NCBI GenBank assembly: GCA_963575745.1 | Contig: CAUYUJ010000159.1 | Span: forward strand, 372,001 to 436,000 | Direction of reading: 5' to 3' | DNA from: Prorocentrum cordatum | Lineage: Eukaryota | DNA: 64,000 nt | Shown: positions 1-64,000 of the stretch, piece by piece | How positions within the stretch are numbered: the first letter of the stretch is position 1 | How the letters are laid out: each line of letters starts with the position of its first letter | Translations under genes and position numbers: made by a program | Notes under the pieces: generated by a model | Told to the model about the DNA's origin: nothing | What the model saw: only the letters and a program-made list of their open reading frames with translations | Database searches by the model: none

Positions 1-897
1 CGGCCCTCGAGAAGACGATCGCAGATGCGCTCCGCGCGGGCCAGGGCACCGAGCCAACGGCTGACAAGCTGAGGTTCACCCGCGCTCCATGGGCGGCAGC
101 GCCCGATGCCCAGGCCGCTGCTGAGCCGAAGGCCGACGACACCGATGCAGATAAACGAGCCATCTATGCTGCACAGCTTGCCAGCTTTGAGGCCTCGCTC
201 AAGACACTACCTTCTGGAGGCGCTTGGGCAGACCTCCGCGCGCAGATCCAGGGCAAGATTGATCATATCAAGCTGCTGCAACAAGGGCTACGACCTCCAA
301 CTGTCGCACACCGTCGCGCGGCGCAGGACCTACAGAAAGCCAGGCAAGCACAGATTCGCATTGAAAAAGAGATCACAGAGAAAGAGGAGCAGCTCGCAAA
401 GCTGCGCGAGAGTCTCGAAAGCAAAAAGCACTGCTCTCGAGGCAAAGAAACAGGATACCATTGCCTTGCAGCGCGAGCTCGATTCCACCGCATCGGCTGT
501 CGGTGGCAAGTCCCCAGGCGCAGCTTCAAGTTTCTCTCCAGATGCGTTTGATGTCAAGGCTGAAGAAGTTGATGATCAGGACCTTCAGGCATTCCTCCAG
601 TCGCCGCTTTGGGGCAAACTCCGCGAGGCGTCGGCTGCGAATACCCCCGCCAAGTCTGAGCCCATGGAGACTGAGGATGCCCAGCCTGGTCCTGCCACTG
701 ATCCTGGTAGCCATGTTCGCGCACCTGCTGACCAGCCAGCCGACGGTCCAGTCGACGGACGTGGAGTCAAGCGAGGTATCGATGAGTTGGGCGAGGATGA
801 GCTGCGGCAGCTTTTCGGATTGGCCAAAGACGGAGGTCACCAAGCCAGTTTTGTCGAGAAGTGCCGCGAGCTTGGAAAGAAGCCCAAGTATTCCTAG
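1..897 (+). pseudogene. LINE ORF1 remnant (coiled-coil region, frameshifted)
   Basis: Charged heptad-like segments (QKARQAQIRIEKEITEKEEQLAKLRESL in one frame; ALEAKKQDTIALQRELD in ORF 106-897). Stop at 895-897, 77 nt before the ORF2 ATG. Confidence 0.55.
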
Positions 898-974
898 TAC
901 GTTGCTTGTCTCTGGTGCCCGCCTGCTCGGTAAATTGGCCCGCAGGCCGCCCGCGGCCAAGGAGCAGGGTACAA

Positions 975-3900
975 TGTTCATAGCGACTTCCAATGCTAGC
1001 GGGGGCCGTGCCACGCTCAAGTCTCGCCTCGCACAGAGCACAGCGATGATACTGGTGTGCCAGGAGGTAGGTGTCGTACCCGACACGCTGGAGCAACTTT
1101 ACAGTTGGGCGGCCAACCGCGGGTGGAAGACGGCTGCCATACCTGCGAACCCAAGTGAAGAATCGATTATGTCCAGTGGTGTAGCCGTGTTTGTTCGCGA
1201 CGATCTTGGGCTCAAGCATCCACCCGATGGTCAATTGGTTTGTGAGCATCGGCTACAACGTGTCCTTGTTGACTTACCTGGGTGGTCTGGGCTCACGTTG
1301 CTAAACGGAGATCTGCGTGACTCTATCGGTGCCACGGGCATCAACGCTGACATTATTGCGGCTGCTGGGAAGATATAAGCGAGGACGGCGACGCCCAACA
1401 TCATCGGAGGCGACTGGAATATGACGGCTCGCGACCTCGAGGATTCTGAGTTTCCAAGGTTGGCGAAAGTCACGCTCGCGGTGCACGACCAGGTCACGTT
1501 CAGCGGCGGAACTGGTTCGTCTACTATAGATATTTTTGGGCTTGACGACGCCGCTATACGAGGGTACCGAGGCGCCAGGGCAGCCATGACATGGCACAGG
1601 AAAGCTCATAGACCTGTTCAGTTAAAGATGGTTGATACTGTTATGGCAAACAACACTACGTATACTCAGACACACAGAAGTTACCGTCGGTGGCCCCGCC
1701 AGGTCAAATGACACGCCCCGTTGATTGGTCTGTACACGCTGCTCTTGCTCAGCACGCAGTTGCCCTCGCTCAAGATGGTACAACTGGCCCCGCTGTTGTG
1801 TGGGCTCGCACCGCGCGTGTCTACGGTAAGTTCGCAGCGTCCGTGGCAACACATGTTGCAGCACACGGGAGTCGAGCTGGAGCAGGCTGGCGCTTGTGGG
1901 CGAAATCTGCAGCCGAGGCGGGTCAGCGCCACTTACCCTGCCAGCGTTGAAAGTGATTTTCAAAGCATTGCGCGAGGATGGAAGTGGCTTCAGGAGGCGC
2001 TGATATCTATTCTACAGTTGTACTCGAAAGATGGTATGTTGGCGCAGTGCCATGAGGAGATATCTAATTTCATGGTCTCAACTCATTCTGGTCAGGGCCT
2101 CAGCGGCAGGCTCGACGCGACGGCCGAGCAAGCCAGGGATGAGGTCAATACCATACCGATGGGTACCGAGCGGCTGCAGACTTTCTTGGATGAGATCGCC
2201 GACGATGTCGCGCTCGCAGCCAAGAGCCCGGAAAAATACTCGAACGACAGATAGGCAGATAGGTGCCAGTTGGCAGGCAACGGGGGTGCGCGTGCGTTAC
2301 ACAGGACGACCCGAATTATATATATATATATGTATCTATATATATATATATATTCCTGCCCCGGCGGTGGTGCTCGGGATCCAGTCTGGCGGCTCCGTGA
2401 CCATAGTCCAGCAGGAAGTGGAGCTTTACCGACGTTTGCGGCGCGGCGCGCCGCAGACAAGGCTCCAGAGGCTTGGATCCCCGACAGAACTTCGCGCCCG
2501 AGGTCAACGCCAGATCAGATCCGCAGCGCGGCGAAGAGTTTCCCTGCTGGTACCGCGGCCTCCTTCGACAACTGCCACCCGCGGCGCCTCGCGATGAAGG
2601 GCGACGACGGCGTGGAAGTTTTGGCGCCCAAGTTCCAGGCCTCAGAATGTATCGGAGTTCTCCCGCGCCAAGTTTGTTAGATTCAGGTGCCGATGCTGAG
2701 CGGGCCAAGCGGAGACAACAGGTTGATAGTTCTTTACGCCGGAACCTACAGGGTCCGGCAGCGAGCTCGTCGCCCATGCGCCAAGATCATGAACGACGCC
2801 TTGGATCGGAAGTACTGGGGAGCCAGCAAAGGCAGGTCTGCCACAGACTGCGCATGGGCGCTCGCGGCCAGGACCGAGTTTGACCAGATTTCTCACAAAC
2901 ACGGAGCTGTCAATGTCGTTGACTATTCCAAGTACCATGAGCCGATCCCGTTGCTGGCGCTCAGGCACAAGTTTCTTCGCCACGGTGCGCCGACCTGTTG
3001 GCCCAAGCTGGTGGCGAACATGCGGGCGAGCCCGAGAGTCGCGCGCCTTGGGCGGCACCGCGCCGAGGAAGTGCTTTTCGCCGAGTTCGGGATGCCAGCG
3101 GGTGACGCCTACATCGACATAGGCATCAAAGTACGCTCAGTCGACCAGCGCGATATGAGGTTGCTCAAAAGCCCCACGATAGATTTTCAGAACTACATAG
3201 ACGACAGCGCCGCGCACACCTCTGCAAGTGATTTTGGCATCGCCAAGGGAGTTGCTGTCGAAGCAGCCAGGGAGTTCATGGCAGCCTGTCAGAAGCTCAA
3301 TGCTGGCTTGAACCAGGACAAGATTGCCATCCTCGCAACGCCTGGCTCTCTGGCTTATGCTGTGCGCGACGAGCTCGGGTTCTCCAGAGGCGTCTGCAAG
3401 TCGCCCGTCCCCCACCTCGGAGTCGATCAAACTGCCGGACGACAACGCCGTGAGAAACAGGCCGGGGCGAAACAAAAGAAACGTCTCACTGAAAGGGCCA
3501 GACGAATTCGCAAGGCCCGAACCCTCCGCGAGCGTTTCAAGTGCCCTGAAGGGACCCCCTTCAAGAAAGTGCACAAACAAGGGGTCGTTCCCGCTAGTAG
3601 TTTTGGGGTTGAGGCCTTGGGGTCAGTGCTGCGGAGTGGCTCAGCCACCAAAGATTAGTTGCTAAATGCGATGCCCCGTCCGCTGCAGGCGCCCCCCTGC
3701 GCGCCAAGGTTGTTTAAGACGTAGATGGCAGCGCTAGGCTCGCCTTGGCGCCCGCGATCCAGCGGTGTAGGATGTGCTAAAATGCTGCGGCTCGCCCAGG
3801 GCTCTCTCTTATAAGTATGCCCGAACTTGCGAGGCTTTCGGGGCTTTCGAGGCCGTCAGAGTGCACGGATTGGCGCCAATCCAGAGGCCCACTTGCTAGA

Positions 3901-5350
3901 GCCGCGCCGCGTCTCGGCCGCGCTGGTTGGCGAGCGGAAGGGCCTTTGATATGGGTCGACCATAATGAGATGCACGTAGACATCGCCTCGACACCGCGGG
4001 CGCAGCTTGCCGACATGCTAGAGCTCGGAGTTCACGGGCGGAGAGAGCTCAGGTTTGCTCAAAAGTTGGGTTTCCCAGCAGGCACGCGAACAACCTTAAA
4101 CCTGATTCGAGGCCGAGTTGGGACTAACACCCGCAAGTTTTCCAAATACCAGACATATTTGATCAAGAGAGCTGCCTGCCAAGCATTGTGGACCAATGAT
4201 CGCGCCGAGAGGGCGGGGCACTTGCGCGACGGGGTTTGTGCCTGTGGGAGAAGGGGCGCATTCCACCACAGGTTGTACTTGCGCCAGCTAGAGGGTGAAT
4301 TCAAAAAGCCGAGGCCCCCCATGAATTCCTGGACGTCTCCAGGGGCAGCCCCGAAGAGCCCATTTTTACCAATGGAGTTTTCACATATCAGGACAGCGAG
4401 GTGCCAAACCCTTCCGCGTCGACTGAGTGCGAGGTGTTAGATGGCAGCGGCAAACCACTGGACATGGAACCTGATCAAATTGCATCTCTCACTGCTGCTG
4501 CGCCTCTCCGTCTAGCTTCTGACGGATCTTGTAGCAGGCAGTTGTTGCGACCGCTGCGCAGAGCCGCCCGGGCAATAGCAGCGTGCCCAGACGCTGGCGA
4601 TGAAACCGTTGCTGTTATGCGCGGGATAGTCCCATGTCAGATCCCTCAGGCTCTTGCGATGGCTGAACACGTTGCCATCGCTCTGCGTGGTCAAGTGGCG
4701 ACTCGGGAAGCTCATTTCGCATCAGATTGCTCGGCAGCAGTGAGAGCCTGTCAGCAGCAGGTCTCGCGCCAAGTCAGCGTTTCTAGCGCATCAGACAATT
4801 CGCCCTCCAGCTGGAGGGGGCGCCCTTCATGCAGTCTGCTCTGCATGTCAAAGCGCACCGCTCCGAAGGAGTCCTTGGCGATTTGGAGGGCACTGAGCGA
4901 ATCTATGCATATGCGAACTCGGCGGTGGGTAAGCAGGCGAAAGTGGCCCTAGATAGCCACCCGAGTCCGACGCCCAAATTTCTAGCTGATTTGGACGTGG
5001 CGGCCCAACGGGCCTCGTGTTTCATGAAAGTTGCTGCGGAGGTCCTGCCCCTTTTCCAGAATGATGTTCGGTGGAAGCGCCCGCCAAATACATCTGCGTC
5101 GAGACTTAGGCATCCTGGCGCGATTGGCAGCTCGGCGAGTTAGGCGTACAGTGCAGATGTTGCCTGGCTCTGGCCGAAGGCCCACGCGAGCAGCTGCAAA
5201 CGAACGGCTGCCCAGGCGTGCCGAAGGTGATTGACAAATTGCTCTCCGATCCCAATGGACATCGCCTCGTCGCCTGGGCTGGATCGATGGCTCGAGACGC
5301 TGTTGGTGTTGCCTCGTCGTCGTCGTGTCGCCCTGTGTCCTGAGAGCATA
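975..5350 (+). pseudogene. LINE ORF2 pseudogene (APE-RT-RNase H)
   Basis: Motifs listed for the element are split over ORFs 461-1378, 1421-1711, 2687-3658, 3817-4440, 4401-4952 and 4829-5143. Confidence 0.8.
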
Positions 5351-5816
5351 ACATAGTTTGTTTGAATTGTGGAGGGTGGTCCCAATGACGAGCTCGCAAG
5401 CTCGGCCGTAGTTGCGAGCAGCCGACGAGAAAGGGCCTCGAGGTCCCCGGGAGGTTCCGCCAAGGCAAATGCCCCAATCGCCGTGTGCATGCGATGCTTG
5501 ACAAGACTGTGCCTCTCTTGAGGCTGGCGGAGTTGCCTGCTGACCCGAGGACCTCGAGCGCCCCCTCCGATGTTCGGACTCGGTTTTCGGCCTCGGATTC
5601 GGCCCCCCTCCCATGAGCAACGTAGGTCGGCACTCGTTGAACGAATCCGACTCAAAGAACAAGGTGCTACTGCTCGTTCCCGGGGGTAACTTAAGTCTGG
5701 GCCTCCAGAGTAGGCCGTTTCGGCCCAACTCCAGGGCGACCCTTCCCCACTATTGATTCTTTGGTTTTTAGCGCCGTGCACTTCCCCCATGGGCATTCCA
5801 TTCCATCACGTCCCTG

Positions 5817-5858
5817 TCCGTCGCCATTTTGGATAAAGTCCGTAGCCTTTCGCTCAGG
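5817..5858 (+). other. Two tandem dinoflagellate spliced-leader relics
   Basis: TCCGTCGCCATTTTGGATAAAG (5817-5838, 19/22 to DinoSL) is directly followed by the more decayed TCCGTAGCCTTTCGCTCAGG (5839-5858). Confidence 0.75.
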
Positions 5859-5989
5859 TCTTGACATTTCGGCGTGGCAGAGGAGCGGTCCCCGACTGCT
5901 CGTGTCTCGAACGTGCCAGCCCTGGCGCGAAACCCCTTTCTTTGTGCACGCGTCCGGGTATTGTAAGCGGGGTGCCCGCCTGCCTCCAG

Positions 5990-6900
5990 CACAATTTCGT
6001 GTTTGGTCATTTTTACGAAGGCCCATGACACCTTCTTCTGCCGCGTCGGCCGATGGTCACAAGAAGAGGCGGCAAGCATGGGCCAAGCCGTGGTTCTGCA
6101 GGCAGTGCTGGTTTCATCAGGCAGGGGGCAGGTAGAAGAATCGCGCAGACCAGGGCACATGTTCGTTGTGCAAGCAACCGGCGTGGCGTCGACGGCGTTT
6201 GCAGACAACAAGGTTTCCGACAGTCCCTCGTTCTCGGCGGAAGAAGGTCGCGCCCAAGGCTGCACCCACGCTTACGGCAGAGCTCGAAACGCTGCGATAC
6301 GAGGTTGCTTCATTGCACAAGACGCTCTCAAACATGACCCTGAGGTCATGGATACGGGCGCCCATCAACAGATCTGTGACGCGGATGCCAGAAAGCAGCT
6401 TGGCACGGGCACGGAGAAACTACATACTGTCGCGGATATTGAGGGCAAGGAGTTCGATGAATTACGCGAAACTTCGGGCGAAACAACCACCCTCCGTGGT
6501 CAGATCACTCGCGGCAAGTCTCTGGACACGCGGCTCAACGAAATGCCTTTTCAACACACCAAGCTTGTGCGCAAGCAGGAGCGCCAGGCAGAGGCGGTCA
6601 CGGATATCAAGCAAGTTCTGGCTGAGGTGCAGAAGGCGGTGGACGTCGCGGAGAATGCGCTGCAAGCTACTGCGAATGAGATCGCCGACCTCGAGGCCGA
6701 GCGGTGCCAACTCGTGGCAGGTGCGCCGATGGCTCCGTCAGGTTCGGGGTCGGCATCAGCAGCAGGAGATGGGGGGCTCAGGCGTGTTACCGGCGAGGGT
6801 CTTACGACTGAGAAGTGCGGAGAGGTGTTCAGGAGTTTCGGCGGCAGTTCAGCGCTGGCGCAGAGGCTCCACGAGTGCTTGCCAGAGGCGAGTGTTCCTC
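5990..6900 (+). pseudogene. ORF1-like remnant of a probable second retroelement, truncated by (CCT)n
   Basis: PWFCRQCW CxxC motif followed by a coiled coil (KLVRKQERQAEAVTDIKQVLAEVQKAVDVAENALQATANEIADLEAER). Frameshifted; lies downstream of the SL relics. Confidence 0.45.
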
Positions 6901-9100
6901 CTCCTGCTCTCTCCGCCTCCTCCTCCTCCTCCTCCTCCTCCTCCTCCTCCTCCTCCTCCTCCTCCTCCTCCTCCTCCTCCTCCTCCTCCTCCTCCTCCTC
7001 CTCCTCCCTCCTCCTCCTCCTCCTCCTCCTCCTCCTCCTCCTCCACCCTCCTTCTCTTCCTCATCGTCCTCCCCTCATCCTCCTCCCCCACCTCCTCCTC
7101 CTCTTCATCCTCCATCTCCTCCTCTTCCTCCTCCTCTTCCTCACCCTCCTCCTCCTCGTCCTCCTTATCCTCCGCCTTCTCCGCCTCCTCCTGCTCCTCA
7201 AACGCCTCTTCCTCCTCCTGCTCCTCCTCCTCCTCCTCCTTTGCCTCCTCCTCCTCCTCCTCCTTCTCCTCCTCCTCCTCCTCCTCCTCCTCCTCCTCCT
7301 CTTGCTGCTACTGCTGCTGCTGGCTGCTGCTGCTGTCGTTGCTGCTGCTGCTGTTGCTGCTGCTGGTGCTGGTGCTCCTGCTGATGACCCTCCTCCTCCT
7401 CCTCCTCCTCCTCCTCCTCCTCCTCCTCTTCGTCGTCCTCCGCTGTTTCCTTCTTTTCTTCCACGACCTCGTCTTCGTCCTCCTCCTCCTCCTCCTTCTC
7501 CTGTGTATCCCCCCTCCTCCTCCACTTCCTCCTACGCGTCCTCCTCCTCCTCCTCGTCCTCCTCCTCGTCCTCCACTGAATCCTCCTCCTTATTCCCCCT
7601 CTTGGGGTACGACGGTTCCTCCAGCCTTCTGTTCCTCCGCATATTCGTCCACGTCCTTGACCAGGGCAACTCGAATGGGCATCATCGTTGGAGGGGCTGT
7701 CGTTCTCTGTCTCCTCCGGTTCCCCCTCCTCGTCCTCCTCCTCCTCCTCCTCCTCCTCCTCCACTTCTCCTCCTTCTCCTCCTCCTCCTCCTTGTCCCCC
7801 TCATCCGCCTATTATTCATCCATATTCCTCCCTCCTCCCACTCCTCCCTCCTCCTCCTCCTGCTCCTCCTGCTCCTCCTGCTCCTCCTGCTCCTCTCCTC
7901 CTCCTCGTCCTCCTCGTCCTCCTCCTCCACTGCCTCCTCCCCCTCCGCCCTCCTCCTCCTTTTTCCTCCTCGTCATTGTGCTTCTGCTCCTGTTCCTCCT
8001 CCTCCTCTCCTCCTCCGCCTCCTCTCCTCCTCCTCCCGCCTCCTCCTCCTCATCCTGTTCCTCCTCCTGCTGCTCCTCCTCCTCCATCTCCATCTCCATC
8101 TCCACTCTCCATCTCCATCTCCATCTCCATCTCCTCTCCATCTCCTCCTCCTCCTCCTCCTCCTCCTCCTCCTCCTCCTCCTCCCTCCTCCCTCCTCCTC
8201 CTCCTCCCTCCTCTTGCTGGTACTGAAGCTGCTGTCGTCGCTGTTGCTGCTGCTCCTGCTGCTCCTGCTGCTGCTCCTGTTGGTCGTCCGTTTCCTCTCT
8301 TCCTCTCCTCCTCCTCCTCTTCTTCGTCCTCCTCCTCCTCCTGTTCCTCCCTTCTTCTTCTTCGTCGTCCTCCTCGTCCTCCTCCTCCTCCTCCTCCACA
8401 GCCTCCTCCCCCTCCTCCTCCCCATCCTGCTCCTCCTCCTCCTCCTCCTCCTCCTCTCCTGCTCCTCCTCCTCCTCCTCCTCCTCCTCCTCCTCCTCCTC
8501 CTCCTCCTCCTCCTCCTCCTCCTCCTCCTCCTTTTCCTCTTTCTTCACCTCCGGATCCTCGTTCTTGGTCCCCCTCCTGGAGTACGACGGTTCCTCCAGC
8601 CTTTTGTTCCTCCGCATATTCGTCCACGTCCTTGGCCAGGGCAACTCGAATGAACATCGTCGTTGGAGGGGCTGCCGTTCTCTGTATCGTCGTTTTCCTC
8701 GTCCTCGTCCTCGTCCTCGTCCTCCTCTTCCTGCTCCTCCTCCTCCTCCTCCTCCTCCTCCCCCTCCTCCTCTTCCTGCTCCTCCTCCTCCTCCTCCTCC
8801 TCTTCCTCCTCCTCCTCTTACCTCCTCTCCACCTCCTCTTTGTCCTCCCCATCCGCCAATGTTTCATAATCCCCCCTCCCTCCTCCCAGTCCTCCTCCTC
8901 CTCCTCCTCCTCTTCCTCCTCATCCTCCTCCTCCTCCTCCTCCTCCTCCACATAATCATATTTATTCCACCTCCTCCTAATATGTGTCCTTCTGCGCCCT
9001 GTCCTCCCCCACGTCCACGTCGATCGAGGAATCCCTCCGGGTCCCCCCGTCATCGTCATCGTCGTCGTCACCATCATCAACATCATCATCATCAACATCA
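6895..9100. repeat. (CCT)n / (CTG)n / (CAT)n compound microsatellite
   Basis: Directly visible. It generates the spurious poly-S/L/P ORFs. Confidence 0.97.
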
Positions 9101-9469
9101 TGTGCAAGTTCCTCGGCATCTTCCGCCCTATATGATTAATCCTCGTCCTCGTGTTGTTTTTTCGATCAAACGATAACGGCTGCATCCCTCTTTGCTCCTA
9201 CAGTCCCTGGTTCACCTCTACTCGTCTGGGCGTCGTTTCTGGATGGGTTGGTGGGGCCATTTTTTGTTCGCGAGCGACACAAAACAACGGCGCGCCGTCA
9301 AGAAGCGAAGCAACAGCGCTACGATCTAAACTACGGCCTGCGATAAAACTGGCGGGGATACGCGAAACGTCAAGAATGGCCAAAACACCCTTGCCGAGGA
9401 GAAACTGGAAAACCGCCAGCGAAGCCTACTCCAATGGCCAGAGGATCTCCTAGAGACCCGAACATGGAG

Positions 9470-9557
9470 GCACTGACGCACTGACGCAGTTTGACGGTCA
9501 TGCTTGCGCACTGACGCAGTTTTGACGCAGTTTTGACGGTCATGCTTGCGCATTGAC
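9470..9557. repeat. Short tandem repeat (CTGACGCAGTTT(T)GACGGTCATGCTTGCGCA units)
   Basis: Two to three imperfect copies visible. Confidence 0.7.
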
Positions 9558-12500
9558 TACTCATGGCAGGTCGTTGCCATCGCCAAGATTTACCAACATG
9601 TGCTGATTGCCTTGGATCCGACACTCATCTCAACTCGTGAAATATTTTCCACAAGCAACCTGCGCCTGTCATTGTTTCCACCGGCGGTCATTCAGGCCGG
9701 GCGGGAAAAAAAAACACAAGTTGTTGCACCGATTCGGGGTCACGAAAGAGGAGGAGCAGGAGGAAGAGGAGGAGGAGGAAGAGGAATAATAATAGCATTG
9801 GCCGCGGAGGCCATCGCCCGAATGCTTGTCAGTCTGGGCGCCCGCATGACCACCACTCCACCACTCCAAATGATTTAGCATCAGCCATTTGGTTGGCGGG
9901 CGACATGGGTGCGGGCACATGGAGCACACAAACCCAAGGAATCATCAGTACCGAAACAATATCGCCACACCCTCGCCGAACAACCCCGGTCGCATCTTCA
10001 CGGGGCGGCCCATGATGATGGGAGTTGACCGCGTACGTGCACTGCTTGACGAACGCGTACGTGGCCTACCCGAAATAGGTAGGTGTCGGGGACGTCGCCA
10101 GTCGACGTGCCAGAACACGTCGAAAATCACGCGGCCCCCGCCCTCGTCTCGTGCTCGTTGGCCCCAGTTGGCAGCCGCCTCCCCCTCTGCCTGTGGTCGG
10201 GTATCGCCCTGCCAAAAAAAACAGATCCACTTTTTGGTCGGCGGGGCGAGAGCGAACCCCTTCCGCTAAAAGCTAGGCGGGCTACGCACAGCTCTAATTG
10301 GGGAGACAAAAAGTGGCAGATACACGCGAAGATCACGACCCACACATGCGTTGCCCTGATGTTTTCCATGCGCGCCCTCCGAAATCCCGACCCCTTTCCC
10401 CGCGCTGGTCATCCTCGACGGTTTCGGGGCATGGCGAGCCGCGATCATGTTTGAACTCGAAGATCGCGCGGTCCTTGCCCTCGTGATCCTTGGCCCCTGT
10501 GGGCCATCCATGAGGACAGCGCAGCCCGCCCATGCCCCAGCCAGGAGCACCACTCCCGACCTGGCGATCTGATCTGGGGGGTCCTGGCTGGGGGCGGGGG
10601 TGGTTTTGGGATGCTCTGGGGTTTTGCTTTTGCGCGGTAAGTGCACGCGAAGTGTACGCAATGAGGCTTCCTCACGTATGATGATGGCAGGCCGCTGCGT
10701 CAAACGTAGCTTTCGCAGCGCGTTTGGCGGACTACTTCCGGGTCGCGTTTGGCGCGCCGCCAAAACTGTTTACTCAATTCTCTGCATACGCGTCTTCAGG
10801 ATGCACGGGTTGCCTGTTTGGGGCCAGACAACCGACCGCACCCCGCACCCCCAGCAACTACCTCCCAAATCACCGGGTCGGGAATGGAGGTCCTGGATGC
10901 GGGTTTCGAAGGTTGTTCAGGGCGTCCCCGGCCAAGGTGCCTCCCATTTTTCGTTCAATTTTGGACGGGTGCTCTGGAGGCGGTGTGGGTCTCCGCGCAA
11001 GCGAAGGGTCGTCGGGCAAAGGCCGCGACCAGCGCGCGCAGGCGGGCCCGAAAATGGCCAAACCCCACCGCGCGCGCGGGCCGACCGGCGCCGCTCCAAG
11101 GAACAAAAACCCTCTGGCTGCTCACGGGCAGCATCGGGACACCTTCGGCCACAGGCACTTCTAGCAACACCAGCCGCCCTGGCCACGCCCTTGGCCTCCG
11201 CCGCGGTGCCCCGAGCCCAGCTTTGGCACCGCCGGCCGGCCCGGGCCCAGACCAGGCCCGGCGGCTGGGCGGGCGCATCGCGCAGGGCCCCGGAGTGGCC
11301 GCGGCACCGGGCGGCGCTCCATGGTCACAGCGCCGCAATCCGAGCGCGCGGGCGCGCGACGGGCGGCCTTGCAGGCTGCGGAAACGACTGCACGGGACAC
11401 GCTTCGCAAACGCAGCGGCGCCACCCACCGCCTGCGCAGCGTGGCCGCCACGTCCATATCTTTGGCTGGCAGCCGCGTCAGCAAGTAACCCACGTGGAAG
11501 CGGGGCGGAAGGAGGGAGAAGGCCGCTCTAGTGGCCCTGGCTGGCGCACCCCCTCGTCCGTTGGGACGGACACTGCTGAACGGGGCACCGTTCCTGGGTT
11601 GCGGGGGCTGCGCCGGCTCCCGATCAAAGTGCGCGGGCGGACGTGTCTGCATCGGGAGCGAGAAAAAGGGTCTTAGATTCGTCGACGCGTCGCCTGGGTC
11701 GGAAGGAAGGACGGAGGAAGGATGGAGGAGAAGGAGGGAACGAGGCAGGGAGGGAACGTGAAGGGTCGAGGAAGGAAGCAACGAGGAAAGGACTTAGGAA
11801 ATGGGAGGATGCAGACATGTGACGTCTTGCATTTTCGATACCGAGTCCCCTGAAGTCTCGACCATTTTTCCCCAAGGGCCAGCTTTTCGCCCTGAGCCAT
11901 TGTTTGACAGACCCGAGGCCCGGCGGCAGCCCTCAAAGGCCGAAAACGGCCAGACGCCTTGCGTCGTGATTGCTTCAAGGCGCGAAAATGTCTGGGGAGG
12001 GAGAAGGATGAGGAGGAGGAGGAGGAGGAGGAGGAGAAGGAGGAGGAGGAGGAGGAGGAATAATCGGAATCGGAACAATCGCGAAGCGATAATGGGGGGG
12101 TAACACCACATCCCTACTCTCCCTGAACTTCCTGAGCGCCGAGACAAGCCAGATACCGAAAAGTATTCAGCAGAGGCTGCCTCCAAAGCCCGCCTGCCTC
12201 GCGCCTTCGCCAACACTGGGCGCCGTAAGCAGAACACAGCTACATGCAACACCATGCTCGTACATGTGGGCATGTGGAAGTACAGGTGTGCAACAATTCA
12301 AGAAATGAGAAGAGTGCCAAGCTCTAATGAAACAGAAACGAGTCTTCGCCACTTATGCCGGCACTCCCTCTTCAAGACACGCTTTCACATCTGCGGGCAG
12401 TCCCCCTTGCCGCCGCTCGCCGCTGCTGGGATTGGGGCTGCCCCTGACGGTTCTGTACGTATGGCCGACCAATCGATAATCGGCCCCGTTGGCACTGCAG

Positions 12501-12885
12501 CTCTGAAACCGAGGACGAAGCAACACAAAATCACGGAGCGCATCGGCATCGCGAAGCAGCCGTGCCCATGTCTCACTGGCCTCCCATCGCTGGGTTCCGG
12601 CCCCGAGTCGAGCCCCATCGGCGGCGTGCTCGGGCGGCCTCGGCTCCTCGCCGGCGCCATCTGGTGGAGACAACTCTTCGGGCCATGCGCGCGAAACGTG
12701 CGCGCGAGCTCTCCGCCACGCGTTTCCTGGCCGACTGCACGCCGTGGCCGTGGCAACCTCGAGCTGGTCGACCGTCGCTGCTTGGTCGGCCCTGGTGGTC
12801 GACCGTCGCTGCTTGGTCGGCCCCGGCTGTGGCAAACAGCCCCGCAACGGCGCACATGGGGTCTTGATGATCAGTGCCCCTTTCG

Positions 12886-13670
12886 TCATGCGGCCCTGGG
12901 GGGGGTGGCCCCTGCGTCGGACTGCGACGCGGGCCCGTCGAACCGCAAGTCGAGCTCGGCGTCGGGCTGCGAGTCCTCGGCGTCGGGCTGCGCGTCGAGC
13001 TCGGCGTCGACCTCCTGCCCATCGGTCGCCTCGCACTCCGCGGAGTCGAGCGTCAGGGGCTCAAGCGGCAAGAAGCATACCACATCGGCCCGAAGCACGC
13101 TCCACCGCGCTGCTGCCCGAGGCGTCCCCGTGCCGCGCGACTCCCCTGCAAGCATCGCCTTGCACGACGAGAAGGCTACTGCGCCGCAGGTGCACCGCGT
13201 GCCGAGCACCGTGGCCTCGACGGCAAGGCGAACAGCTGGCTTCTTCCGTGACTCCAGGCGCGGCCCATGTCGCGCCCGTCGGAAGTTCGCGGCGTCGGCG
13301 ACCGACACGTCCAGACAGGTGGCGCCCGCATGCAGGCCAACGTTGCGCCGTAGTGCTGCGAGCCCATCGGGCACTCCACCCTGCAGCTTTGCCAACAATG
13401 CTGGTAGCAATACGCGGACCCGCTGCGCCGCCTCGCTGCTTCCGACCATGGCGTCGAGCGCCCGCTCGGCGAAGGCAAGGCGAACCTCTATTTGCGTCTG
13501 CCGTTCCCTGAGGCGCTGCACCAGCAGATCTGCGGACGCCCGAGCGCCAGCAACGCCGCGCCTCGGGCATGCCTTCGCCGCACCATCCCCCGTCTGGGCA
13601 GCAGCGTCCCGCGCCACCCTCAAGAGCCACCGCGGCACCTCCCCCTCGCTCCAGCCTGGGCGCACATGAG
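12886..13670 (-). pseudogene. Coding-like stretch of unknown function downstream of an SL relic (possible retrocopy or retroelement ORF1)
   Basis: Protein-like reading RLRERQTQIEVRLAFAERALDAM...LAALRRNVGLHAG plus DAELDAQP repeats. The first ATG after the SL relic is out of frame with it. Confidence 0.3.
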
Positions 13671-13712
13671 CTAGCCAGCTTGAGCAACAGGGTTGCGTCC
13701 GCTGGTGGACGG

Positions 13713-13734
13713 CTTGGGCCAAGATGGTTACGGC
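13713..13734 (-). other. Spliced-leader relic
   Basis: Minus strand reads GCCGTAACCATCTTGGCCCAAG: 19/22 to DinoSL, ungapped, all three differences transitions. Confidence 0.8.
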
Positions 13735-16700
13735 CTGAAGGAGGAGGAGGAGGAGGAGGAGGGAAGAGGAGGATGGAAGAGGAGGAAGAGGAGGAGGAGG
13801 AAGGGGAGGACGGGGAGGGCAAGGGAAGACGGAAGGCAGCAGGGCGGGATGGAAAGAGGGAGGGCGCACCAGTTCGAACCAGGCCTGATCCACGCCACGC
13901 AGCGGGTAGTTCAGGGCTGCACGGGCCTGCCTCGCATGGCGGGAGGCGCCGCGGAAAGCGCAGGTGCGGGTTATGTGTTGCCTTTCCCCCCGGGCGCGGC
14001 CAGAAACATCCCGAGTGCTCGAAGGCCCGCCTGCACGCCCGAACTCCAAAAAAAAGGCGCCGGAAGAGAGGAGCAGGAGGGTGGATGGGGGGAAAGGGAA
14101 GAACGTGGGACGAGGGGGGGAAGGAGGACGGAACGAGCGGAAAGGAGGTGGGATGAGGAGGAGGAAAGGGAGGAAGGGAGAAGGGAAAGGAAGGGATGGG
14201 GGGGGGTGAGGGGGGAACGCACCAGTTCGGACAGGGAGTCTGCTCGCGGGTGCAGGCGCCCGCCGGGCCTGCCCGGCGGGCGCCTGCACCTTGGAAGCAG
14301 TGGTTGGGAAACTGCCCTCTACCAGGGGCACCGACTGGAAGCCAAACAAGTGTGGTGACGAAGACAGAATGCCCCCCTTCCGCACGCCCGCGGACACGGA
14401 GACGCCGGCTGTACACACGCTGTGGCCTGCGTGGTACTGCGCACGGGCAGTGACGGCGCCGCCGTGGGGCAGTCCCCGCGGCAGCTCAATGCGAGGGCAA
14501 CGGAACAGGTGCCAGCTGCGCACGGAGCTCACTGGGAGAGGGGGGGCGCTAGCATTGGCGCGCCGCGCTTTGAGCAGCAAGGTATGCTTGGAGGTTTTTG
14601 TTGGAAGGACGCCCCAAGAGAAGCGGCATGACGCAAAGCCTGCTGGAGGTCGTCCCAGGAGCTTGTGCTCGGTGGAACCTGTCAAGCAGCGGGGCTGGCT
14701 GTCCCTGCACGTGCTGGAGGGATTGGGCAAGGTGATTGGCCCGCTGTTGCAGCGCATTGATGCTATGGATGAGGATCGTTTCGCGATCAGCTTCTGGCTG
14801 TCGTCTGCCATCTTAGAGGTTCTGCGTAAGGGACTGCCTTCGATCAGTTTGCAAGGTCCCCGTCCCACCGAAGCCTGTCCTTTCATCGGCTAGTGACCGC
14901 TAGCTGCTCCCCGTACCCTGGTGGGAGGGCAGGGGAGGGGGAGAGCCCAGGGGGAAGGGAGGGAGAGGGGAAGGGAGGGGGGGAGAGGGAGGGACGGGAA
15001 GGGAGGGATGGGGAGGGGGAGGGGGGAGGGGAGGGGAGGCGGGACCGCCCCTCGCGGCCTCACCAGGACGCCGCCCTGGCCGCCGCCGCGGGACGCCGCG
15101 GGGCCCTCGCGCAGCCCGAGGCGGTCGGCCTGCCGGTCCACCCCACGACGGCCACGGCGGCGACCACGACGACGACGACGACGACGACCACGGCCGACGA
15201 CGGTCGACCAAGACAAACACGACGTCGGAGGACGACGACGACGACGACGACGACGAATGCGAGGACGGCAGAGCAACCCCCAGTTCGGGGCGTTGCAGAA
15301 AAATCGCGACGGCTGGCTTTTCGTCGTCGTTCGGCGTCTAGTGGCGCCACTTCCCGGCCCTGCAAGGCCGCCCCCCCCCCCCCCAAGAACAAATGGCAAA
15401 CACGGGGCCACCTACGTAACGGGGGGCGGGTCTTTCATCCCGAGTCGGCGCAGGATGAGAAGACGACCCCCGGGAAGTGGTCGACGTGGCAGGCAGGGGG
15501 GAGTGGACGGGGGGATGCAAGGAGGGCGAAGGAGGAGGCGGAGGAGGAGGAGGAGGAGGAGGTAAAGGAGGGCGAAGGAGGAGGTCCACGGGGAGAGGGG
15601 GGACGACGGCTACGACGTGAGCGAAGAGGAGGGCCGGGGACGGACGAGAGGAGGGCCAAGGGGGGGCAGCGTGGATCATCCTTCCTCTTTCCCTCATTCC
15701 CCGTCCTCCCTCCGCCGTCCTCCCTCCGCCATCCTCCTCCTCCTCCTCCTCGTCCTCCTCCTCCTCATCGTCCTCAATCCTTTCCCCTCACCCGCGCGCT
15801 CTCGCGCGCTCCTTCGTAGCGCGCTCGAGGGGAAAGAGGAGGTGGAGGAGGAGTGGGAGGGGAGTAGCAGGATGAACAGGACGAACTGGAGACGAAGGGA
15901 TGGGGGAAAGGAGAGGCAGGAGGGAGCGGAAGAGAAGAGGGAGGACTGACTGGCAGAATCAGCTGTGCGAAACGGATGAAGACAATTACCCGAGCCCGAT
16001 GCTGTCCATAACTGGCTGCAATGGTGCTGCACCCCTTCGGCGGAGGAATAAGATTTCGAGGAAGAGGACGGTGGAGGAGGGAAGGGGCAGAGGAAGGAGG
16101 GAAAAGGCTCCCACGCATTCACTCGGGGGGGGGGTATGGATGGGGCGGGAAAGTGTTGACACGCTCTATGTGGTGTGTGAAGATTCTGCAGGTTTGCATG
16201 TGGAAACGGCGAGAAGAGAGAAAAAACAAGATGAACTAACCAATGAAACATATCATCAATAACCCGACGACGCGGCACAAATAAGAATGTGTGTGCCAGA
16301 GACACTCGAAATATGAATGAACAACAGCTGGCTCCGGAGCGTGCGGACGCGGATGGGTTCCTGGATAGCCCCGCGGGGGGACTGGCCATTGGGGGCACCG
16401 AATCGGATTGCCAAGGCACTCACTCCGTGCCACTGAATCGGCCAGTAGGTGGGCGGTGCACGAGCTCGCCCCTGCTCTACCTAGATTGCAGCTCGGACTC
16501 GGTCATCAAGGAAGCACCTGCTCACGCGGAGCGCGGGGGGCCCGTCAGCCGTGAGCAGAACGTCTGCTGGCGGACCCAGACAAAACGCCGAGCCGACATC
16601 TCGAACACGACCGAGAGGGACGCAGGGACACACAAACGACCGAACCGACCGATCGAATGCACCGATTGCGGCGCAACCGAACGAAAAGGAGTCGCAGACA

Positions 16701-17266
16701 CCCGTGAAGGAGAGATCCGAGGGCGACGTGCAAAATACATTCTACAGTGGAGGCTAGTCCACAAGAAACCTTCCACAAGAAACCCAACTCTGAGACCCCA
16801 GGACGTCCACTGATTTTTGGTGTGGGATCGTCAAGCTTTCCACAACAAAACCCTCGAAACCCAGAGCACCCTGGAGGCAAGCGCATGGTGTTTCTTGGCA
16901 TAGGCCCCCACTGTAAAAACACACGACTGCATAGACAATCCATTTTAGAAAGGCCGCGCGGATTTCTTGGATCTGTGCTTGGCTCACCCCCTCCTGCGCC
17001 AGGGTGGTCGATCAAACTATCCGCGCGGACTTCCGAGAAGGGTATGCTTGATGCAATTTGCCCTTCTTCGAACGACTTCGGCGCCTCAAAGCGGTGTCAC
17101 AGACCGTGCGGCGACCTCGAACGCCCAAAAGACCTCAACGCGCGGTCTGTCACCGCACGCCCTCGGGAACCAGAAGGCCCTGGTCGACCGAGAAACACCT
17201 CCGGAGAACGACCCGAGCCCCAAAACCGTGCGGCAGCCTCGAATCTCCACTGACTCCCCACTAGAC

Positions 17267-17456
17267 GGAGAAAAACTACATAAACGTAAACTTTTGGCGC
17301 TCCGCGCGGATTTCTTGGATCCGAGCTGGACCCCCCTCCCCGGAGCGCGGAGCGCGCCAGGGGCGGCGCCGGAGGCGCCGCCAGGGGGGGCTCAGGGTCC
17401 GATCCGAGACATCCGCGCGGAGCGCCAAAAGTTCATGTTTATGTCGTTGTTTCTCC
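17267..17456. mobile_element. Palindromic MITE-like element (~190 bp)
   Basis: Left arm GGAGAAAAACTACATAAACGTAAACTTTTGGCGCTCCGCGCGGATTTCTTGGATC is a near reverse complement of the right arm (17401-17456). Confidence 0.7.
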
Positions 17457-17974
17457 TCCGAACCACACGCTGCGGTCACCGCATCGTTTTGGGGCCCCCG
17501 AGTCAAGCGAGGCGGGAATTCGTCGGGTGCGGCGGCCAGACCAGGCCCACTCGACAGAAGCACTGGCCAGCGAGGGCAAGGGCCCTGGCTTTGGCAGCAA
17601 GGTGAAACATCCTGCGTGACATGAGGAGCGCGAGGAGAACCGCGAACAGCAAGGCACTGGTCACCGCACCGCTTGGGTAGAGGAAGATAGATAAATAAAA
17701 CAATCAACTTTCGGAGGACCGCCCAGATTTCTTGCACCGTCGCTGGGTCCCCCTTCCTGGCGCCGCGCGAAGCTTCGACAGTTTACGTTCATGCAATTGT
17801 TTATCCTTCGGTTGTGGGCCCCCGAGTGAGGCAGTTATGCAGCACCAACAAGGCGTGGGCCCCAAATCGATGTGGGTCCACCATCTGGCAAGGCCGACAA
17901 GCGTGCACGGGCTGGGTCGTGAAGGGGAAAAGGGGAGCAGGAGGAGGAGGAGGAGGAGGAGGAGGAGGAGGAGG

Positions 17975-18074
17975 NNNNNNNNNNNNNNNNNNNNNNNNNN
18001 NNNNNNNNNNNNNNNNNNNNNNNNNNNNNNNNNNNNNNNNNNNNNNNNNNNNNNNNNNNNNNNNNNNNNNNNNN
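17975..18074. other. Assembly gap (100 N) between (GGA)n and (CCT)n tracts
   Basis: Run of N. Confidence 0.99.
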
Positions 18075-18105
18075 TCCCTCCCTCCTCCTCCTCCTCCTCC
18101 CTCCT

Positions 18106-19428
18106 TCAGGCAGGCGACGCGAAGGCGACGTTCAGGCATGGATTGAGCAGGAGCATGTTGCGACAGCCTACCACATTATCATGCTTTCAGTGGATATAGC
18201 CATTGACACAGACATGGGGGACCTCATGCGCACGGATACTATCACACAGTGGGGTAAACATATCTTGGCTAGGCGGGTGTGGAACACAGGGGGGGGGGCC
18301 CCCTGTGAAACCTGGAGCGCGGCCAGATGGCTGGACGGGGGTCCCCCCCCACTACGTACACATGAGTGGTACTGGGGCGTCCCATGGATTTCTGAACGAC
18401 AGGCCCTCCAACTACACGCGGCCAATACGCTACTGCAGAACCTGGTGTTCCTCTTGGGCTGCCACATGGTGGCGGGGACTTCTGGGTGGATTGAACATCC
18501 TCTCCCGGCCCACTGGAGGCCAGAAGCCCCCAGCAGCTTCCACTGGGAGCCCCTAGAGGCCCTAGCCTCAGCCCCCATCACGATCACAGCCGACTTTGAC
18601 CAATGCACGTTGCAGCCGACAGATCGAGACCCTGCGGAGTTTGGAAGAGCTCCCACGCGTCTCCTCGGACTGAGAATGCCATGTTTGCGAAGACGCCTGT
18701 GCGAAGGACCAGGCAATGGCTGGTGTCGCCACGGGAAAGGAGTGCACAAAATACTGCAGGGGAAGGAGCTTGTTGGAGGACGCACAGTCTTTAAGACGCA
18801 TGCTAGGAAGACATATCCCGAGGAGATGTGTGCGCGCCTTGCAGCAGCCATTGCAGCCTCCATGCACAACATTTTCACAGATGCTGACAATGACGATCAG
18901 CACATGGATGAAAGCGCGCTGTGCGCTGACTTACGCAAGTTTTACCTGCCAGAGATAGGTGCGGACTTTGAGACAGCACCAGATTTCGCAGGAAGAACGA
19001 CCAAGATGCAGAGAGCTGATCCAGAGATGCACAGGTTCCAGGACGACCCCAGTGAGACTCCCAAGGGCCCCATATGTGCTCCGACTCCAGCTCCCACCCC
19101 TGCTCCGACTCCAGCTCCTGACCGCCCCAGCAGGAATATTCCCATGCATGAGCCTGGATCGGATGAGGAGTTAGAGAGTTGGTTGAGGCCTTTTCCCTCT
19201 CTCCCCTCCTCTCCCCCGCCGCCGCTGCCGCTTCCCCCTCCCCGCCCCTCTCTCACCCCGGCGCAGCTCGAGCGCATCGCCACCCATAGGGAGGAGGCGC
19301 TGCGCCGTCGTGAGCTACGACGCCAAGCTGCTCGAGAGGAGGACGCGAGGCGGAGGGCCCCGTGGAGGGGCAAGGTCTCCTTCGCCCAGGCCTTCCAGCC
19401 CTCCCCTCCCACCTTTTTCTTCTCCTAA
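18106..19428 (+). CDS. 5'-truncated retrotransposon-type C5 cytosine methyltransferase-like ORF with a Pro-rich linker and C-terminal helix
   Basis: Open frame from 18106: SGRRREGD (motif I-like), LSVDIAID...GDL (II/III-like), GGGAPCETWSAAR (catalytic PC, motif IV), WIEHP (VI-like), DQC, KTYPEEMC. DNMT domains are known in Symbiodiniaceae retrotransposons. Confidence 0.6.
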   Translation, partial: SGRRREGDVQAWIEQEHVATAYHIIMLSVDIAIDTDMGDLMRTDTITQWGKHILARRVWNTGGGAPCETWSAARWLDGGPPPLRTHEWYWGVPWISERQALQLHAANTLLQNLVFLLGCHMVAGTSGWIEHPLPAHWRPEAPSSFHWEPLEALASAPITITADFDQCTLQPTDRDPAEFGRAPTRLLGLRMPCLRRRLCEGPGNGWCRHGKGVHKILQGKELVGGRTVFKTHARKTYPEEMCARLAAAIAASMHNIFTDADNDDQHMDESALCADLRKFYLPEIGADFETAPDFAGRTTKMQRADPEMHRFQDDPSETPKGPICAPTPAPTPAPTPAPDRPSRNIPMHEPGSDEELESWLRPFPSLPSSPPPPLPLPPPRPSLTPAQLERIATHREEALRRRELRRQAAREEDARRRAPWRGKVSFAQAFQPSPPTFFFS

Positions 19429-19499
19429 AACTCCTGGGTAATGCCCCCGGGGTCGAGAAGCCTCTAGAGTGACCACGGCACCTCGCTCATGGCATCGTC

Positions 19500-19776
19500 C
19501 CACCACCACCCTCCCTCCCCTCCCCTCCCCTCCCCCCTCCCCTCCCCTCCCCTCCCTCCCCTCCCTCCTCCCTCCTCCTCCTCCTCCTCCTCCTCCACCA
19601 CCACCACAACTCTTGTTGTTCCTCCTGTTCTCCTCCTCCTCTTCCTGCTCCTCCTCCTCCTCCTCCTCCTCCTCCTCCTCCTCCTGTTCCTGCTCCTGTG
19701 TCCTCCTCCTCCTCCTCCTCCTCCTCCTCCCTCCTCCTCCTCCTCCTCCTCCCCCTCCTCCTCCTCCTCCTCCTCT

Positions 19777-19840
<64 letters not shown>

Positions 19841-19985
19841 CCGCCTCCTCCTCCTCCTCCTCCTCCTCCTCCTCTTTCTCCTCCTCTTTCTCCTCCTCCT
19901 TCTCCTCCTGCTCCTGTTCCTGCTCCTCCTCCTGCTCCTCCTCTTGCTGCTCCTCCTCCGCCTCTCTTCCTCCTCTCCCCCCCAG
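19500..19985. repeat. (CCT)n / (CTG)n microsatellite
   Basis: Directly visible. Confidence 0.95.
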
Positions 19986-20071
19986 AGCTGTTCAGAGCCC
20001 GGCGGAGAAACAGTTCAGGAGAGGCGGAATCCAAACGGAGTAAGCCCAGACGGAGGCCGAGCACTCGGCGT

Positions 20072-20097
20072 GGACTTCGTGTGGATTTCCTTTTTTT
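20072..20097 (-). repeat. Left direct repeat (candidate TSD, 20072-20090) plus oligo(A) remnant (T7 on plus strand, 20091-20097)
   Basis: GGACTTCGTGTGGATTTCC followed by TTTTTTT, 37 nt past the MoxR stop codon. Confidence 0.6.
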
Positions 20098-20134
20098 CTC
20101 GAGACGAGTCGAGCGTGGCGGGCGGCGCCGCACC

Positions 20135-21259
20135 TCACGCGGGCTCCAGCACGCCGCGGACGATGCTGGGCATATTGCGGTGCACCGCCTCTGGTACGCG
20201 GAAGGTCGTGAGGTAAGGCAGCACCCAGAGGTCCTCGGGCTCGCACTCCTCCCGGCCGTTCAGCACGGCCCTGGCCCGCATGACCCTCAGCGCCTTCACC
20301 AGGAAGGTGCGGTCAGTCAGCAGCGAGTTCTTCTGGGTCACGCCGTGCTTCTCGATCAGGACCCGCAGCAGCTCCAGCAGGGACCGTCTCACCCTGGGCG
20401 GCACACGCGTCTGGTCGAACGCCTCGGACGCCGCCCTGAGCTCGGCGGCGGCGCTGCCCGCGGACACGCCGGCGCCGGCCTGATCGTCGCCGTCGCCAAT
20501 CCCCTCGGAGAACAGCTCTATGATCCTCGCAACCTCATCCCAGCGGCCTGCCGCGATGGCGCCCTGGCTCTGCAGCTGAAGCACGAACCTGTCGAGGTTC
20601 GCTGGGTCCAGCGGTTCGGTGTAGTACCGGGAGCCAGGGTCGGACGGATTGGACGTGGCGATGGCCGTGCGGAGCGGTAGGTCCCAGGTCTGGCCGTGGC
20701 TGCTCGGGCCGCAGTACTGGCGCTCGTTGAGCAGCCGCAGGAGCACGTTGAGCGCCTCGCCCGGCGCCCGGGAGATGTCGTCGAGGACGCAGAGTTCCGC
20801 GGTGAGGATGCCGCCCGGGCGGGTCAGGCTCCGCACGATCTCGCCGCCCTCCGGGTGTGGCTCCCTGACGATCACCGCATCACCGATGAGCTCGTGTAGC
20901 TTTGTGTCGCGGTGCATCTGATAGAAGAAGAAGCCGAGGCCTGTGGCCTGCGCGGCGGTCTCTGCGAGCATGGTCTTGGCCACGCCTGGGGGGCCCTCGA
21001 TGTAGACGTGCTCTCGGGCCACGAGAGCCAGGAGCACGGCCTCCTTCCCGGCCTCGTGCCCTACGATGTGCTTGTCCATGGCCTGCCGGACCTGCCACAG
21101 CGGGGGCCGCCTCTCGGCAGAGGCACTCGCCGCAGCTCGCGTGGCCGCGCCACCTGCGGGCGGTGGCCATCCCGGCAGCCCCGCCGGCGCGCGCGCGAAC
21201 GGCCGCCAGCGCGGCGGCGGCGGCGGGAGGCGAGTGGGGGAGCAGCCGTGGCGCCACAT
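20135..21259 (-). CDS. MoxR-family (RavA-like) AAA+ ATPase, intronless, 374 aa, with an Arg/Pro/Ala-rich N-terminal extension
   Basis: IVGHEAGKEAVLLAL, Walker A EGPPGVAKT, Walker B CVLDDI, NVLLRLLNER, sensor I ATSN, arginine finger LDRF, lid LTDRT...RARAVLNGR...EDL. No stops; strong GC3 bias. Confidence 0.9.
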   Translation of the reverse strand: MWRHGCSPTRLPPPPPRWRPFARAPAGLPGWPPPAGGAATRAAASASAERRPPLWQVRQAMDKHIVGHEAGKEAVLLALVAREHVYIEGPPGVAKTMLAETAAQATGLGFFFYQMHRDTKLHELIGDAVIVREPHPEGGEIVRSLTRPGGILTAELCVLDDISRAPGEALNVLLRLLNERQYCGPSSHGQTWDLPLRTAIATSNPSDPGSRYYTEPLDPANLDRFVLQLQSQGAIAAGRWDEVARIIELFSEGIGDGDDQAGAGVSAGSAAAELRAASEAFDQTRVPPRVRRSLLELLRVLIEKHGVTQKNSLLTDRTFLVKALRVMRARAVLNGREECEPEDLWVLPYLTTFRVPEAVHRNMPSIVRGVLEPA

Positions 21260-21307
21260 CGCCGGGGCCGCTTACGCTACTCAGCCGGGGGGGAGGGCAG
21301 AAGGGTG

Positions 21308-21350
21308 CCTGGGCCAAGATAACTATACGGAGGACTCCGTGTGGACCTCC
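21308..21350 (-). other. SL relic (21308-21331) abutting the right direct repeat (candidate TSD, 21332-21350)
   Basis: Minus strand TCCGTATAGTTATCTTGGCCCAGG (DinoSL with a 2-nt insertion and 5 transitions), 48 nt upstream of the ATG. The adjacent GGACTCCGTGTGGACCTCC is 16/19 identical to the left repeat. Confidence 0.6.
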
Positions 21351-22369
21351 TCCGCGTGTAGACCCAGCTTCCCGTCAGGAGATGCGAGGTCCAGACTCAG
21401 TAAGCCCAGACGGAGATTGAGCCCTCCGTGCGGACTTACTCCGCATGGACTTTACGTCCTGCAGGGGAGGCGGAGGGAGGAGAGATCCGGGGGCGCACGG
21501 GAGGAAGCACGGAAGAGGGCGGAAGGAGTGGGGGAGCACGGCGGAGAGCGGGAGGAAGAAGGTTGGCAGGAAAGCGGAGGGCGGGAGGAAGGCAAGAGCA
21601 CGGGGAGACAAACCAGGCACGGATAATCGCCACTCCCCATGACCTCTCCCGGAGTGCGCCCTGATCGGGACTGTGCGGCGAAGCTGGCCGTGGCGACGAG
21701 GGATGGGCGGCGGTGCCGGTATTCTGACCTCCAGGGGCGACGGCGAGCGATGAAGCGCGCCTGGGCGATCGCCGCTCCCCCCGCCGGTCCTGGCGGCGTT
21801 CGTCGTCCCTCGCCTGCCTCTTGAGGTAGCCTTTGATGACACGCTTCAGCGGCGAGGAGGCCGCGGCCTGTCGCGCTGGGGGGCCTTCGGCCAGAGCTCC
21901 ACCTCTCCCGCGGCCTCCGTGCTCCTCCGGCCCCGCCTCGCCGCGCTTCCTCTCCACTCACCCCTCCTCGTCCTCCTCCTCCTGCTCCTCCTGCTCCGCC
22001 TCCTCCTCCTCCTCCTCCTCCTCCTCTTCCTCGTCCTCCTCCTCCTCCTCCTCCTCCTCCTCCTCCTCCTCCTCCTCCTATTCCTCCTCCTCCGCCTCCG
22101 CTTCCTCCCCTCGTCCCGTCTTCTCGTTTCCATCCTCCACATGCTCCTCCCTCTAGTCCCTTTGCCTCCTGCTGCACCTCCCCATCACCATCGCTATCAT
22201 CACCACCGCCATCACAATCTTCACCAAGCGTTATCAAGGCCCTTTCCCTTCAACTGATCCGGGGAGGGCGACAATCGGAACGAGTCCGACGTCCTCATCC
22301 TCGACCTCATCCTTGCCCCGTTCCTCCTGCTTCGTCCTCCATCTTTCGGCGGCGAACGAAGGGGAAGTG

Positions 22370-22560
22370 AAAGGATAAGGCCCTCTCGGAAGGCGGCAGG
22401 GTTTCTCAGAAGCCCTCCGACCTTCTGAGAAGTCGTCTGTGTTTTCGGGGAAGGTTTAGAACACCTCTCATAAAGCCCGAGAACCTCCGAGCCTTCTGAG
22501 AAGACCCGCCCCTGCCCACTTCCCCCCAAGGCTCGCCGCCGAAGCTCAGCCAGAATGCGA
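22370..22560. repeat. Dispersed repeat rich in CTTCT(C/G)AGAAG; related copy at ~51330-51450
   Basis: Shared GCCTTCTGAGAAG and TTCTCAGAAG motifs, and near-identical translations (KPSPKTQTTSQK vs EPSPKTQKTSQK) in opposite orientation. Confidence 0.6.
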
Positions 22561-24329
22561 AGGCCCTCGAACACCTCGCACAAAAGCCCCGCAAAAGCCT
22601 CCGCAGGCCTCCGAGACCTGCGACGCCCCAGAGGCCACCGACAACAACGGCGGCGGCGGAAGTCCCAGACGTCCGGCAACGTGATATTTTTTCGCGCGCT
22701 GAAGGGGGGAAGAGCTGCGCCCCGGCATTGGTTCTGGATGCCCCCGGAGCCCGAGCGCGGGCCCCGGAGTCCGAAATCAAGGCACACCTTGATTCGGGCC
22801 CTGTGTGATAACAGCTAACACCCACATTCTTTATGTTGCTCGCCATGTGCTTCGATCTCGACGTTGTGCAACTCGGATGAAACAGGACCAGCCTTTTGAT
22901 TACCTCCCCAGAGACGTTGAAATAAAACTACAATATCAAATCCTACGTCGTTGGTGTTGGTACCGCTCGCAGAAGTGTAAATTTCTGTGCAGCTGGCATT
23001 TCACTGTGTTCTCGAAGCGTCGATTTGGAGGTTGGGTAACTTTCCACACACGTTTGATGTGTCATTTTCGGCCTTCGCCTACATTGCTGGAAAACGGTGC
23101 GTTCTGTCTCTGGCCGCTTGAAATTCGTCGTGGGGCGTGATGGGCCCTTTTTGGAAGACCGCATGGCACCGCCACGCATCGCGGTTGCCCGCGCGAGCAA
23201 CCGTTCCAGAGGTGCCTACTCAGGGACACGAGGGCACGGAGGGCGCGGCGCGCAAGAAACCCAGCGGATGCTGTAGGATAGCGAAAGTGCAAATCGCCAA
23301 TGGGCACTCACTCGGGATTGTCCAGCGAGCCCGCTGAGAACGCGCGGTGTACGCGTGCGCGCGTGCGCACGCAGGGGGTGGGGGAGGGCGGGCGGGGCGG
23401 GGCGCGGGGGGGAGGGGTGGGGGGGGCGCGCGCGCGTGGAGTGGGGTCGGGGGGGTCGGGGGGCACGGGCGGGGGCGGAAAGGGGCGGGGCGCGGGGGGC
23501 GGACGGTGGCGGCCGCGCTGGGGGCGAGGTCCCCGGGGCGCGCGCGCGGGGCGCGGCGGGGGCTCCAAGGCCCGAGCGCGGCGGGCCGCGCGCCTGGGCG
23601 TCCGCGCCGACGCCGGCCGTCGACCCTGGCGCTTCATGAACGTTTCCGCCGTTGGGTTTGCTCGCAATCAGAATTCCCGACGCGCCCGGGCCGCCGTCGG
23701 CCGAGGCATGACAGCCGCGGGGGGGGGGGCAAGCGAGTCAGAAAGAGATGACGTCGTCGCGCGCCCTGAGCCCGAATTAACAGCGCGCGCAAGGCGCGCC
23801 CGATGGCGCTGGCAAGCGGGCGGGGGGGCGGGTGACTTTTAGCAGGCGTCGCGCGCCCGATGCCGCGCGCAGGAGGCGTCGGCGGCGTGGGACAAGACAA
23901 GACAAGACAAGAAACCGTGCATCCATGAAGGACGCGTGGGCAGAAATAGCAACTAAAAAATTGCGGCGGCGTGGGAAGGACTTTAAAACGCTCTCGCGTT
24001 CGACGCGCGGCGCGCGGGGGGGTGTGGGGGGGGAGGGGGGGGCCGTGGAAATCTCACGTGTGACACGGGCCGGGGGGCCGTGCAAAACTGCCGCGCGCGA
24101 CGCTGGGGCGCGCGGGGAAGGGGAGGGGGGGGGGCGTCGGCCACGCGGCGGGCGCCGGGGGAGAGGGGCAGGGGGGACTCTGCTGAAATCTCACCCTGCG
24201 CGCCGGGGCGAGGGGGGGGGGAAGGGGGGGCTGTGCTTTGCAAAAACCTGAGGCCCCGAAACGCGCACCCGCATCAATTTTGGCGTTGCGACGGTCGCCG
24301 TTACGATGGGGAAAAAGTCGGAACGTGAA

Positions 24330-24900
24330 GTGTATCAATTTTGGCGTTGGGACATGTGCTGGTGGCTCTAGAACTCATTGGTTTAGGCATCAATTCGTGC
24401 GTCACGGGCCGACTCGAAAATCGACACCTACATCGAAACCGAAATCGACATTTCTACTGAGTTTGTGTCAAGTTGGGCACCAAACCTGACTCTGAAGTCG
24501 AAACCGAATGAGCTGGTATCCAAATGGGCATCAACATTGACGTTGGGAGCCGACTCTGAAATCGAGAGCGAAATCAAAACCGATATCGACTCTTCGACTG
24601 AGCTTGTATCAGCGTAGGCATCAAAATTAACGTTGGGTATCTGGGAATCAAAATGGGCTCCAATATTGACGTCGGGAATCGACTCTGACGTCGTGACCGG
24701 GATCGACAGCTCCACGGAATTTGTACCAATTTGGGCATCAAACTTGACGTCGGGTGTCACCCGGGGCATCAAAATGGGCATCAAAATTGACATTGGGACC
24801 CGACTCTGAAGTCGAGAGCGAAATCAAAGCCGAAATCGACACTTCTACCGAGCTTGTACCAGTTCGGGCATCCAAATTGACGTTGGGAAAGGCGTTGGGA
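24330..24900. repeat. Degenerate tandem repeat (GGCATCAAAATTGACGTYGGG...CGACTCTGA units)
   Basis: The motif recurs at least 6 times. Confidence 0.75.
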
Positions 24901-25939
24901 CTTTCGTCCGGCGTTGGGCAAAGTGTTGTGACTTCAGTCGGGCAAGCCGTCGCGATCGTCGCTCGCATCAGAACGGGCTCGGCGCACCGCGCCAACTGTT
25001 GGAATCGGGAGTCGCGTCGGGAGTCGCCACGGATGTCGCGGCAAGAAACGGTCTTGGAGAACGCGTTGGGATATCGGAACGGACGTCGACGTCGGAAGCG
25101 CACGGCAGCCGCCACAGGAGAGATGGGGCCAATCGGGAACGGCGCCGAACATGAAAGCGCGCGGCCAATTACCGCGAGGGGGATGGAAGCGCGAAGAACA
25201 ACGGGCGAAACGGATGCCAACCGATGTCGCCGGCCGCTGGCCCTCTCCCACGCCCCCGCCTTGGGCGTTCGCAGTGCATCCAACAAACCTCGCGCATGGT
25301 TCGAAGCCCTTGAATTTGGAGAAAAGGTCCAGAGGCGGCCGGTGGAGGCCTCTGCCGGGCAGCTTTCCTTTGAGAGCGCCCGCCCTTGGCCTTGCGCCTG
25401 CAGCCCCGCTGCTGCCCCCTTCCCCTGCGCGCGCGCACGCGCGCGCAGCGCGCAGTGTGCGACGCAGCACGGCCGCGATACTTGCAACAAAACTCGCGCT
25501 GAACTCGAAACTTTTGAGCTTGGAGGAAAGAGGAGAGGAGGAGGAACCGCGGCAGGTCCTGCCATCGCTTGCCAGCAGCGGGCATCTCGCCGCGGGCATC
25601 TTAGCTGGGAGGGGGCGGAGGAAGGCCGGATAAGTACGTAAACGTTACACATGTACAAACAAGTACTCATCACCTCAGCTCACACATTGCATAACTCAGA
25701 ACGCGTGACAACGTGCGATGTTCGGCGCGCGGGCAACTGAATGTAATGTGACAGAATGTGCATTACCAGTTGTAAAAAGAAAGACAACACACATATGACG
25801 ATAATGTACGTGCGGCGCATGTTCCTGTGTATTTGCTGCAAATACTGTCATTGCGCTGCGTCAGAGCAGAGACTGTCAAGGAAAGGGGGGAGGGGAACCT
25901 AAGACTTAAGAAACTCTGACACAATAACACAAGGAATCC

Positions 25940-26072
25940 AAGATCCCACGGCCAGAGCCCAGCGGCTCAGGATAGCCCAGGGCCCAGGGTCCAGGATCCC
26001 ACGGCCAGAGTCCAGGATCCCACGGCCAGAGTCCAGGGTCCAGTCCAGGATCCACGGCGTCCACGGCCAGAA
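25940..26072. repeat. Short tandem repeat GATCCCACGGCCAGAG
   Basis: Three to four copies. Confidence 0.75.
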
Positions 26073-26793
26073 CCCTTCTCTCTTCCTCCTCCTCCTCCTC
26101 TTATTGTTCCTCGTGCTTCCTAGCCCTTCAACTCAATTATCCTCTGACTCTCCCCTTTCGCTTCCCCCACACGCCCTGCGCGGGCGCTGCTTGGCTGGAA
26201 AATGTACGACTTGATTCAACACACGTGGCGAAAGTGTCGGATGTGCAAGGCGTCGCGTTCAAACCTGGTTCGAATGACACTGTGGAAATCGATTCTTAAA
26301 GCGATCAACGCGCGTGCGAGCACGGTTTTCAAGCACCTACATTTTTGACAACGCCTGGGCGGCATTGCAACACTTTTGCGAACAGAACGTGCGCGCATCA
26401 ACGCATGTCGTGACAAAACCAACATGTTTGAACGATCTCCGCAACACAAGAACCAACACATATACAACAACTAACGCATTTTTCAGAATATGGTTTCCCG
26501 CGCAGTAAAACTGCAACTTTTTTGACACGAAAACCATCAACGCATCGAGACAACGTACGCTTCGGAAATCGACAGGTCTACAAAACGCACAACACCAATA
26601 TCGGCACAGACTCCAACGTTTTCACTCCATGGTTATCAAGCGAGGCCCGAATCAGGGCACACCGCGGGTTCTGAGAAAATCAGATCGCTGGAGACGGGGG
26701 GGGACTGGAATCATCAGAACCATGGCGAATGAGGGTTGGCCAACTGCCTGAGCAGGGCGAGGTCTCATGGTGAATAGAAGAATGATGAACAGC

Positions 26794-26988
26794 TAGGGGA
26801 ACAAACAATGGCATAAACATAAAAACTCGGAGGTCCGCGCAAGTTTCTCGGATCGGCGCTGGAGCCTCCCTAACGGTGCCTCCGGCGCCGCTCCTGGCGC
26901 GCTCCGCGCGCCAGGGAGGGGCTCCAACGCCGATCCGAGAAACCCACGCGGACGTTCAGTTTTTTATGTTTATGTCAATGTTCCCCTA
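26794..26988. mobile_element. Palindromic MITE-like element bounded by TA; a related copy follows at ~27001-27160
   Basis: TAGGGGAACA...TGTTCCCCTA termini with long imperfect inverted arms. Same family as 17267-17456. Confidence 0.7.
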
Positions 26989-28479
26989 TATCAGCTGCGC
27001 AAACCTAAACTTTCGAAGCTCCGAGCGGATTTCTTGGACTGGCGCCAGGCCCCTCCCTGGCGAGCGGAGCGCGCCAGGGGGGGAGCACCGGAGGCTCTGC
27101 CGGGGAGCTCGGCGCCAAGCCAAGAGATCCGCGCGGAGCTGCGAAAGTGTATGTTTAAGCGGGTGCTCTTTTCGGAGGAGATCTTCAGGGCAAGAAAACC
27201 CAGAATCGAATCGGATCGAGAAATTGGGTCGGCGATCGACATGAATGAGCAATGCGGAAATCGGAAGCCTAGCCGGGAGAAGCCAAATCTGACGAGCTCG
27301 GCGGGCTAAAAAACGCCCTGTACTGAGAAACCGGAACTCAAATCGGAATCCAGATTCGAATCGGATCGGAATCGGAACCGATCGAAATCGAATGGAGAAA
27401 GCGGCGGCGGCGAAAAGCGGCGAAAGGCGGCGGCGGCCGCGGCGTCGGCGGAGCCCCTCCCGAGGGAGCGCGGCGCCGTCCTGCGCGGCGGCCGCGCGGC
27501 GGCCGGCGCCGGCGGCCAGGGAGCCTCGGACGTCGTCGTCGTCGTCGTCGTCGTCGTCCTCCTCCTCCTCCTCCTCCTCCTCCGCGGCACGCCCAGGGGA
27601 GAGGACAGCACGCTCGCAGGTCGAGAGAGCCGAGAAGCCTACGACCCCGCGTGGAGGAGGCTCGCGAGGGCATCTCGCATCGAGAGGGCGAGGCGCCTCG
27701 CAAGGCGCTCCGACGACACGGAGGACCGCACCGTCGAGAACCCAGAGGGCCGAGAGGCCCACGGCGCTCGCCTCGATCTGCGGCGCGCCCAGCGGGCGGG
27801 CAGCTGGGGGCGGGCCTCCTCGGAAGCCTCGGGAGGCTTCCGGCCTTCGGCCAAGCTCTCCGAGCCTTCTCCGGGGCCGCCCGGGGGGGCCTCCTGGAGC
27901 ACGCGAGGGCCTCGGATGAAGCCCCGCAAACCCTCCGAGAAGGGCCCCGCCCCCTCGCACTCCTCCTCCCCCCCTGGGGCGCGCCGCCGAGGCCTCTCCC
28001 CCCCTTGCAGGAGCGAGAAGCGCGTCACAAGCCAGTGGCCGACACGTGCCGTACGAGGAATCACCACGACGGTCGGGGCGAGGGCACTTCTCGATCCCCA
28101 TCCTCCACGTGCTCCTCCCGCCCCCTCTGCCTCCTCGTCCTCCTCCCTGCCTGTTCGATCCTCCCTCCTCCCTGAAGGAGAGCAGGAACAGTGTGCTGAG
28201 CCCTGAGGCGTCAAGAATCGAGTGACGAGACCTGCGGCTTCACCTCTGGCTTTCCCTCTCCTCCCCATCAACGAAATACGTTATGGTTCATGAGTCTTGG
28301 TCTAGGCCAACGACAAAGTGCGGAACCCCTTGAGCAAAGTCGTGAACCTGCGCTAACCAGGAACAGAACGCGCAACTAGAACGACCAATCAGAAGCTTAC
28401 GAAGTTACTGCTGCGATCTCCCTTCCTCCTCCTCTCTCCTCCTCTTCCTCCGAGAGAGAGAGGGAGGAGGACGGAGAGA

Positions 28480-28767
28480 GAAAGAGAGACAAGAGAGAGA
28501 GAGAGAGAGAAATAAAGCACGATCGAGAGGATGATCGACATGCATGCATGCATGCATGCATACATACATACATACACACATACATACATAAACACATACA
28601 CACATACACACATACAGATATACAGACATACACACGTACATACATACATGCATGTATGAATACGTACATGCATACATGCACAAATGCATACCTGTATACA
28701 CATACATAGACATATTTACGCATACACATACATATACACACATACACATACACACATACACACATAC

Positions 28768-28798
<31 letters not shown>

Positions 28799-29015
28799 TG
28801 CATATACCTATTCATACACATGTACGTATAGATACATATACATGCATCCATGCATCACAATCATACACACATGCGAATATGCGTACGTGCATACTATGCA
28901 TACGCATACACGTGTACAAGCATACACACATACATGCACACATGCAGACATACATGCATACATGCGTACACACGTACATACAAACATACGTACATACGTA
29001 CATGCATACATACAT

Positions 29016-29050
<35 letters not shown>

Positions 29051-29125
29051 TGTACGCATACACACACATACATACTACTGTTTGCATATTGAAGAGGTGG
29101 TCGTGAGAGAGAGAGAGAGAGAGAA
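28480..29125. repeat. (GA)n / (TACA)n / (CA)n / (CAGA)n compound microsatellite
   Basis: Directly visible. Confidence 0.95.
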
Positions 29126-30319
29126 ATAAAGAAGCTGAGAGAAAGAGTCGGAGAAAAAGAAGACGAGCATGAGGATTATGAAACACTGTTGAAGAGTTGC
29201 ACGCGCTCCTCGTCATCCTCCTGATCATCCTTGCCCTCCTCGCCCAGCGAGGGAACAAAGAAACGAGGGGGAAGGACAAGGGGAGGAGCAGGGAGCGCTG
29301 GGAGGAGAGGGGGGTGAGAAAGACAATGGTTTGGAAGGACAGGAGGACAAATCGCGCGCCTCAGATGGCTCGACGGCGTGCTCGCTAGCAACGCCAGCGC
29401 TGGCGCCAAAAATGGCGACCGTGGCAACCCCAGACCCCCGACGTCATGATTTTTTCATAGCGTCGACCCTGGAGGTCTCGACCCATTCCCTGGGACCGGT
29501 TTTTCCTCCTGGATCGTTTTTTGACGGTCCCGAGGCCCTGTAAGGGCCTCCAGAGGCCCAACATCTGGAAAAACCTCCGGCCATGATTTTGTCATTACCC
29601 GAGGCGGCCGCGGCCGCGGTGGCGGCGGCGGTGGCGGCGGCGGCATCGGCGGCGGTCCTCTGCCTCCGGCCTTACCCCTGCCGACCCTGCGGGGCCAGCC
29701 GCCCTTGCCGGCGCCTCTGTGGGGGGGCCGCTCAAAGGGATTGGTGGGCTCGTTTTCCACCGCAACCACCATAAGTAAATGGGGAAGAAGGTCCTCCTCC
29801 TCCTCCTCTTCCTCCTCCTCCTCCTCATCATCATCATCCACCTCCTTCCCCCCTCCAACTTATGGTGGCGGTGGTGGTAGTGGAAAACAGGCCCATCAGG
29901 GATTGCGGAAGGGCGCGACGCGTCATGCGGCTGTGTCAGCTACTGGAAGGAAGCTCTTCAAATACGCCACATGTTGGCCTTCTCGGCCTTGCCTTGAGAC
30001 TTCGGCCAAAAATCTCGGGCGACACGACCTAACTAATCCTTACGAGTATGATTCACTGGCGCTCCTGGTCAAGTCTTACCATGTAGCAGCAAAGGAAATG
30101 CAGACCCAGAATCCTAGCCGCAGACCGGAAATCCCAGCCCCATCTCTCCCCCCTCCCTCTCCTCCCCCCCTTCCCCCCTCCAGGAAGACGGGAAGGGGGA
30201 CCAGCCCTGCCCGAAAACCACCAGGGGGCTCGAACCAGGGACGGGGGGAGGGTCGGGATTCCCCCCCTTCCCGTTCGAAGCGGGGGGCCCTCCCCGCCCT
30301 GAACTCGAACCGTTGCTGA

Positions 30320-30570
30320 GCCTTGTTTGAGTGTTGTTTGAACTTGTTGGAACTTTGTTTGGGCTTTGTTTGCGCTTTGGTGGAACTTTGTATTCGATTC
30401 GTTTTATTTGAGCTTTATTTGAGCTGTGTTGGAGCTTTGCTTGAGCGCAGGAATGTTGCTTGAACTTTCTTTGAGTTTGTTTTGAGTGTGAATTGGGTTT
30501 TGGTTGAGCTTTGTTTGAGTTTTGTTGGAGCTGTGGTTGAGTTTTGTTTGAGCTGCATTGTTTGGGCTTC
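30320..30570. repeat. TTTGAG(C/T) degenerate minisatellite
   Basis: Directly visible. Confidence 0.8.
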
Positions 30571-30889
30571 GTTACACCCCCGTCCCCCCCTCCCCTCCCC
30601 CCTAGTCCCAACTGAGGGGGGGAGGTCCGCCCCGCACCTCCCGCCCCGGTTCGGACAGGGAGGCAATTTTAACCCCACCCCGGCTGGAACCGGGGGGACC
30701 TCCCCTGCGGTCCGAACCGGGGGGAGGGCCAGTAACAGAGGATGGCGCTCTTTCACGTTACTCGAACGCCCTTGCGCTCTTGCTGGGAGGGAACGACCCC
30801 TGTCAAATAATACAGTGCGAATTACTTGCGCGCGTCGGCCGCCCGTGCATGCCGAACACTTATCCAAACCTGAACCATCAACACGTGAA

Positions 30890-31195
30890 CACCATCATCG
30901 TCATCGGCATGACCAGCAACAGCGCCGTCATTAACCTTGCTGTCGTCATCGTCACCCTCGTCACCACCATCACTACTACTACTATCATCAACATTATCAA
31001 CATCGTAATCTTCATCAACAGAAGTATTATCATCATGAGTTTCAGCATCCTGGTCCTCCTCCTCAGCATCATCACCATCACCATTGTCATCATCACAATC
31101 ATCATCATAATCCACATCGTGACCGTCATCACCATCATTATCATCATCATGACCATCAATATTACCATCATCATCATCATCATCCGCATCATCCG

Positions 31196-31263
<68 letters not shown>

Positions 31264-31282
31264 GCATCCGCATCCGCATCCG

Positions 31283-31328
<46 letters not shown>

Positions 31329-31330
31329 GT
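30890..31330. repeat. (CAT)n microsatellite
   Basis: Directly visible. Confidence 0.95.
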
Positions 31331-31334
31331 TTCT

Positions 31335-31607
31335 GCCGTTGTCGACGTAACCATGATACCGCGCCCGCCCGAATCACTGACCCGCGCGGAAGTGCCCAGC
31401 GCGCCAGCGCTGGTAAGTCTGACGCGCTGGTGGGACGCCCGCATCGGTCAGCGCCAACTAGCTGGCCGCTGTGCGCGCGAACTTGCGCGCGAACACCGTT
31501 CTGCGTGCGAGCTTGTGCGCGCTAGCTCGGCCGCAGGGATGCGCCAGCCATCGCGAAGCAGTCAGTGCAATCGCCCCCGTGTGGGTTTTGCAAACCAGGT
31601 TGCGGGT
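31335..31607 (+). repeat. Dispersed repeat; second copy at ~44560-44790
   Basis: Shared CTAGCTGGCCGCTGTGCGCGCGA, CGGCCGCAGGGATGCGCCAGCCA and TGGGTTTTGCAAACCA blocks in the same order. Confidence 0.75.
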
Positions 31608-32089
31608 GGGTGGGTGGGATGAATGTGCGAGCAGTGGAGTTGCCAACTCCAAGTTCTTCAACATTCATTGCACCACATTGTTGGCACCGTACATCTTGCG
31701 CCACTTAGCTTGCACCACATCGCCGCCCGCCTTGCTGTGCATTGCTTTGCATTGCCGAACATCGATTATATCATATAGCGCACATCACATACGTATACAC
31801 ATATATATATATATGGCACCAAAAAGAATGCACAACATTGGTGGCACCACATATATTGCAACACACATGTTACGAATGCCCGCCACCGTACCGCTGGACA
31901 TGGAGTGGGCGTGACCCCGAATCTTTTGCCCAGTCCTCACTCCTCTCTCCAGGGGATTATTTAGGCGACCCGGGCGCCTCGCTCTCAAACCTCCTGGGTC
32001 TTGGCGCGTGCCTCCTGGGGCTTCCCGCGTGCCCCGTGGGATGCGGCAAGGGTCGTCGCGTGAATTGTGCGGGCCCATGAGGGCAACCA

Positions 32090-35000
32090 GGCGGGCCAAG
32101 AGTGCCGCAAAAAACCCCAAACGGTCCAAGAGGGCCCCAGAACGCCGAACGATCGATGCCCAAAGAGGTCTCCAAGAGGGCTCCCAAGAGGGCCCTCAGA
32201 GGTCCAAACCATTGATTTTCCTAAGGTGTTTGAAGAATGTTGCGTTCTGGTCTTTTCGGCTTCGCGATGCTCCCAGAAAACCCTGGAGGCCCTCAAGACC
32301 GCACCAAGACCGCCCCAAGACGGCTCCAAAAGGGCTCCAAAACGGCCCAAGAGGGCCCCAAGACGGCCATGGAGGCGCCCAGAGCGGCCCAAGAGGGCCC
32401 CAAGACGGCCCCCAAACGGGCCCAAAAGAGAGAACGCGAACCGAAAATCCGAGCCCTCCCCAAGAAGCCCCCAGGAGGCCCCGAGAGGCGCCCAGGAGGC
32501 CCCAAGAGGCCCCAAAGAGCCTCCCAAGAGGCACCCAAAAGGCCCGACAGAGGCCCCAAGAGCCGAGCCCCCCAAAAACCATCAGGAGGACTGCCTCCAA
32601 GAAGCCCACGACAGGCCCCCCACGAAATCTGGACGAACATCCAATAGGCTTCACACCCACAACCCAGGCACAGTGGCGGGATGGGCATAAAGCCACTAGA
32701 TATCCCAGCAAAATGGCCGACGCCCCCTGTCGATTCATCGCAGGGGTGCATGGCGTGCTAGATTATTACGGTTGTGGTGTTGGCTCTTGTTCCAAAAGAA
32801 CTCCCCCTGGAGCTTCGGCGCGTCCCGCCGGCTGCCTGCCTCGTCGGCTTTTTCGCTCAAGATGGCCAAAGATGGCCTCCAAGATGCCTCCAAGACGGCC
32901 AAGATGGTCTCCAAGACGGCTAAGATGGCCTCAACACGCCTCCAAGACTGCCCAAGATGCACCCAAGACGGCCTAAGATAGCCTCAAGATGGCCCAAAAT
33001 AGCCTAAGAGGCCCCCAGGAGGCCTCCAAGACGGCCCAAGACGGCCCAAGAGGCCCCTAAGAGGTCCTCCAGGAGGGCCCGAAGAGGCCAAAATCATTGA
33101 TTTCCCTTAAGTTGTTGAAGGATGTTGGCATTTGCTTCTTCTCGGCATTCCGACGGCTCACGACGGCACAAGAGGCCCCCAAGATCGCCCCAAGACGGCC
33201 CCAAGAGGGCCCCAAGAGGCCTCCAAGACGCACAATATGGCCTCTAAGACGGCCCTGGAGCATTCCAAGAGGGCCCCAAGTCGGCCCAGAAAGGCCCCCC
33301 AAACGGCTTCCGACGGGCCAGGAGCCAACCAAGATGGCCGAAGTTGTCTCGCAGCTGGCCCAAGACGGCCCAAGCCAAGAGGGCCTCCAGGAAGGCCAGA
33401 AAAGGCCAAACACACTGATTGTCTGTTGAAGGATTTTGACATTTGCTTCGTTTCGGCCATCCGACGGCCCGCGATACGGCCCGAGAGCCCCCAAAGATCG
33501 ATCGCAGATCGCCCAAGAGGCCTCCAAGATGGCCCCAGAACGGCCCAAGCGCCCCCCAAGACGGCCCCAAGAGGCCCCCAAGACGGCCCAGGAGGCGCTT
33601 AAGACGCCCAAGATGGCCTCCAAGACGACCCTGGAGCATACCAAAAGGGCCCCACGTCGGCTCAGAGAGGCCCCCCAAACGGCTTCCGACTGCGTCGGAC
33701 GGGCCAGGGGCCCACCCAGACGGCCGAAGCTGGCACTAAGATGGCCCAAGACGGCCCAAGAGGCCTCCAAGAGGGCCTCCAGGAAGGCCCGAAAAGGCCT
33801 GATGTCCCATGAGTGTTCGAAGGGTTGTGGCATTTGCTCTGTGTCGGCCTTCCGACGGCCCGAGACGGCCCAAATGCCCCCAAAGATCGCCGAAGGGGCC
33901 CAAAACGGCCCCAGGGGGCCCCCAAGACGGCCCAAGAGACCTCCAAAACGCTCAAGATGACCTCCAAAACGGCCCAACAGCCCATCAGACGTCGGCCCGA
34001 AAGGGCCAAAATGGCCTCCAGGCGGCCAAGATGACAGTCAAAATGCCTACGTGTTCCCCGAAGGCTTTCCAAACCGATTCAGGGAACACATGGTCCGAGA
34101 GCTTGGCAGGTCTGGCCTCAACGTTCGGCCACATTGGCGCTTCCACAAAGGCAAGGGGCGGCGGTGATTCGCCGTACGAGTCCTCGATATCCCACCTAGA
34201 TGGCCGAAATTGGCTCGAAGCTGGCCCAAGACGGCTCAAGAGGCCTCCAAGAGGGCCTCCAGGAAGTCCAGAAAAGGCAAAACACACTGATTGTCCCTAG
34301 GCTTTTGAAGGATTTTGACATTTGCTTCGTTTCGGCCATCCGACGGCCCGCGATACGGCCCAAGAGCCCCCAAAGATCGCCCAAAGATCGCCCAAGCGGC
34401 CTCCAAGGTGGCCCCAGAACGGCCCAAGCGCCCCCCAAGACGGCCCCAAGAGGCCCCCAAGACGGCCCAGGAGGCGCTTAAGACGCCCAAGATGGCCTCC
34501 AAGACGACCCTGGAGCATACCAAAAGGGCCCCACGTCGGCTCAGAGAGGCCCCCCAAACGGCTTCCGACTGCGTCGGACGGGCCAGGGGCCCACCCAGAC
34601 GGCCGAAGCTGGCACTAAGATGGCCCAAGACGGCCCAAGAGGCCTCCAAGAGGGCCTCCAGGAAGGCCCGAAAAGGCCTGATGTCCCATGAGTGTTCGAA
34701 GGGTTGTGGCATTTGCTCTGTGTCGGCCTTCCGACGGCCCGAGACGGCCCAAATGCCCCCAAAGATCGCCGAAGGCCCCAAAACGGCCCCAGGGGGCCCC
34801 CAAGACGGCCCAAGAGACCTCCAAGACGCTCAAGATGACCTCCAAAACGGCCCAATAGCCCATCAGACGTCGGCCCGAAAGGGCCAAAATGGCCTCCAGG
34901 CGGCCAAGATGGCAGTCAAAATGCCTACGTGTTCCCCGAAGGCTTTCCAAACCGATTCAGGGAACACATGGTCCGAGAGCTTGGCAGGTCTGGCCTCAAC

Positions 35001-35932
35001 GTTCGGCCACATTGGCGCTTCCACAAAGGCAAGGGGCGGCGGTGATTCGCCGTATGAGTCCTCGATATCCCACCTAGATAACCGAAATTGGCTCGAAGCT
35101 GGCCCAAGACGGCCCAAGAGGCCTCCAAGAGGGCCTCCAGGAAGTCCAGAAAAGGCAAAACACACTGATTGTCCCTAGGCTTTTGAAGGATTTTGACATT
35201 TGCTTCGTTTCGGCCATCCGACGGCCCGCGATACGGCCCAAGAGCCCCCAAAGATCGATCAAAGATCGCCCAAGCGGCCTCCAAGATGGCCCCAGAACGG
35301 CCCAAGCGCCCCCCAAGACGGCCCCAAGAGGCCCCAAGACGGCCCAGGAGGCGCTTAAGACGCCCAAGATGGCCTCCAAGACGGCCCTGGAGCATACCAA
35401 AAGGGCCCCACGTCGGCTCAGAGAGGCCCCCCAAACGGCTTCCGACTGCGCCGGACGGGCCAGGGGCCCACCCAGACGGCCGAAGCTGGCACTAAGATGG
35501 CCCAAGACGGCCCAAGAGGCCTCCAAGAGGGCCTCCAGGAAGGCCCGAAAAGGCCTGATGTCCCATGAGTGTTCGAAGGGTTGTGGCATTTGCTCTGTGT
35601 CGGCCTTCCGACGGCCCGAGACGGCCCAAATGCCCCCAAAGATCGCCGAAGGGGCCCAAAACGGCCCCAGGGGGCCCCCAAGACGGCCCAAGAGACCTCC
35701 AAGACGCTCAAGATGACCTCCAAAACGGCCCAATAGCCCATCAGACGTCGGCCCGAAAGGGCCAAAATGGCCTCCAGGCGGCCAAGATGACAGTCAAAAT
35801 GCCTACGTGTTCCCCGAAGGCTTTCCAAACCGATTCAGGGAACACATGGTCCGCGAGCTTGGCAGGTCTGGCCTCAACGTTCGGCCACATTGGCGCTTCC
35901 ACAAAGGCAGGGGACGGCGGTGATTCGCCGTA
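32090..35932. repeat. CCAAGA(C/G/T)GG-rich satellite containing an ~878-bp unit repeated three times in tandem (~33333-35932)
   Basis: Identical landmarks recur at 33436/34315/35193 (spacing 879 and 878). Related degenerate satellite at ~45240-46440 and ~59680-59930. Confidence 0.9.
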
Positions 35933-36269
35933 GGCGTCTTCAATCTGTTTCTTTCCTTCGCAACAATTAAGATCTACCCCCCGGGGTTATCGGTACATCT
36001 TTTCGTATTGCAAATTGCATGTGATTCTGCCCCATCGCTCATCCGAAATATGAGCCCAGGCCGGTATCGTCCCCCCCTCATCCTCTGCAGAAAACCATGC
36101 GCGCGCACTCGTTTAGCAAAAACCATTTGTTTGCAATAGTGCATCGCAGAAGAACGAACAAGACGAGGTGCGCACGCCGCACGCGCGCGTCGTCGCGCGC
36201 GCATGCCGGAATGTTTCAGATCCGCCGATCTGGCGTGTGAGTTTCTGATTGCGTGGGCTTGAGGTTGCT

Positions 36270-36580
36270 CGAGCTTCGCTCTGGCGAGGGGGTGGGGGCT
36301 GACGCGGGCTGACATGGGCTAACGTGGGCTGACGCGTTTCGGTGCTCGGGGGGGGGAGCGGGCTTCGCTCTGGCGAGGGGGGGGGGGGGGGGGACGACGC
36401 GGGCTGACGTGGGCTGACGTGAGCTGACGCGTTTCGGTGTTGGGGGGTGCTCGGGAGGGAAAAAAGGGGGAGTGCTCGAGGCGACGGGGGGGGGTCTGAC
36501 GCGGGCTGACGTGGGCTGACGCGTTTCGGTGCTCGGGGGGAGGGGGTGTTCGGGGAAAGGAGAGGGGGGCGGGGCTCTGC
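36270..36580. repeat. G-rich minisatellite (GCTGACGTGGGCTGACGCGTTTCGGTGCTCGGGG); resumes at 43914-44230
   Basis: The same units lie on both sides of the Copia element. Confidence 0.85.
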
Positions 36581-36581
36581 G

Positions 36582-37191
36582 TGGAAGAACAGGCTCGGCA
36601 GAGCCGAAATTCGTTACATGTTCGTTGCCATGTTCTGCGGTGCGGGAGGCATAGCCTAGCACGGCATAGAACAAGAGTCCCTCTTTCTGGTGTGCAATAG
36701 ACCGGTACGGCCAACCAAACAATCTGTTCCCAGAGAGCTGTTCGGGAACATAATAATTTAGTCGTTTAGGGCACTGCGGCCAGTGTCATCGTGCAGGCGC
36801 GGAGGCGTGTAGCAATGCCACCTCCGCGCAGGCACGACCAGAGGTGTGTAGCCATGACACCTCTGGTGCTGGGGGTGCGTAGCAATGCCGCCCCCAGCCA
36901 TAGGACAGTTTCTGTCCGGAACTGTTTCGGCTCAAGGCCCATTCGGTGCGATGGACAAGAAGAAAAGAAGTGACTCCCCTGCCACCCAACAGCTCCGACA
37001 ATTCAAACGAATCCTAGTATCAACTAATACTTTACTTTGTGAGCGTCTTGGGATAGAGCCCAAGGAGGTCCTCAAGGAGCCCCTCCCCACCAGCAGGGAG
37101 GACACGATACGTCTGCTGTCCGACATCGCTGACGGCAGATTGGTGATCCCAGAGCCTCAGTAGAACCAGCAGTGATGGAGCCCATCGGGGA
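36582..37191 (+). repeat. 5' terminal direct repeat (LTR-like, ~610 bp)
   Basis: Aligns with 43299-43913 with about 19 differences by eye, including one 6-nt indel. Begins TG. Confidence 0.9.
36951..37163 (+). CDS. 70-aa ORF of unknown function inside the terminal repeat (72-aa copy at 43667-43885)
   Basis: MDKKKRSDSPATQQLRQFKRILVSTNTLLCERLGIEPKEVL...GRLVIPEPQ. Open in both copies; ATG is 14 nt after an SL-like 22-mer. Confidence 0.45.
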   Translation: MDKKKRSDSPATQQLRQFKRILVSTNTLLCERLGIEPKEVLKEPLPTSREDTIRLLSDIADGRLVIPEPQ

Positions 37192-39625
37192 CACGTACGT
37201 GGGGCCACTCGAGAGCAGAGCCCTGCAAAGGATTATGAGCCCAAGCGCTCCCACGATCCACGGCACGCAGCTGGGGGCGCAAGTGCGCCAGTGTGCCGCC
37301 TGCTTCGACTGCGTCGTGGGGCCCGCCGTGCAGTGCGACAACTGCGGCGGGATTGTGCACGCCCACTGCATGCAGGTGTTCGGCCGGAGCCCGGTTTGCG
37401 TGACCTGCATCGCGGAGCGGGACGCTTTCGTGGCCGCGAGGCGCTCCACCATGATCCAGCACGGCGCGCAGCAGTTCGGCCGCGCCCTGGCTTCTGGTGG
37501 GCAGCTCGCCGGCTTGGTCGTCGGTGCCACCGCTTTCAGGCTTCGGGCCGGAGTCATTCGACTTGCCAGCGGAGAGCTGGCCGGCGCGAGGCAGACCATG
37601 GGCGGAGTGGCTGAGATCCCTGGGCCTGCCCGCCCACGCGCGCTGCCTGCACTGCAGCCCGCGGATGCCCTCCTGGAGGGCAGCAGCTCGGCATCGACAT
37701 GGCCGACAGGATGGCAGACATGGAAGCGGAGATGGTCAGGCTCCGAGCGGAGAACGCGCAATACCGCAAGGAGTTCGGACTTCACCAATCCGGAGGCGGC
37801 GGCTACGCGACTCCAGGCGCCAGCAGCGCCGCGGGTCGGCCAGCCCCATCGACTCCGCATACCACGAGTGCGGCTGCAGCCGCTGAGGTCGACCAGGAGG
37901 GCGCCGATGGTGCAGCAGCCCTCCTCGCCGCGGCCCTCAGCGATCCAGGTGTTGCCCAAGGGCCAGCCGACGGCATCGAGGTTGCTGCGGCGGTCGCGGC
38001 AGCGGCCGAGGCGCAGCACAGTGCAGGAGGAGCATCAGGAGGAGGTGCAGGAAGAGCGAGCGGGGAGCAGGCGGGAGAGGTGAGCGTCGCCGACCCTCAC
38101 CGAGCCACGGCGCCACCCGCGCCGAGCGCCGCCGTTGGCGGCGCAGGCCTCGCAGCTGAGGACGTCCTCCCGCCTGGACTTGGCGCTGCGCCCTGGCCGT
38201 GGTCATCGGCGAGTGCGACGGCTGCTGGTGACTTCGCTGGCGGTGCGAGCTCCGCTGATGCAGCAGGTCTTGCTGCTATCCTGAGCCGCTTGAAGGGCGA
38301 CGAGGTGCCAAATCTTTCTTGGACAGGAGGCAGCAAGGCATCGAAGTATGAGGAGTGGTTGCAGACCAACACCCTCTACTACGCGTCGGTGCACCCGCAG
38401 GTCGAGGCCTGGTGGTGCAACCTGCGCGCTGCGGTGGACGCTATCGTACGACGCGTACCTGCACGTGGACCCGCTGCAGCGGCCGTGCATCTGTCCCCAG
38501 ACGTCGTGGGCAGAGGTCGGGGCACAGAGGCAGGTGGAGTACAAGTATCGGCCCTACCTGCTCCTGGCCATGCCCGAGTCCATCAAGACCCAGGCACTCG
38601 CCACCAGGCAGTTGAGCTGCAGCGAGCTCGTGTTCGCCGTGTGCGTCGAGGCGGGCCCTGGCACCCTCCGGGATAGAGCTGCCACGTTGAAGGCAGTGGA
38701 GCGACGTGGCAATCCGGCCGCCCCAGCCCGGGGGGAGGTGTACGTCGAACTGCAGCGGTGGAAGTTTGACCTCACCAGGCTGCAACGCCTTGGTGCTGTG
38801 GCCCCAGACCCTACCATCCAGCTCACCACGCTGCGCACGCTGGTGAGCAAGATGGCGGAGGCCGACGAGGACTTCAAGTTCCGGATGAGCAACTGGCAGC
38901 TCGTTCGAGGCCTCAGTGGCGCTGCGAGCTGCAGCCAAAGCCAGATCGACGAGTTCTGGCGCTTCCTGGCCGGCGAGGCCCGTGAGGTCTCCACCGACGG
39001 GGCGAGGCAGCAGCAGCAGCAGCATCCGCAGCAGACTCAGCAGCTTGGCAAGCAGGTGCAAGCGAAGGTCGCGTCGCTGGAGGCGCAGATTGCCTTCCTA
39101 GAAGGAGCGGGCAAGGGCGGCGGTCAGCCGTTGAAGCCAGGTCCCACAGGCAAGGCTGGCGGACAGACCAAAGGCAAGAACAAGGGCAAGGACTCGGAGC
39201 AGTCGAAGTTCTGCCAGTCCTTCGAGTCCGACGCTGGCTGCAAGCAGGGCGGCACATGCACGTGGCCGCACAGCAAGCTGCAAGCGAGCGAGGGGAAGTG
39301 CTTCAACTGCGGAAGCAAGGAGCACGCCAAGGACGCCTGCGCGCGCCCAAAGCGCGAGGCGGCGGCCAAGGCAGCAGAGGTTGCCATGAAGCCAGGAGGT
39401 GGTTCTGCCTCGGCTTCGGACCCAGGCGGCGCTGGTGCGCAGACACAGCCTGCGGCGCAGGCGGGTCAGCTCGGGGCCGTGGTGGCTGCGACGATCAAGG
39501 CTCTGGCAGGAGAGGGATCGCCTGGTGCCGCGCTTGCCGTCGCGCCCGCGGACGCGGACCCTGGATGGCTGGACAGATGGGCGACGTCGACGGCTCGGGC
39601 GGCAAGCCCCCGCGCGCAGCGGTAG
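37175..39625 (+). pseudogene. gag: Copia gag region (PHD finger, gag core, CCCH finger, CCHC knuckle), split by frameshifts
   Basis: C4HC3 finger at 37292-37408; CQSFESDAGCKQGGTCTWPH at 39212-39271; CFNCGSKEHAKDAC at 39299-39340. Spread over ORFs 37172-38083, 37699-38676 and 38348-39625. Confidence 0.8.
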
Positions 39626-42600
39626 CCGTGGCACGCCTGGTGGAAGTTGGCGGCAAGCGGATGTTGCTCGCCGACACGGGCGCCACGCACGATCTGCGCT
39701 CGATCCCTGTGGGAGGTGACCCTGGGGTCGGGACGCGGCGCGTCGATCTGCAGACGGCGACGGGCAGCATGGAGGCCAGGATGGGCGAGGACGACGTGGT
39801 GTACGTTGAGTCCGATACCCCTCTCCAGCCGCTCTTCCCGCTGGGGATCTACATCGAGGAGTGCGGGCTCGGCCTCGAGTGGACGCCTGAGGCTTGCATG
39901 TTGCGGCTGCCAGACCACAGAAGTTTGGAGTTGCAGTGCGTGGAGGGCAGCATCTACATCGCGGATGGCGATGCGGAGGTGCTGCGGCAGTTTCGCGCTG
40001 CTATGCGTTTGGCGCGCGGTCGTGCCATGGAGACCCAGGCGATCAGGGCCGCAGTTTTGCTGACGGAGCTGGCGAAGCATCGATCAGAAGGGCATCCCAC
40101 CTTTATGGCGGAGTGCCGCGAGTGCAAGCTCGCCGCAGGGCGCATGCGCCCGCACTATCGCCTGGACCCTTCTAACCGGCCAGGTGGGCAGCTTTCGGTT
40201 GACCTGAGCGGCCCCCATCCGCCTGGACGGTGGCCGAGTTCATTGCAGGAGGACGCGCCGAGGAGGGCGCAGTACTTCCTGCTCTGCGCCTACCAAGTGC
40301 TGACGCAGGCGGAGGTGGAGCAGCAGGGCCGCAACGTCGCGGACGCGGGGGCGGCCGCAGCGGCTGGCGACGCCGCGACGCCTGCTCAGGTCCGGCGCCA
40401 GGAGCGCTGGGGACAGCGGCACCGCCGCCGAGGACGACGTCGGCGCGGTGAGCCGAAGGTCTGGTACTTCACCGTCCCGCTGGAGCGGAAGACGGCCGAG
40501 GAGTGCATCAGGGCGCCTGATGCCGTTGTGGCGGCGGTCGGGCTCGAGTTCCAGGGGCAGGCGGTCTTTCGCATCCACGCGGATCGTGCCCCAGAGCTCT
40601 CAGGACCGCGCGTGCGAGACCACTTCGCCACGAAGCAGATCGTGGTCACCAGGACGCTGGGCGTCGAGCCCAACAATAATCCTCGCGCGGAGCGTGGCAT
40701 CGGCGTCATCAAGGGCCGCGCGAGGGCAATGCTGATGTCCTTCCCTGCCGCCGATCAGCAGCATCTCTGGCCAGCTGCCGTGCAGCATGCGAGCTGGTGC
40801 CAGCGGCGCTTGGCCATGGGGCGGGCGAATGACTGCCCAGCATTTGGGGACCTCGTCACGGCCAGGATCAAGGACCCTCCCAAGGCGGGCTTCGCAGCGC
40901 GAGGCAAAGACATGACCTTCCTGGGCAAGGAGGACCATACCTCTGGCAGCTATTTGGTGGGCCGGAGGGTGCGGGGCGCCAGGAAGGGCGAGGAGTGGAG
41001 TTTCGAGGTGTCGAGCTCCTACGTGGTCGACGCTTCGGCCGCGCTCCAGGATCCCGCGCTGTGCGACGCCAGAGGCAGTGCCGACGGCGGAGGTCGCCCT
41101 GTTGCCGCCGCGGCGCCAGGAGGAGGCCAGGAGGAGGACGAGGCAGAGGGCAGCAATCAGCCAGGAGATCAGGAGGAGGCAGTGGACGCCAGGAGGAGGA
41201 CAGGACGCCTGGATGAGGCAGCGGAGCCAGGAGAAGGGGAAGGTGACGGCATCTTCGAGGCGTTGTCCGATGAGCGGATCTTCTCGTGCCCAGCGTGCCG
41301 GGGCCGCCTTCGACCCCACACTCGGGACGAACGATGCCGCCTCGGAGCGCAGGCGGCGGCGGCGGTGCTGGCGTCGAGGAGCCAGGAGGAGGCGAATGCG
41401 GAGCAGGAGGAGAAGGAGTCCGGGCTCCCAGTCTTCCAGCAAGTGTTTAAGGAGAGTGGTTTTGCTCCCGCGACGGTTCGCGAGGTCGACCAGAGCTTCG
41501 GAGCTGAGCGGGAGGCCTGGCGACAGGCCCTGGGCGGTGAGCTCGAGTCCCTCCGAAGGAAGGATGCCTTCGAGGATCTATGTGCCGCGGAGGTGGCGTC
41601 GACGCCAGCCCGCAAGATCCTGCCTATGAAGATGGTGCTCGGCACGAAGCCTCGAAGCGAGGCCGATGGCGGCGGCCGCAAGCATAAGGCCCGCGGCTGC
41701 ATCTGTGGCAACTTCCAGCCGCAGGTCCCTGGCGAGGAGACGTTCAGCGCGTCGGTGGACATTGCCAGCTTGCGACTCGTCTTGGCCGTCGCCGCAGCGA
41801 ACCAGTGGGCATGCTCTGCCCTGGACGTGGCCACGGCGTTCTTGAACGTGGAGCTGCCGCCAGAGACTGGGGAGGTCCTCGTCCGACCTCCAGCCATCCT
41901 CCCCCGCTTCGGGTTGGTGCAGGCGGGGGCCCTGTGGCGCGTGAAGCAGGCCATGTATGGTCTGCGCGTCGCGCCGCGCGCGTGGTGGGAGAAACGTGAC
42001 CGCACCCTGCGCGAGAAGGCCCTCATGGTCGAGGGTGAGCGCTGCCGGCTTCGGCAGTCTCACAGGTTGACCAATGTTTGTGGGCGATCGTGAACAAGCA
42101 GGACCGCGTGCTGGGCTACGTGTGCGTCTACGTCGACGATTTCCTGATGGTAGGGGAAACCGCTGCCATCAGAGCGGTATCCGACATGTTGGAGTCGACG
42201 TGGACCTGGTCAGTGCAGTCGTCGATCTCTCCTGCGCACCCTGGCAGCATCAAATACTTGTCTCTTTCGATTCGGGCACGCGCTGACGGGTACTAGATCC
42301 ACCAGCAGGAATACTTGGAGGAGTTGCTGGCCAAGTGGGGCCTCGATCGTGGCAATGGCGTGGGCACGATCGTAATCGACCCCCTGCCTGAGCAGCCAGC
42401 CGACGCGGACGAGCAGGATGCAGTCAACTTAGGGCAGGTCCGTCTCGCACAGAGGATGTCCGGCGGACTCCTGTGGCTTTCGGGCCGCACGCGCCCCGAC
42501 GTGGCGTTCGCAGTATCTCGGCTATCTTCGGCCGCCGCACTTTACCCAGAGTGGGCCCTCAAGCTGGGAAAGAAGATCTTGAGGTACCTGGCTGGGACTC

Positions 42601-43123
42601 GGCACTACGGTTTGGCCTATCAGTGCAGTGGGGACTTGGCATTGCACGTCTATGCCGACGCATCCTTCGAGCCATCCACGGCCCAGACGGGCATAGCCGT
42701 CTACTTGGGACAGCGTCTAGTGGACTGGAGGTCGTGCAAACAACCGCAGCCAGCGAGATCCACAGCAGAGGCGGAGGTGGAGGGACTTGCCTGGAAGGCG
42801 TGGTTCTGGAAGGCGTTGAAGCCGTGCTCAGCAGCATGTTCATCAAGGCGGAGAGCCCGGAGATGTTTGGAGACAGTCAGGCCTCGCTCCACATTTTTAG
42901 GGGCCAGGGGTCGTGGCGGACGAGGTGGTTGGCGAACCGTGCTGCAGCTCTGAGGGCCAGGATTGAGGCTGGGCTGCTCGTTTTGGGGCACGTGGCGTCG
43001 GCTGAGCAGAAGGCCGACGGATTGACCAAGACGTTCTCGGTGCCCATGATGGGGCAAGTTCGCCGTGCATTGAGCCTGATTGACCACCACCTCCCGCAAG
43101 TTTCTCCCGCGCAAGTTTCTTGA
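39620..43123 (+). pseudogene. pol: Copia pol (protease-integrase-RT-RNase H)
   Basis: Motifs as listed for the element. Frameshifts near 42078 and ~42795, and an in-frame TAG at 42294-42296. Confidence 0.92.
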
Positions 43124-43298
43124 GCATCGACCTGATGCTTGGCATTCAAATGAGCACGCGTGGGTGCCACCAGGAACTTTTTGGGGATTTTCCTTTTGAA
43201 CTGTTTGGGGTCCCTGCTTCACCCGTTCCTCCAAGGCCAGAGGCTTCGCTCCCTTGCGGCGGTCGATTTGACACCGCCGCCGCGGGAAAGGAGAAGCG

Positions 43299-43913
43299 TG
43301 AAGAACAGGCTCGGCAGAGCCGAAATTCGTTACATTTTCGTTGCCATGTTCTGCGGTGCGGGAGGCATAGCCTGGCACGGCATAAAACAAGAGTCCCTCT
43401 TTCTGGTGTGCAATAGACCGGTACGGCCAGCCAAACAATATGTTCCCAGAGAGCTGTCCGGGAACATAATAATTTAGTCGTTTAGGGCACTGCGGCCAGT
43501 GTCATCGTGCAGGCGCGGAGGCGTGTAGCAATGCCACCTCCGCGCAGGCACGACCAGAGGTGTGTAGCCATGCCACCTCTGGTGCTGGGGGTGCGTAGCA
43601 ATGCCGCCCCCAGCCATAGGACAGTTTCTGTCCGGAACTGTTTCGGCTCAAGGCCCGTTCGGTGCGATGGGCAAGAAGAAAGGAAATGACTCCCACAAGC
43701 CTGCCACCCAACAGCTCCGACAATTCAAACGAATCCTAGTATCAACTAATACTTTACTGTGTGAGCGTCTTGGGATAGAGCCCAAGGAGGTCCTCGAGGA
43801 GCCCCTCCCCATCAGCAGGGAGGACACGATACGTCTGCTGTCCGACATCGCCGACGGCAGATTGGTGATCCCAGAGCCACAGTAGAACCAGCAGTGATGA
43901 AGCCCATCGGGGA
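43299..43913 (+). repeat. 3' terminal direct repeat (LTR-like)
   Basis: Copy of 36582-37191, preceded by a polypurine tract. Confidence 0.9.
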
Positions 43914-46900
43914 GGGGGGGGGGGGCTTCGCTCTGGCGAGGGGAGGGGGGACGCGTTTCGGTGCTCGGGGGGGGGGAGGTGCTGGGGGTGGGTGGGGGGG
44001 AGGGGCTTCGGTCTGGCGAGGGGGGGGAGGGGTCGACGCGGGCTGACGTGGGCTGACGTGAGCTGACGCGTTTCGGTGCTTGGGGAGGGGGGGCGCTCGG
44101 GAGGGGAAGGGGGAGTGCTCGGGGGGAGGGGGGGGGGAAGGAGGGGAGGGGGGGCTGACGCGGGCTGACGTGGGCTGACGCGTTTCGGCGCTCGGGGGAA
44201 AGGGGTGCCCGGGGGCGGGGGAGGGGTTCTGGAGGGACAGCAGCGGGATCGCCCCGGATCGGCGGCAGTGGCCGGAGGCCACTACAATACGTAAAGTTCA
44301 GTCTCGCAGCCAGGGCTTTCAAAGAAAACTGCGAACGCGCTTTTGCGAATCCTTAAGAAACCATTGGCTTTTCAACATGCCATAATATGCTACCGAGCGG
44401 GCCTCTCGCGCGCGCATGTCGCAATCGCTATAGACCCCTTGCCGACGCGAAAACATCGTCATCGTTATCGGCGGGCGTGGTCGACATCGGCGCTGTCATC
44501 TGCCTTGCCGTCGTCCTCGCCACCATCGCCACTTTCATCGCTACTCTCATATACCGTTGTCGGCGTCGCCATGGTAGCGCGCCCGCCCAAGTCACCGACT
44601 TGCACTGAAGTGCCCGCTAGGGGAGTGCCCTGCGGTCAGCGCCACCGCGGCCGCGTCGGCCACGCCAAACTAGCTGGCCGCTGTGCGCGCGAGCATGCGC
44701 GGGCTAGCGCGGCCGCAGGGATGCGCCAGCCAAAGCCAAGCACTCACCACAATCGCCGCCGAATGGGTTTTGCAAACCAAGTTGCGGGCGTCGTCGTTGT
44801 CGTCGACGCCGCCGTCGTCGTCGACGCCGTCATCGTGGTCGTCGTCGTCGCCGTCGTCGTCCTTGTCGCCGTCACCGCTCCCCCGTCCCCTTCCGCGGGC
44901 CCTCCTCGTCAAACGTCCCAGCCAAAGAGAATCCGAGCAACGTCGCAATCGAGTCGAAGGGAAGCCGATTCCCCGCGGGGGGGGGGGGGGCGGTCGCGGG
45001 AGGGCAAGGGGGGGGTCCCAGGAAGGGGGCAGGGGGGATGTCGTGGGGGTTGCGACCCTCCCCCCGTGGGGAAACCACCCTCCCTGAGGGAAGCTGTCCC
45101 CTTCGATTCCTTGTCTCCCGGATGCCTCGGGCCCCCCTGCAGAGTCGGCGGCACCGGCCACAAGGCCTTCACAAGCATTGACGTTCATTATGTTCTTCCT
45201 TTGTTTTTATCGTTCTCGCGTTTTCGGGTTCCCGACGCTCCAAGATGGCCCCAGAGGCTCCAAAGACCGCCACAAAACGGCCCGAGAGGCCCCCAAGAGG
45301 GCCCCTGGACGGTCCAAGAGGGCCCCCAAACGGCCCCAGATGCGCCCATGATCGCCCAAGAGGGCCCCAAGAGGGGCCCAAGAGCGGGAACACGAACCAC
45401 CAATTCGAGTCTTCCACCCCCAGAGGCTCCCAGAGGCTCCCAAGAGAGCCAGGAGGCCCCCTGGAGGCCCCTTGGAGGCCCAAACAGAAGCCCCGAGAGG
45501 CCCCCAAACGGCACCCAAGAGGCCACGAACGCGCAGGCAAATGCCTGCGGTGGCACAATATGGGCTGGCGAAACGAGCAAAACGATTAAATCCGCCGACC
45601 CTGTCGGCGTGTGCGAGCGGTTTGTCTGTTCGAGTCGTCGTCTCCGTCAGTCGTCGTCTGCGTCGTCCCCCTTGCCTGCACCCTCCTCAAGCCAGTCAGC
45701 GAGAGAAAAACCTCGCAATGTCGCAATCGAATCGAAGGGAAGCCTCTTTCCTTTGATCCCTCCCCCGTCGGGGGCGGGAGAGGGTCCCGGGGGAGGGTCC
45801 CAGGGGGGGGTGTCAGATACGCAACCCCCCTCTGGGGGTCCCGGGGCTGCAAAGAATACCGAAACAAGCCAAGAGTGCCCCAAGAGGACCCCGAGACGGT
45901 CCAAGAGGACCCCCAATCGCCAAACGATCTGTCCAAAACGCCGTCACGCTCCCAGACTGCCCAGGAGACCTCCAAGACGCCCCAAAAGGCCTCCTGGAGG
46001 GCCCCAAGAGGCACAAATCATTGATGATCCTTATGTTTTTGACAAAGTTTGGCGTTCTCGTTTTTTCCGCTTCCCGCCGCTCCCAGATGGCCGAAGAGGC
46101 CCTCGAGGTCGCCCTAACACGGCCCAAGGGGCTTCCAAGAGCACCCCAAAACATCCCAAGAGAACCCCAAGACAGCCCAAACGCCTCCAAGACGGCCCAG
46201 GAGGCCCCAAGACGAGCGTGCCTTGACGGGGAACCCGAACGGATGTTTCGAGCCCTCGGCCCCGAGAAGCTTCCAGGAGTTTCCCAAGATGCCCCAACAA
46301 GCCCACAAGAGGCCCCAAGGACACCCGAAAAGGTCCCCACTAGGCCCCCAAGAGGCTTCCAATAGACTCCAAAGTTCCCCCCTCGGAGGCCCCCGAGAGC
46401 CTTCCCAAGAGACCCCAAGAAGCATCCCTGAGGACTCGGGCCCACGTCCGCGTCGTCGTCGTCGCCGCCGCCACCGCCGCCGTCGTCGTCGACGTCTCCC
46501 TTCAGGGTCGGCGGCACCGGCCGTAAGGCCTTCGCCATAAATACACACAAACCCCATGATTCCCAATCTTTTTCAATATGTTCTGGATGTTTGTTTCCCC
46601 CCCCCACTTCCCACATGTGTCTGTGCAAGATCCCTCCTGAATGGTCCCGGTTATGACCTATCTCTTGGCCGCCACGGGCCCTCTGTCCGTGGCACTCTTC
46701 GGGCCGGGTCGATCTGAGGTTAGAGCAACGCGCTCCACTACTCGCAAAGTACCCACTCGCAAATGGCCTGGCTCCGCCGCGAGGGATCAGCGATCCACTG
46801 CATCGCAGGCAAGCATTTGTGGTCCAGACGTTTGCAAGCAAACACTCTGCGAATAGTGGGACGCGCCCGGTGAGTGGTGGCCCCAGGAAGCGAGGCCCGG

Positions 46901-47526
46901 GCGAAAACGCTGGGGCAGGGTCGAGGAGGAGGAGGAGGAGGAGAAGCAGGAGGAGAAGGAGGAGAAGAAGGGCGAGGGGGAGGAGGAGGAGGAGGAGGAG
47001 GAGGAGGAGGAGGAGGAGGAGGAGGAGGAGGAGGAGGAGGATTTTTTCACGGTGTGCTACACCAAGCAAAACTATGACAGACAGGTGAAAACTTGGTGGC
47101 TGGAAAACGGCGGGCTCGAAACGCCAAAGCCGAAAAGAAACGCCCCCGTAGTCTATCGTGCGTAACGCAAAGCCGAAACGACAGGCATAAGCAAAGATGC
47201 TCCTGCCAGGTCCAGCTGAGAGGCGGCACGCATGACAGGGGCTGCCAGCCACGGCTGATCCCGTAGCTCTGCAATCACCTGCACGCCGTCAGTCCGAGGA
47301 TGAGAGCGTCTTCGCGCCCGTGTCCTCGGTTCCGCCCAAAGAAAAGGCTCCGCAAGACGCCTCGGCGGCAGCATCGGAGGAGGAGGAGGAAGAAGAAGAG
47401 TGGTCGGCGGGGGGGGGCAGGGTCGAGGATCGAGAACCGACGAACGGCGACGGCGGCGGTGCTCACGATGGGCGGCGAAAGCGGCGACCACAGCGGCGAC
47501 GGCGGCGGCGGCCACGACGGGCGGCC

Positions 47527-47592
<66 letters not shown>

Positions 47593-47819
47593 GCGGCGGC
47601 GGCGGGGGCGGCGGCGGCGGCGGCGGCGGCCGGCGGCGAGGGGCGGCGGGCGGAGATGACGGCGGCGGCGGCGGCGACCGCGACGGGCGGCGGCGGGGGC
47701 CCCCCGGAGGCGCCTCTGCCGTAGCCGCCCCGCGCACGGCCCCACCCCATGCGGCCCGGGGCGGCGGAGGGGGCGGGGGGGCGCCTGCGGGCGTCTGGGC
47801 CGCCATGATCAACCAGTCT

Positions 47820-48110
47820 CGAACGTATCTGTCTCTCTAAGGTCGGCAGGCCCAAGGCGATGGCAATCTCAGGGATGTGCCCTCGGAAACTGAGGGAATC
47901 CTTCAGGTCGGCACCGAGGTTATGTCGATGCCAAGCGCAGGGATGAGTATGGATATGTTTTAAGCTGGTACATGATCTTGCCATCGCTGGGACGTCCAGT
48001 GCCCGTGCATTTGTCGGTTTCGCACGTTTGTTCTCCCAACCAGTGCTTGCACTGAAAGAGCCCTCGCGAAGATTGGAAGATTTGGCAAAAATGCCGGGCC
48101 GATTTCGGTG
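47820..48110 (-). pseudogene. Possible hAT-type transposase fragment
   Basis: LDVPAMARSCTSLKHIHTHPCAWHRHNLG resembles the hAT D...M...CxxHxxNL segment. Single short motif only. Confidence 0.25.
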
Positions 48111-48219
48111 GGCGGCCAAGTTCATGTGTTCCCGGTTCCCGGTTCCCGGGTTCCCGGTTGTCGGTTCCGGACCGATTTCGGTGGGCGGCGGGGTGCCCAG
48201 GTTTCCAGGTTCTTGGTCG

Positions 48220-48440
48220 ATCTCATTATCGATCGGTTTCACCATCGATCTCACTACCCACTACCCACCTCTCTCTATTGATCTCACAATCGAACCCACT
48301 ATAGATCGCACGAGCGATCGATCTCACGATCAACCTCACTGAATCGACTTCACGATTGGCCTCACGATCGACCTTACTATCGTCCTCACCATCGATCGCA
48401 CTCTCGGTCTCATTATCGATCTCACAATCGATCTCAACAT
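48220..48440. repeat. ATCGATCTCAC minisatellite
   Basis: About 12-bp degenerate units. Confidence 0.8.
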
Positions 48441-48801
48441 CCATATCATGAGTTCCCAAACCATCCACTGATTCGGGTGCTTCTCCGGTGTGACTTTTAG
48501 TTCGCAGGGTGATCCAGGATGCGTCTCGATGGTCCGGATGTTCTGGCGCTGGCCTCGCCGAGAACAGATGCACACGTCCGAGCGACGCCAAGCGATGGCC
48601 TGCGGGGTAACCCAAAGCCCCTCCTGTCTTCAAACAAATCGCGACGGACTATTTTCCGCCTCCTTGGGCCCTTTCGTCGTCATCGTCTCCTCCTCCTCCT
48701 CCTCCTCCTCCTCCTCATTCTCCTCCTCATTCTCCTCCCCCTCCTCTCTGACCCCTTCGCCCATCGTCTCCCCCTGGCGACACTGGCTCTGGCCAGTGCA
48801 G

Positions 48802-48849
48802 GGCGGGGAACTGTTTGACCGCGTGACCGAGCGGAAGATATTCAGCGAG
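48802..48849 (+). CDS. Internal 48-nt exon of a CAMK/CDPK-type Ser/Thr kinase (subdomain V)
   Basis: Encodes GGELFDRVTERKIFSE, bounded by CAG|G and GAG|GT, phase 0-0. Confidence 0.75.
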
Positions 48850-49364
48850 GTCGCTGGCCCCGGAGCCGTCAAAAATCCACTCAGGGCCAAGAGGAATGGG
48901 CAGAGATCTCTGGAGGTCCACGTTGTGAAAAATCATGACGTCGGGGGCCCAGGTACCCGGGTCACCCAACTTTGCACATCGAGCCCCACGATGCGAGGTT
49001 ATCTTCGAGTCCTCGCGAGGCCACCTTGGACAAGGGTGCCTCTCCGACCCAAGCCGCGATGCGCGAGAGCGATCATCTTCGCGCCACTTGCACTAGACGG
49101 GGACTGTGGCCGATGCAGGAAAAGTGGCGCTCTCCTGCCACTTTCCCGCACCATCCCGCGCGGAAGTGGCGCTCTGATGCCACTCTACTGCACCCGTTGC
49201 TGACGAACGAACATCACACACCCATGCCCATAGGAGGTCGGAGGGAGAAGGACTGGCTATGGATATGGGCGCGGGTTGTCGGACCCCTGTGGGGGCTCCC
49301 GCTCGAGCGGGGACCCCCATCCGACAACACGCACCCATGGCACCCTCCGTTCACCCGATGGGCA

Positions 49365-50436
<1,072 letters not shown>

Positions 50437-53400
50437 GAGTGTTGTGCGTTCGCCAGCTGCTGGGTACGCGTCTCGGCGGCGCCGAGTGCGCTCCGCCCTC
50501 GGCTGAAGCTGAACGGGGCGCGGGCAACAGAACGCGGGGGGGAGAGGGGCAGCCGGGGGGCGCAGGAAAGAGCCCCCACTATATTGGGGGCCCCGAGGGC
50601 TTCTGGACTGCCCCGCAGCCCGCAGAAGGTGCTGCTGGGGGCTGTCGGAGAATCCGCCTTCAAGCAACGGCTACACGTGAGTGGCCCTAGGCTCAGATCG
50701 GGCATGTCCTCCCACCGGCGGATTTTGGGCAAATAATTCAAAAATAGTAAGCAAATGCTCAGAAATAGCCAAATCAATAGTCGAAACATCATCCCCAGAC
50801 CATGTTTTTAGTATTTTTGGATATTCCTCCTGTAGAGGGACATGCCCGACTTAACCCTAGGCAGGAGTGTCGCTTGGCGCAATGGGCCGCGGAGGGGGGC
50901 ACACCGAAGCGCACAGGCCGCTGCTGCCGCATCGCACTCAGCGGCCGGGGGACCCCGTGGGCCCGCACCAAAGGTCGCTCTGGCGACGGGCCGCTCCGAA
51001 GTGCAGGCGAAAGGAGGAGACAAGAGGATGAGGATGAGGAGGAGGAGAAGAGGAGGAGGGGGAGGAGGACGAGGAGGAGGAGGAGGAGGAGGAGAAAGAG
51101 AAGGAGGAGGAAAAGGAGGAGGAGGAGGAGGAGGAGGAGGAGGACGGTGCCTGGGCGGACCGCAGGCGTCCCCCCGGGAAGGGCCCGCATGCGCGCCGCT
51201 GGGGTGGGCGGGCGCGGACACCTGCGGCAGCGGCCGGCGGGGGCGCCTGCGGGGGCGGCAGCGTCGGAACAGCTCGCCGCTCGCGGTCCTGAGGTTTGGC
51301 GGCGAGCGCCGGGGGGGAAGCGAGAGGGGGCGGGCCTTCGCAGAAGGCTCGGAAGCACGAAGTTTTCTGAGCCTTCCCCGAAGACACAGAAGACTTCTCA
51401 GAAGGCGCGAGGGCTTCTGAGAAGCCCCGCCGCCTTCTGAGAAGGCCTTCTCCTTCTCATTTCCCCCCCCCGCCCTCCGCCAAAAGGTGACGGGCCTTGG
51501 CCACCCCGCCTTTTCGCGCCCGGGCGCAACGCGAGGCGCGGTTCAGTCATCTTCACCAGGTCGGAGCTGGGCCCCAGGCCACACCACTGCGGATTGGTGT
51601 GTGTGTGTGTGCGTGTGCGTGTGCGTGTGCGTGTGCGTGTGCGAGTGCGAGTGCATGTGCGTGTGAGTGTGCGTGTGCGTGTGCGTGTGCGTGTGCGTGT
51701 GCGTGTGCGTGTGCGTGTGCGTGTGCGTGTGCGTGTGCGTGTGCGTGTGCGGTTGCGTGTGCGTGTGCGTGTGCGCGTGTGCGCGTGTGCGCGTGTGCGC
51801 GTGTGCGCGTGTGCGCGTGTGCGCGTGCGCGTGCGCGCGCGCGCGCGCGTGTGGGTGTGGGTGTGTGTGTGTGTGTGTGAATTGTTGTGTTGTATGTGTG
51901 TGTGTGTGTGCGTGTGTCGCGCAGGCCCCACGCCTGTCGGAGCATTAAAGGCTCCCTCGATCCAGGCGGGTCTGCTCTGCTGCGGCAGCGACGTGGGCGC
52001 CGACGCCCCACTGCCTCGGGCCTTGCCCCTCTGGGGTCGGGCCTCGATGCGGCACGCTTTGCCCCTGCGGCTGCTACGAGATCCGCTCGGACGGGCACGG
52101 TCCCAACCGGCCAGTGCGAGCCGTGCTCGCTTTCGCGTTCACTGCTATTGGCCCAGGGCGCCCGCTGCTGCGCCTCTTGGCCTCCGCAACGCACCCTTCC
52201 GGCTGGGCTGCGGGCATTTTTGTGTACGACCTCCTGCTCTTTTTCACCGTGCTGACTGCTCTTCCAGCCCTTCATCTGCATGGCCTTCGTGGCGTTTTCT
52301 ACGAGCATGGGCGGCCTCGCACTTTGTTTCGGCATGCGTCTGCCTGCATCCAGACCGCCTATCTGCTAATCCATGTCGAATTCGCCTAAGAGTGTCCTGG
52401 CTTAGCGCTCGCGACGGTGCCGCCACCTCCCCGTTGGAAAAAGACACGTGTACCGCGCACTCAAAATGTTCCTGAACATGTCTTGAGTGTAACCACCATG
52501 ACCCGGGTAGGATAAAAGAGCGCCGGTTTTCCAGACTGGGCCTCAACTGCAGTCGACCTGCTGAGAGAATGTCCTGCCCCACCTGGCCCGAACGAGTAAG
52601 GGTTCCGGCGAAGGGTTGGGAATGGCGCAGAGGAGCCTCCAGAACTCGTGCGCTCGGCCCGAACTTGCCCGGAAAAAGCCTCCGCCTCCTCCTCCTCCTC
52701 TCCTGCTCCCACTCTGGCTCTTGCGACCAAATCCGGTCAGGGAGGAGAACAGGAGCGCGAGGCGCTCCGAGAGTACCAAAGCAAAGTACACCCATACCCT
52801 GGAACCGACAGAGCGGGGCAGATGTGCCGAGGATGCCCGAGGCTGGGGGTTGGGGGCAGAGGGGAAACAAGGAGGGCGGTCAGAGGAGGGCTACGGAAGA
52901 AGAGGGGGGAGGGGGAGGGGGAGAGAAAAATAAGAGGAAGGCAGGCAGGAGAGGTGGAGCATGTTAAAGACGGCGAGACGATGGGGCACAGTCGGGCTGC
53001 TGACATCAGGAACGCCAGATAAGGAACGAAGCCCCTTTTATGGCACCAAACGAACCTGGGTGCACGAGGCGGGCTATAAGAACAACCACGGAATGACCTG
53101 AGGAACGGCGAGCCCCTTCCGAACCCAAACCGGTCCTTGTTTCAGCGTCTTGGCTGTAGACAGGAGGAAAAGGAGGAGGAAGGAGGAATGAAGGAAGATA
53201 GGGCGGAATCCCTCCGCTCCTCAGTCTCTGGCTTCTCCACCTCCTCCCACTCCATGTCTTCAGATTCCTATGCCTCGTCCTCCATCTCCCCCCTCCTCGT
53301 GCTCCTTCCTCCCCCTCCTGCTCCGTCCTCGACCTGAAACTACTTCTATCCTCCTCCCTGCTGCTCACTCACGCTCTTTTCCTCCTCCCTGCTGCTCCCT

Positions 53401-56400
53401 CCTCCCCCTGCTGCTCCCTCACGCTCCTCCCCTCCTCTTCTTCCTCCTCCTCCTCCTCCTCTTCCTCCTCCTCCTCCTCCTCGGCCACGGGCCGATTTTG
53501 CTGGCACTGGGCCCGAAAACGGGGAGATGGATGGAGGGCGTGGGCGGGAGGCAAGCTGGGTGCGCTCCGGCCATGCCTGATATCCTACCCCTCTATCCGC
53601 TAACGCGTGTCGCGTGTCATAGCGGAACTGGAAGTCCAAACATATTGTGCGCAGGACGATGAGCAGGAAGAAAAGGAGGACGAGGAATGCGGAACACGAG
53701 GACGAGCAATAGCTGCAGCTGGAGCGGAAGGAGCGGGAGGAGCAAGAGGACCAGGAGAGGGCGGAGAAAGGAGGAGGGCGACAGCAAGAAGGAAGGGTTC
53801 GGATCCTGAAAAGTGGACCGCGCGGAGGGGAGATTGCCATCCGAATCACGGGGGCAAGGCGCCGATCCGAAAATGCGGCCCACGCTGAAGCTGCAACACG
53901 ATTTTGAAGGACCGAGAAAGAGCGAGGGATAACATACCACCATCGATCGGGCGGCCATTCCCTGTGCCATTCTTCGGGTTCGTACGCGTATCTCTTTGCA
54001 GGGTGAACACACGTGCTCCTCACTGGTCCTTGTCGATACAAAACGCACGCGCCCGAGCGATGCCACGACATCTGGTGTGTGAAGAAACGTTTGGCGTCGG
54101 CGGCTCGGCGGAGTAACCGCGCTGGCGGAAGAGCAATCAAACTGAAAATTATCGTTGAAGCGAATTGTGCCACCATGCAGAGTGTGTGAACAAAAACAGG
54201 CGCGGACGGGCGGCTCCCCCGCCGTCTTCGGGGGGGGGGGCGGGGGGAGGGGCGCAGTAGTTACGCGCTCGTGCGAAGCCATCGTGAGGAGGCGGCGCGC
54301 CTCGTGCCATCGCTCGGACGTCCACACTCCCCGTGCACTCTTTCGTGGTGTCGTGCGTGCCTCTAGCTGCTAAAAAGTGGTCCTGGGTGCTCCCCGACGG
54401 TGCCCGCCGAGTGAGAACGCACACGTCCGAGCGATGCCAAGACAAGGGGGGGGGGGGGGGAAAGGCGGGAGGGGCACGCACGGGCAGCTGGATCGGGGAG
54501 CAAGACGGGGGGCGGCGGCGGGCAACGCGCGAGCGCTCGCGGGCGCCCACGCTCCTGCTTTTCTGCGGTGGCGGCGGGGGCAGGCCGGCTGCAGGCCGTG
54601 CGCGAAAGCGCGCGCCGTGCGCCCCGCGACGGGCGCGGCGGAGGAGGAGGGAGGAGGAGGAGGAGAGGAGGAGGAGGAGGGAGGAGGAGGAGGGAGGAGG
54701 AGGAGGGGAGGAGGAGGGCATGGAGAGGAGATGAGGAGGGGGAGGAGGAGGAGGAGGAGGAGGAGGAGGAGGAGGAGGAGGAGCGGGGGGAGTCCACGGG
54801 CGCTGGGGCGAGGAGCGGGGGGAAGGGGGGAGGGATCTGCGGCGCATCCGGGCGCCGCGTGCGGGGGGAAGGGGTGACTGGGGCATCCGGGGCGGGGAGC
54901 GGGCGAGGGGGAGGGGGAAGGGGCGGGGGGGCGGAGGGGAGGAGGGGGGAGGACGAGGAGGGAGGAAGGGAGAGAGGGGCAATAGGAGGGAGTGCGGGTG
55001 GAGCAAGGTGGATGGGGGGATGATGGGCGGCGGAGAGGGGAGGATGAACGGAAAGCGCGACAGAGATGGGGCATGGAAGGCGGAAAGGGGAATGGGGAAG
55101 GGGGGGAAAGGTGGGTGGGGGGAGGGGAGGACCGAGGGCGGATGGTGGAGGATGTTGGAAGGTGGAGGTGGGGAGGGACAAGGGTGGATGAGGGGGGGGC
55201 AGAGCAGGAGGCAGGGGGGGTGGCCTGATGTGGGAGCGAACATGAGGGGGGAGGAGGGGCGAGGGAGGAGGGGGAAGGGCGGAAGAATCGGGAGAAGCAT
55301 GGACAGCGGAGGTGTGGGAAGCGGGGCTAAAGGAGGAGGAGGAGGAGGAAGACGAGGAGACGAAGGAACAGCATGATGAGGATGACAGTGGAGGAGACAG
55401 GAGGCGGAGGATGTAGGTAATGGGGGAGGGAGGAGTATGCAAGGAAGGGGGTACCAATGCTGACGGAGAAGAGAACTGGGTGGAAGATGATCACATATGG
55501 AATACGTCATGAGAGGTAGTAGACAAGACAAAAAAGATTTTTTCGAGGATGGAAGGATGAGAGATGAGAGGGGACGAAATGTATCCTGTACCGACTGAAC
55601 TCAGAAGCGTGCTTATGGTGTTCTAGGGAATTCTACGCGATGGGAAGAATGTGGTGAGAGGGGGATGATGAAGAATCTCAGCGACCGGGTTGTACAATAA
55701 TTGCTGTTTCCGGTGGCGCAGAGACCATGTGAACGCGCCCACAATGTGACGAGAGAAAGGAACACGGTAGTGGAAATATGGAAGTTGGGGGAGTGGGTGG
55801 GGTGAGAAAAAGAACACGCATCAGTAAGCCCGATTACAAACCAGAAAAAGGTGCGTGGTGATTTCTGGAAGGAATTCGTATACTCTACAGGGATCTGGAG
55901 GCGGGGGACGGGGAGTTGGAGCAGAGGGTCTCTTTCCCCAACCCCCATGCAGCACTCGGACCGAGGACAACCTATGATCCTTAAAGAACACGAGCCCTCC
56001 GCCAGCCATAATGAAGGGCATTCGAGAGTACCCACCCCATTAGATGTACAGGAACATCCAACAAACACGAAGAGCATCAGTAGGGTACTCTCTGAGCCGA
56101 CCTCGATCTTAGACCTGGGTCCGACTGTGTTCGTCATCGTCCATATATGTCCTGCTCGTCCTCGCCCCCGTCATCGTCGCGATGAGAAGGCTCAGGAGGA
56201 GGGCGGGGAGGAGGAGGAGGTGGTGGAAGGAGGAGGAAGAGGGAGGAGGGCGGGGGAGGGCAACCAAGAGAAACAGAGGAAGAACGCGTGGAGGCGAAGG
56301 AGGATGGCAGAAGAACTGGGGGCGGCAGGATTCGGAAGCGGGATGTTGAGTGGATTCGCATCTCAAGGGGTCAGGGCCGTGCGTCGTTTTGGCACCACGA

Positions 56401-56957
56401 CCAGTGATGCAATAAAACCAGTTAACGCATACACTTTGCAAGGCGGGCTGAAACCACGAATGTCAACATCGAGCGCGAGAGGTGCCCGCGATTTACGTGC
56501 TGATCGTGCCGAGGCGTGCCCCGAAACTGTCCGAGGGAGACAGTTACAGGGGATGTGCATGTGGAAAGCAGAAGCAGGCGGCGCTGGAGGACGAGGACAC
56601 AGACGAGGCGGAGGTGGAGGAGGCGAAGTCAAGACCTCCGCCGCGAAGGCCTCAAACGACGAGTTCTGAGGGCTCCGTTGTGGGGGTGGCTAGAGAGGTT
56701 GCGGAGGTAGAGATTGCGAGCGGGACGAACGTGTAGCGTCACATATTTGTGGCCCGCACTCCCAATGCACGCTGATCAACTGGGACGAGCTCGCTGCTCC
56801 TAGCTCCGTATACTCCTCCTCCTGCTGCTCCTCCTGCCCCTCCCCTCTCCTCCTCCTCCTCCTCCTCCTCCTCATCCGCCTCCTCCTCCTCCTCCTCCTC
56901 CTCCTCCTCCTCCTCCTGCTCCTCCTCCTGCTCCTCCTCCTGCTCCTCCTCCTCCTC

Positions 56958-56988
<31 letters not shown>

Positions 56989-58814
56989 TCATCCCCTCCC
57001 TCGGAGCGTAGGAGGAGGAAAGCGGGGCGGAGGCATTCGAGATGGAGTCGAGACGGGGACACGAACGAGATGGAAGGACGAGCTGGTTGTCTGCGGGGCA
57101 TCACTACGTAGCAGTGGGAATGAGAAGGTGCATCGACAGAAGGGTGCTTGCGAGCAAGTCCGAGCGTGGAGCACACGGCAAAAAACAAGCGCCCTCACCC
57201 ACATCTTGCGCGAGGGCCTGCGCGAGCACCGACCCAAGCGGGCCAGCGCCTTGACGGCCACAAGGTGGAGACCGTTACATGCGCCACATTCAAACACTGC
57301 GAGGCACTGTGCTCTTCAAATACTCTGCAGGGAAAGACGCAAAACTGCCTTCCACAGCGCGTGCCCAATTCCAACTTGCAGTATCCCTCCCGTCCTCCTC
57401 GTCCTGGCCCGCCCACGTGTGCCCCCCCCCCCCCCCCTTCCGGCTCCTCACGCTCGACGTCGTCGTCGCCGTCCTCCGTCTCCTGCACGTCATCAAACTC
57501 CTCATCTCATCCTCCTCATCCTCTTCACCATCTCTCAACTTACCCAATTCGTCATCCAATTTATCCTCGTCCCCCTCATCATCCATATCACTCCCGAGCT
57601 CCACTTGTCCGTCTTCTCCTCGTCACACGCCGCGTCCTCCTCCACCCACGCTCTTTTCCTTCCCAATGCCCTCGCCCTCCCATATTCCACCATCCGCCGC
57701 GCCGTCCTCCTCGTCCTCATCCTCCAGCAACAAACGCCAACAATAATGCTCAGACTGTTCGCTCTTCACCGTTGGAGTGCCACTTTTTCAACGCGCATAC
57801 ATACCCAAGCCCATCCTCCCGCCCTCCTCGTTTCAGGAACGTACCCGCCAGGGGGGATTACTGTTTAATGCCCACCATAATAAATTCGGGCGCGAATTAA
57901 TTACTGGGGGGGGCGAAGAAGGAGGCGGGGAGAAAGGCGCCCTTTTCGGGCCCTGAAGGGCACTCAAGGGCCCCTTCAGGGGCCCTAAGGACCCCCTCCG
58001 CCCCTCCCCCGTGCCTCGGGGATGGCCAGAGGTGTCCCCGGCCCAGGGTGCCCCTGGCTGCTCTCTCCAGCTCGGAGCCCTGAGGCCCCTGCAGCCTCGC
58101 GAGGCATGCCCTGGAGGCCGCGGGGGCCAGCCTGAAGACGAAGCCAGAGGGAAACATCGGGCGAGAATAAATCGAGAATCTCTGAGATCCTGCGGCTCTG
58201 AAGGATGTCTCCGGCGCCGCGGCCTTCTCGGAGCGTGCCGGAGAGCTCTGAGAGCGTTCCAGAACGCCCTGGAACGAATTTATGCTCGTCCTAGCCCCGT
58301 CCGACTGGCCCTGATGTCCACGCCCCCCTGCAGTGCGACCATATCATAAGGATACGGGATACGGATGCAAGGCCGCTGGGCGCCCAACCTGAAGCCAGAA
58401 TTGAAGACCATTGCCCTTCGAATTAAGGTCTCGTCACTTCAGAAGAATGCAACCACTGAGCGCAAGGCATGGACAATCACGGTCTAACTTCGCATCGAGG
58501 AGGAGAGGAGAACTTTCACCGTAAGCCTCGTCTCAGAAGAATGCAGCCACTGAGCGCATGGCATGGACGGTCGCCCAATCTCGCATCGAAAAGTAAATTG
58601 AGGGCCGGGACTGGCCGAGAGGCAGGGACGCAGGGGTACGTACCCCTGGGAAGTGGGTCCTCCTTGTGGTGAGGACTGGCTCCAGCCCTCGCCCCCCTCT
58701 TGGACGCCCCGACGGGACGGAAAGGATCTGGGGCGCCCTCGGCGGGCGCCCTGAAGCGCTTAAAAACAGGACGAGCAAGAGGCTCCTGCCGAGGGCGTGG
58801 TGAGAGGGGAACCG

Positions 58815-59510
58815 AGAGCGAGAGAGAGAGAGAGAAAGGGACAAAGAGGGAGAGAGAGGAAGAGAGAGAGCGAGCGAGAGAGAGAGAGAGAGAGAGCGTG
58901 AGATGATGCGGATGATAAAGACGACGATGATGATGCTGATGATGTTGCTGATGCTACGACATATGACTATGACAAACGAGGTGACACTGGTAATGTTGAT
59001 GATGTTCACACTGATGATGCTGCATGTGATGACGATGATGATGAGTATGATGATGATGATGATGAAGCTGATGATGATGATGATGATGATGGAGACAATA
59101 CTTGAGATACTGATGGTGCTGATGACGATGCTGTTGATGGTACTGGTACTGTTACTGATCACGATGATGCGACTGGTGATGATGAGTATTGCGCTGATGG
59201 TGATGAGGATGAATATGATGATAATGATGATGATGACGACGATGATGCTGATGATGATGGCACTTCCGTGGGAAATTGAAGTCCAGGTACCTGGAGGCCA
59301 GAGAGACCAAGCAGCCGCACGAGAGAACGAAACAGACTACGACGCGCCAAGGCAAACAGAGAGAGAGAGAGAGAAATATGGAGAGAAAGAGAGAGAAAGA
59401 GACAGAGAAAGAGAACAAATAGAGAGAGCGAGAGATAACGAGAGAGAGAGAGAGGAGACAACAACAAACCAACAAAGAAAGATGACGAGAAAGAGAAAGA
59501 GAGAGATCAA
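58815..59510. repeat. (GA)n and (GAT)n microsatellites
   Basis: Directly visible. Confidence 0.95.
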
Positions 59511-61899
59511 ACAACGTAACAAGCATAAGCACATATCAAATAGCCGGCCCAGAGGGCCACAGGCGTGCTAAGATCTCTGGTAACAAAATAAACTATGTTC
59601 GAATTCGCGCGCGCGAAGGGCCGCCTTCTGGCGACCTGGGACGAACAGTACTTGGCAAATTCGCGGCAGACTTCTGGCAAATTCCCCCCAAGGACGCCAA
59701 AACTCCCTTAAGGACCCCAAGATGTCCCCAAAATAGTCCTAGAGAGCCCCGAATCGCCAAAAAATCAGCCAACATGGCCTCCACTCGGCCGAAAAAACAT
59801 CCAAAACGTCCCAAGAGGGCACGAAGAGACTTCCCAAGAAGGCCCAGGTCCCGGTGATGGCTCTGGCCCGTCTCGCCCCAGCCCCAGCTCTTGCCCCGGC
59901 CCCAACAGGGCCCAAGAGACTCCAACAACAAAAACCCATAATGAACTTTAGAACGTCAGCGCCGCCGGATCCGCCGCCGTCGTTATCATCGTCGTCTCCC
60001 TTCAGGGTAAGCGGCACTGGCTGGAAGCCCTTCCCAATAGCACTACCCCTTTCCCTGGTCTGGTCGCAAGCAGGGTCGTTGGGCGTCGAGGTTGGTACCC
60101 GAGTTCCGAAACCGCAGGCGGCGATCTGGGCGTGGGCAAAGACTCCCAAAGGACCACGGCGCATCATCGCGCCGACGCTAAGGCGGCGTCCGCCAATGCG
60201 CGGCTTGCCGGGCATGCGTCGCTGAGCCCAATGCTGCGTAGCGGCAAAGTACGAGCGGCTGCAAGCTAGGAGCGCCAAAGACTCCTTGACGAAGAGAAAC
60301 TAAAAGCAAGTTGTATAGCGCGCCCGGTGCGATTGTAGACCCAAGCTGTCTGCCCGCGCAGGAGCGCGCAACATGCGACCAACAATAACCCTCGGTGGGT
60401 GTCACCTCGATGCGGCGGGGGCAGCGCCGAGGCCCCTTCAGCACGGCCACCGCGGTGGTTCGGGCCGAGAGCGGTTGGGTAGAACCCCCCCCCGGGTCGC
60501 ATCCCCGCTCTACCCCGCTGACCGGCTGTCTCCCAACCACTTCCCCAGCGGTGGTCTCGCTTTCCTGTCCTGGAGGGATTGGCGGTTGGGCGCCGGGGCC
60601 CAAGTGGAATTGGGCCGTTCGGGCCTGGGCCAGCGTGACAAGCGGGGCCATCTGGGAGGACATGGGGCCCTCAGGTCCACGTTGAGACTTCACTGTGGGG
60701 CTGGTCCAAGACAGTTACGGTGGCCCGCGCGGTGCCCAAAGTGCGCCGCAAACGGTGCCCCAAAATGTATTGTGCATATTCATGCGCGGTGTGTTTCGCG
60801 ACTGCCTTCCTGGTTTGCCCGACGCCCTCCTGGCCCCTCCCCCTGTTTGCCCGTGCCTTCCTGGCCCCCATGCTGTTGTTTGCCCGGCGCTCTCGCGCCC
60901 CCCTTCCAATGGCCCCTCGGGATCCACCTTCGCGACGCGGAGGCTTTGCGACGCGGCGCCGTCTCGGCGCGCCGCAGCGCTGTACCGACGCGGGGCCCTC
61001 GCCACCCGGCGCTCAGATGCCCTGGCACGTGCCCGGAATGGCCCCCTTTGCTCCCATAGCGGAGCCCGCGCGGCGCCTGGGGCGAGCGCCTGGGCCCGCT
61101 GGCCGCGCGCCCAGAAATGCCCCCCTCGCAAGAAAACGCGGCGCGCCCCGGGCAAAAAGGTCGGCGCCCAAAATGCGCCCAAAAGGAACGCCCTCGCATC
61201 CAAACCAACTGCGGTCACGACGCAATTCCATAAGCGCCAGGTTGGGCGTCAAATCGGGCGCGGCGTCTTTTCTGGGGCGCCGTGGAACCTGCGCCCCTGG
61301 GCGCCTCCCAGGGGCGGGCCGACGGCGGCCGCGTCGGAAGGGCGCCCGCGACCGCAGACAGGCGCGGGCGCGAGGCCCCGAGCGACCCACGGCGCAGGCA
61401 CCTCGGGCCAACGGCGCAAGCCCGCGGGAGCAGCGTCGCGGGCCCCCAGGGTCGCAGCGGAGGGCCCTAGAGGCAACGATGCAGTTTGGCGCTGCTGATC
61501 CCCGATGCCACAGCTTCGCTCGGGGCCCGAAGCACGAGGGCGCGCGCCGCGGCTCGGCTCGGCCTCTGGGCGGCGTTGGCGGGGCGGCGGGGACTTCGTA
61601 TTTTGCGCGTTTCTCCGCCGCGTCGCAATCCTCATCGTCGCGCGGGGCCAGCGGCGCCTCTGCTGGGCCAGCTTCCCCCGTTCTTGGTGCCGGGGGCTGC
61701 CTGTCTGCGCTGCTATAGCGCCGGCGTGTCCTCTTGCGCTGTCTCTCGCCTGGCGGCGGGGCGCTCGGGGGGGCCGCCGCTTCTCCGCAGTTCGGCGGCG
61801 GCGTCGGCGGGGCTGGCAGACGCGGCCCGGCCGCCGGTCTGTCCTGGAGCGACGGCGAGGCGCAGGCGCCTCATCGGGAAAAGACCATGACAGGTCTCG

Positions 61900-64000
61900 C
61901 ACTCGTGTTCGGGTTCAGTTACCTGAAGTTGAAGAGCGACCTGCAAGGCCTAAGGATATTCCAGTACCAAAGGCCGCTTCCCCCAAGGCTGCCCCTGCCT
62001 CGCCTACGGCGCCGCCATCGCCGCCAAGAGCAACAACAGGCCAAAAGAGATCGGAGACATCTACAATGCTTTCACCTCCAGGCGAGAAGCAACAAAGAGC
62101 ATCTTCAGCATCATCATCTCACCCGACATTGCCGATTGCAGAGCCGACGACCACTACATCAACGGCAGCGGGAACCTCTACTCCCCAGCATGTTCGAAGC
62201 ATTCCTTCTCAGCGAACCTCCCCAGAACATGACGGGGAACATTATCCCGATGCAGTGCGGCAAGCAGAACCTTCACCAGAGAAAAGAGCTGAAGATCTGG
62301 ACCAGACTATGGAGCACCCTGAAGCTGAAGGTCCATCACACCAGGCGACCGAGCACCCTGCCAATAAAGATCCTGGCAACACCATCGAGCATCCCGAAGG
62401 CACCTTGGATAAGACCCTCGACTACAAGGATCTGCAAGTTTCCAGATATGTCACACCATTTCCAATATGGTGGGCTTCTCCAGCAGAGAGTTCGCTCGAC
62501 GAAGCTCATGGCGACTATGCAGCAGATTACATGAACCACGCGTTCCACGATGCAGAGCTTCTCCTACACCAGGCCCTTACCTCGGCATGAAAAGGAGGCT
62601 CTCCTGGTAGTTCGAGGCCCCTGTCGTACCTCACGCTGTTTCTAATATGATTTCAAGGATGACGAGTGTTTGTGTATCGATCAGTGAGATTCTCACTCCA
62701 GAGGAGATCATTGCCCATTGGCCAGCAGTTGGAGCAGCAGACAGGAAGGAGGTCAACAGTTCTGTCTCATGGTATCTTCAAGCTCGCACCAGCCTCAGCT
62801 TCCAACAATACCATCGACGGTACGTGGGCTCGGAAGTGGTCAGATCGTTCAAAAGGGCTGGTGACAGATATTGTGGACGAGGCTTTCTTGACCGACAGAA
62901 GACGAGTATTGACAGACACAATTCAACAGCGTCACGACTTTCTCACCGCTTGGCAGTATCGTTGGCAGCTCAATACGACCTCGTGATCGAGAGTCTAGAC
63001 ATCCGCACGGCCTTCTTGCAGGGCCTCAAGATTTCTGGAGTTGAACGCCGGGCAGCTGAACTGGGACACGAAGTGAAGCAGCTTCGGAAGGTCTGGTTCA
63101 AGCCACCTCCAAACGTGTGGAGGCATCTTCGAGACATCGATCGCAGTGGCATCTGTGTGCAGGACCAGGACATAACCTACTTCGTGCTCGAGCTGTTGAA
63201 GGCCATATATGGACTCGTTGACGGCCCTCTCTTATGGCAGCTGGCACTGGCGAACTTCATGGTCAAAGAACTGAGTTTCATGAGCGCCTATCATGATGAT
63301 ATGGTTTTACATTACTTATGCATGGGATATCGTGGCGATTTATATCACTCATGTGGATGACATCCTGGCGATCGCTTCTCAGAGCTTCTTGGACAGGACC
63401 TACATACGATTGTCAGAACGTTTCGGCGCAGTCAAGAGATGCGTTCTTCCATTGATAGATGTTGGAATACGTCATTCTATGCCATCACCAGGACACTACT
63501 TCCTGGATCAAGAACATTGACTGATGAAGCTAACTCCAGCAGAGGCAACCGACGCTAAGCGACTCAAAACGACAGCCTGCCCTTGGACAAGACAGAACTC
63601 AAGGAACTCAGACCGTTGTTGTGTAGTCTCTTATGGGTTTGCCTGACACGTGTGGATCTATGTCGTGGAGTTGTACTTCTACAAAGCGAAAGGTCAGCCC
63701 TCTGATGACACACTTGAAGCAGCATAACGCTCTCTTGGCCCGCGCCATCAAGAGCAAGACGATGAATGGACTTCACTTTGTAAGCTACAGTGGCCCCTAC
63801 GACTGGTATCTATCACGGACGCAGGACATGCATCAAAGAGGTCAGGTTATCCCTTTGAAAGCAAAATGGTCGAGCTCATGAGCGAGCCCACTGTGCACTA
63901 TGACAGCAAAGAGTTGTGGCCTATGACAGAAGCATTGAATTTCGGATGCTATGGTCACACTCTCTATTTCACGGCAAGGAAAGCAGCACGAGTGAGTCAC
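61900..64000 (+). mobile_element. Decayed second Copia-type pol (RT into RNase H), running off the window
   Basis: AADRKE, TWARKW, RYCGRGFLD, STASRLSHRL, SLDIRTAFLQG, LLKAIYGLVDGPLLW and THVDDIL across frameshifted frames (62647-63520). Left boundary uncertain. Confidence 0.8.

Follow-up and report, generated by a model that had tools for sequence, protein, structure and literature searches.

We propose that the window analysed here, a continuous stretch of 64 kb, carries a functional nuclear gene of a GC-rich dinoflagellate, which encodes a MoxR-type (bpMoxR) AAA+ ATPase and reached this place as a processed copy of a trans-spliced and polyadenylated mRNA (probability roughly 0.7). That the gene was copied back from mRNA by retroposition appears probable, since the locus combines a decayed remnant of the spliced leader (SL), a short A-run and a flanking 19-base repeat. 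A sequence-only reading had proposed this arrangement on the minus strand, and all its coordinates and counts were correct when the sequence was read again. The locus, in minus-strand order, is composed as follows.

21375-21455, minus strand: R1, upstream palindromic repeat copy, made of two 15-nt units, a loop and two inverted units
21351-21374, minus strand: spacer of 24 nt that holds a further R-type unit, GGTCTACACGCGGAG (loose motif match, site 21363)
21350-21332, minus strand: upstream 19-mer U2, GGAGGTCCACACGGAGTCC, a candidate copy of a target site duplication (TSD), ending one base before the SL-like string
21331-21308, minus strand: putative decayed SL relic, TCCGTATAGTTATCTTGGCCCAGG, read as the 22-nt DinoSL with 5 transitions and a 2-nt TA insertion
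21307-21260, minus strand: 5' leader of 48 nt, matched without any difference by RNA contigs X1 and X3
21259-20135, minus strand: single-exon ORF of 374 aa, from ATG to TGA, supported by Pfam, homologues and collinear RNA contigs
20134-20098, minus strand: trailer of 37 nt between the stop codon and the A-run, read from the sequence
20097-20091, minus strand: A7, candidate remnant of a poly(A) tail, from the sequence and the count of A-runs
20090-20072, minus strand: downstream 19-mer D, GGAAATCCACACGAAGTCC, which is the 5' arm of the R2 hairpin as well as a candidate TSD copy
20015-20090, minus strand: R2, downstream palindromic repeat copy, within the present 3' UTR (repeat search; contigs X1, X15 and the 151-nt contig of X3)
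19979-21323, minus strand: span of the RNA contigs that agree fully with the window, which is what contigs can reveal of the transcribed unit
19470-19990, minus strand: (AGG)n-type purine microsatellite, starting where the RNA contigs stop

An intact and unspliced MoxR-type gene

The MoxR gene is real, conserved and constrained, and its earlier description as an intact, intronless MoxR ATPase was borne out by an unbroken ORF that is Pfam-supported, unspliced, expressed and conserved. Its product scored above the Pfam cut-offs for AAA_5 (69.2 bits; cut-off of 22), bpMoxR (63.4 bits; 27), AAA_3 (47.7 bits; 27), and AAA_lid_8 (26.4 bits; 22.8). A basic N-terminal extension of roughly 60 aa, common to several dinoflagellate-type homologues, precedes the bpMoxR/AAA_5 ATPase and the AAA lid, and the GC3 of the ORF is 0.89. 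The gene is isolated: Pfam matches were obtained for 2 of the 122 long-ORF queries from the window (121 distinct ORFs), both of them copia-type reverse transcriptases, and no vWA domain was matched among the window's long ORFs. A tblastn search of the window for fragments of a paralogue or parent returned only the gene itself and one 42-aa match (E of 0.041), and an Rfam search of positions 19000-22500 gave no match at E values up to 1.

Among the best 120 homologues, 22 were of the dinoflagellate type. One of these (P0001) is the product of the window itself and the other 21 are 68-91% identical to it (alignment A1), the closest relative, P0002, being a 91% identical protein. In a quick tree the 22 dinoflagellate-type rows made up one side of a branch with an SH-aLRT of 99, and the terminal branches of the window protein and of P0002 measured 0.079 and 0.094, respectively. 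Private changes at the 216 columns that are conserved among 20 relatives number 2 in the window protein and 5 in P0002. The residues G89-P-P-G92-x-x-K95-T96, D160-D161 and R224, which we take to be the P-loop GxxGxxKT, the acidic residues of Walker B and an arginine residue typical of such enzymes, are invariant throughout the 25-sequence alignment. Wherever A1 is invariant, the window protein has the residue of the family, and this includes the GPPGVAKT stretch of the P-loop.

A scan of JGI metagenomes yielded 24 loci, of which 22 were of the bacterial type (47-58% identity), 1 was 36% identical, and only 1 (L001, 75%) was dinoflagellate-like. The dN/dS comparison that had been suggested earlier was run against L001 and gave a pN of 0.165, but the ratio was lost to a saturated pS (0.843), so that only pN is usable. 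The L001 transcript begins with GCTCAG and no relic was found in its 34-nt leader; this locus is uninformative on the age of the one in the window.

The nearest relatives outside the dinoflagellate group are bacterial-type MoxR and MoxR-vWA proteins, 47-58% identical. Since the dinoflagellate family is nearest to bacterial-type MoxR genes made of a single ORF, the intronless state is no evidence of recent retroposition, and the lack of introns may be ancestral. This opens the way to a different reading, in which a resident single-exon gene, acquired by an old bacterial transfer, was always at this place, a cluster of palindromic R repeats (MITE-like or UTR elements) came to surround it, and the SL-like string, A7 and the 19-mer pair are by-products of the repeat family and of chance. 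The bacterial-type nearest relatives and the single group formed by the dinoflagellate rows agree with it, because under these relationships the lack of introns needs no retroposition. On the whole we consider this reading unlikely, for reasons that lie at the two ends of the gene.

Transcription without splicing was shown by RNA contigs. The stretch was present in 20 of the 24 runs listed, 6 of them recorded as RNA, and in the 4 runs whose RNA contigs were examined there were 0 differences from the window and no splice joints. These contigs cover 19983-21318 (X1), 19988-21107 (X15), 20139-21120 (X16), and 20108-21323 plus 19979-20129 (X3), with 0 other letters. The sequence-only reading had named splicing out of the ORF at a GTGAG near 20138 as an outcome that would speak against a processed gene; contigs of 2 runs cross this point with 0 differences and no joints. 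Contigs cannot show where RNAs start or end, and their stops at 20108 and 20139, like the uncovered positions 21324-21376, are thus weak hints.

The spliced-leader relic and the A-run

The putative SL relic lies 48 nt before the ATG. It matches the DinoSL printed in the available part of PMC5585692 at 17 of 22 positions, with transitions and one 2-nt insertion separating the two, and the longest exact matches to this printed leader are TCCGTA (6 nt) and TTGGC (5 nt). The same excerpt requires of a relic that it match exactly over 9 nt or more and lie no further than 500 bp upstream of its ORF; the 6 nt found here fall short of this length. Against the canonical DinoSL, the site had a fitting-alignment score of 18. 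Sites scoring at least 18 numbered 14 in the window, versus a mean of 7.1 in 12 Markov simulations; hence the SL-like site taken alone is not significant. Both the short exact match and this lack of significance suit a resident gene. A looser comparison, with another relic of the same genome, gave a different result. The core of the relic, the 11-mer ATCTTGGCCCA, has 2 exact copies in the window, and the other copy lies inside a clear and independent relic at 13713-13734 (18 of 21 matches to DinoSL). The likeness between the two relics ends at the borders of the leader. That the only other copy of ATCTTGGCCCA lies in a clear relic argues against a resident gene. The claim of an SL relic is therefore upheld by its position, the 11-mer and the ends of the contigs, but not by likeness to the canonical DinoSL, which is no better than chance.

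The contigs of X1 and X3, from two studies, end at 21318 and 21323, respectively, inside the SL-like string and with no loose letters. An internal AG at 21324-21323 is likely the present trans-splice acceptor, and the truncated relic that its use would leave matches the printed "DinoRL" CCATTTTGGCTCAAG at 10 of 15 positions. As a side reading, the organism may use, or may have used, a leader variant ending in ...CCATCTTGGCCCAAG (with ATCTTGGCCCAAG), common to the two relics. The flanking repeat unit has TCCGTA, the first six bases of the relic, in its consensus too (loose ends of other transcripts), which leaves the 5' junction partly ambiguous and would be expected if the string were a by-product of the repeats around a resident gene.

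At the other end, the oligo(A) of the putative insert is present as A7, a short run 37 nt after the stop codon. Only 4 A-runs of at least 7 occur in the 64-kb window on both strands together, and A7 is the only one on the minus strand, an unusual coincidence for a gene that had always resided there. The proposal that A7 is the relic of an mRNA tail thus keeps its rarity and its place in its favour. On the other side, the transcripts of 2 of the 4 runs (X1 and X15) extend beyond A7 by 108 nt or more and take in the second 19-mer and R2, up to 19983-19988, so that A7 is not the only present 3' end; this read-through is in keeping with a resident gene. The main contigs of X3 and X16 stop at 20108 and 20139, respectively, a weak hint of a 3' end near 20108-20139.

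The read-through also bears on a reading in which the gene was retroposed, but between other boundaries and without a 19-bp TSD. In that case R2 would already have been part of the 3' UTR of the parent mRNA, the mRNA would have ended near 19983, its poly(A) would have seeded the (AGG)n array, A7 would be internal, and the likeness of the 19-mers would be family likeness. The contigs of three runs stop at 19979-19988, exactly at the start of (AGG)n, and arrays of this type follow 3 of the 4 A-runs of at least 7 in the window, on the same strand. R-like pieces were also found in other transcripts, 45 and 144 nt from the contig end, as would suit either R elements near a transcript end or repeats settled around a resident gene. 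However, the contig stops say little because assemblies break at low-complexity arrays anyway, and the main X3 contig stops at 20108, its read-through piece having an 8-fold lower depth (2.8 versus 23.6). On the far side of the (AGG)n array, no repeat of the upstream flank turned up, with 11 nt as the best match. These other boundaries therefore seem very improbable to us.

The 19-mer pair among palindromic repeats

The two 19-mers, U2 and D, are identical at 16 of 19 positions, and the 3 differences are all G/A on the minus strand (C/T on the plus strand). Among the 11,528 flank pairs compared (131 x 88), 16 reached at least 16/19, 15 of which follow the register of a longer, 63-nt repeat. 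The remaining one is the U2/D pair. It abuts both junctions, and no other pair outside the R1/R2 register reached 15/19, a finding that speaks against a resident gene.

The 63-nt repeat (20015-20077 and 21375-21437, 78% identical) had escaped the sequence-only reading, which had rightly cautioned that the flank is itself repetitive; the 17-mer that it gave at 20039-20055 and 21399-21415 is exact. Also missed there were the palindromic, hairpin-forming nature of the flank repeat and eight relatives of the 19-mer. R1 folds as a long hairpin of -39.5 kcal/mol (z of -2.66; 3 of 200 shuffles as good) and R2 as one of -26.2 kcal/mol (z of -1.98; 9 of 200). The stretch 21375-21300, with U2 and the SL-like string in it, also folds unusually well (z of -2.94; 0 of 200), as would be expected of a third R-like palindrome. 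The only further likeness to R in the window, beyond its two flanking copies, is an inverted 14/17 match inside R1. The eight further relatives of the 19-mer in the flanks match it at 12-14 of 19 positions, in both orientations, so that 16/19 is only slightly above the level of the family. Both the folding of R1, R2 and the U2/SL-like region as hairpins and these relatives are in keeping with a resident gene surrounded by repeats.

The suggested TSD thus has in its favour a 16/19 pair that abuts both junctions, and against it that D is the 5' arm of the palindromic R2 and belongs to a local family of 15-nt units. Because of this membership, a TSD is favoured by position and not proven, and we see the chances that the 19-mer pair is a genuine TSD as evenly balanced. 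R1 and R2 (about 80 nt) were also considered as one long TSD, which fits less well: R1 lies 43 nt from the leader, and its 78% identity to R2 is lower than the 84% of the 19-mers. A general pattern of oligo(A) and TSD was not recovered at the other relic loci (5817-5858 and 13713-13734), where the flanks are microsatellites or lack likeness. For the MoxR locus itself, a resident gene would mean that three rare features met by coincidence precisely where one transcription unit begins and ends.

Proposed history and comparison with known systems

In the favoured history, retroposition would have begun with a full-length cDNA, from the first base of the SL to the poly(A), that integrated into an array of short palindromic R units and duplicated the 5' arm of R2, some 19 bp of target. 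Decay would later have brought 5 transitions and the TA insertion into the leader, reduced the tail to A7 and set the 19-mers apart by 3 transitions, with selection keeping the ORF intact throughout. A new leader is probably added today at the AG 21324-21323 inside the old one, which would join ...CTCAAG to TTATCTTGGCCC. The contigs weakly hint that some transcripts now terminate close to the old tail and others over 100 nt beyond it, where (AGG)n begins.

We infer integration by LINE machinery, since oligo(A) and a duplication point to a target-primed enzyme of the LINE type. Among the 121 distinct long ORFs of the window there was no LINE reverse transcriptase and only a copia-type one (RVT_2), which lies inside an element with long direct repeats 97-98% identical. 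That the locus keeps the full footprint of target-primed reverse transcription of a trans-spliced mRNA (a start at the leader's first base, oligo(A), and a 19-bp target duplication) is advanced tentatively, with the odds leaning against it. If true, it would be locus-level evidence for a LINE-type endonuclease and reverse transcriptase, and not for the LTR/copia route also proposed, and it would provide a search template (relic, A-run and abutting repeat) for a genome-wide test.

Mammalian processed retrocopies mediated by LINE-1 are made by target-primed reverse transcription. They share with the MoxR locus the order of direct repeat, full-length processed mRNA, oligo(A), and direct repeat, and 19 bp is within their usual TSD range. 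The MoxR locus differs in that its 5' end is a trans-spliced leader and not the cap-site sequence, its repeat lacks an A-rich start and is part of a palindromic repeat family, and the window has no LINE, its reverse transcriptase being of the copia type.

The growth of dinoflagellate genomes is credited in large part to retroposition of SL-capped mRNAs, and the MoxR locus is one more retrogene candidate of this abundant class, with an ambiguous duplication. Retrogenes with DinoSL relics are the subject of Slamovits and Keeling 2008 and Jaeckisch 2011 (both cited in PMC6050394), Song et al. 2017 (PMC5585692) and PMC12014239, and in the available excerpts they account for about 22-23% of the genes in two Symbiodiniaceae genomes (PMC6050394, PMC5585692). 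Like them, the MoxR gene is intron-free and expressed, has an SL-like string tens of bases before its ATG, and places an internal AG of the relic as the new acceptor. In contrast, its relic is more decayed than these papers accept in the parts available (longest exact match of 6 nt), and the locus adds an adjoining oligo(A) and a flanking direct repeat. The term "target site duplication" is absent from the searched dinoflagellate retrogene papers, and the one searched paper in which it accompanies the dinoflagellate spliced leader appears to concern intronic elements of Amoebophrya. The excerpt of PMC5585692 states that the enzymes are "presumably provided by LINEs" and that "direct evidence is still lacking"; a locus with a readable leader, oligo(A) and TSD would make this question testable by a genome-wide count of such signatures.

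The protein is best compared with the bacterial bpMoxR ATPases of MoxR-vWA(-beta-propeller) systems (PF20030), of whose profile it matches positions 5-164 of 205 with 63.4 bits. Whereas many bacterial relatives are MoxR-vWA fusions of about 640 aa, the dinoflagellate proteins have about 315-390 aa without vWA and carry the basic N-terminal extension. The gene offers a clean example of a bacterial-type MoxR ATPase that was fixed, extended at its N terminus and is under selection across dinoflagellates.

Layout and transcription of the MoxR locus

The sequence-only reading took the MoxR locus for a full-length trans-spliced mRNA inserted by LINE machinery. That proposal holds in part: the locus is probably a functional processed gene copy (roughly 0.7), but its target-site duplication (TSD) is equivocal and the likeness of its spliced-leader (SL) string to the canonical leader is not significant. 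On rereading of 21550-19900, minus strand, every element was where it had been placed.

Elements of the MoxR locus, from sequence reading
21350-21332, minus strand: upstream 19-mer (U2)
21331-21308, minus strand: SL-like 24-mer, beginning on the base after U2
between SL-like 24-mer and ORF, minus strand: leader, 48 nt
21259-20135, minus strand: ATG-to-TGA ORF, 374 aa
between stop and A7, minus strand: trailer, 37 nt
20097-20091, minus strand: A7
20090-20072, minus strand: downstream 19-mer (D), immediately after A7

The stretch was present, whole or partially, in 20 of the 24 public runs listed (9 studies; 6 runs on record as RNA). Contigs of four runs were aligned to 19985-21700. X15 and X16 are poly(A) RNA-seq; X1 and X3, whose kind is not on record, were treated as RNA-like because their contigs end before unique upstream sequence.

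Contigs aligned to the locus (all with 0 other letters, no gaps and no joints)
19983-21318: X1
19988-21107: X15
20139-21120: X16
20108-21323 and 19979-20129: X3

The gene is transcribed and unspliced. The sequence-only reading had named splicing out of the ORF at the stop-overlapping GTGAG as a refuting outcome; these contigs show none. On the 5' side, contigs end within the SL-like string, 0-5 nt from an internal AG (21324-21323), and in none of the four runs do they extend into unique sequence upstream of it. On the 3' side, contigs of two of the four runs cross A7, the second 19-mer and the adjoining repeat, reaching the point where an (AGG)n array begins; the main X3 contig ends at 20108, with read-through represented by a piece of lower depth (2.8 versus 23.6). 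Since contigs are unable to show RNA ends, these stops are weak hints only. A scaffold gap (100-N run, 17975-18074) lies about 2 kb from the locus.

The MoxR protein and its family

The ORF matched AAA_5 (69.2 bits), bpMoxR (PF20030, 63.4), AAA_3 (47.7) and AAA_lid_8 (26.4) in Pfam, all above the curated cut-offs. A protein-collection search gave 871 matches from 8000 scored candidates, the first (P0001) being the window's own product, of 314 aa and starting at internal Met61. Within the best 120 of the 871, the next 21 proteins were 68-91% identical in a 25-sequence alignment and included one protein from Effrenium voratum, a "symbB" gene model and numerous products encoded on contigs of 1.1-1.4 kb; below them came MoxR and MoxR-vWA proteins of bacterial type, at about 50%. 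The window protein has the family residue at all invariant columns of the alignment. Several full-length homologues share its basic N-terminal extension of ~60 aa, which closes with a PL..V...(M/L)D motif, and the upstream ATG is therefore probably the true start.

Of the 216 columns that are conserved in 20 other dinoflagellate-type sequences, the window protein has private changes at 2 and P0002, its closest relative, at 5. In a quick ML tree of 49 rows (P0001-P0023, every fourth further match and P0118, with fused proteins trimmed to 345 aa), 22 dinoflagellate-type rows fell on one side of a branch with SH-aLRT 99, and P0001 and P0002 paired as sisters, their terminal branches measuring 0.079 and 0.094. 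The window copy is thus not accelerated, and the family looks as if a bacterial-type gene had been acquired once, long ago, with the direction of transfer read from an unrooted tree. Compared with one orthologous transcript (a dinoflagellate-like sequence from a JGI metagenome scan, 75% aa identity), pN was 0.165 and pS 0.843, the latter saturated; GC3 of the ORF was 0.89.

The relatives adjoining the dinoflagellate group (P0001-P0022) are bacterial-type MoxR-vWA fusions, Tectomicrobia/Entotheonella and deltaproteobacterial names included. Unlike these, the dinoflagellate proteins are without the vWA half and have gained the basic N-terminal extension, which is variable and might be an organelle-targeting peptide. 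A distant AAA paralogue is expressed in the same samples, with 2.1-2.6-kb RNA contigs in each of the four runs; its likeness is limited to the P-loop region (33 nt with 5 mismatches; 20964-20996) and an 18-nt patch (20365-20382), too little for a parent candidate. No MoxR paralogue or parent fragment was found elsewhere in the 64-kb window.

The boundaries of the probable copy

The canonical dinoflagellate leader, DinoSL, is given in PMC5585692 as DCCGUAGCCAUUUUGGCUCAAG. The SL-like string (21331-21308) differs from this 22-mer by five transitions and an inserted TA, and has a fitting-alignment score of 18. Because 14 sites in the window score at least 18 (12 Markov simulations: mean 7.1, range 4-12), the string is not significant by canonical-leader likeness alone, and it contains no exact 9-mer match of the kind that the same paper requires of a relic. 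Its core, ATCTTGGCCCA, has exactly two copies in the window, the second inside a clear relic at 13713-13734 (18/21 to DinoSL), and none of 100 shuffles yielded two matches. Likeness between the two relics is confined to the leader and ends at its edges. This common core, together with the position of the string (<100 nt from the start codon, on the correct strand, where RNA contigs end), makes it probable that the relic is genuine, with the caveat that TCCGTA is also part of the flanking repeat-unit consensus. As ATCTTGGCCCA occurs in both relics, and the relic GCCGTAACCATCTTGGCCCAAG and the MoxR relic have two T-to-C positions in common, the window may record a leader variant or parallel T-to-C drift.

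The flanks were already known to be repetitive. The exact 17-mer in both was reconfirmed, but that caveat was understated: a 63-nt repeat lies on both sides of the gene (20015-20077 and 21375-21437, 78%) in another register than the 19-mers (spacing 1360 versus 1260), and eight more relatives of the 19-mers, at 12-14/19, occur in the flanks in both orientations. The upstream (R1) and downstream (R2) copies are imperfect palindromes of 15-nt units of type AAGTCCNNNCGGAGT plus complements. Both form long hairpins when folded (R1, z -2.66 and a fold as good in 3/200 shuffles; R2, z -1.98 and 9/200), D being the 5' arm of the R2 hairpin; the fold of 21375-21300, which includes U2 and the SL-like string, is likewise unusually stable (z -2.94, 0/200). 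R-like pieces, matching 20018-20066 and 21403-21444 with 2-4 mismatches, occur in other transcripts of X1, X3 and X15: two longer RNA contigs, of 1342 and 2088 nt, have them 45 and 144 nt from an end, and short contigs of 167-171 nt contain them too. The loose ends of these transcripts carry tandem units such as AAGTCCGTACGGAGT. The family is dispersed and transcribed, with none in the 64-kb window outside the MoxR locus; it is perhaps a UTR or MITE-like element.

U2 and D are identical at 16/19 positions, all three differences being G/A on the minus strand. We compared all 131 x 88 = 11,528 19-mer pairs from the real flanks (21480-21332 and 20090-19985), with their repetitiveness retained. 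Of these, 16 pairs reached at least 16/19, and 15 of the 16 were in the R1/R2 register; the sixteenth is U2/D, whose copies lie directly before the leader and directly after A7. If the leader's first base and the A-run end fix the boundaries independently, the chance of such a junction-abutting pair is ~0.1-0.2%; if the boundaries may slide, it is a few per cent. Against a TSD, the family background lies only two matches below 16/19, and tandem units in an array would produce a repeat unit plus TCCGTA in any case. With the opposite arm of R2 as outgroup, U2 has two of the three changes and D one, a pattern that fits a duplication of the R2 arm without proving it. We consider a genuine TSD an even call.

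A-runs of at least 7 are rare, the 64 kb containing four of them: three on the plus strand and one, A7, on the minus strand, 37 nt past the MoxR stop. Three of the four precede (AGG)n-type purine arrays on the same strand within 8-110 nt.

A-runs preceding (AGG)n-type arrays
9706-9714, plus strand
14048-14055, plus strand
20091-20097, minus strand

Old poly(A) tails may have seeded these arrays as microsatellites, or the arrays may be the common 3' end of a repeat. The association raises a rival 3' boundary, in which the real poly(A) tail seeded the microsatellite at 19990; however, the upstream flank has no repeated copy on the far side of this array. Position favours the target-primed footprint, and this reading is weakened by the palindromic repeat family, the read-through transcription and the lack of a parent fragment or LINE in the window.

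Retroelements, other relics and known dinoflagellate retrogenes

Pfam searches with 122 long-ORF queries (121 distinct ORFs) gave two matches, both to RVT_2 (copia-type RT); no LINE-type RT or endonuclease was seen among these ORFs.

Retroelement features of the window
38986-42090: RVT_2 ORF, 1035 aa, E 8.7e-15 (Pfam)
62611-63357: RVT_2 fragment (Pfam)
36584-37191 and 43300-43913, plus strand: direct repeats around the 1035-aa ORF, 97-98% identity, 6716-6722 bp apart

The element around the ORF at 38986-42090 is probably a young LTR retrotransposon; each of its direct repeats has TCCGGAACTGTTTCGGCTCAAG, with an SL-like ending. At 5817-5858 (plus strand), TCCGTCGCCATTTTGGATAAAG is directly followed by TCCGTAGCCTTTCGCTCAGG; these tandem relics are the top DinoSL matches of the window (scores 32 and 26) and read as a signature of repeated mRNA recycling, with a (CCT)n array downstream from ~6900. 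On the minus strand, at 13679-13734, the clear relic GCCGTAACCATCTTGGCCCAAG comes after (CCT)n plus CAG and before a more decayed second relic ending GCTCAAG; ~1.7 kb downstream, 11973-12060 holds (CCT)n, CAG and a weak SL-like ACATTTTCGCGCCTTGAAG. This recurrent layout of polypyrimidine microsatellite, AG and relic looks like trans-splice acceptor regions.

In the known DinoSL-relic pattern, as described in PMC12014239, an acceptor within the relic leaves a truncated CCATTTTGGCTCAAG after the new leader; the corresponding 15-mer of the MoxR relic is identical to it at 10/15 positions. DinoSL-relic retrogenes are already well established, and the MoxR locus is a probable member of this very common class: they account for 22-23% of the genes of two Symbiodiniaceae genomes (PMC6050394, PMC5585692) and are widespread in transcriptomes (PMC12014239). 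PMC5585692 has their enzymes "presumably provided by LINEs", with copia a proposed candidate, and adds that "direct evidence is still lacking". We did not meet "target site duplication" in the dinoflagellate retrogene literature searched, and other papers or supplements could hold cases; the one paper in that literature combining dinoflagellate, spliced leader and target site duplication concerns, by its title and opening abstract, Amoebophrya intronic elements. Relative to the known retrogenes, what would be new is a target-primed footprint that can still be read, and the significance of the MoxR locus would be higher if the same signature recurs genome-wide.

Follow-up and report, generated by a model that had tools for sequence, protein, structure and literature searches.

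Three tandem hairpins with a common apex in the long terminal repeats of a Ty1/copia element of Prorocentrum cordatum: a possible cis-acting RNA module

Introduction

The gammaretroviral packaging signal, as exemplified by MoMLV, contains the paired stem-loops SL-C and SL-D with conserved GACG tetraloops, and in HIV-2 the TAR element is duplicated in tandem. Among Copia-type elements, Ty1 of yeast has the start of gag and structured RNA inside or next to its long terminal repeat (LTR), and the U3 regions of plant elements carry enhancer repeats, such as the BII boxes of Tnt1 and the 13-bp motif of Tto1. To our knowledge, Copia-type cis-acting RNA signals have been worked out in detail for very few elements, none of them in dinoflagellates, and no triplet of hairpins with a common apex has been described for Ty1 or Tto1.

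The dinoflagellate spliced leader (SL), DinoSL, is given as DCCGUAGCCAUUUUGGCUCAAG in the available excerpt of PMC6050394. Relict leaders in genomic DNA are explained, in the accessible portions of PMC7245778 and PMC5585692, by SL-capped RNA that was copied back into DNA, and the relicts described in the latter portion retain the 3′ part of the SL and have lost the part before an internal AG.

Here, an analysis is presented of three abutting hairpins in a 64-kb stretch of Prorocentrum cordatum DNA (hereafter the window, meaning the whole stretch that was analysed), which a first-pass annotation had placed in a Copia terminal repeat and had interpreted as a selected, protein-binding RNA module.

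The host element and its terminal repeats

The element is bounded by two LTRs on the same strand. The 5′ LTR (36582-37191, + strand, 610 nt), which starts with TGGAAGAAC and ends with CCCATCGGGGA, is a direct repeat of the 3′ LTR (43299-43913, + strand, 615 nt), which is preceded by a PPT-like purine run, GGGAAAGGAGAAG (43284-43296); the two repeats are 96.3% identical over 614 nt, with 17 substitutions and 2 indels. A partial Copia-type reverse transcriptase domain (Pfam RVT_2; 41611-42021, + strand) was identified with 55.6 bits against a cut-off of 31.6 (E = 7.6e-15), which together with the LTRs upholds the original placement of the array in a Copia terminal repeat. The CCCH and CCHC fingers that had been attributed to the element were also found: the translation of a gag-like ORF contains a C-x8-C-x5-C-x3-H finger followed by a CCHC knuckle (39209-39340, + strand), and the Pfam zf-CCHC match of this ORF is weak (E = 0.21). 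The first internal ORF (37175-38083, + strand) has its ATG 17 nt before the end of the LTR, contains a Cys/His cluster at approximately 37292-37411 and gives only weak C1_1/RING matches in Pfam.

The gag-pol reading frame is split into at least five frames, and eight stop-to-stop frames were searched at E up to 1 without an rve/integrase match. Six relatives of pol were matched, five of which are P. cordatum proteins (best E = 6.7e-269, 69% identity), and three of the six are named "C3H1-type domain-containing" in UniRef. Because pol relatives of 1138-1702 aa exist, the missing integrase and the broken frame are read as decay of this copy; as judged from its sequence, the host element is a Ty1/copia LTR retrotransposon, of which the present copy is decayed. 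With regard to TG...CA ends, the LTR begins with TG but ends with GGGGA; no PBS was identified beside the 5′ LTR, and no 5-bp target duplication was seen, the identical G-rich satellite being present on both flanks of the element.

Among contigs from four public sequencing runs, some from two other organisms, approximately 85-93% identical to this stretch, span the LTR and the array; one example (X1 record 8) differs over 43455-43799 by 25 differences and 2 gaps. Only three public sequencing runs contain small shares of the stretch (0.05-0.11), and no RNA data set was among the runs listed. A joint from 36832 to 43665 in one contig and parts without cover were left out as evidence. Searches of viral_contigs and genome_contigs with pol peptide patterns and with two back-translated patterns of the small LTR ORF described below (ORF0) gave no match.

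Position, fold and stability of the hairpin array

Three hairpins, H1 to H3, abut one another at 36789-36898, and a second copy of the array lies at 43505-43614 in the 3′ LTR, both on the + strand. The letters and the minimum free energy (MFE) fold agree with the three back-to-back hairpins of the first-pass annotation, and the repetition that it had reported is accurate to one base (36856 A versus 43572 C). This single difference per 110-nt array, compared with approximately three expected from 17 substitutions in approximately 610 nt, is not significant (Poisson, P ~0.19).

Folded alone, H1 (36789-36837, + strand; 49 nt, -34.4 kcal/mol) consists of an outer 6-bp stem (TCGTGC/GCACGA), a 2x2 AG/AG internal loop, a 9-bp stem, a C/A mismatch and a single G-C pair, above which a bulged U is followed by GUA-GCAA-UGC; the inner unit, which carries the apex G-U(bulge)-GUA-GCAA-UGC-C, occupies 36797-36829. 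H2 (36838-36866, + strand; 29 nt) has a 9-bp stem (CCAGAGGUG/CACCUCUGG), a bulged U and, in the 3′ LTR copy (43554-43582, + strand), the apex GUA-GCCA-UGC, with an energy of -18.2 kcal/mol; in the 5′ LTR copy the apex reads GUA-GCCA-UGA, by which the apex pair is lost and the apex opened (-16.9 kcal/mol). H3 (36868-36898, + strand; 31 nt, -23.3 kcal/mol) has a 10-bp stem (GCUGGGGGUG/CGCCCCCAGC) that includes one U.G pair, a bulged C and the apex GUA-GCAA-UGC.

Two flanking hairpins, which had also been noticed earlier, are present. The upstream one (TGTTCCC...GGGAACA, 36725-36750, + strand) abuts an AT-rich stretch, ATAATAATTTAG (36750-36761), and the small downstream one (GGACAG-UUU-CUGUCC, 36903-36917, + strand) has to compete with a rival pairing, ACAGUUUC/GGAACUGU. 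The MFE fold of 36720-36940 comprises H1 to H3, the TGTTCCC/GGGAACA hairpin and one hairpin in 36903-36925; its energy is -113.6 kcal/mol, and 200 dinucleotide shuffles, none of which was as stable, averaged -79.3 (sd 4.6; z = -7.42). A list of hairpins with perfect stems of at least 8 bp has 225 rows, most of which are artefacts caused by a 100-N gap and by an (AT)n run; nowhere else in the 64-kb window does it show three that abut.

The sense (+) strand of the array folds with -77.1 and -78.4 kcal/mol in the 5′ and 3′ LTR copies, respectively, compared with -71.3 kcal/mol on the - strand. This advantage of 6-7 kcal/mol arises because the apex helix contains a U.G pair in all three units, and these pairs turn into C/A mismatches on the - strand. 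For the lower stems the strand makes no difference to stability, and they would therefore also be compatible with a palindrome that acts at the DNA level. The array might in that case be a U3 element, with promoter or enhancer sites in several copies ahead of the point of transcription or SL addition. These would be read either as double-stranded palindromes or in extruded form, one conceivable set of readers being the single-strand-binding cold-shock-domain (CSD) factors that dominate dinoflagellate transcription-factor sets. Such an element would suit the location of the array in the 5′ two-thirds of the LTR, the region that is occupied by the U3 repeats of other Copia elements, and upstream of a relict SL (see below) that marks the former mature 5′ end; the listing of CSD proteins as candidate dinoflagellate transcription factors in the available excerpt of PMC11453091 points the same way. 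A dimeric factor, however, should keep its half-sites constant; in this array it is the asymmetric centre that stays the same while the arms differ, and the conserved U.G pair and bulge make sense on one strand only, which renders a DNA element quite unlikely.

The common apex and compensatory changes between units

The cap GTA-GCMA-TGC that had been described as shared is indeed common to the units, and the common apex is longer than was recognized: it comprises 13 nt, G-Y(bulge)-GUA-GCMA-UGC-C, and includes a closing G-C pair, a bulged pyrimidine in each unit, as claimed previously (U, U and C in H1, H2 and H3), a 3-bp helix (G-C/U.G/A-U) and a 4-nt loop (GCAA, GCCA and GCAA, in the same order). 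The proposed GNRA tetraloop applies to H1 and H3 and fails for H2, which has GCCA in both LTRs; GNRA is thus not a feature common to the module, and because GCCA is not GNRA, no specific tetraloop fold is shared. All six occurrences of GTAGCMATGM in the 64-kb window fall inside the H1-H3 units and on the + strand; 0.25 would be expected by chance, and none of 100 shuffles reached six. With a covariance model built from the six units, the units scored 42.6-50.7 bits (H1, 48.8; H2, 42.6 and 45.9 in its two copies; H3, 50.7) and the next, unrelated match in the window scored 19.2 bits; by this model, the window contains no seventh unit.

The units were aligned with MAFFT, and the alignment is in register with the structure. 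Eight of the 14 stem pairs are invariant and four are changed on both sides (C-G/G-C, C-G/U-A and, twice, A-U/G-C); one is changed on one side (U-A/U.G, plus the C/A mismatch in H1), and one is broken, solely in the 5′ LTR copy of H2. Paired cells amount to 96.1% of 51, compared with only 32-54% once the partners are slid by 1-3 columns, which bears out the original observation that the stems differ yet stay paired. The covariation score was reached by 4 of 500 shuffles, and the four compensatory pairs, by the measure of change on both sides, by 19 of 500. The sample consists of three paralogous units of one element in four distinct rows, and the covariation among the paralogues is real but thin because only three related sequences from one element contribute to it. 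The array is clearly non-random, and the three hairpins look selected.

These changes bear on the explanation that the array is a by-product without a function of its own, namely a tandem-duplicated palindrome, perhaps seeded by the head of a spliced leader that was copied from SL-capped RNA, in which the complementarity of the arms would stem from hairpin-templated repair or a recent origin and not from selection. The small number of units (three only, in one decayed element) would suit such an origin, but neutral drift would not be expected to produce four compensatory double changes and leave every stem pair intact. The resemblance of the apex to the leader, on which the remainder of this explanation depends, is considered below.

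Searches for further copies and RNA families

An Rfam search, which the first-pass annotation had named as a check, matched no family in 36300-44300 on either strand at E up to 1; a mir-885 match at 38808-38861 was set aside as chance (21.7 bits against a gathering score of 66). A role as small-RNA hairpin precursors derived from the LTR has only the stable hairpins of 29-49 nt in its favour. Dicer-type precursors need stems longer than the 8-11 bp present here, the conserved part is the loop and not an arm, and no small-RNA family was matched in Rfam, which makes this explanation hardly credible.

Pattern searches in contig collections yielded no relatives among the loci retrieved. The three loci with a three-apex pattern in viral_contigs are all unrelated tandem or coding repeats, the 32 loci with a two-apex pattern in metagenome_contigs are unrelated tandem repeats without blastn similarity to the element, and the 12 two-apex loci in genome_contigs are prokaryotic. 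The best covariance-model score among 46 pattern loci (25 bits, L021) belongs to a repeat between bacterial-looking genes, without a DinoSL. At the protein level, a minus-frame ORF at 36786-37001 had no candidate relative, and the sole match of a plus-frame ORF at 36791-36970 (P0006, E = 2e-6) was attributed to chance, being a 465-aa translation of an unrelated tandem repeat.

A relict spliced leader downstream of the array

A relict DinoSL, CCGGAACTGTTTCGGCTCAAG, is located at 36916-36936 on the sense (+) strand of the 5′ LTR, 18 nt beyond H3 and 15 nt short of the small-ORF AUG, and an identical sequence is found at 43632-43652 (+ strand) in the 3′ LTR. It matches DinoSL at 16 of 21 positions and the 3′ 12-mer of DinoSL at 11 of 12, keeps the 3′ TTTxGGCTCAAG and has a semiglobal score of 11. 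Five matches of at least 16/21 occur in the window against 0.13 expected (30 shuffles), and three matches of 11/12 to the 3′ 12-mer against 0.23 expected, a number that none of 100 shuffles reached. Two further relicts with 18/21 matches (chance expectation 0.00) are present elsewhere in the window, at 5818 (+ strand) and at 13713-13733 (- strand), both in typical tandem-relict settings; together with the P. cordatum relatives of pol, these two mark the window as DNA of a dinoflagellate. The LTR sequence combines the high identity, sense-strand orientation and position upstream of an ORF by which relict DinoSLs are recognized. In those parts of the literature that were accessible, neither a relict DinoSL located within an LTR nor hairpins of this kind in Copia elements of dinoflagellates were found to be described.

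Because relict leaders come from SL-capped RNA, an RNA of the element would once have begun at approximately 36937 after trans-splicing. Since the relict lies downstream of the array, the array is probably located outside the mature 5′ leader, in U3 or in an outron upstream of the mature trans-spliced 5′ end, and would reach genomic RNA via the 3′ LTR or through a transcript that is not trans-spliced. We conjecture that a primary transcript starts upstream of the array, for example after the AT-rich stretch at 36750-36761, for which a promoter role is inference only.

The same stretch is central to a TAR-like reading, in which transcription starts approximately 30 nt after 36750-36761 and the array forms the 5′ end of genomic RNA, as well as its 3′ end via the 3′ LTR, with a role in transcription control or first-strand transfer. 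The spacing would be suitable, as the AT-rich stretch ends 28 nt before H1; the tandem bulge-plus-loop hairpins recall those of HIV-2 TAR, and the first internal ORF starts within the LTR, so R-U5 must be long. On the other hand, a very stable structure at the cap blocks scanning, as one of -77 kcal/mol would here, and the downstream relict SL implies a start beyond the array for at least one RNA that was reverse-transcribed. Moreover, TATA boxes are not known in dinoflagellate promoters, for which a TTT(G) motif is discussed instead in the available excerpt of PMC6050394. The probability of the TAR-like reading is accordingly low.

Resemblance of the apex to the spliced leader

The H2 apex, GTAGCCAT, is identical to bases 4-11 of DinoSL (8/8); the apexes of H1 and H3 match at 7/8, and the H3 match additionally includes the preceding C. 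For a 13-mer, we estimate the chance of having an 8-mer in common with either strand of the 21-nt leader at ~0.003. This match is suggestive, given the relict 18 nt away, and both the match and the clear relict favour the by-product explanation introduced above. Several observations are set against it. Whole units are not SL-like: H3, the best of them, has 13/21 ungapped matches and was rejected as a leader copy because its semiglobal score is only 5, which 279 end positions in the window attain. Furthermore, the relicts described in the accessible portion of PMC5585692 keep the 3′ part of the SL, the opposite of the apex, which keeps the head. That the apex itself is leader-derived is treated as a lead, given roughly one chance in three, and the by-product explanation as a whole is judged unlikely.

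Two related candidates were also rejected. The segment 36898-36915 as a second relict gave 13/21 with a gap (counted by hand) and did not stand out in the semiglobal scan. The idea that the hairpins arose by self-priming of minus-strand strong-stop DNA was dropped because the 3′ arms of the hairpins differ from the 3′ half of the SL.

The small ORF inside the LTR

ORF0 (36951-37163, + strand, 70 aa) lies entirely within the 5′ LTR, and its 72-aa counterpart (43667-43885, + strand) within the 3′ LTR; an AUG at 36885, in the apex of H3, opens a 92-aa form. Two relatives were found among 5.8 billion proteins: P0004 (109 aa, 72% identity) and P0005 (63 aa, 78% identity), the latter with the source label Pyramimonas sp. 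P0005 begins with MPPPAIGQ, which corresponds to the H3-apex AUG followed by the 3′ arm of H3. Provided that its proteome derives from a transcriptome, as we take it to, a relative would have this segment of the array in its RNA. The Pyramimonas label conflicts with the dinoflagellate evidence, and contamination of that data set is possible.

In the alignment with these relatives, the most conserved block, KPATQQLRQFKRI(L/V)VSTNTLLC, overlaps the second AT-rich stretch of the LTR, so its conservation could be explained either by protein-level or by cis-element constraint. No Pfam family was matched at E up to 10 (four proteins tested), no useful Atlas neighbour was obtained (best score 0.75), and the AlphaFold model, which contains two helices, is of low confidence (pLDDT 61.4). 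The small ORF product had been suggested as a possible reader of the hairpins; with no Pfam family and a low-confidence two-helix model, that suggestion is unsupported, and nothing supports a link between the product and the hairpins.

Possible function of the array

The reading that is preferred here, tentatively and with somewhat less than even confidence, is that the array is a selected cis-acting, sense-strand RNA module of a dinoflagellate Ty1/copia element that binds protein. RNA rather than DNA would be its functional form; this is inferred, as are the binding itself, the identity of the binding protein and the points at which transcription starts and ends. Three paralogous bulged hairpins would each present the same 13-nt apex, on lower stems that have presumably drifted yet stayed paired. 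Because the array lies directly upstream of the relict SL, it would probably be missing from the 5′ end of mature SL-capped mRNA; full-length RNA may carry it in the U3 of the 3′ LTR, that is, in its 3′ UTR, and primary transcripts that start upstream would contain it within an outron. In this reading, the array would most likely serve as a multivalent platform on which a protein binds and so marks the full-length RNA to be packaged or reverse-transcribed; the natural candidate is the Gag of the element itself, which has both CCCH and CCHC fingers.

Retroviral packaging signals usually sit in the mature 5′ leader, and the placement of the array outside that leader, as suggested by the relict SL, would count against a packaging-type role. 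Such a role would depend on the 3′ LTR copy or on a transcript that has escaped trans-splicing. If the primary transcript starts upstream of the array, the upstream-of-SL position would fit a packaging signal that is present in full-length RNA and missing from processed mRNAs. The inference of a selected RNA module in the first-pass annotation survives in part: covariation among the paralogues and the sense-strand bias of the fold speak for it, while its reading as a translation signal is weakened because the mature 5′ end of the RNA is suggested to lie downstream of the array. That inference had been tied to a location of the array within the element's transcript; the relict at 36916-36936 suggests a mature RNA that starts beyond the array, which brings the refuting condition named in that annotation partly into play, and the route through the 3′ LTR would still bring the array into the transcript.

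A more specific variant, which we regard as a long shot, is that the array is an adaptation to obligatory spliced-leader trans-splicing: the apexes would derive from or mimic the DinoSL head, and the module, located in the outron, would be found at the 5′ end of full-length RNA only where trans-splicing has not taken place. LTR transcripts would in this way be sorted into SL-capped mRNA for translation and genomic RNA that bears the hairpins and is packaged by the Gag with its CCCH/CCHC fingers. If so, it would be a trans-splicing counterpart of the retroviral psi behind the splice donor, the relict DinoSL in the LTR would be direct evidence of a Copia reverse transcriptase copying SL-capped RNA, and a link would be made between this class of elements and the large-scale generation of SL-tagged retrogenes in dinoflagellates, for which there is no explanation so far. 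Independently of this variant, the relict in the LTR bears on the question, open in the literature, of which retroelement makes dinoflagellate retrogenes. If the array is a real protein-binding platform, as in the preferred reading, it would give a handle on the replication of LTR retrotransposons where mRNAs receive a spliced leader, and it would help to explain how a full-length template is distinguished from mRNA and how R-region homology survives despite trans-splicing. As a neutral scar, in contrast, the array would be no more than a common kind of LTR repeat.

Comparison with known systems

As in SL-C and SL-D of MoMLV, neighbouring hairpins of the array have the same conserved apical loop on stems that vary, in what would be a cis element of a reverse-transcribing element whose Gag has RNA-binding zinc fingers, the binding being putative for the array. 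It differs in having three units instead of two, a GCMA loop, a bulged pyrimidine and a U.G pair; in its location inside the LTR and upstream of a relict SL, whereas those of MoMLV follow the PBS within the 5′ leader; and in the lack of sequence similarity and of an Rfam match. With TAR of HIV-1 and HIV-2 it shares a pyrimidine bulge below a short upper helix, a conserved loop and a location in the LTR. Unlike TAR, which starts at +1, the array is argued by the relict SL to lie upstream of the mature 5′ end, and it has no identified transactivator, the small LTR ORF being without a recognisable family. On this comparison of architecture, the array is best regarded as belonging neither to the gammaretroviral GACG hairpins nor to TAR.

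The relict at 36916-36936 resembles the relict DinoSLs of dinoflagellate retrogenes, as presented in the available excerpts of PMC6050394, PMC5585692 and PMC7245778, in its sense orientation, its retained 3′ part and its position upstream of an ORF; unlike these, it lies inside an LTR and not upstream of a host retrogene, and the hairpin apexes, in contrast to relict DinoSLs, share just 7-8 bases with the SL head.

The element is also like Ty1 and tobacco Tto1 (PMC3061985 for the R region of the latter): all are of the Copia type, an ORF has its start inside the 5′ LTR, and the redundancy that strand transfer requires is carried by the middle part of the LTR. No hairpin triplet of this kind appeared among the literature search results listed.

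With the BII boxes of Tnt1 and the 13-bp repeats of Tto1, the array has in common that short repeated units are placed in the LTR upstream of the RNA start; those repeats, however, are direct and constant in sequence, whereas the units described here are hairpins with covarying arms.

Variation within the LTR

The decayed Ty1/copia retrotransposon lies on the forward strand, and its two LTRs (36582–37191 and 43299–43913) each contain a small ORF (36951–37163, 70 aa; 43667–43885, 72 aa). Six nucleotides encoding His-Lys are missing from the copy in the 5′ LTR (36975–36980, versus 43691–43702 in the 3′ LTR); these two codons are present in the 3′ LTR copy and in both database relatives, P0004 and P0005. 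The loss is an in-frame deletion that occurred later than the insertion of the element. P0005, the closest short relative of the small ORF, carries the source label Pyramimonas sp., a green alga. This label disagrees with every other line of evidence, which indicates a dinoflagellate, and the data set behind P0005 may therefore be cross-contaminated. In a contig of a related organism from X2, one of the four public sequencing runs whose contigs were aligned to the window, position 36832, at the end of the first of the three abutting hairpins in the LTR (H1), is joined to position 43665, the base preceding the AUG of the small ORF. This joint, which was found in one contig only and has a short side of 32 nucleotides, is possibly a candidate LTR variant without the other two hairpins (H2 and H3) and the relict spliced leader.

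Genomic surroundings of the element

The element is flanked on each side by one block of a G-rich satellite of repeat family D10 (36299–36567 and 43918–44226), which contains GCTGACG repeats and CGCGTTTCGGTGCTCGGGG and shows very high depth in all four sequencing runs aligned. No 5-bp target duplication was visible at these flanks. A tandem repeat of three copies, 95–100% identical, with a unit of approximately 879 bp (33423–35951) closely precedes the satellite and the element on their upstream side; elsewhere in the window there is an assembly gap of 100 N (17975–18074). Outside the element, tandem relict dinoflagellate spliced leaders of the canonical form were identified at 5818–5859 on the forward strand and at 13680–13733 on the reverse strand, each consisting of a unit matching at 18 of 21 positions followed by a second decayed unit. 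Both mark retroposed genes that had been tagged with the spliced leader, and they show that the window is DNA of a dinoflagellate.

Cysteine- and histidine-rich motifs of the internal ORFs

The gag-like ORF contains a canonical CCCH finger immediately 5′ of the CCHC knuckle (39209–39340). This arrangement looks like a trait of the family, because the name “C3H1-type domain” protein is given to three of six pol relatives from Prorocentrum. The first internal ORF (37175–38083), the start codon of which lies within the 5′ LTR, harbors a C4HC3-like (PHD/RING-like) Cys/His cluster at approximately 37292–37411, for which Pfam gave weak matches only, to C1_1 (E 0.15) and RING (E 0.45). Such a cluster upstream of a Copia gag is unusual.

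Follow-up and report, generated by a model that had tools for sequence, protein, structure and literature searches.

A spliced-leader-like motif and a conserved small gene within the long terminal repeat of a Ty1/copia retrotransposon from Prorocentrum cordatum

The long terminal repeat (LTR) of a Ty1/copia retrotransposon of Prorocentrum cordatum carries in its leader (R/U5) a 22-nt sequence that is very likely a degenerate dinoflagellate spliced leader (DinoSL) passed on by vertical inheritance, with a real small gene 14 nt downstream. The element lies in a 64,000-nt stretch of genomic DNA, hereafter the window, whose numbering is used throughout. The same 22-nt leader, printed as DCCGUAGCCAUUUUGGCUCAAG, is trans-spliced onto dinoflagellate nuclear mRNAs (PMC6050394). 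As a single match is suggestive at best, the case for the 22-mer as SL-derived rests on relatives of the small gene and on published copia LTRs, and we judge it SL-derived because its tail recurs in both. An inherited SL relic at a trans-splice junction of the element RNA is the best reading overall, to be held tentatively as just short of probable. Relic SLs before retrogenes, dinoflagellate copia elements and an RNA virus reported with a DinoSL are already known. In the full-text literature searched, outside which most subscription journals lie, we found no account of copia LTRs that recurrently include an SL-derived motif, and none of a conserved small protein encoded in an LTR.

The retrotransposon is laid out as follows:

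36582..37191, + strand: 5′ LTR, Ty1/copia-type, its start ambiguous within 36579-36584
37175..38083, + strand: first long open reading frame (ORF), 302 aa, its ATG within the LTR, with a Cys/His-rich stretch and without a gag signature
38348..39625, + strand: probable gag proper, a 425-aa ORF with a CCHC knuckle and a strong frame-2 coding signal
39256..43123, + strand: pol, with RVT_2 by Pfam and DTGA and H..H..C..C by eye
43284..43295, + strand: putative polypurine tract GGGAAAGGAGAA, named from its position directly 5′ of the 3′ LTR
43298..43913, + strand: 3′ LTR, from alignment to the 5′ LTR

With a length of ~7.3 kb, the element is a degenerate Ty1/copia LTR retrotransposon. Its RVT_2 domain (PF07727) was found at E 8.7e-15 with 55.4 bits against a cut-off of 31.6 (E 2.1e-15 in a second Pfam run), and upstream of it a protease-like DTGA, a zinc-finger-like H..H..C..C and a CCHC motif are recognisable by eye; Pfam gave no rve and no protease on the element, and zf-CCHC at E 0.2 fell below the cut-off. 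The frame profile of GC3-GC2 changes frame several times in pol and in the region before gag, which marks this copy as degenerate, and pol is interrupted by shifts of frame around 42000 and 42700. The two repeats (36579-37191 and 43296-43913) are 96.1% identical over 619 columns, differing by 17 substitutions, one 1-nt indel and one 6-nt indel. No target-site duplication was seen, and the 3′ LTR ends in ..GGGGA, not CA. Beside the 5′ LTR no primer-binding site was identified, the region 37192-37563 being without a match, at ≤3 mismatches, to TGGTAGCGGAGC, the type of site found in the Symbiodinium microadriaticum elements (SmTCL) discussed below. ARAGORN predicted a tRNA-Arg at 18474-18561, which was of no help in locating a primer site.

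With its end at 37191, the LTR takes in the 22-mer, the small ORF and the ATG at 37175 as well. The first-pass annotation had called the latter the gag ATG. Its position is correct, 17 nt inside the LTR, but the gag label is imprecise, as no gag signature was found: Pfam gave no gag domain for this ORF, only sub-threshold C1/RING/PHD matches at E 0.06-1.3. Frame 2 is coding-like over 37180-37450 in the GC3-GC2 profile. The gag gene is likely the 425-aa ORF at 38348-39625.

The leader portion of the LTR, and its counterpart in the 3′ LTR, hold these features:

36789..36898, + strand: three tandem hairpins, whose stems differ yet stay complementary and whose loops share GTAGC(A/C)ATG
36903..36927, + strand: fourth hairpin, 10 bp including 3 G-U pairs, its 3′ arm being the 5′ half of the 22-mer, present in the MFE and centroid structures
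36915-36936, + strand: SL-like 22-mer TCCGGAACTGTTTCGGCTCAAG, 17/22 to DinoSL ungapped, ending in AG
36951..37163, + strand: small ORF, 70 aa plus stop, with a basic N-terminus and two predicted helices, of an unnamed conserved family
43631-43652, + strand: identical 22-mer TCCGGAACTGTTTCGGCTCAAG in the 3′ LTR, found by exact-sequence search
43667..43885, + strand: second copy of the small ORF, within the 3′ LTR, 72 aa before the stop, with 93% identity to its 5′ counterpart

Both the 17/22 match to DinoSL and the identity of the 22-mer in the two repeats, as reported in the first-pass annotation, were confirmed; the terminal 8 nt equal those of DinoSL exactly. The complete 22-mer occurs exactly twice in the window (36915 and 43631), with 0 occurrences expected from 100 shuffles. 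Its identity across the LTRs is nevertheless uninformative, because the LTRs differ by just 17 substitutions and 2 indels in ~610 nt. The chance rate of such a match, which the same annotation had proposed to estimate in shuffled sequence, came to 0.117 matches of at least 17/22 per window over 300 dinucleotide shuffles, and to 0.013 when the last 8 nt also had to be exact. The match alone is therefore borderline, and by itself exceeds chance only weakly. The motif GGCTCAAG is not enriched in the window (5 found versus 4.04 expected), and a 17/22 motif would fail the filters applied to relic DinoSLs (BLAST, ≤1 mismatch; PMC7245778). The 22-mer lies in sense orientation, 14 nt 5′ of the ATG of a conserved small ORF. 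Its five mismatches to DinoSL are common to both LTRs and to near relatives (SGTV/SETV), which indicates that the last round of replication copied no full true SL and speaks against models that have a full SL copied anew at each round.

The first-pass annotation had further proposed that hairpins, SL-like motif and small ORF would form a leader module, and that they make up one module within the LTR is supported. The region 36770-36960 folds into four hairpins with an MFE of -105.5 kcal/mol (z -6.49), and 0/200 shuffles folded as well. The loop motif GTAGCMATG has 7 matches in the window versus 0.35 expected, 6/7 of them in the two LTRs. An AUG is present in each of the three hairpin loops upstream of the 22-mer, and from 36915 onward the first to follow is the start of the small ORF. 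Translation of the small ORF by scanning would need an mRNA starting at or just after the 22-mer.

The anatomy of the small ORF was likewise found as annotated: the ATG at 36951 lies 14 nt after the 22-mer and opens 70 codons that end at TAG 37161-37163, the ATG of the next ORF follows at 37175, 11 nt after the stop, and the copy at 43667-43885 keeps the frame through the 6-nt indel. An in-frame ATG at 36885, in a hairpin loop, lengthens the ORF to 92 aa. GC content at the three codon positions is 0.57/0.40/0.61, and frame 0 carries a coding-like GC3-GC2 signal. An AlphaFold2 model of the product has helices at residues 10-33 and 49-60 (pLDDT 70.3, moderate confidence); with this model Foldseek returned no match in the PDB at E≤0.001, and the ESM Atlas search gave no usable match. 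No poly(A) trace was seen 3′ of the ORF.

In a word-based protein search, the small-ORF product retrieved one relative, P0001 (69% identical), with two cluster mates, and a HMMER profile search of 1.84e9 representative proteins retrieved 10 proteins at E≤1e-3. After addition of cluster mates and of one further match from a second profile search, the family set comprised 16 proteins, from records in ENA, JGI, Logan, NCBI and EukProt, that are 29-77% identical to the window's 70 aa. Most of the distant relatives start with Met and basic residues, aligned with the Met in the window. The family pattern, with conservative replacements, reads KR-I-x-V/I-S/T-x-x-T-L-L ... L-G-L ... P-L-P-x-S ... E-x-I ... 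L ... I-A, in which L28 is invariant and R20, T27 and P44 are nearly so. By tblastn, 16/16 relatives match the two LTR copies only, in the small-ORF frame, at E 1e-37 to 4e-5, the next place in the window being at E 0.2. All HMMER matches are ≤131 aa long, and a search for longer proteins containing the small-ORF sequence found none among 71 candidates. Pfam assigned no family to these proteins, its best match having E 0.0099 in 2/16 members. Two relatives bear the source label of a green alga ('Pyramimonas sp. CCMP1952'). DNA of the relatives was found neither in metagenome contigs (searched with alignment A2 and P0008) nor in genome contigs (searched with P0012), and viral contigs gave no match to alignment A2, to a pol fragment or to a degenerate 22-mer pattern.

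Judged from this conservation of sequence, the small ORF is a real protein-coding gene and a member of a family without a name. Free disruption of the ORF in divergent copies, which the first-pass annotation had named as an outcome that would speak against its reading, was not what we saw: ORFs are open down to 29-33% identity, in protein databases that hold open copies only and so bias the ORF towards appearing always open. We also considered a regulatory upstream ORF with a non-conserved peptide, and rejected it as the peptide is conserved to 29-33% identity. A second candidate, in which P0001-3 and P0010/15 represent the small ORF fused to the window's next ORF (ORF1) through a 41-nt deletion, was rejected because the tails of these proteins lack significant similarity to ORF1 (BLASTP aligned P0010 over 21 aa at E 0.027 and gave no match for P0001); in tblastn, P0001 stays colinear with the small-ORF frame up to 37226, running across stop codons of the window. 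A conserved protein gene wholly within an LTR, upstream of gag and without a known family, would be a new accessory gene among elements of this class.

Where the ORF calls of relatives reach upstream of the Met they translate the leader, and there the 10-mer TTGGCTCAAG can be read in three frames, as WLK (frame 1), GSS (frame 2) and LAQ (frame 3), the nucleotides of the relatives being inferred from amino acids only. P0004 and P0013 have ..TV-LAQ-G/D and P0001-3 have ..TV-WLK, while P0011 shows the motif region twice (AV-WLK and AV-WLR) and P0016 has SH-LGSS, where SHLGSS fits a further stretch of the SL. Five of the seven N-terminal stretches tested are fully compatible with TTGGCTCAAG, with shuffle probabilities of 0.011 (P0004), 0.003 (P0013), 0.008 (P0003), 0.039 (P0011) and 0.038 (P0016). 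The two incompatible stretches (P0015, P0006) both start with Met and basic residues; on our assumption they probably start at the ORF's own Met and show no leader. Back-translation over the full 22-mer had little power, its null mean being ~16/22 and the observed score being reached in 1-76 of 300 shuffles. From the end of the motif to the Met there are ~9-14 nt in the near clade, ~28 nt in P0016 and ~51 nt in P0011. Between SGTV and the Met, P0001-3 and the window differ in amino acids and agree in inferred nucleotides, with a 1-nt and a 5-nt difference restoring the frame. Such sameness of the leader independent of frame indicates a conserved nucleic-acid element, and the readability in three frames points, at the level of inferred sequence, to nucleotide-level conservation of the SL tail.

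The first-pass annotation had also held that its proposal would fail if the 22-mer were no better conserved than its neighbours, and here the answer depends on distance. In near relatives the upstream stretch MPPPA.GQ..S.TV, which covers hairpins 3 and 4, is at least as conserved as the 22-mer, and the two are equally kept. In distant relatives, by contrast, the SL tail alone is recognisable and the rest of the leader is not: P0011 and P0016 have an ORF just 33% identical to that of the window, and outside the tail their leaders do not align. Conservation across families is limited to the last 8-11 nt of the 22-mer.

The SL tail is also present in copia elements that have been described independently. 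SmTCL1-4 are heat-activated Ty1-copia-like elements of Symbiodinium microadriaticum (Chen et al., PMC5776459), and in three of the four loci (supplement files 7-10 of that paper) the 9-mer TGGCTCAAG lies in sense within an annotated LTR, at these positions of the respective files:

SmTCL file 8, LTRs 5169-5286 and 12892-13009: TGGCTCAAG at 5238-5246 and 12961-12969 (both LTRs), 40 nt to the LTR end
SmTCL file 9, LTR 3866-4044: TGGCTCAAG at 3981-3989, preceded by TT, 55 nt to the LTR end
SmTCL file 10, LTR 1761-2014: TGGCTCAAG at 1850-1858, 156 nt to the LTR end

By our own arithmetic a given 9-mer is expected ~0.001 times per LTR of 118-254 nt. The LTR of file 7 (3430-3677) is without TGGCTCAAG over its whole length; the text search of the supplement catches motifs within 10-nt print blocks only, so that further copies in the flanks could have escaped it. 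The main text of PMC5776459, up to its Acknowledgments, nowhere mentions the spliced leader. In file 8 a TCCG stands 21 nt before the end of the motif, compared with 22 nt in the window, and TCCG is absent from files 9 and 10. The AG of the motif is followed by GC in the window, by GT in P0001 and SmTCL file 10, and by CA in SmTCL files 8 and 9; the base after AG varies (G, C, C, G) and gives no readable splice consensus. The window element resembles SmTCL in its Ty1/copia order and in having LTRs, with the motif in sense. It differs in that SmTCL LTRs measure 118-254 bp and hold no ORF, whereas the LTR here measures ~610 bp and holds hairpins and a small ORF; in addition, SmTCL LTRs have TG..CA ends (files 7 and 8) followed by TGGTAGCGGAGC (files 7, 8 and 10), and the window LTR is without such a primer site.

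SL relics of the host type occur elsewhere in the window. A relic DinoSL matching 19/22 lies at 5817 (+), followed by a second partial SL, another at 19/22 lies at 13713 (-), and a 16/22 relic at 32840 directly adjoins an ATG. Shuffled windows (300 shuffles) gave 0.003 matches of at least 18/22 and none of at least 19/22, so the 19/22 relics show that reverse-transcribed SLs do enter this genome. Relic DinoSLs have been described 5′ of dinoflagellate retrogenes as traces of mRNA recycling (PMC6050394, PMC5585692, PMC7245778). Like them, the 22-mer is an SL-derived sequence in sense, shortly 5′ of an ATG, in a genome with clear relics. Unlike them, it sits in both LTRs, inherited with the retrotransposon and not as a tag of a retroposed host gene, and its conserved part is confined to the last 8-11 nt. 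Retrogene relics usually offer the AG at SL positions 6-7 as an acceptor, and in the 22-mer that AG is gone.

Several other explanations bear on these observations. The element might encode a stand-in for the SL, with transcription starting at the T of TCCG, R running from 36915 and no trans-splicing needed; conservation of the SL tail, and perhaps of TCCG, would then reflect their being read by host factors or by a promoter of the SL-gene type. In its favour, the leader would have the length found in a trans-spliced mRNA (22 + 14 nt) with the small ORF's AUG as the first, the distance from TCCG to the motif end is 22 nt in the window and 21 nt in SmTCL file 8, the tail is conserved and the middle free, and the 40-55 nt that separate the motif from the LTR end in SmTCL files 8 and 9 would be plausible as R-U5. 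A nematode SL sequence that acts as an internal promoter element may be offered as a precedent. We nonetheless regard this mimic, already suggested in the first-pass annotation, as unlikely: near relatives strongly conserve the hairpins immediately 5′ of the motif, a pattern that suits transcribed leader more than U3, SmTCL files 9 and 10 have no TCCG, and the Sm-site-like T run in the window is interrupted by a C. A further precedent comes from a dinoflagellate +ssRNA virus, for which PMC9651163 cites Levin et al. 2017 as reporting a DinoSL at the 5′ end, interpreted as 'molecular mimicry'. That virus, as described there, is also a selfish element of a dinoflagellate with an SL-like leader, but it has high SL similarity and an RNA genome, whereas here the element is a DNA-integrated LTR retrotransposon, the 5′ half of the motif has diverged and a place at the 5′ end of the RNA is putative.

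An SL, with or without the 5′ end of a host mRNA that included the small ORF, could have entered the ancestral LTR once and done nothing since. Relic SLs are common in the window, the order SL, short UTR, ATG resembles an mRNA 5′ end, and the five mismatches are stably inherited; but under neutral decay the tail would not have stayed exact in lineages with ORFs just 33% identical, nor in three SmTCL LTRs that look unrelated, longer host proteins resembling the small ORF were not found (0/71 candidates, HMMER matches ≤131 aa), and the ORF is followed by no poly(A) trace, so that such a passive relic is quite unlikely. It is improbable, too, that the likeness is accidental, in that a motif conserved in the LTR for a role other than the SL's coincides with the last 9 nt of the SL and the 17/22 is a matter of luck. 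The 0.117 matches expected per window, the lack of enrichment of GGCTCAAG and the fact that hairpin 4 accounts for the 5′ half of the 22-mer would all suit chance likeness; the same 9-mer in sense in 3/4 SmTCL LTRs and in distant relatives, TCCG at SL spacing in two families and the fit of the P0016 leader SHLGSS to a further SL stretch would not. The probability of an SL RNA gene or pseudogene inside the LTR is next to negligible. Apart from the SL-like sequence itself, only the GT after AG in P0001 and SmTCL file 10 agrees with it, against the GC in the window, the CA in SmTCL files 8 and 9, the disrupted Sm-like run and the continuity of the 22-mer with a coding ORF; Rfam, searched over 36000-44500 at E≤1, gave nothing but a chance miRNA match.

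We therefore return to the reading that we prefer, an SL relic inherited at a trans-splice junction of the element RNA, and set out what we infer from it about origin, about trans-splicing at this AG and about any role in translation or replication. The RNA of an ancestral element would have been SL trans-spliced upstream of the small ORF and then reverse-transcribed. Since the last two nucleotides of the SL are AG, a copy of it would restore an AG exactly at the old junction, 36936/36937. If this AG at 36936 still receives the true SL, the mRNA would consist of the SL, 14 nt and the small-ORF AUG, and the next ORF, restarting 11 nt after the small-ORF stop, would have a spacing that suits termination-reinitiation. 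RNA that escapes trans-splicing would keep the hairpins and the full repeat. Over time the last 8-11 nt would stay identical to the SL, while the 5′ half would drift and be recruited into a hairpin. That the motif marks the start of translatable element RNA, with its AG as the acceptor for the true SL, is possible and open to real doubt.

The RNA of an LTR retrotransposon has to carry a terminal repeat, the same sequence at its 5′ and 3′ ends, and SL trans-splicing would remove the 5′ copy. How LTR elements live with SL trans-splicing was not described in the literature searched. A bolder scheme, which we think unlikely, would have dinoflagellate Ty1/copia elements use the host SL within their terminal redundancy. 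The 5′ end of the RNA would be set by trans-splicing at the AG of the LTR tail, the minus-strand strong-stop DNA would end in SL-complementary sequence and land on the tail in the 3′ LTR, and re-copying or selection at every cycle would maintain the last 8-11 nt and leave the 5′ half to drift. The LTR would also contribute a new accessory gene, that of the small basic protein, which possibly acts on the adjacent hairpins with conserved loops.

Two well-known elements offer partial parallels to this arrangement. In yeast Ty1, likewise of the Ty1/copia group, the first long ORF starts within the 5′ LTR, and in both elements the LTR ends in coding sequence; Ty1 is not known to have a separate ORF upstream of gag in its LTR, nor its host to use SL trans-splicing, whereas the window element has such an ORF in its LTR. 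The sag gene of MMTV is a protein gene in a retroviral LTR and so resembles the small ORF as a complete protein-coding ORF within an LTR; it differs in its unrelated sequence and host, and in its location in U3, being read from the 3′ LTR or from spliced RNAs.

An SL tail that recurs in several copia families, exactly at an AG and before the first AUG, provides a concrete, testable site for the interaction of element and host. Copia elements are the suspected source of reverse transcriptase for the mass retroposition of SL-tagged genes in dinoflagellates (PMC6050394), and SL homology in copia LTRs could bear on that process.

Three clear relic copies of the 22-nt dinoflagellate spliced leader (DinoSL) are found elsewhere in the window:

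5817-5858, + strand, relic DinoSL with a 19/22 match, a second partial SL following directly
13713-13734, - strand, relic DinoSL with a 19/22 match
32840-32861, + strand, relic DinoSL with a 16/22 match, adjoining the ATG of a repeat-rich ORF

These three relics identify the host as an organism that recycles SLs. Downstream of the relic at 32840 lies a tandem array that looks like a repeat-protein gene array. Its copies are 95-100% identical and are made up of subrepeats of 10-11 nt (CCAAGA(C/G)GGCC-like). The array and the repeats that flank the retrotransposon are as follows:

33423-35951, 878-nt tandem repeat, about 2.9 copies (families D10, D11, D15)
36273-36567 and 43925-44226, colinear G-rich minisatellite blocks on either side of the element

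The two minisatellite blocks are 75% alike, with CTGACGYGGG repeats inside each unit of about 95-115 nt, and no target-site duplication is visible at the element ends that they flank. The position of the element between alike blocks could reflect insertion into an existing array, or could be the product of duplication or recombination.

Two further features of the LTRs are the hairpin arrays and a stretch near the LTR start:

36789-36898 and 43505-43614, three tandem hairpins with covarying stems and the conserved loop GTAGC(A/C)ATG
36621-36642, window LTR, SL 5'-half-like stretch, TTCGTTGCCATGTT
LTR positions about 44-64, SmTCL locus (Ty1-copia-like, Symbiodinium microadriaticum; PMC5776459, supplement file 7), SL 5'-half-like stretch, GCGTTGCCTTTCGG

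The loop motif is concentrated in the two arrays, which hold six of its seven matches in the window (0.35 expected in the window), and the loop of hairpin 2 is identical to positions 4-11 of DinoSL. The LTR hairpins may constitute a protein-binding site, perhaps for the adjacent basic small protein. In both the window LTR and the SmTCL file 7 LTR, the stretch resembling the SL 5' half lies 40-60 nt from the LTR start, a likeness that may be due to chance or to distant homology between the LTRs.

Among the protein relatives of the small ORF, the only two that are named (P0004 and P0005) belong to a EukProt transcriptome set that bears the name of a green alga, Pyramimonas sp. CCMP1952. P0004 and the LTR small ORF of the window share 77-82% identity. 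The Pyramimonas label of both proteins conflicts with the signals in the window that point to a dinoflagellate, and cross-contamination or mislabelling is possible.

SmTCL3 (PMC5776459, supplement file 9) has an extra annotated ORF(1) at 4606-5499, located between its LTR and main ORF; the N-terminus of ORF(1) is Arg-rich, and its ..FGIPEP..IFRLVSEV stretch is, by eye, reminiscent of the small-ORF family. In the window, the small ORF is followed by a first long ORF that contains a Cys/His-rich stretch at 37283-37408 (C-x2-C ... C-x2-C-x4-H-x2-C ... C-x2-C), for which C1, RING and PHD matches were sub-threshold only (E 0.06-1.3). If present there, a zinc-finger module ahead of gag would be unusual for a copia element.
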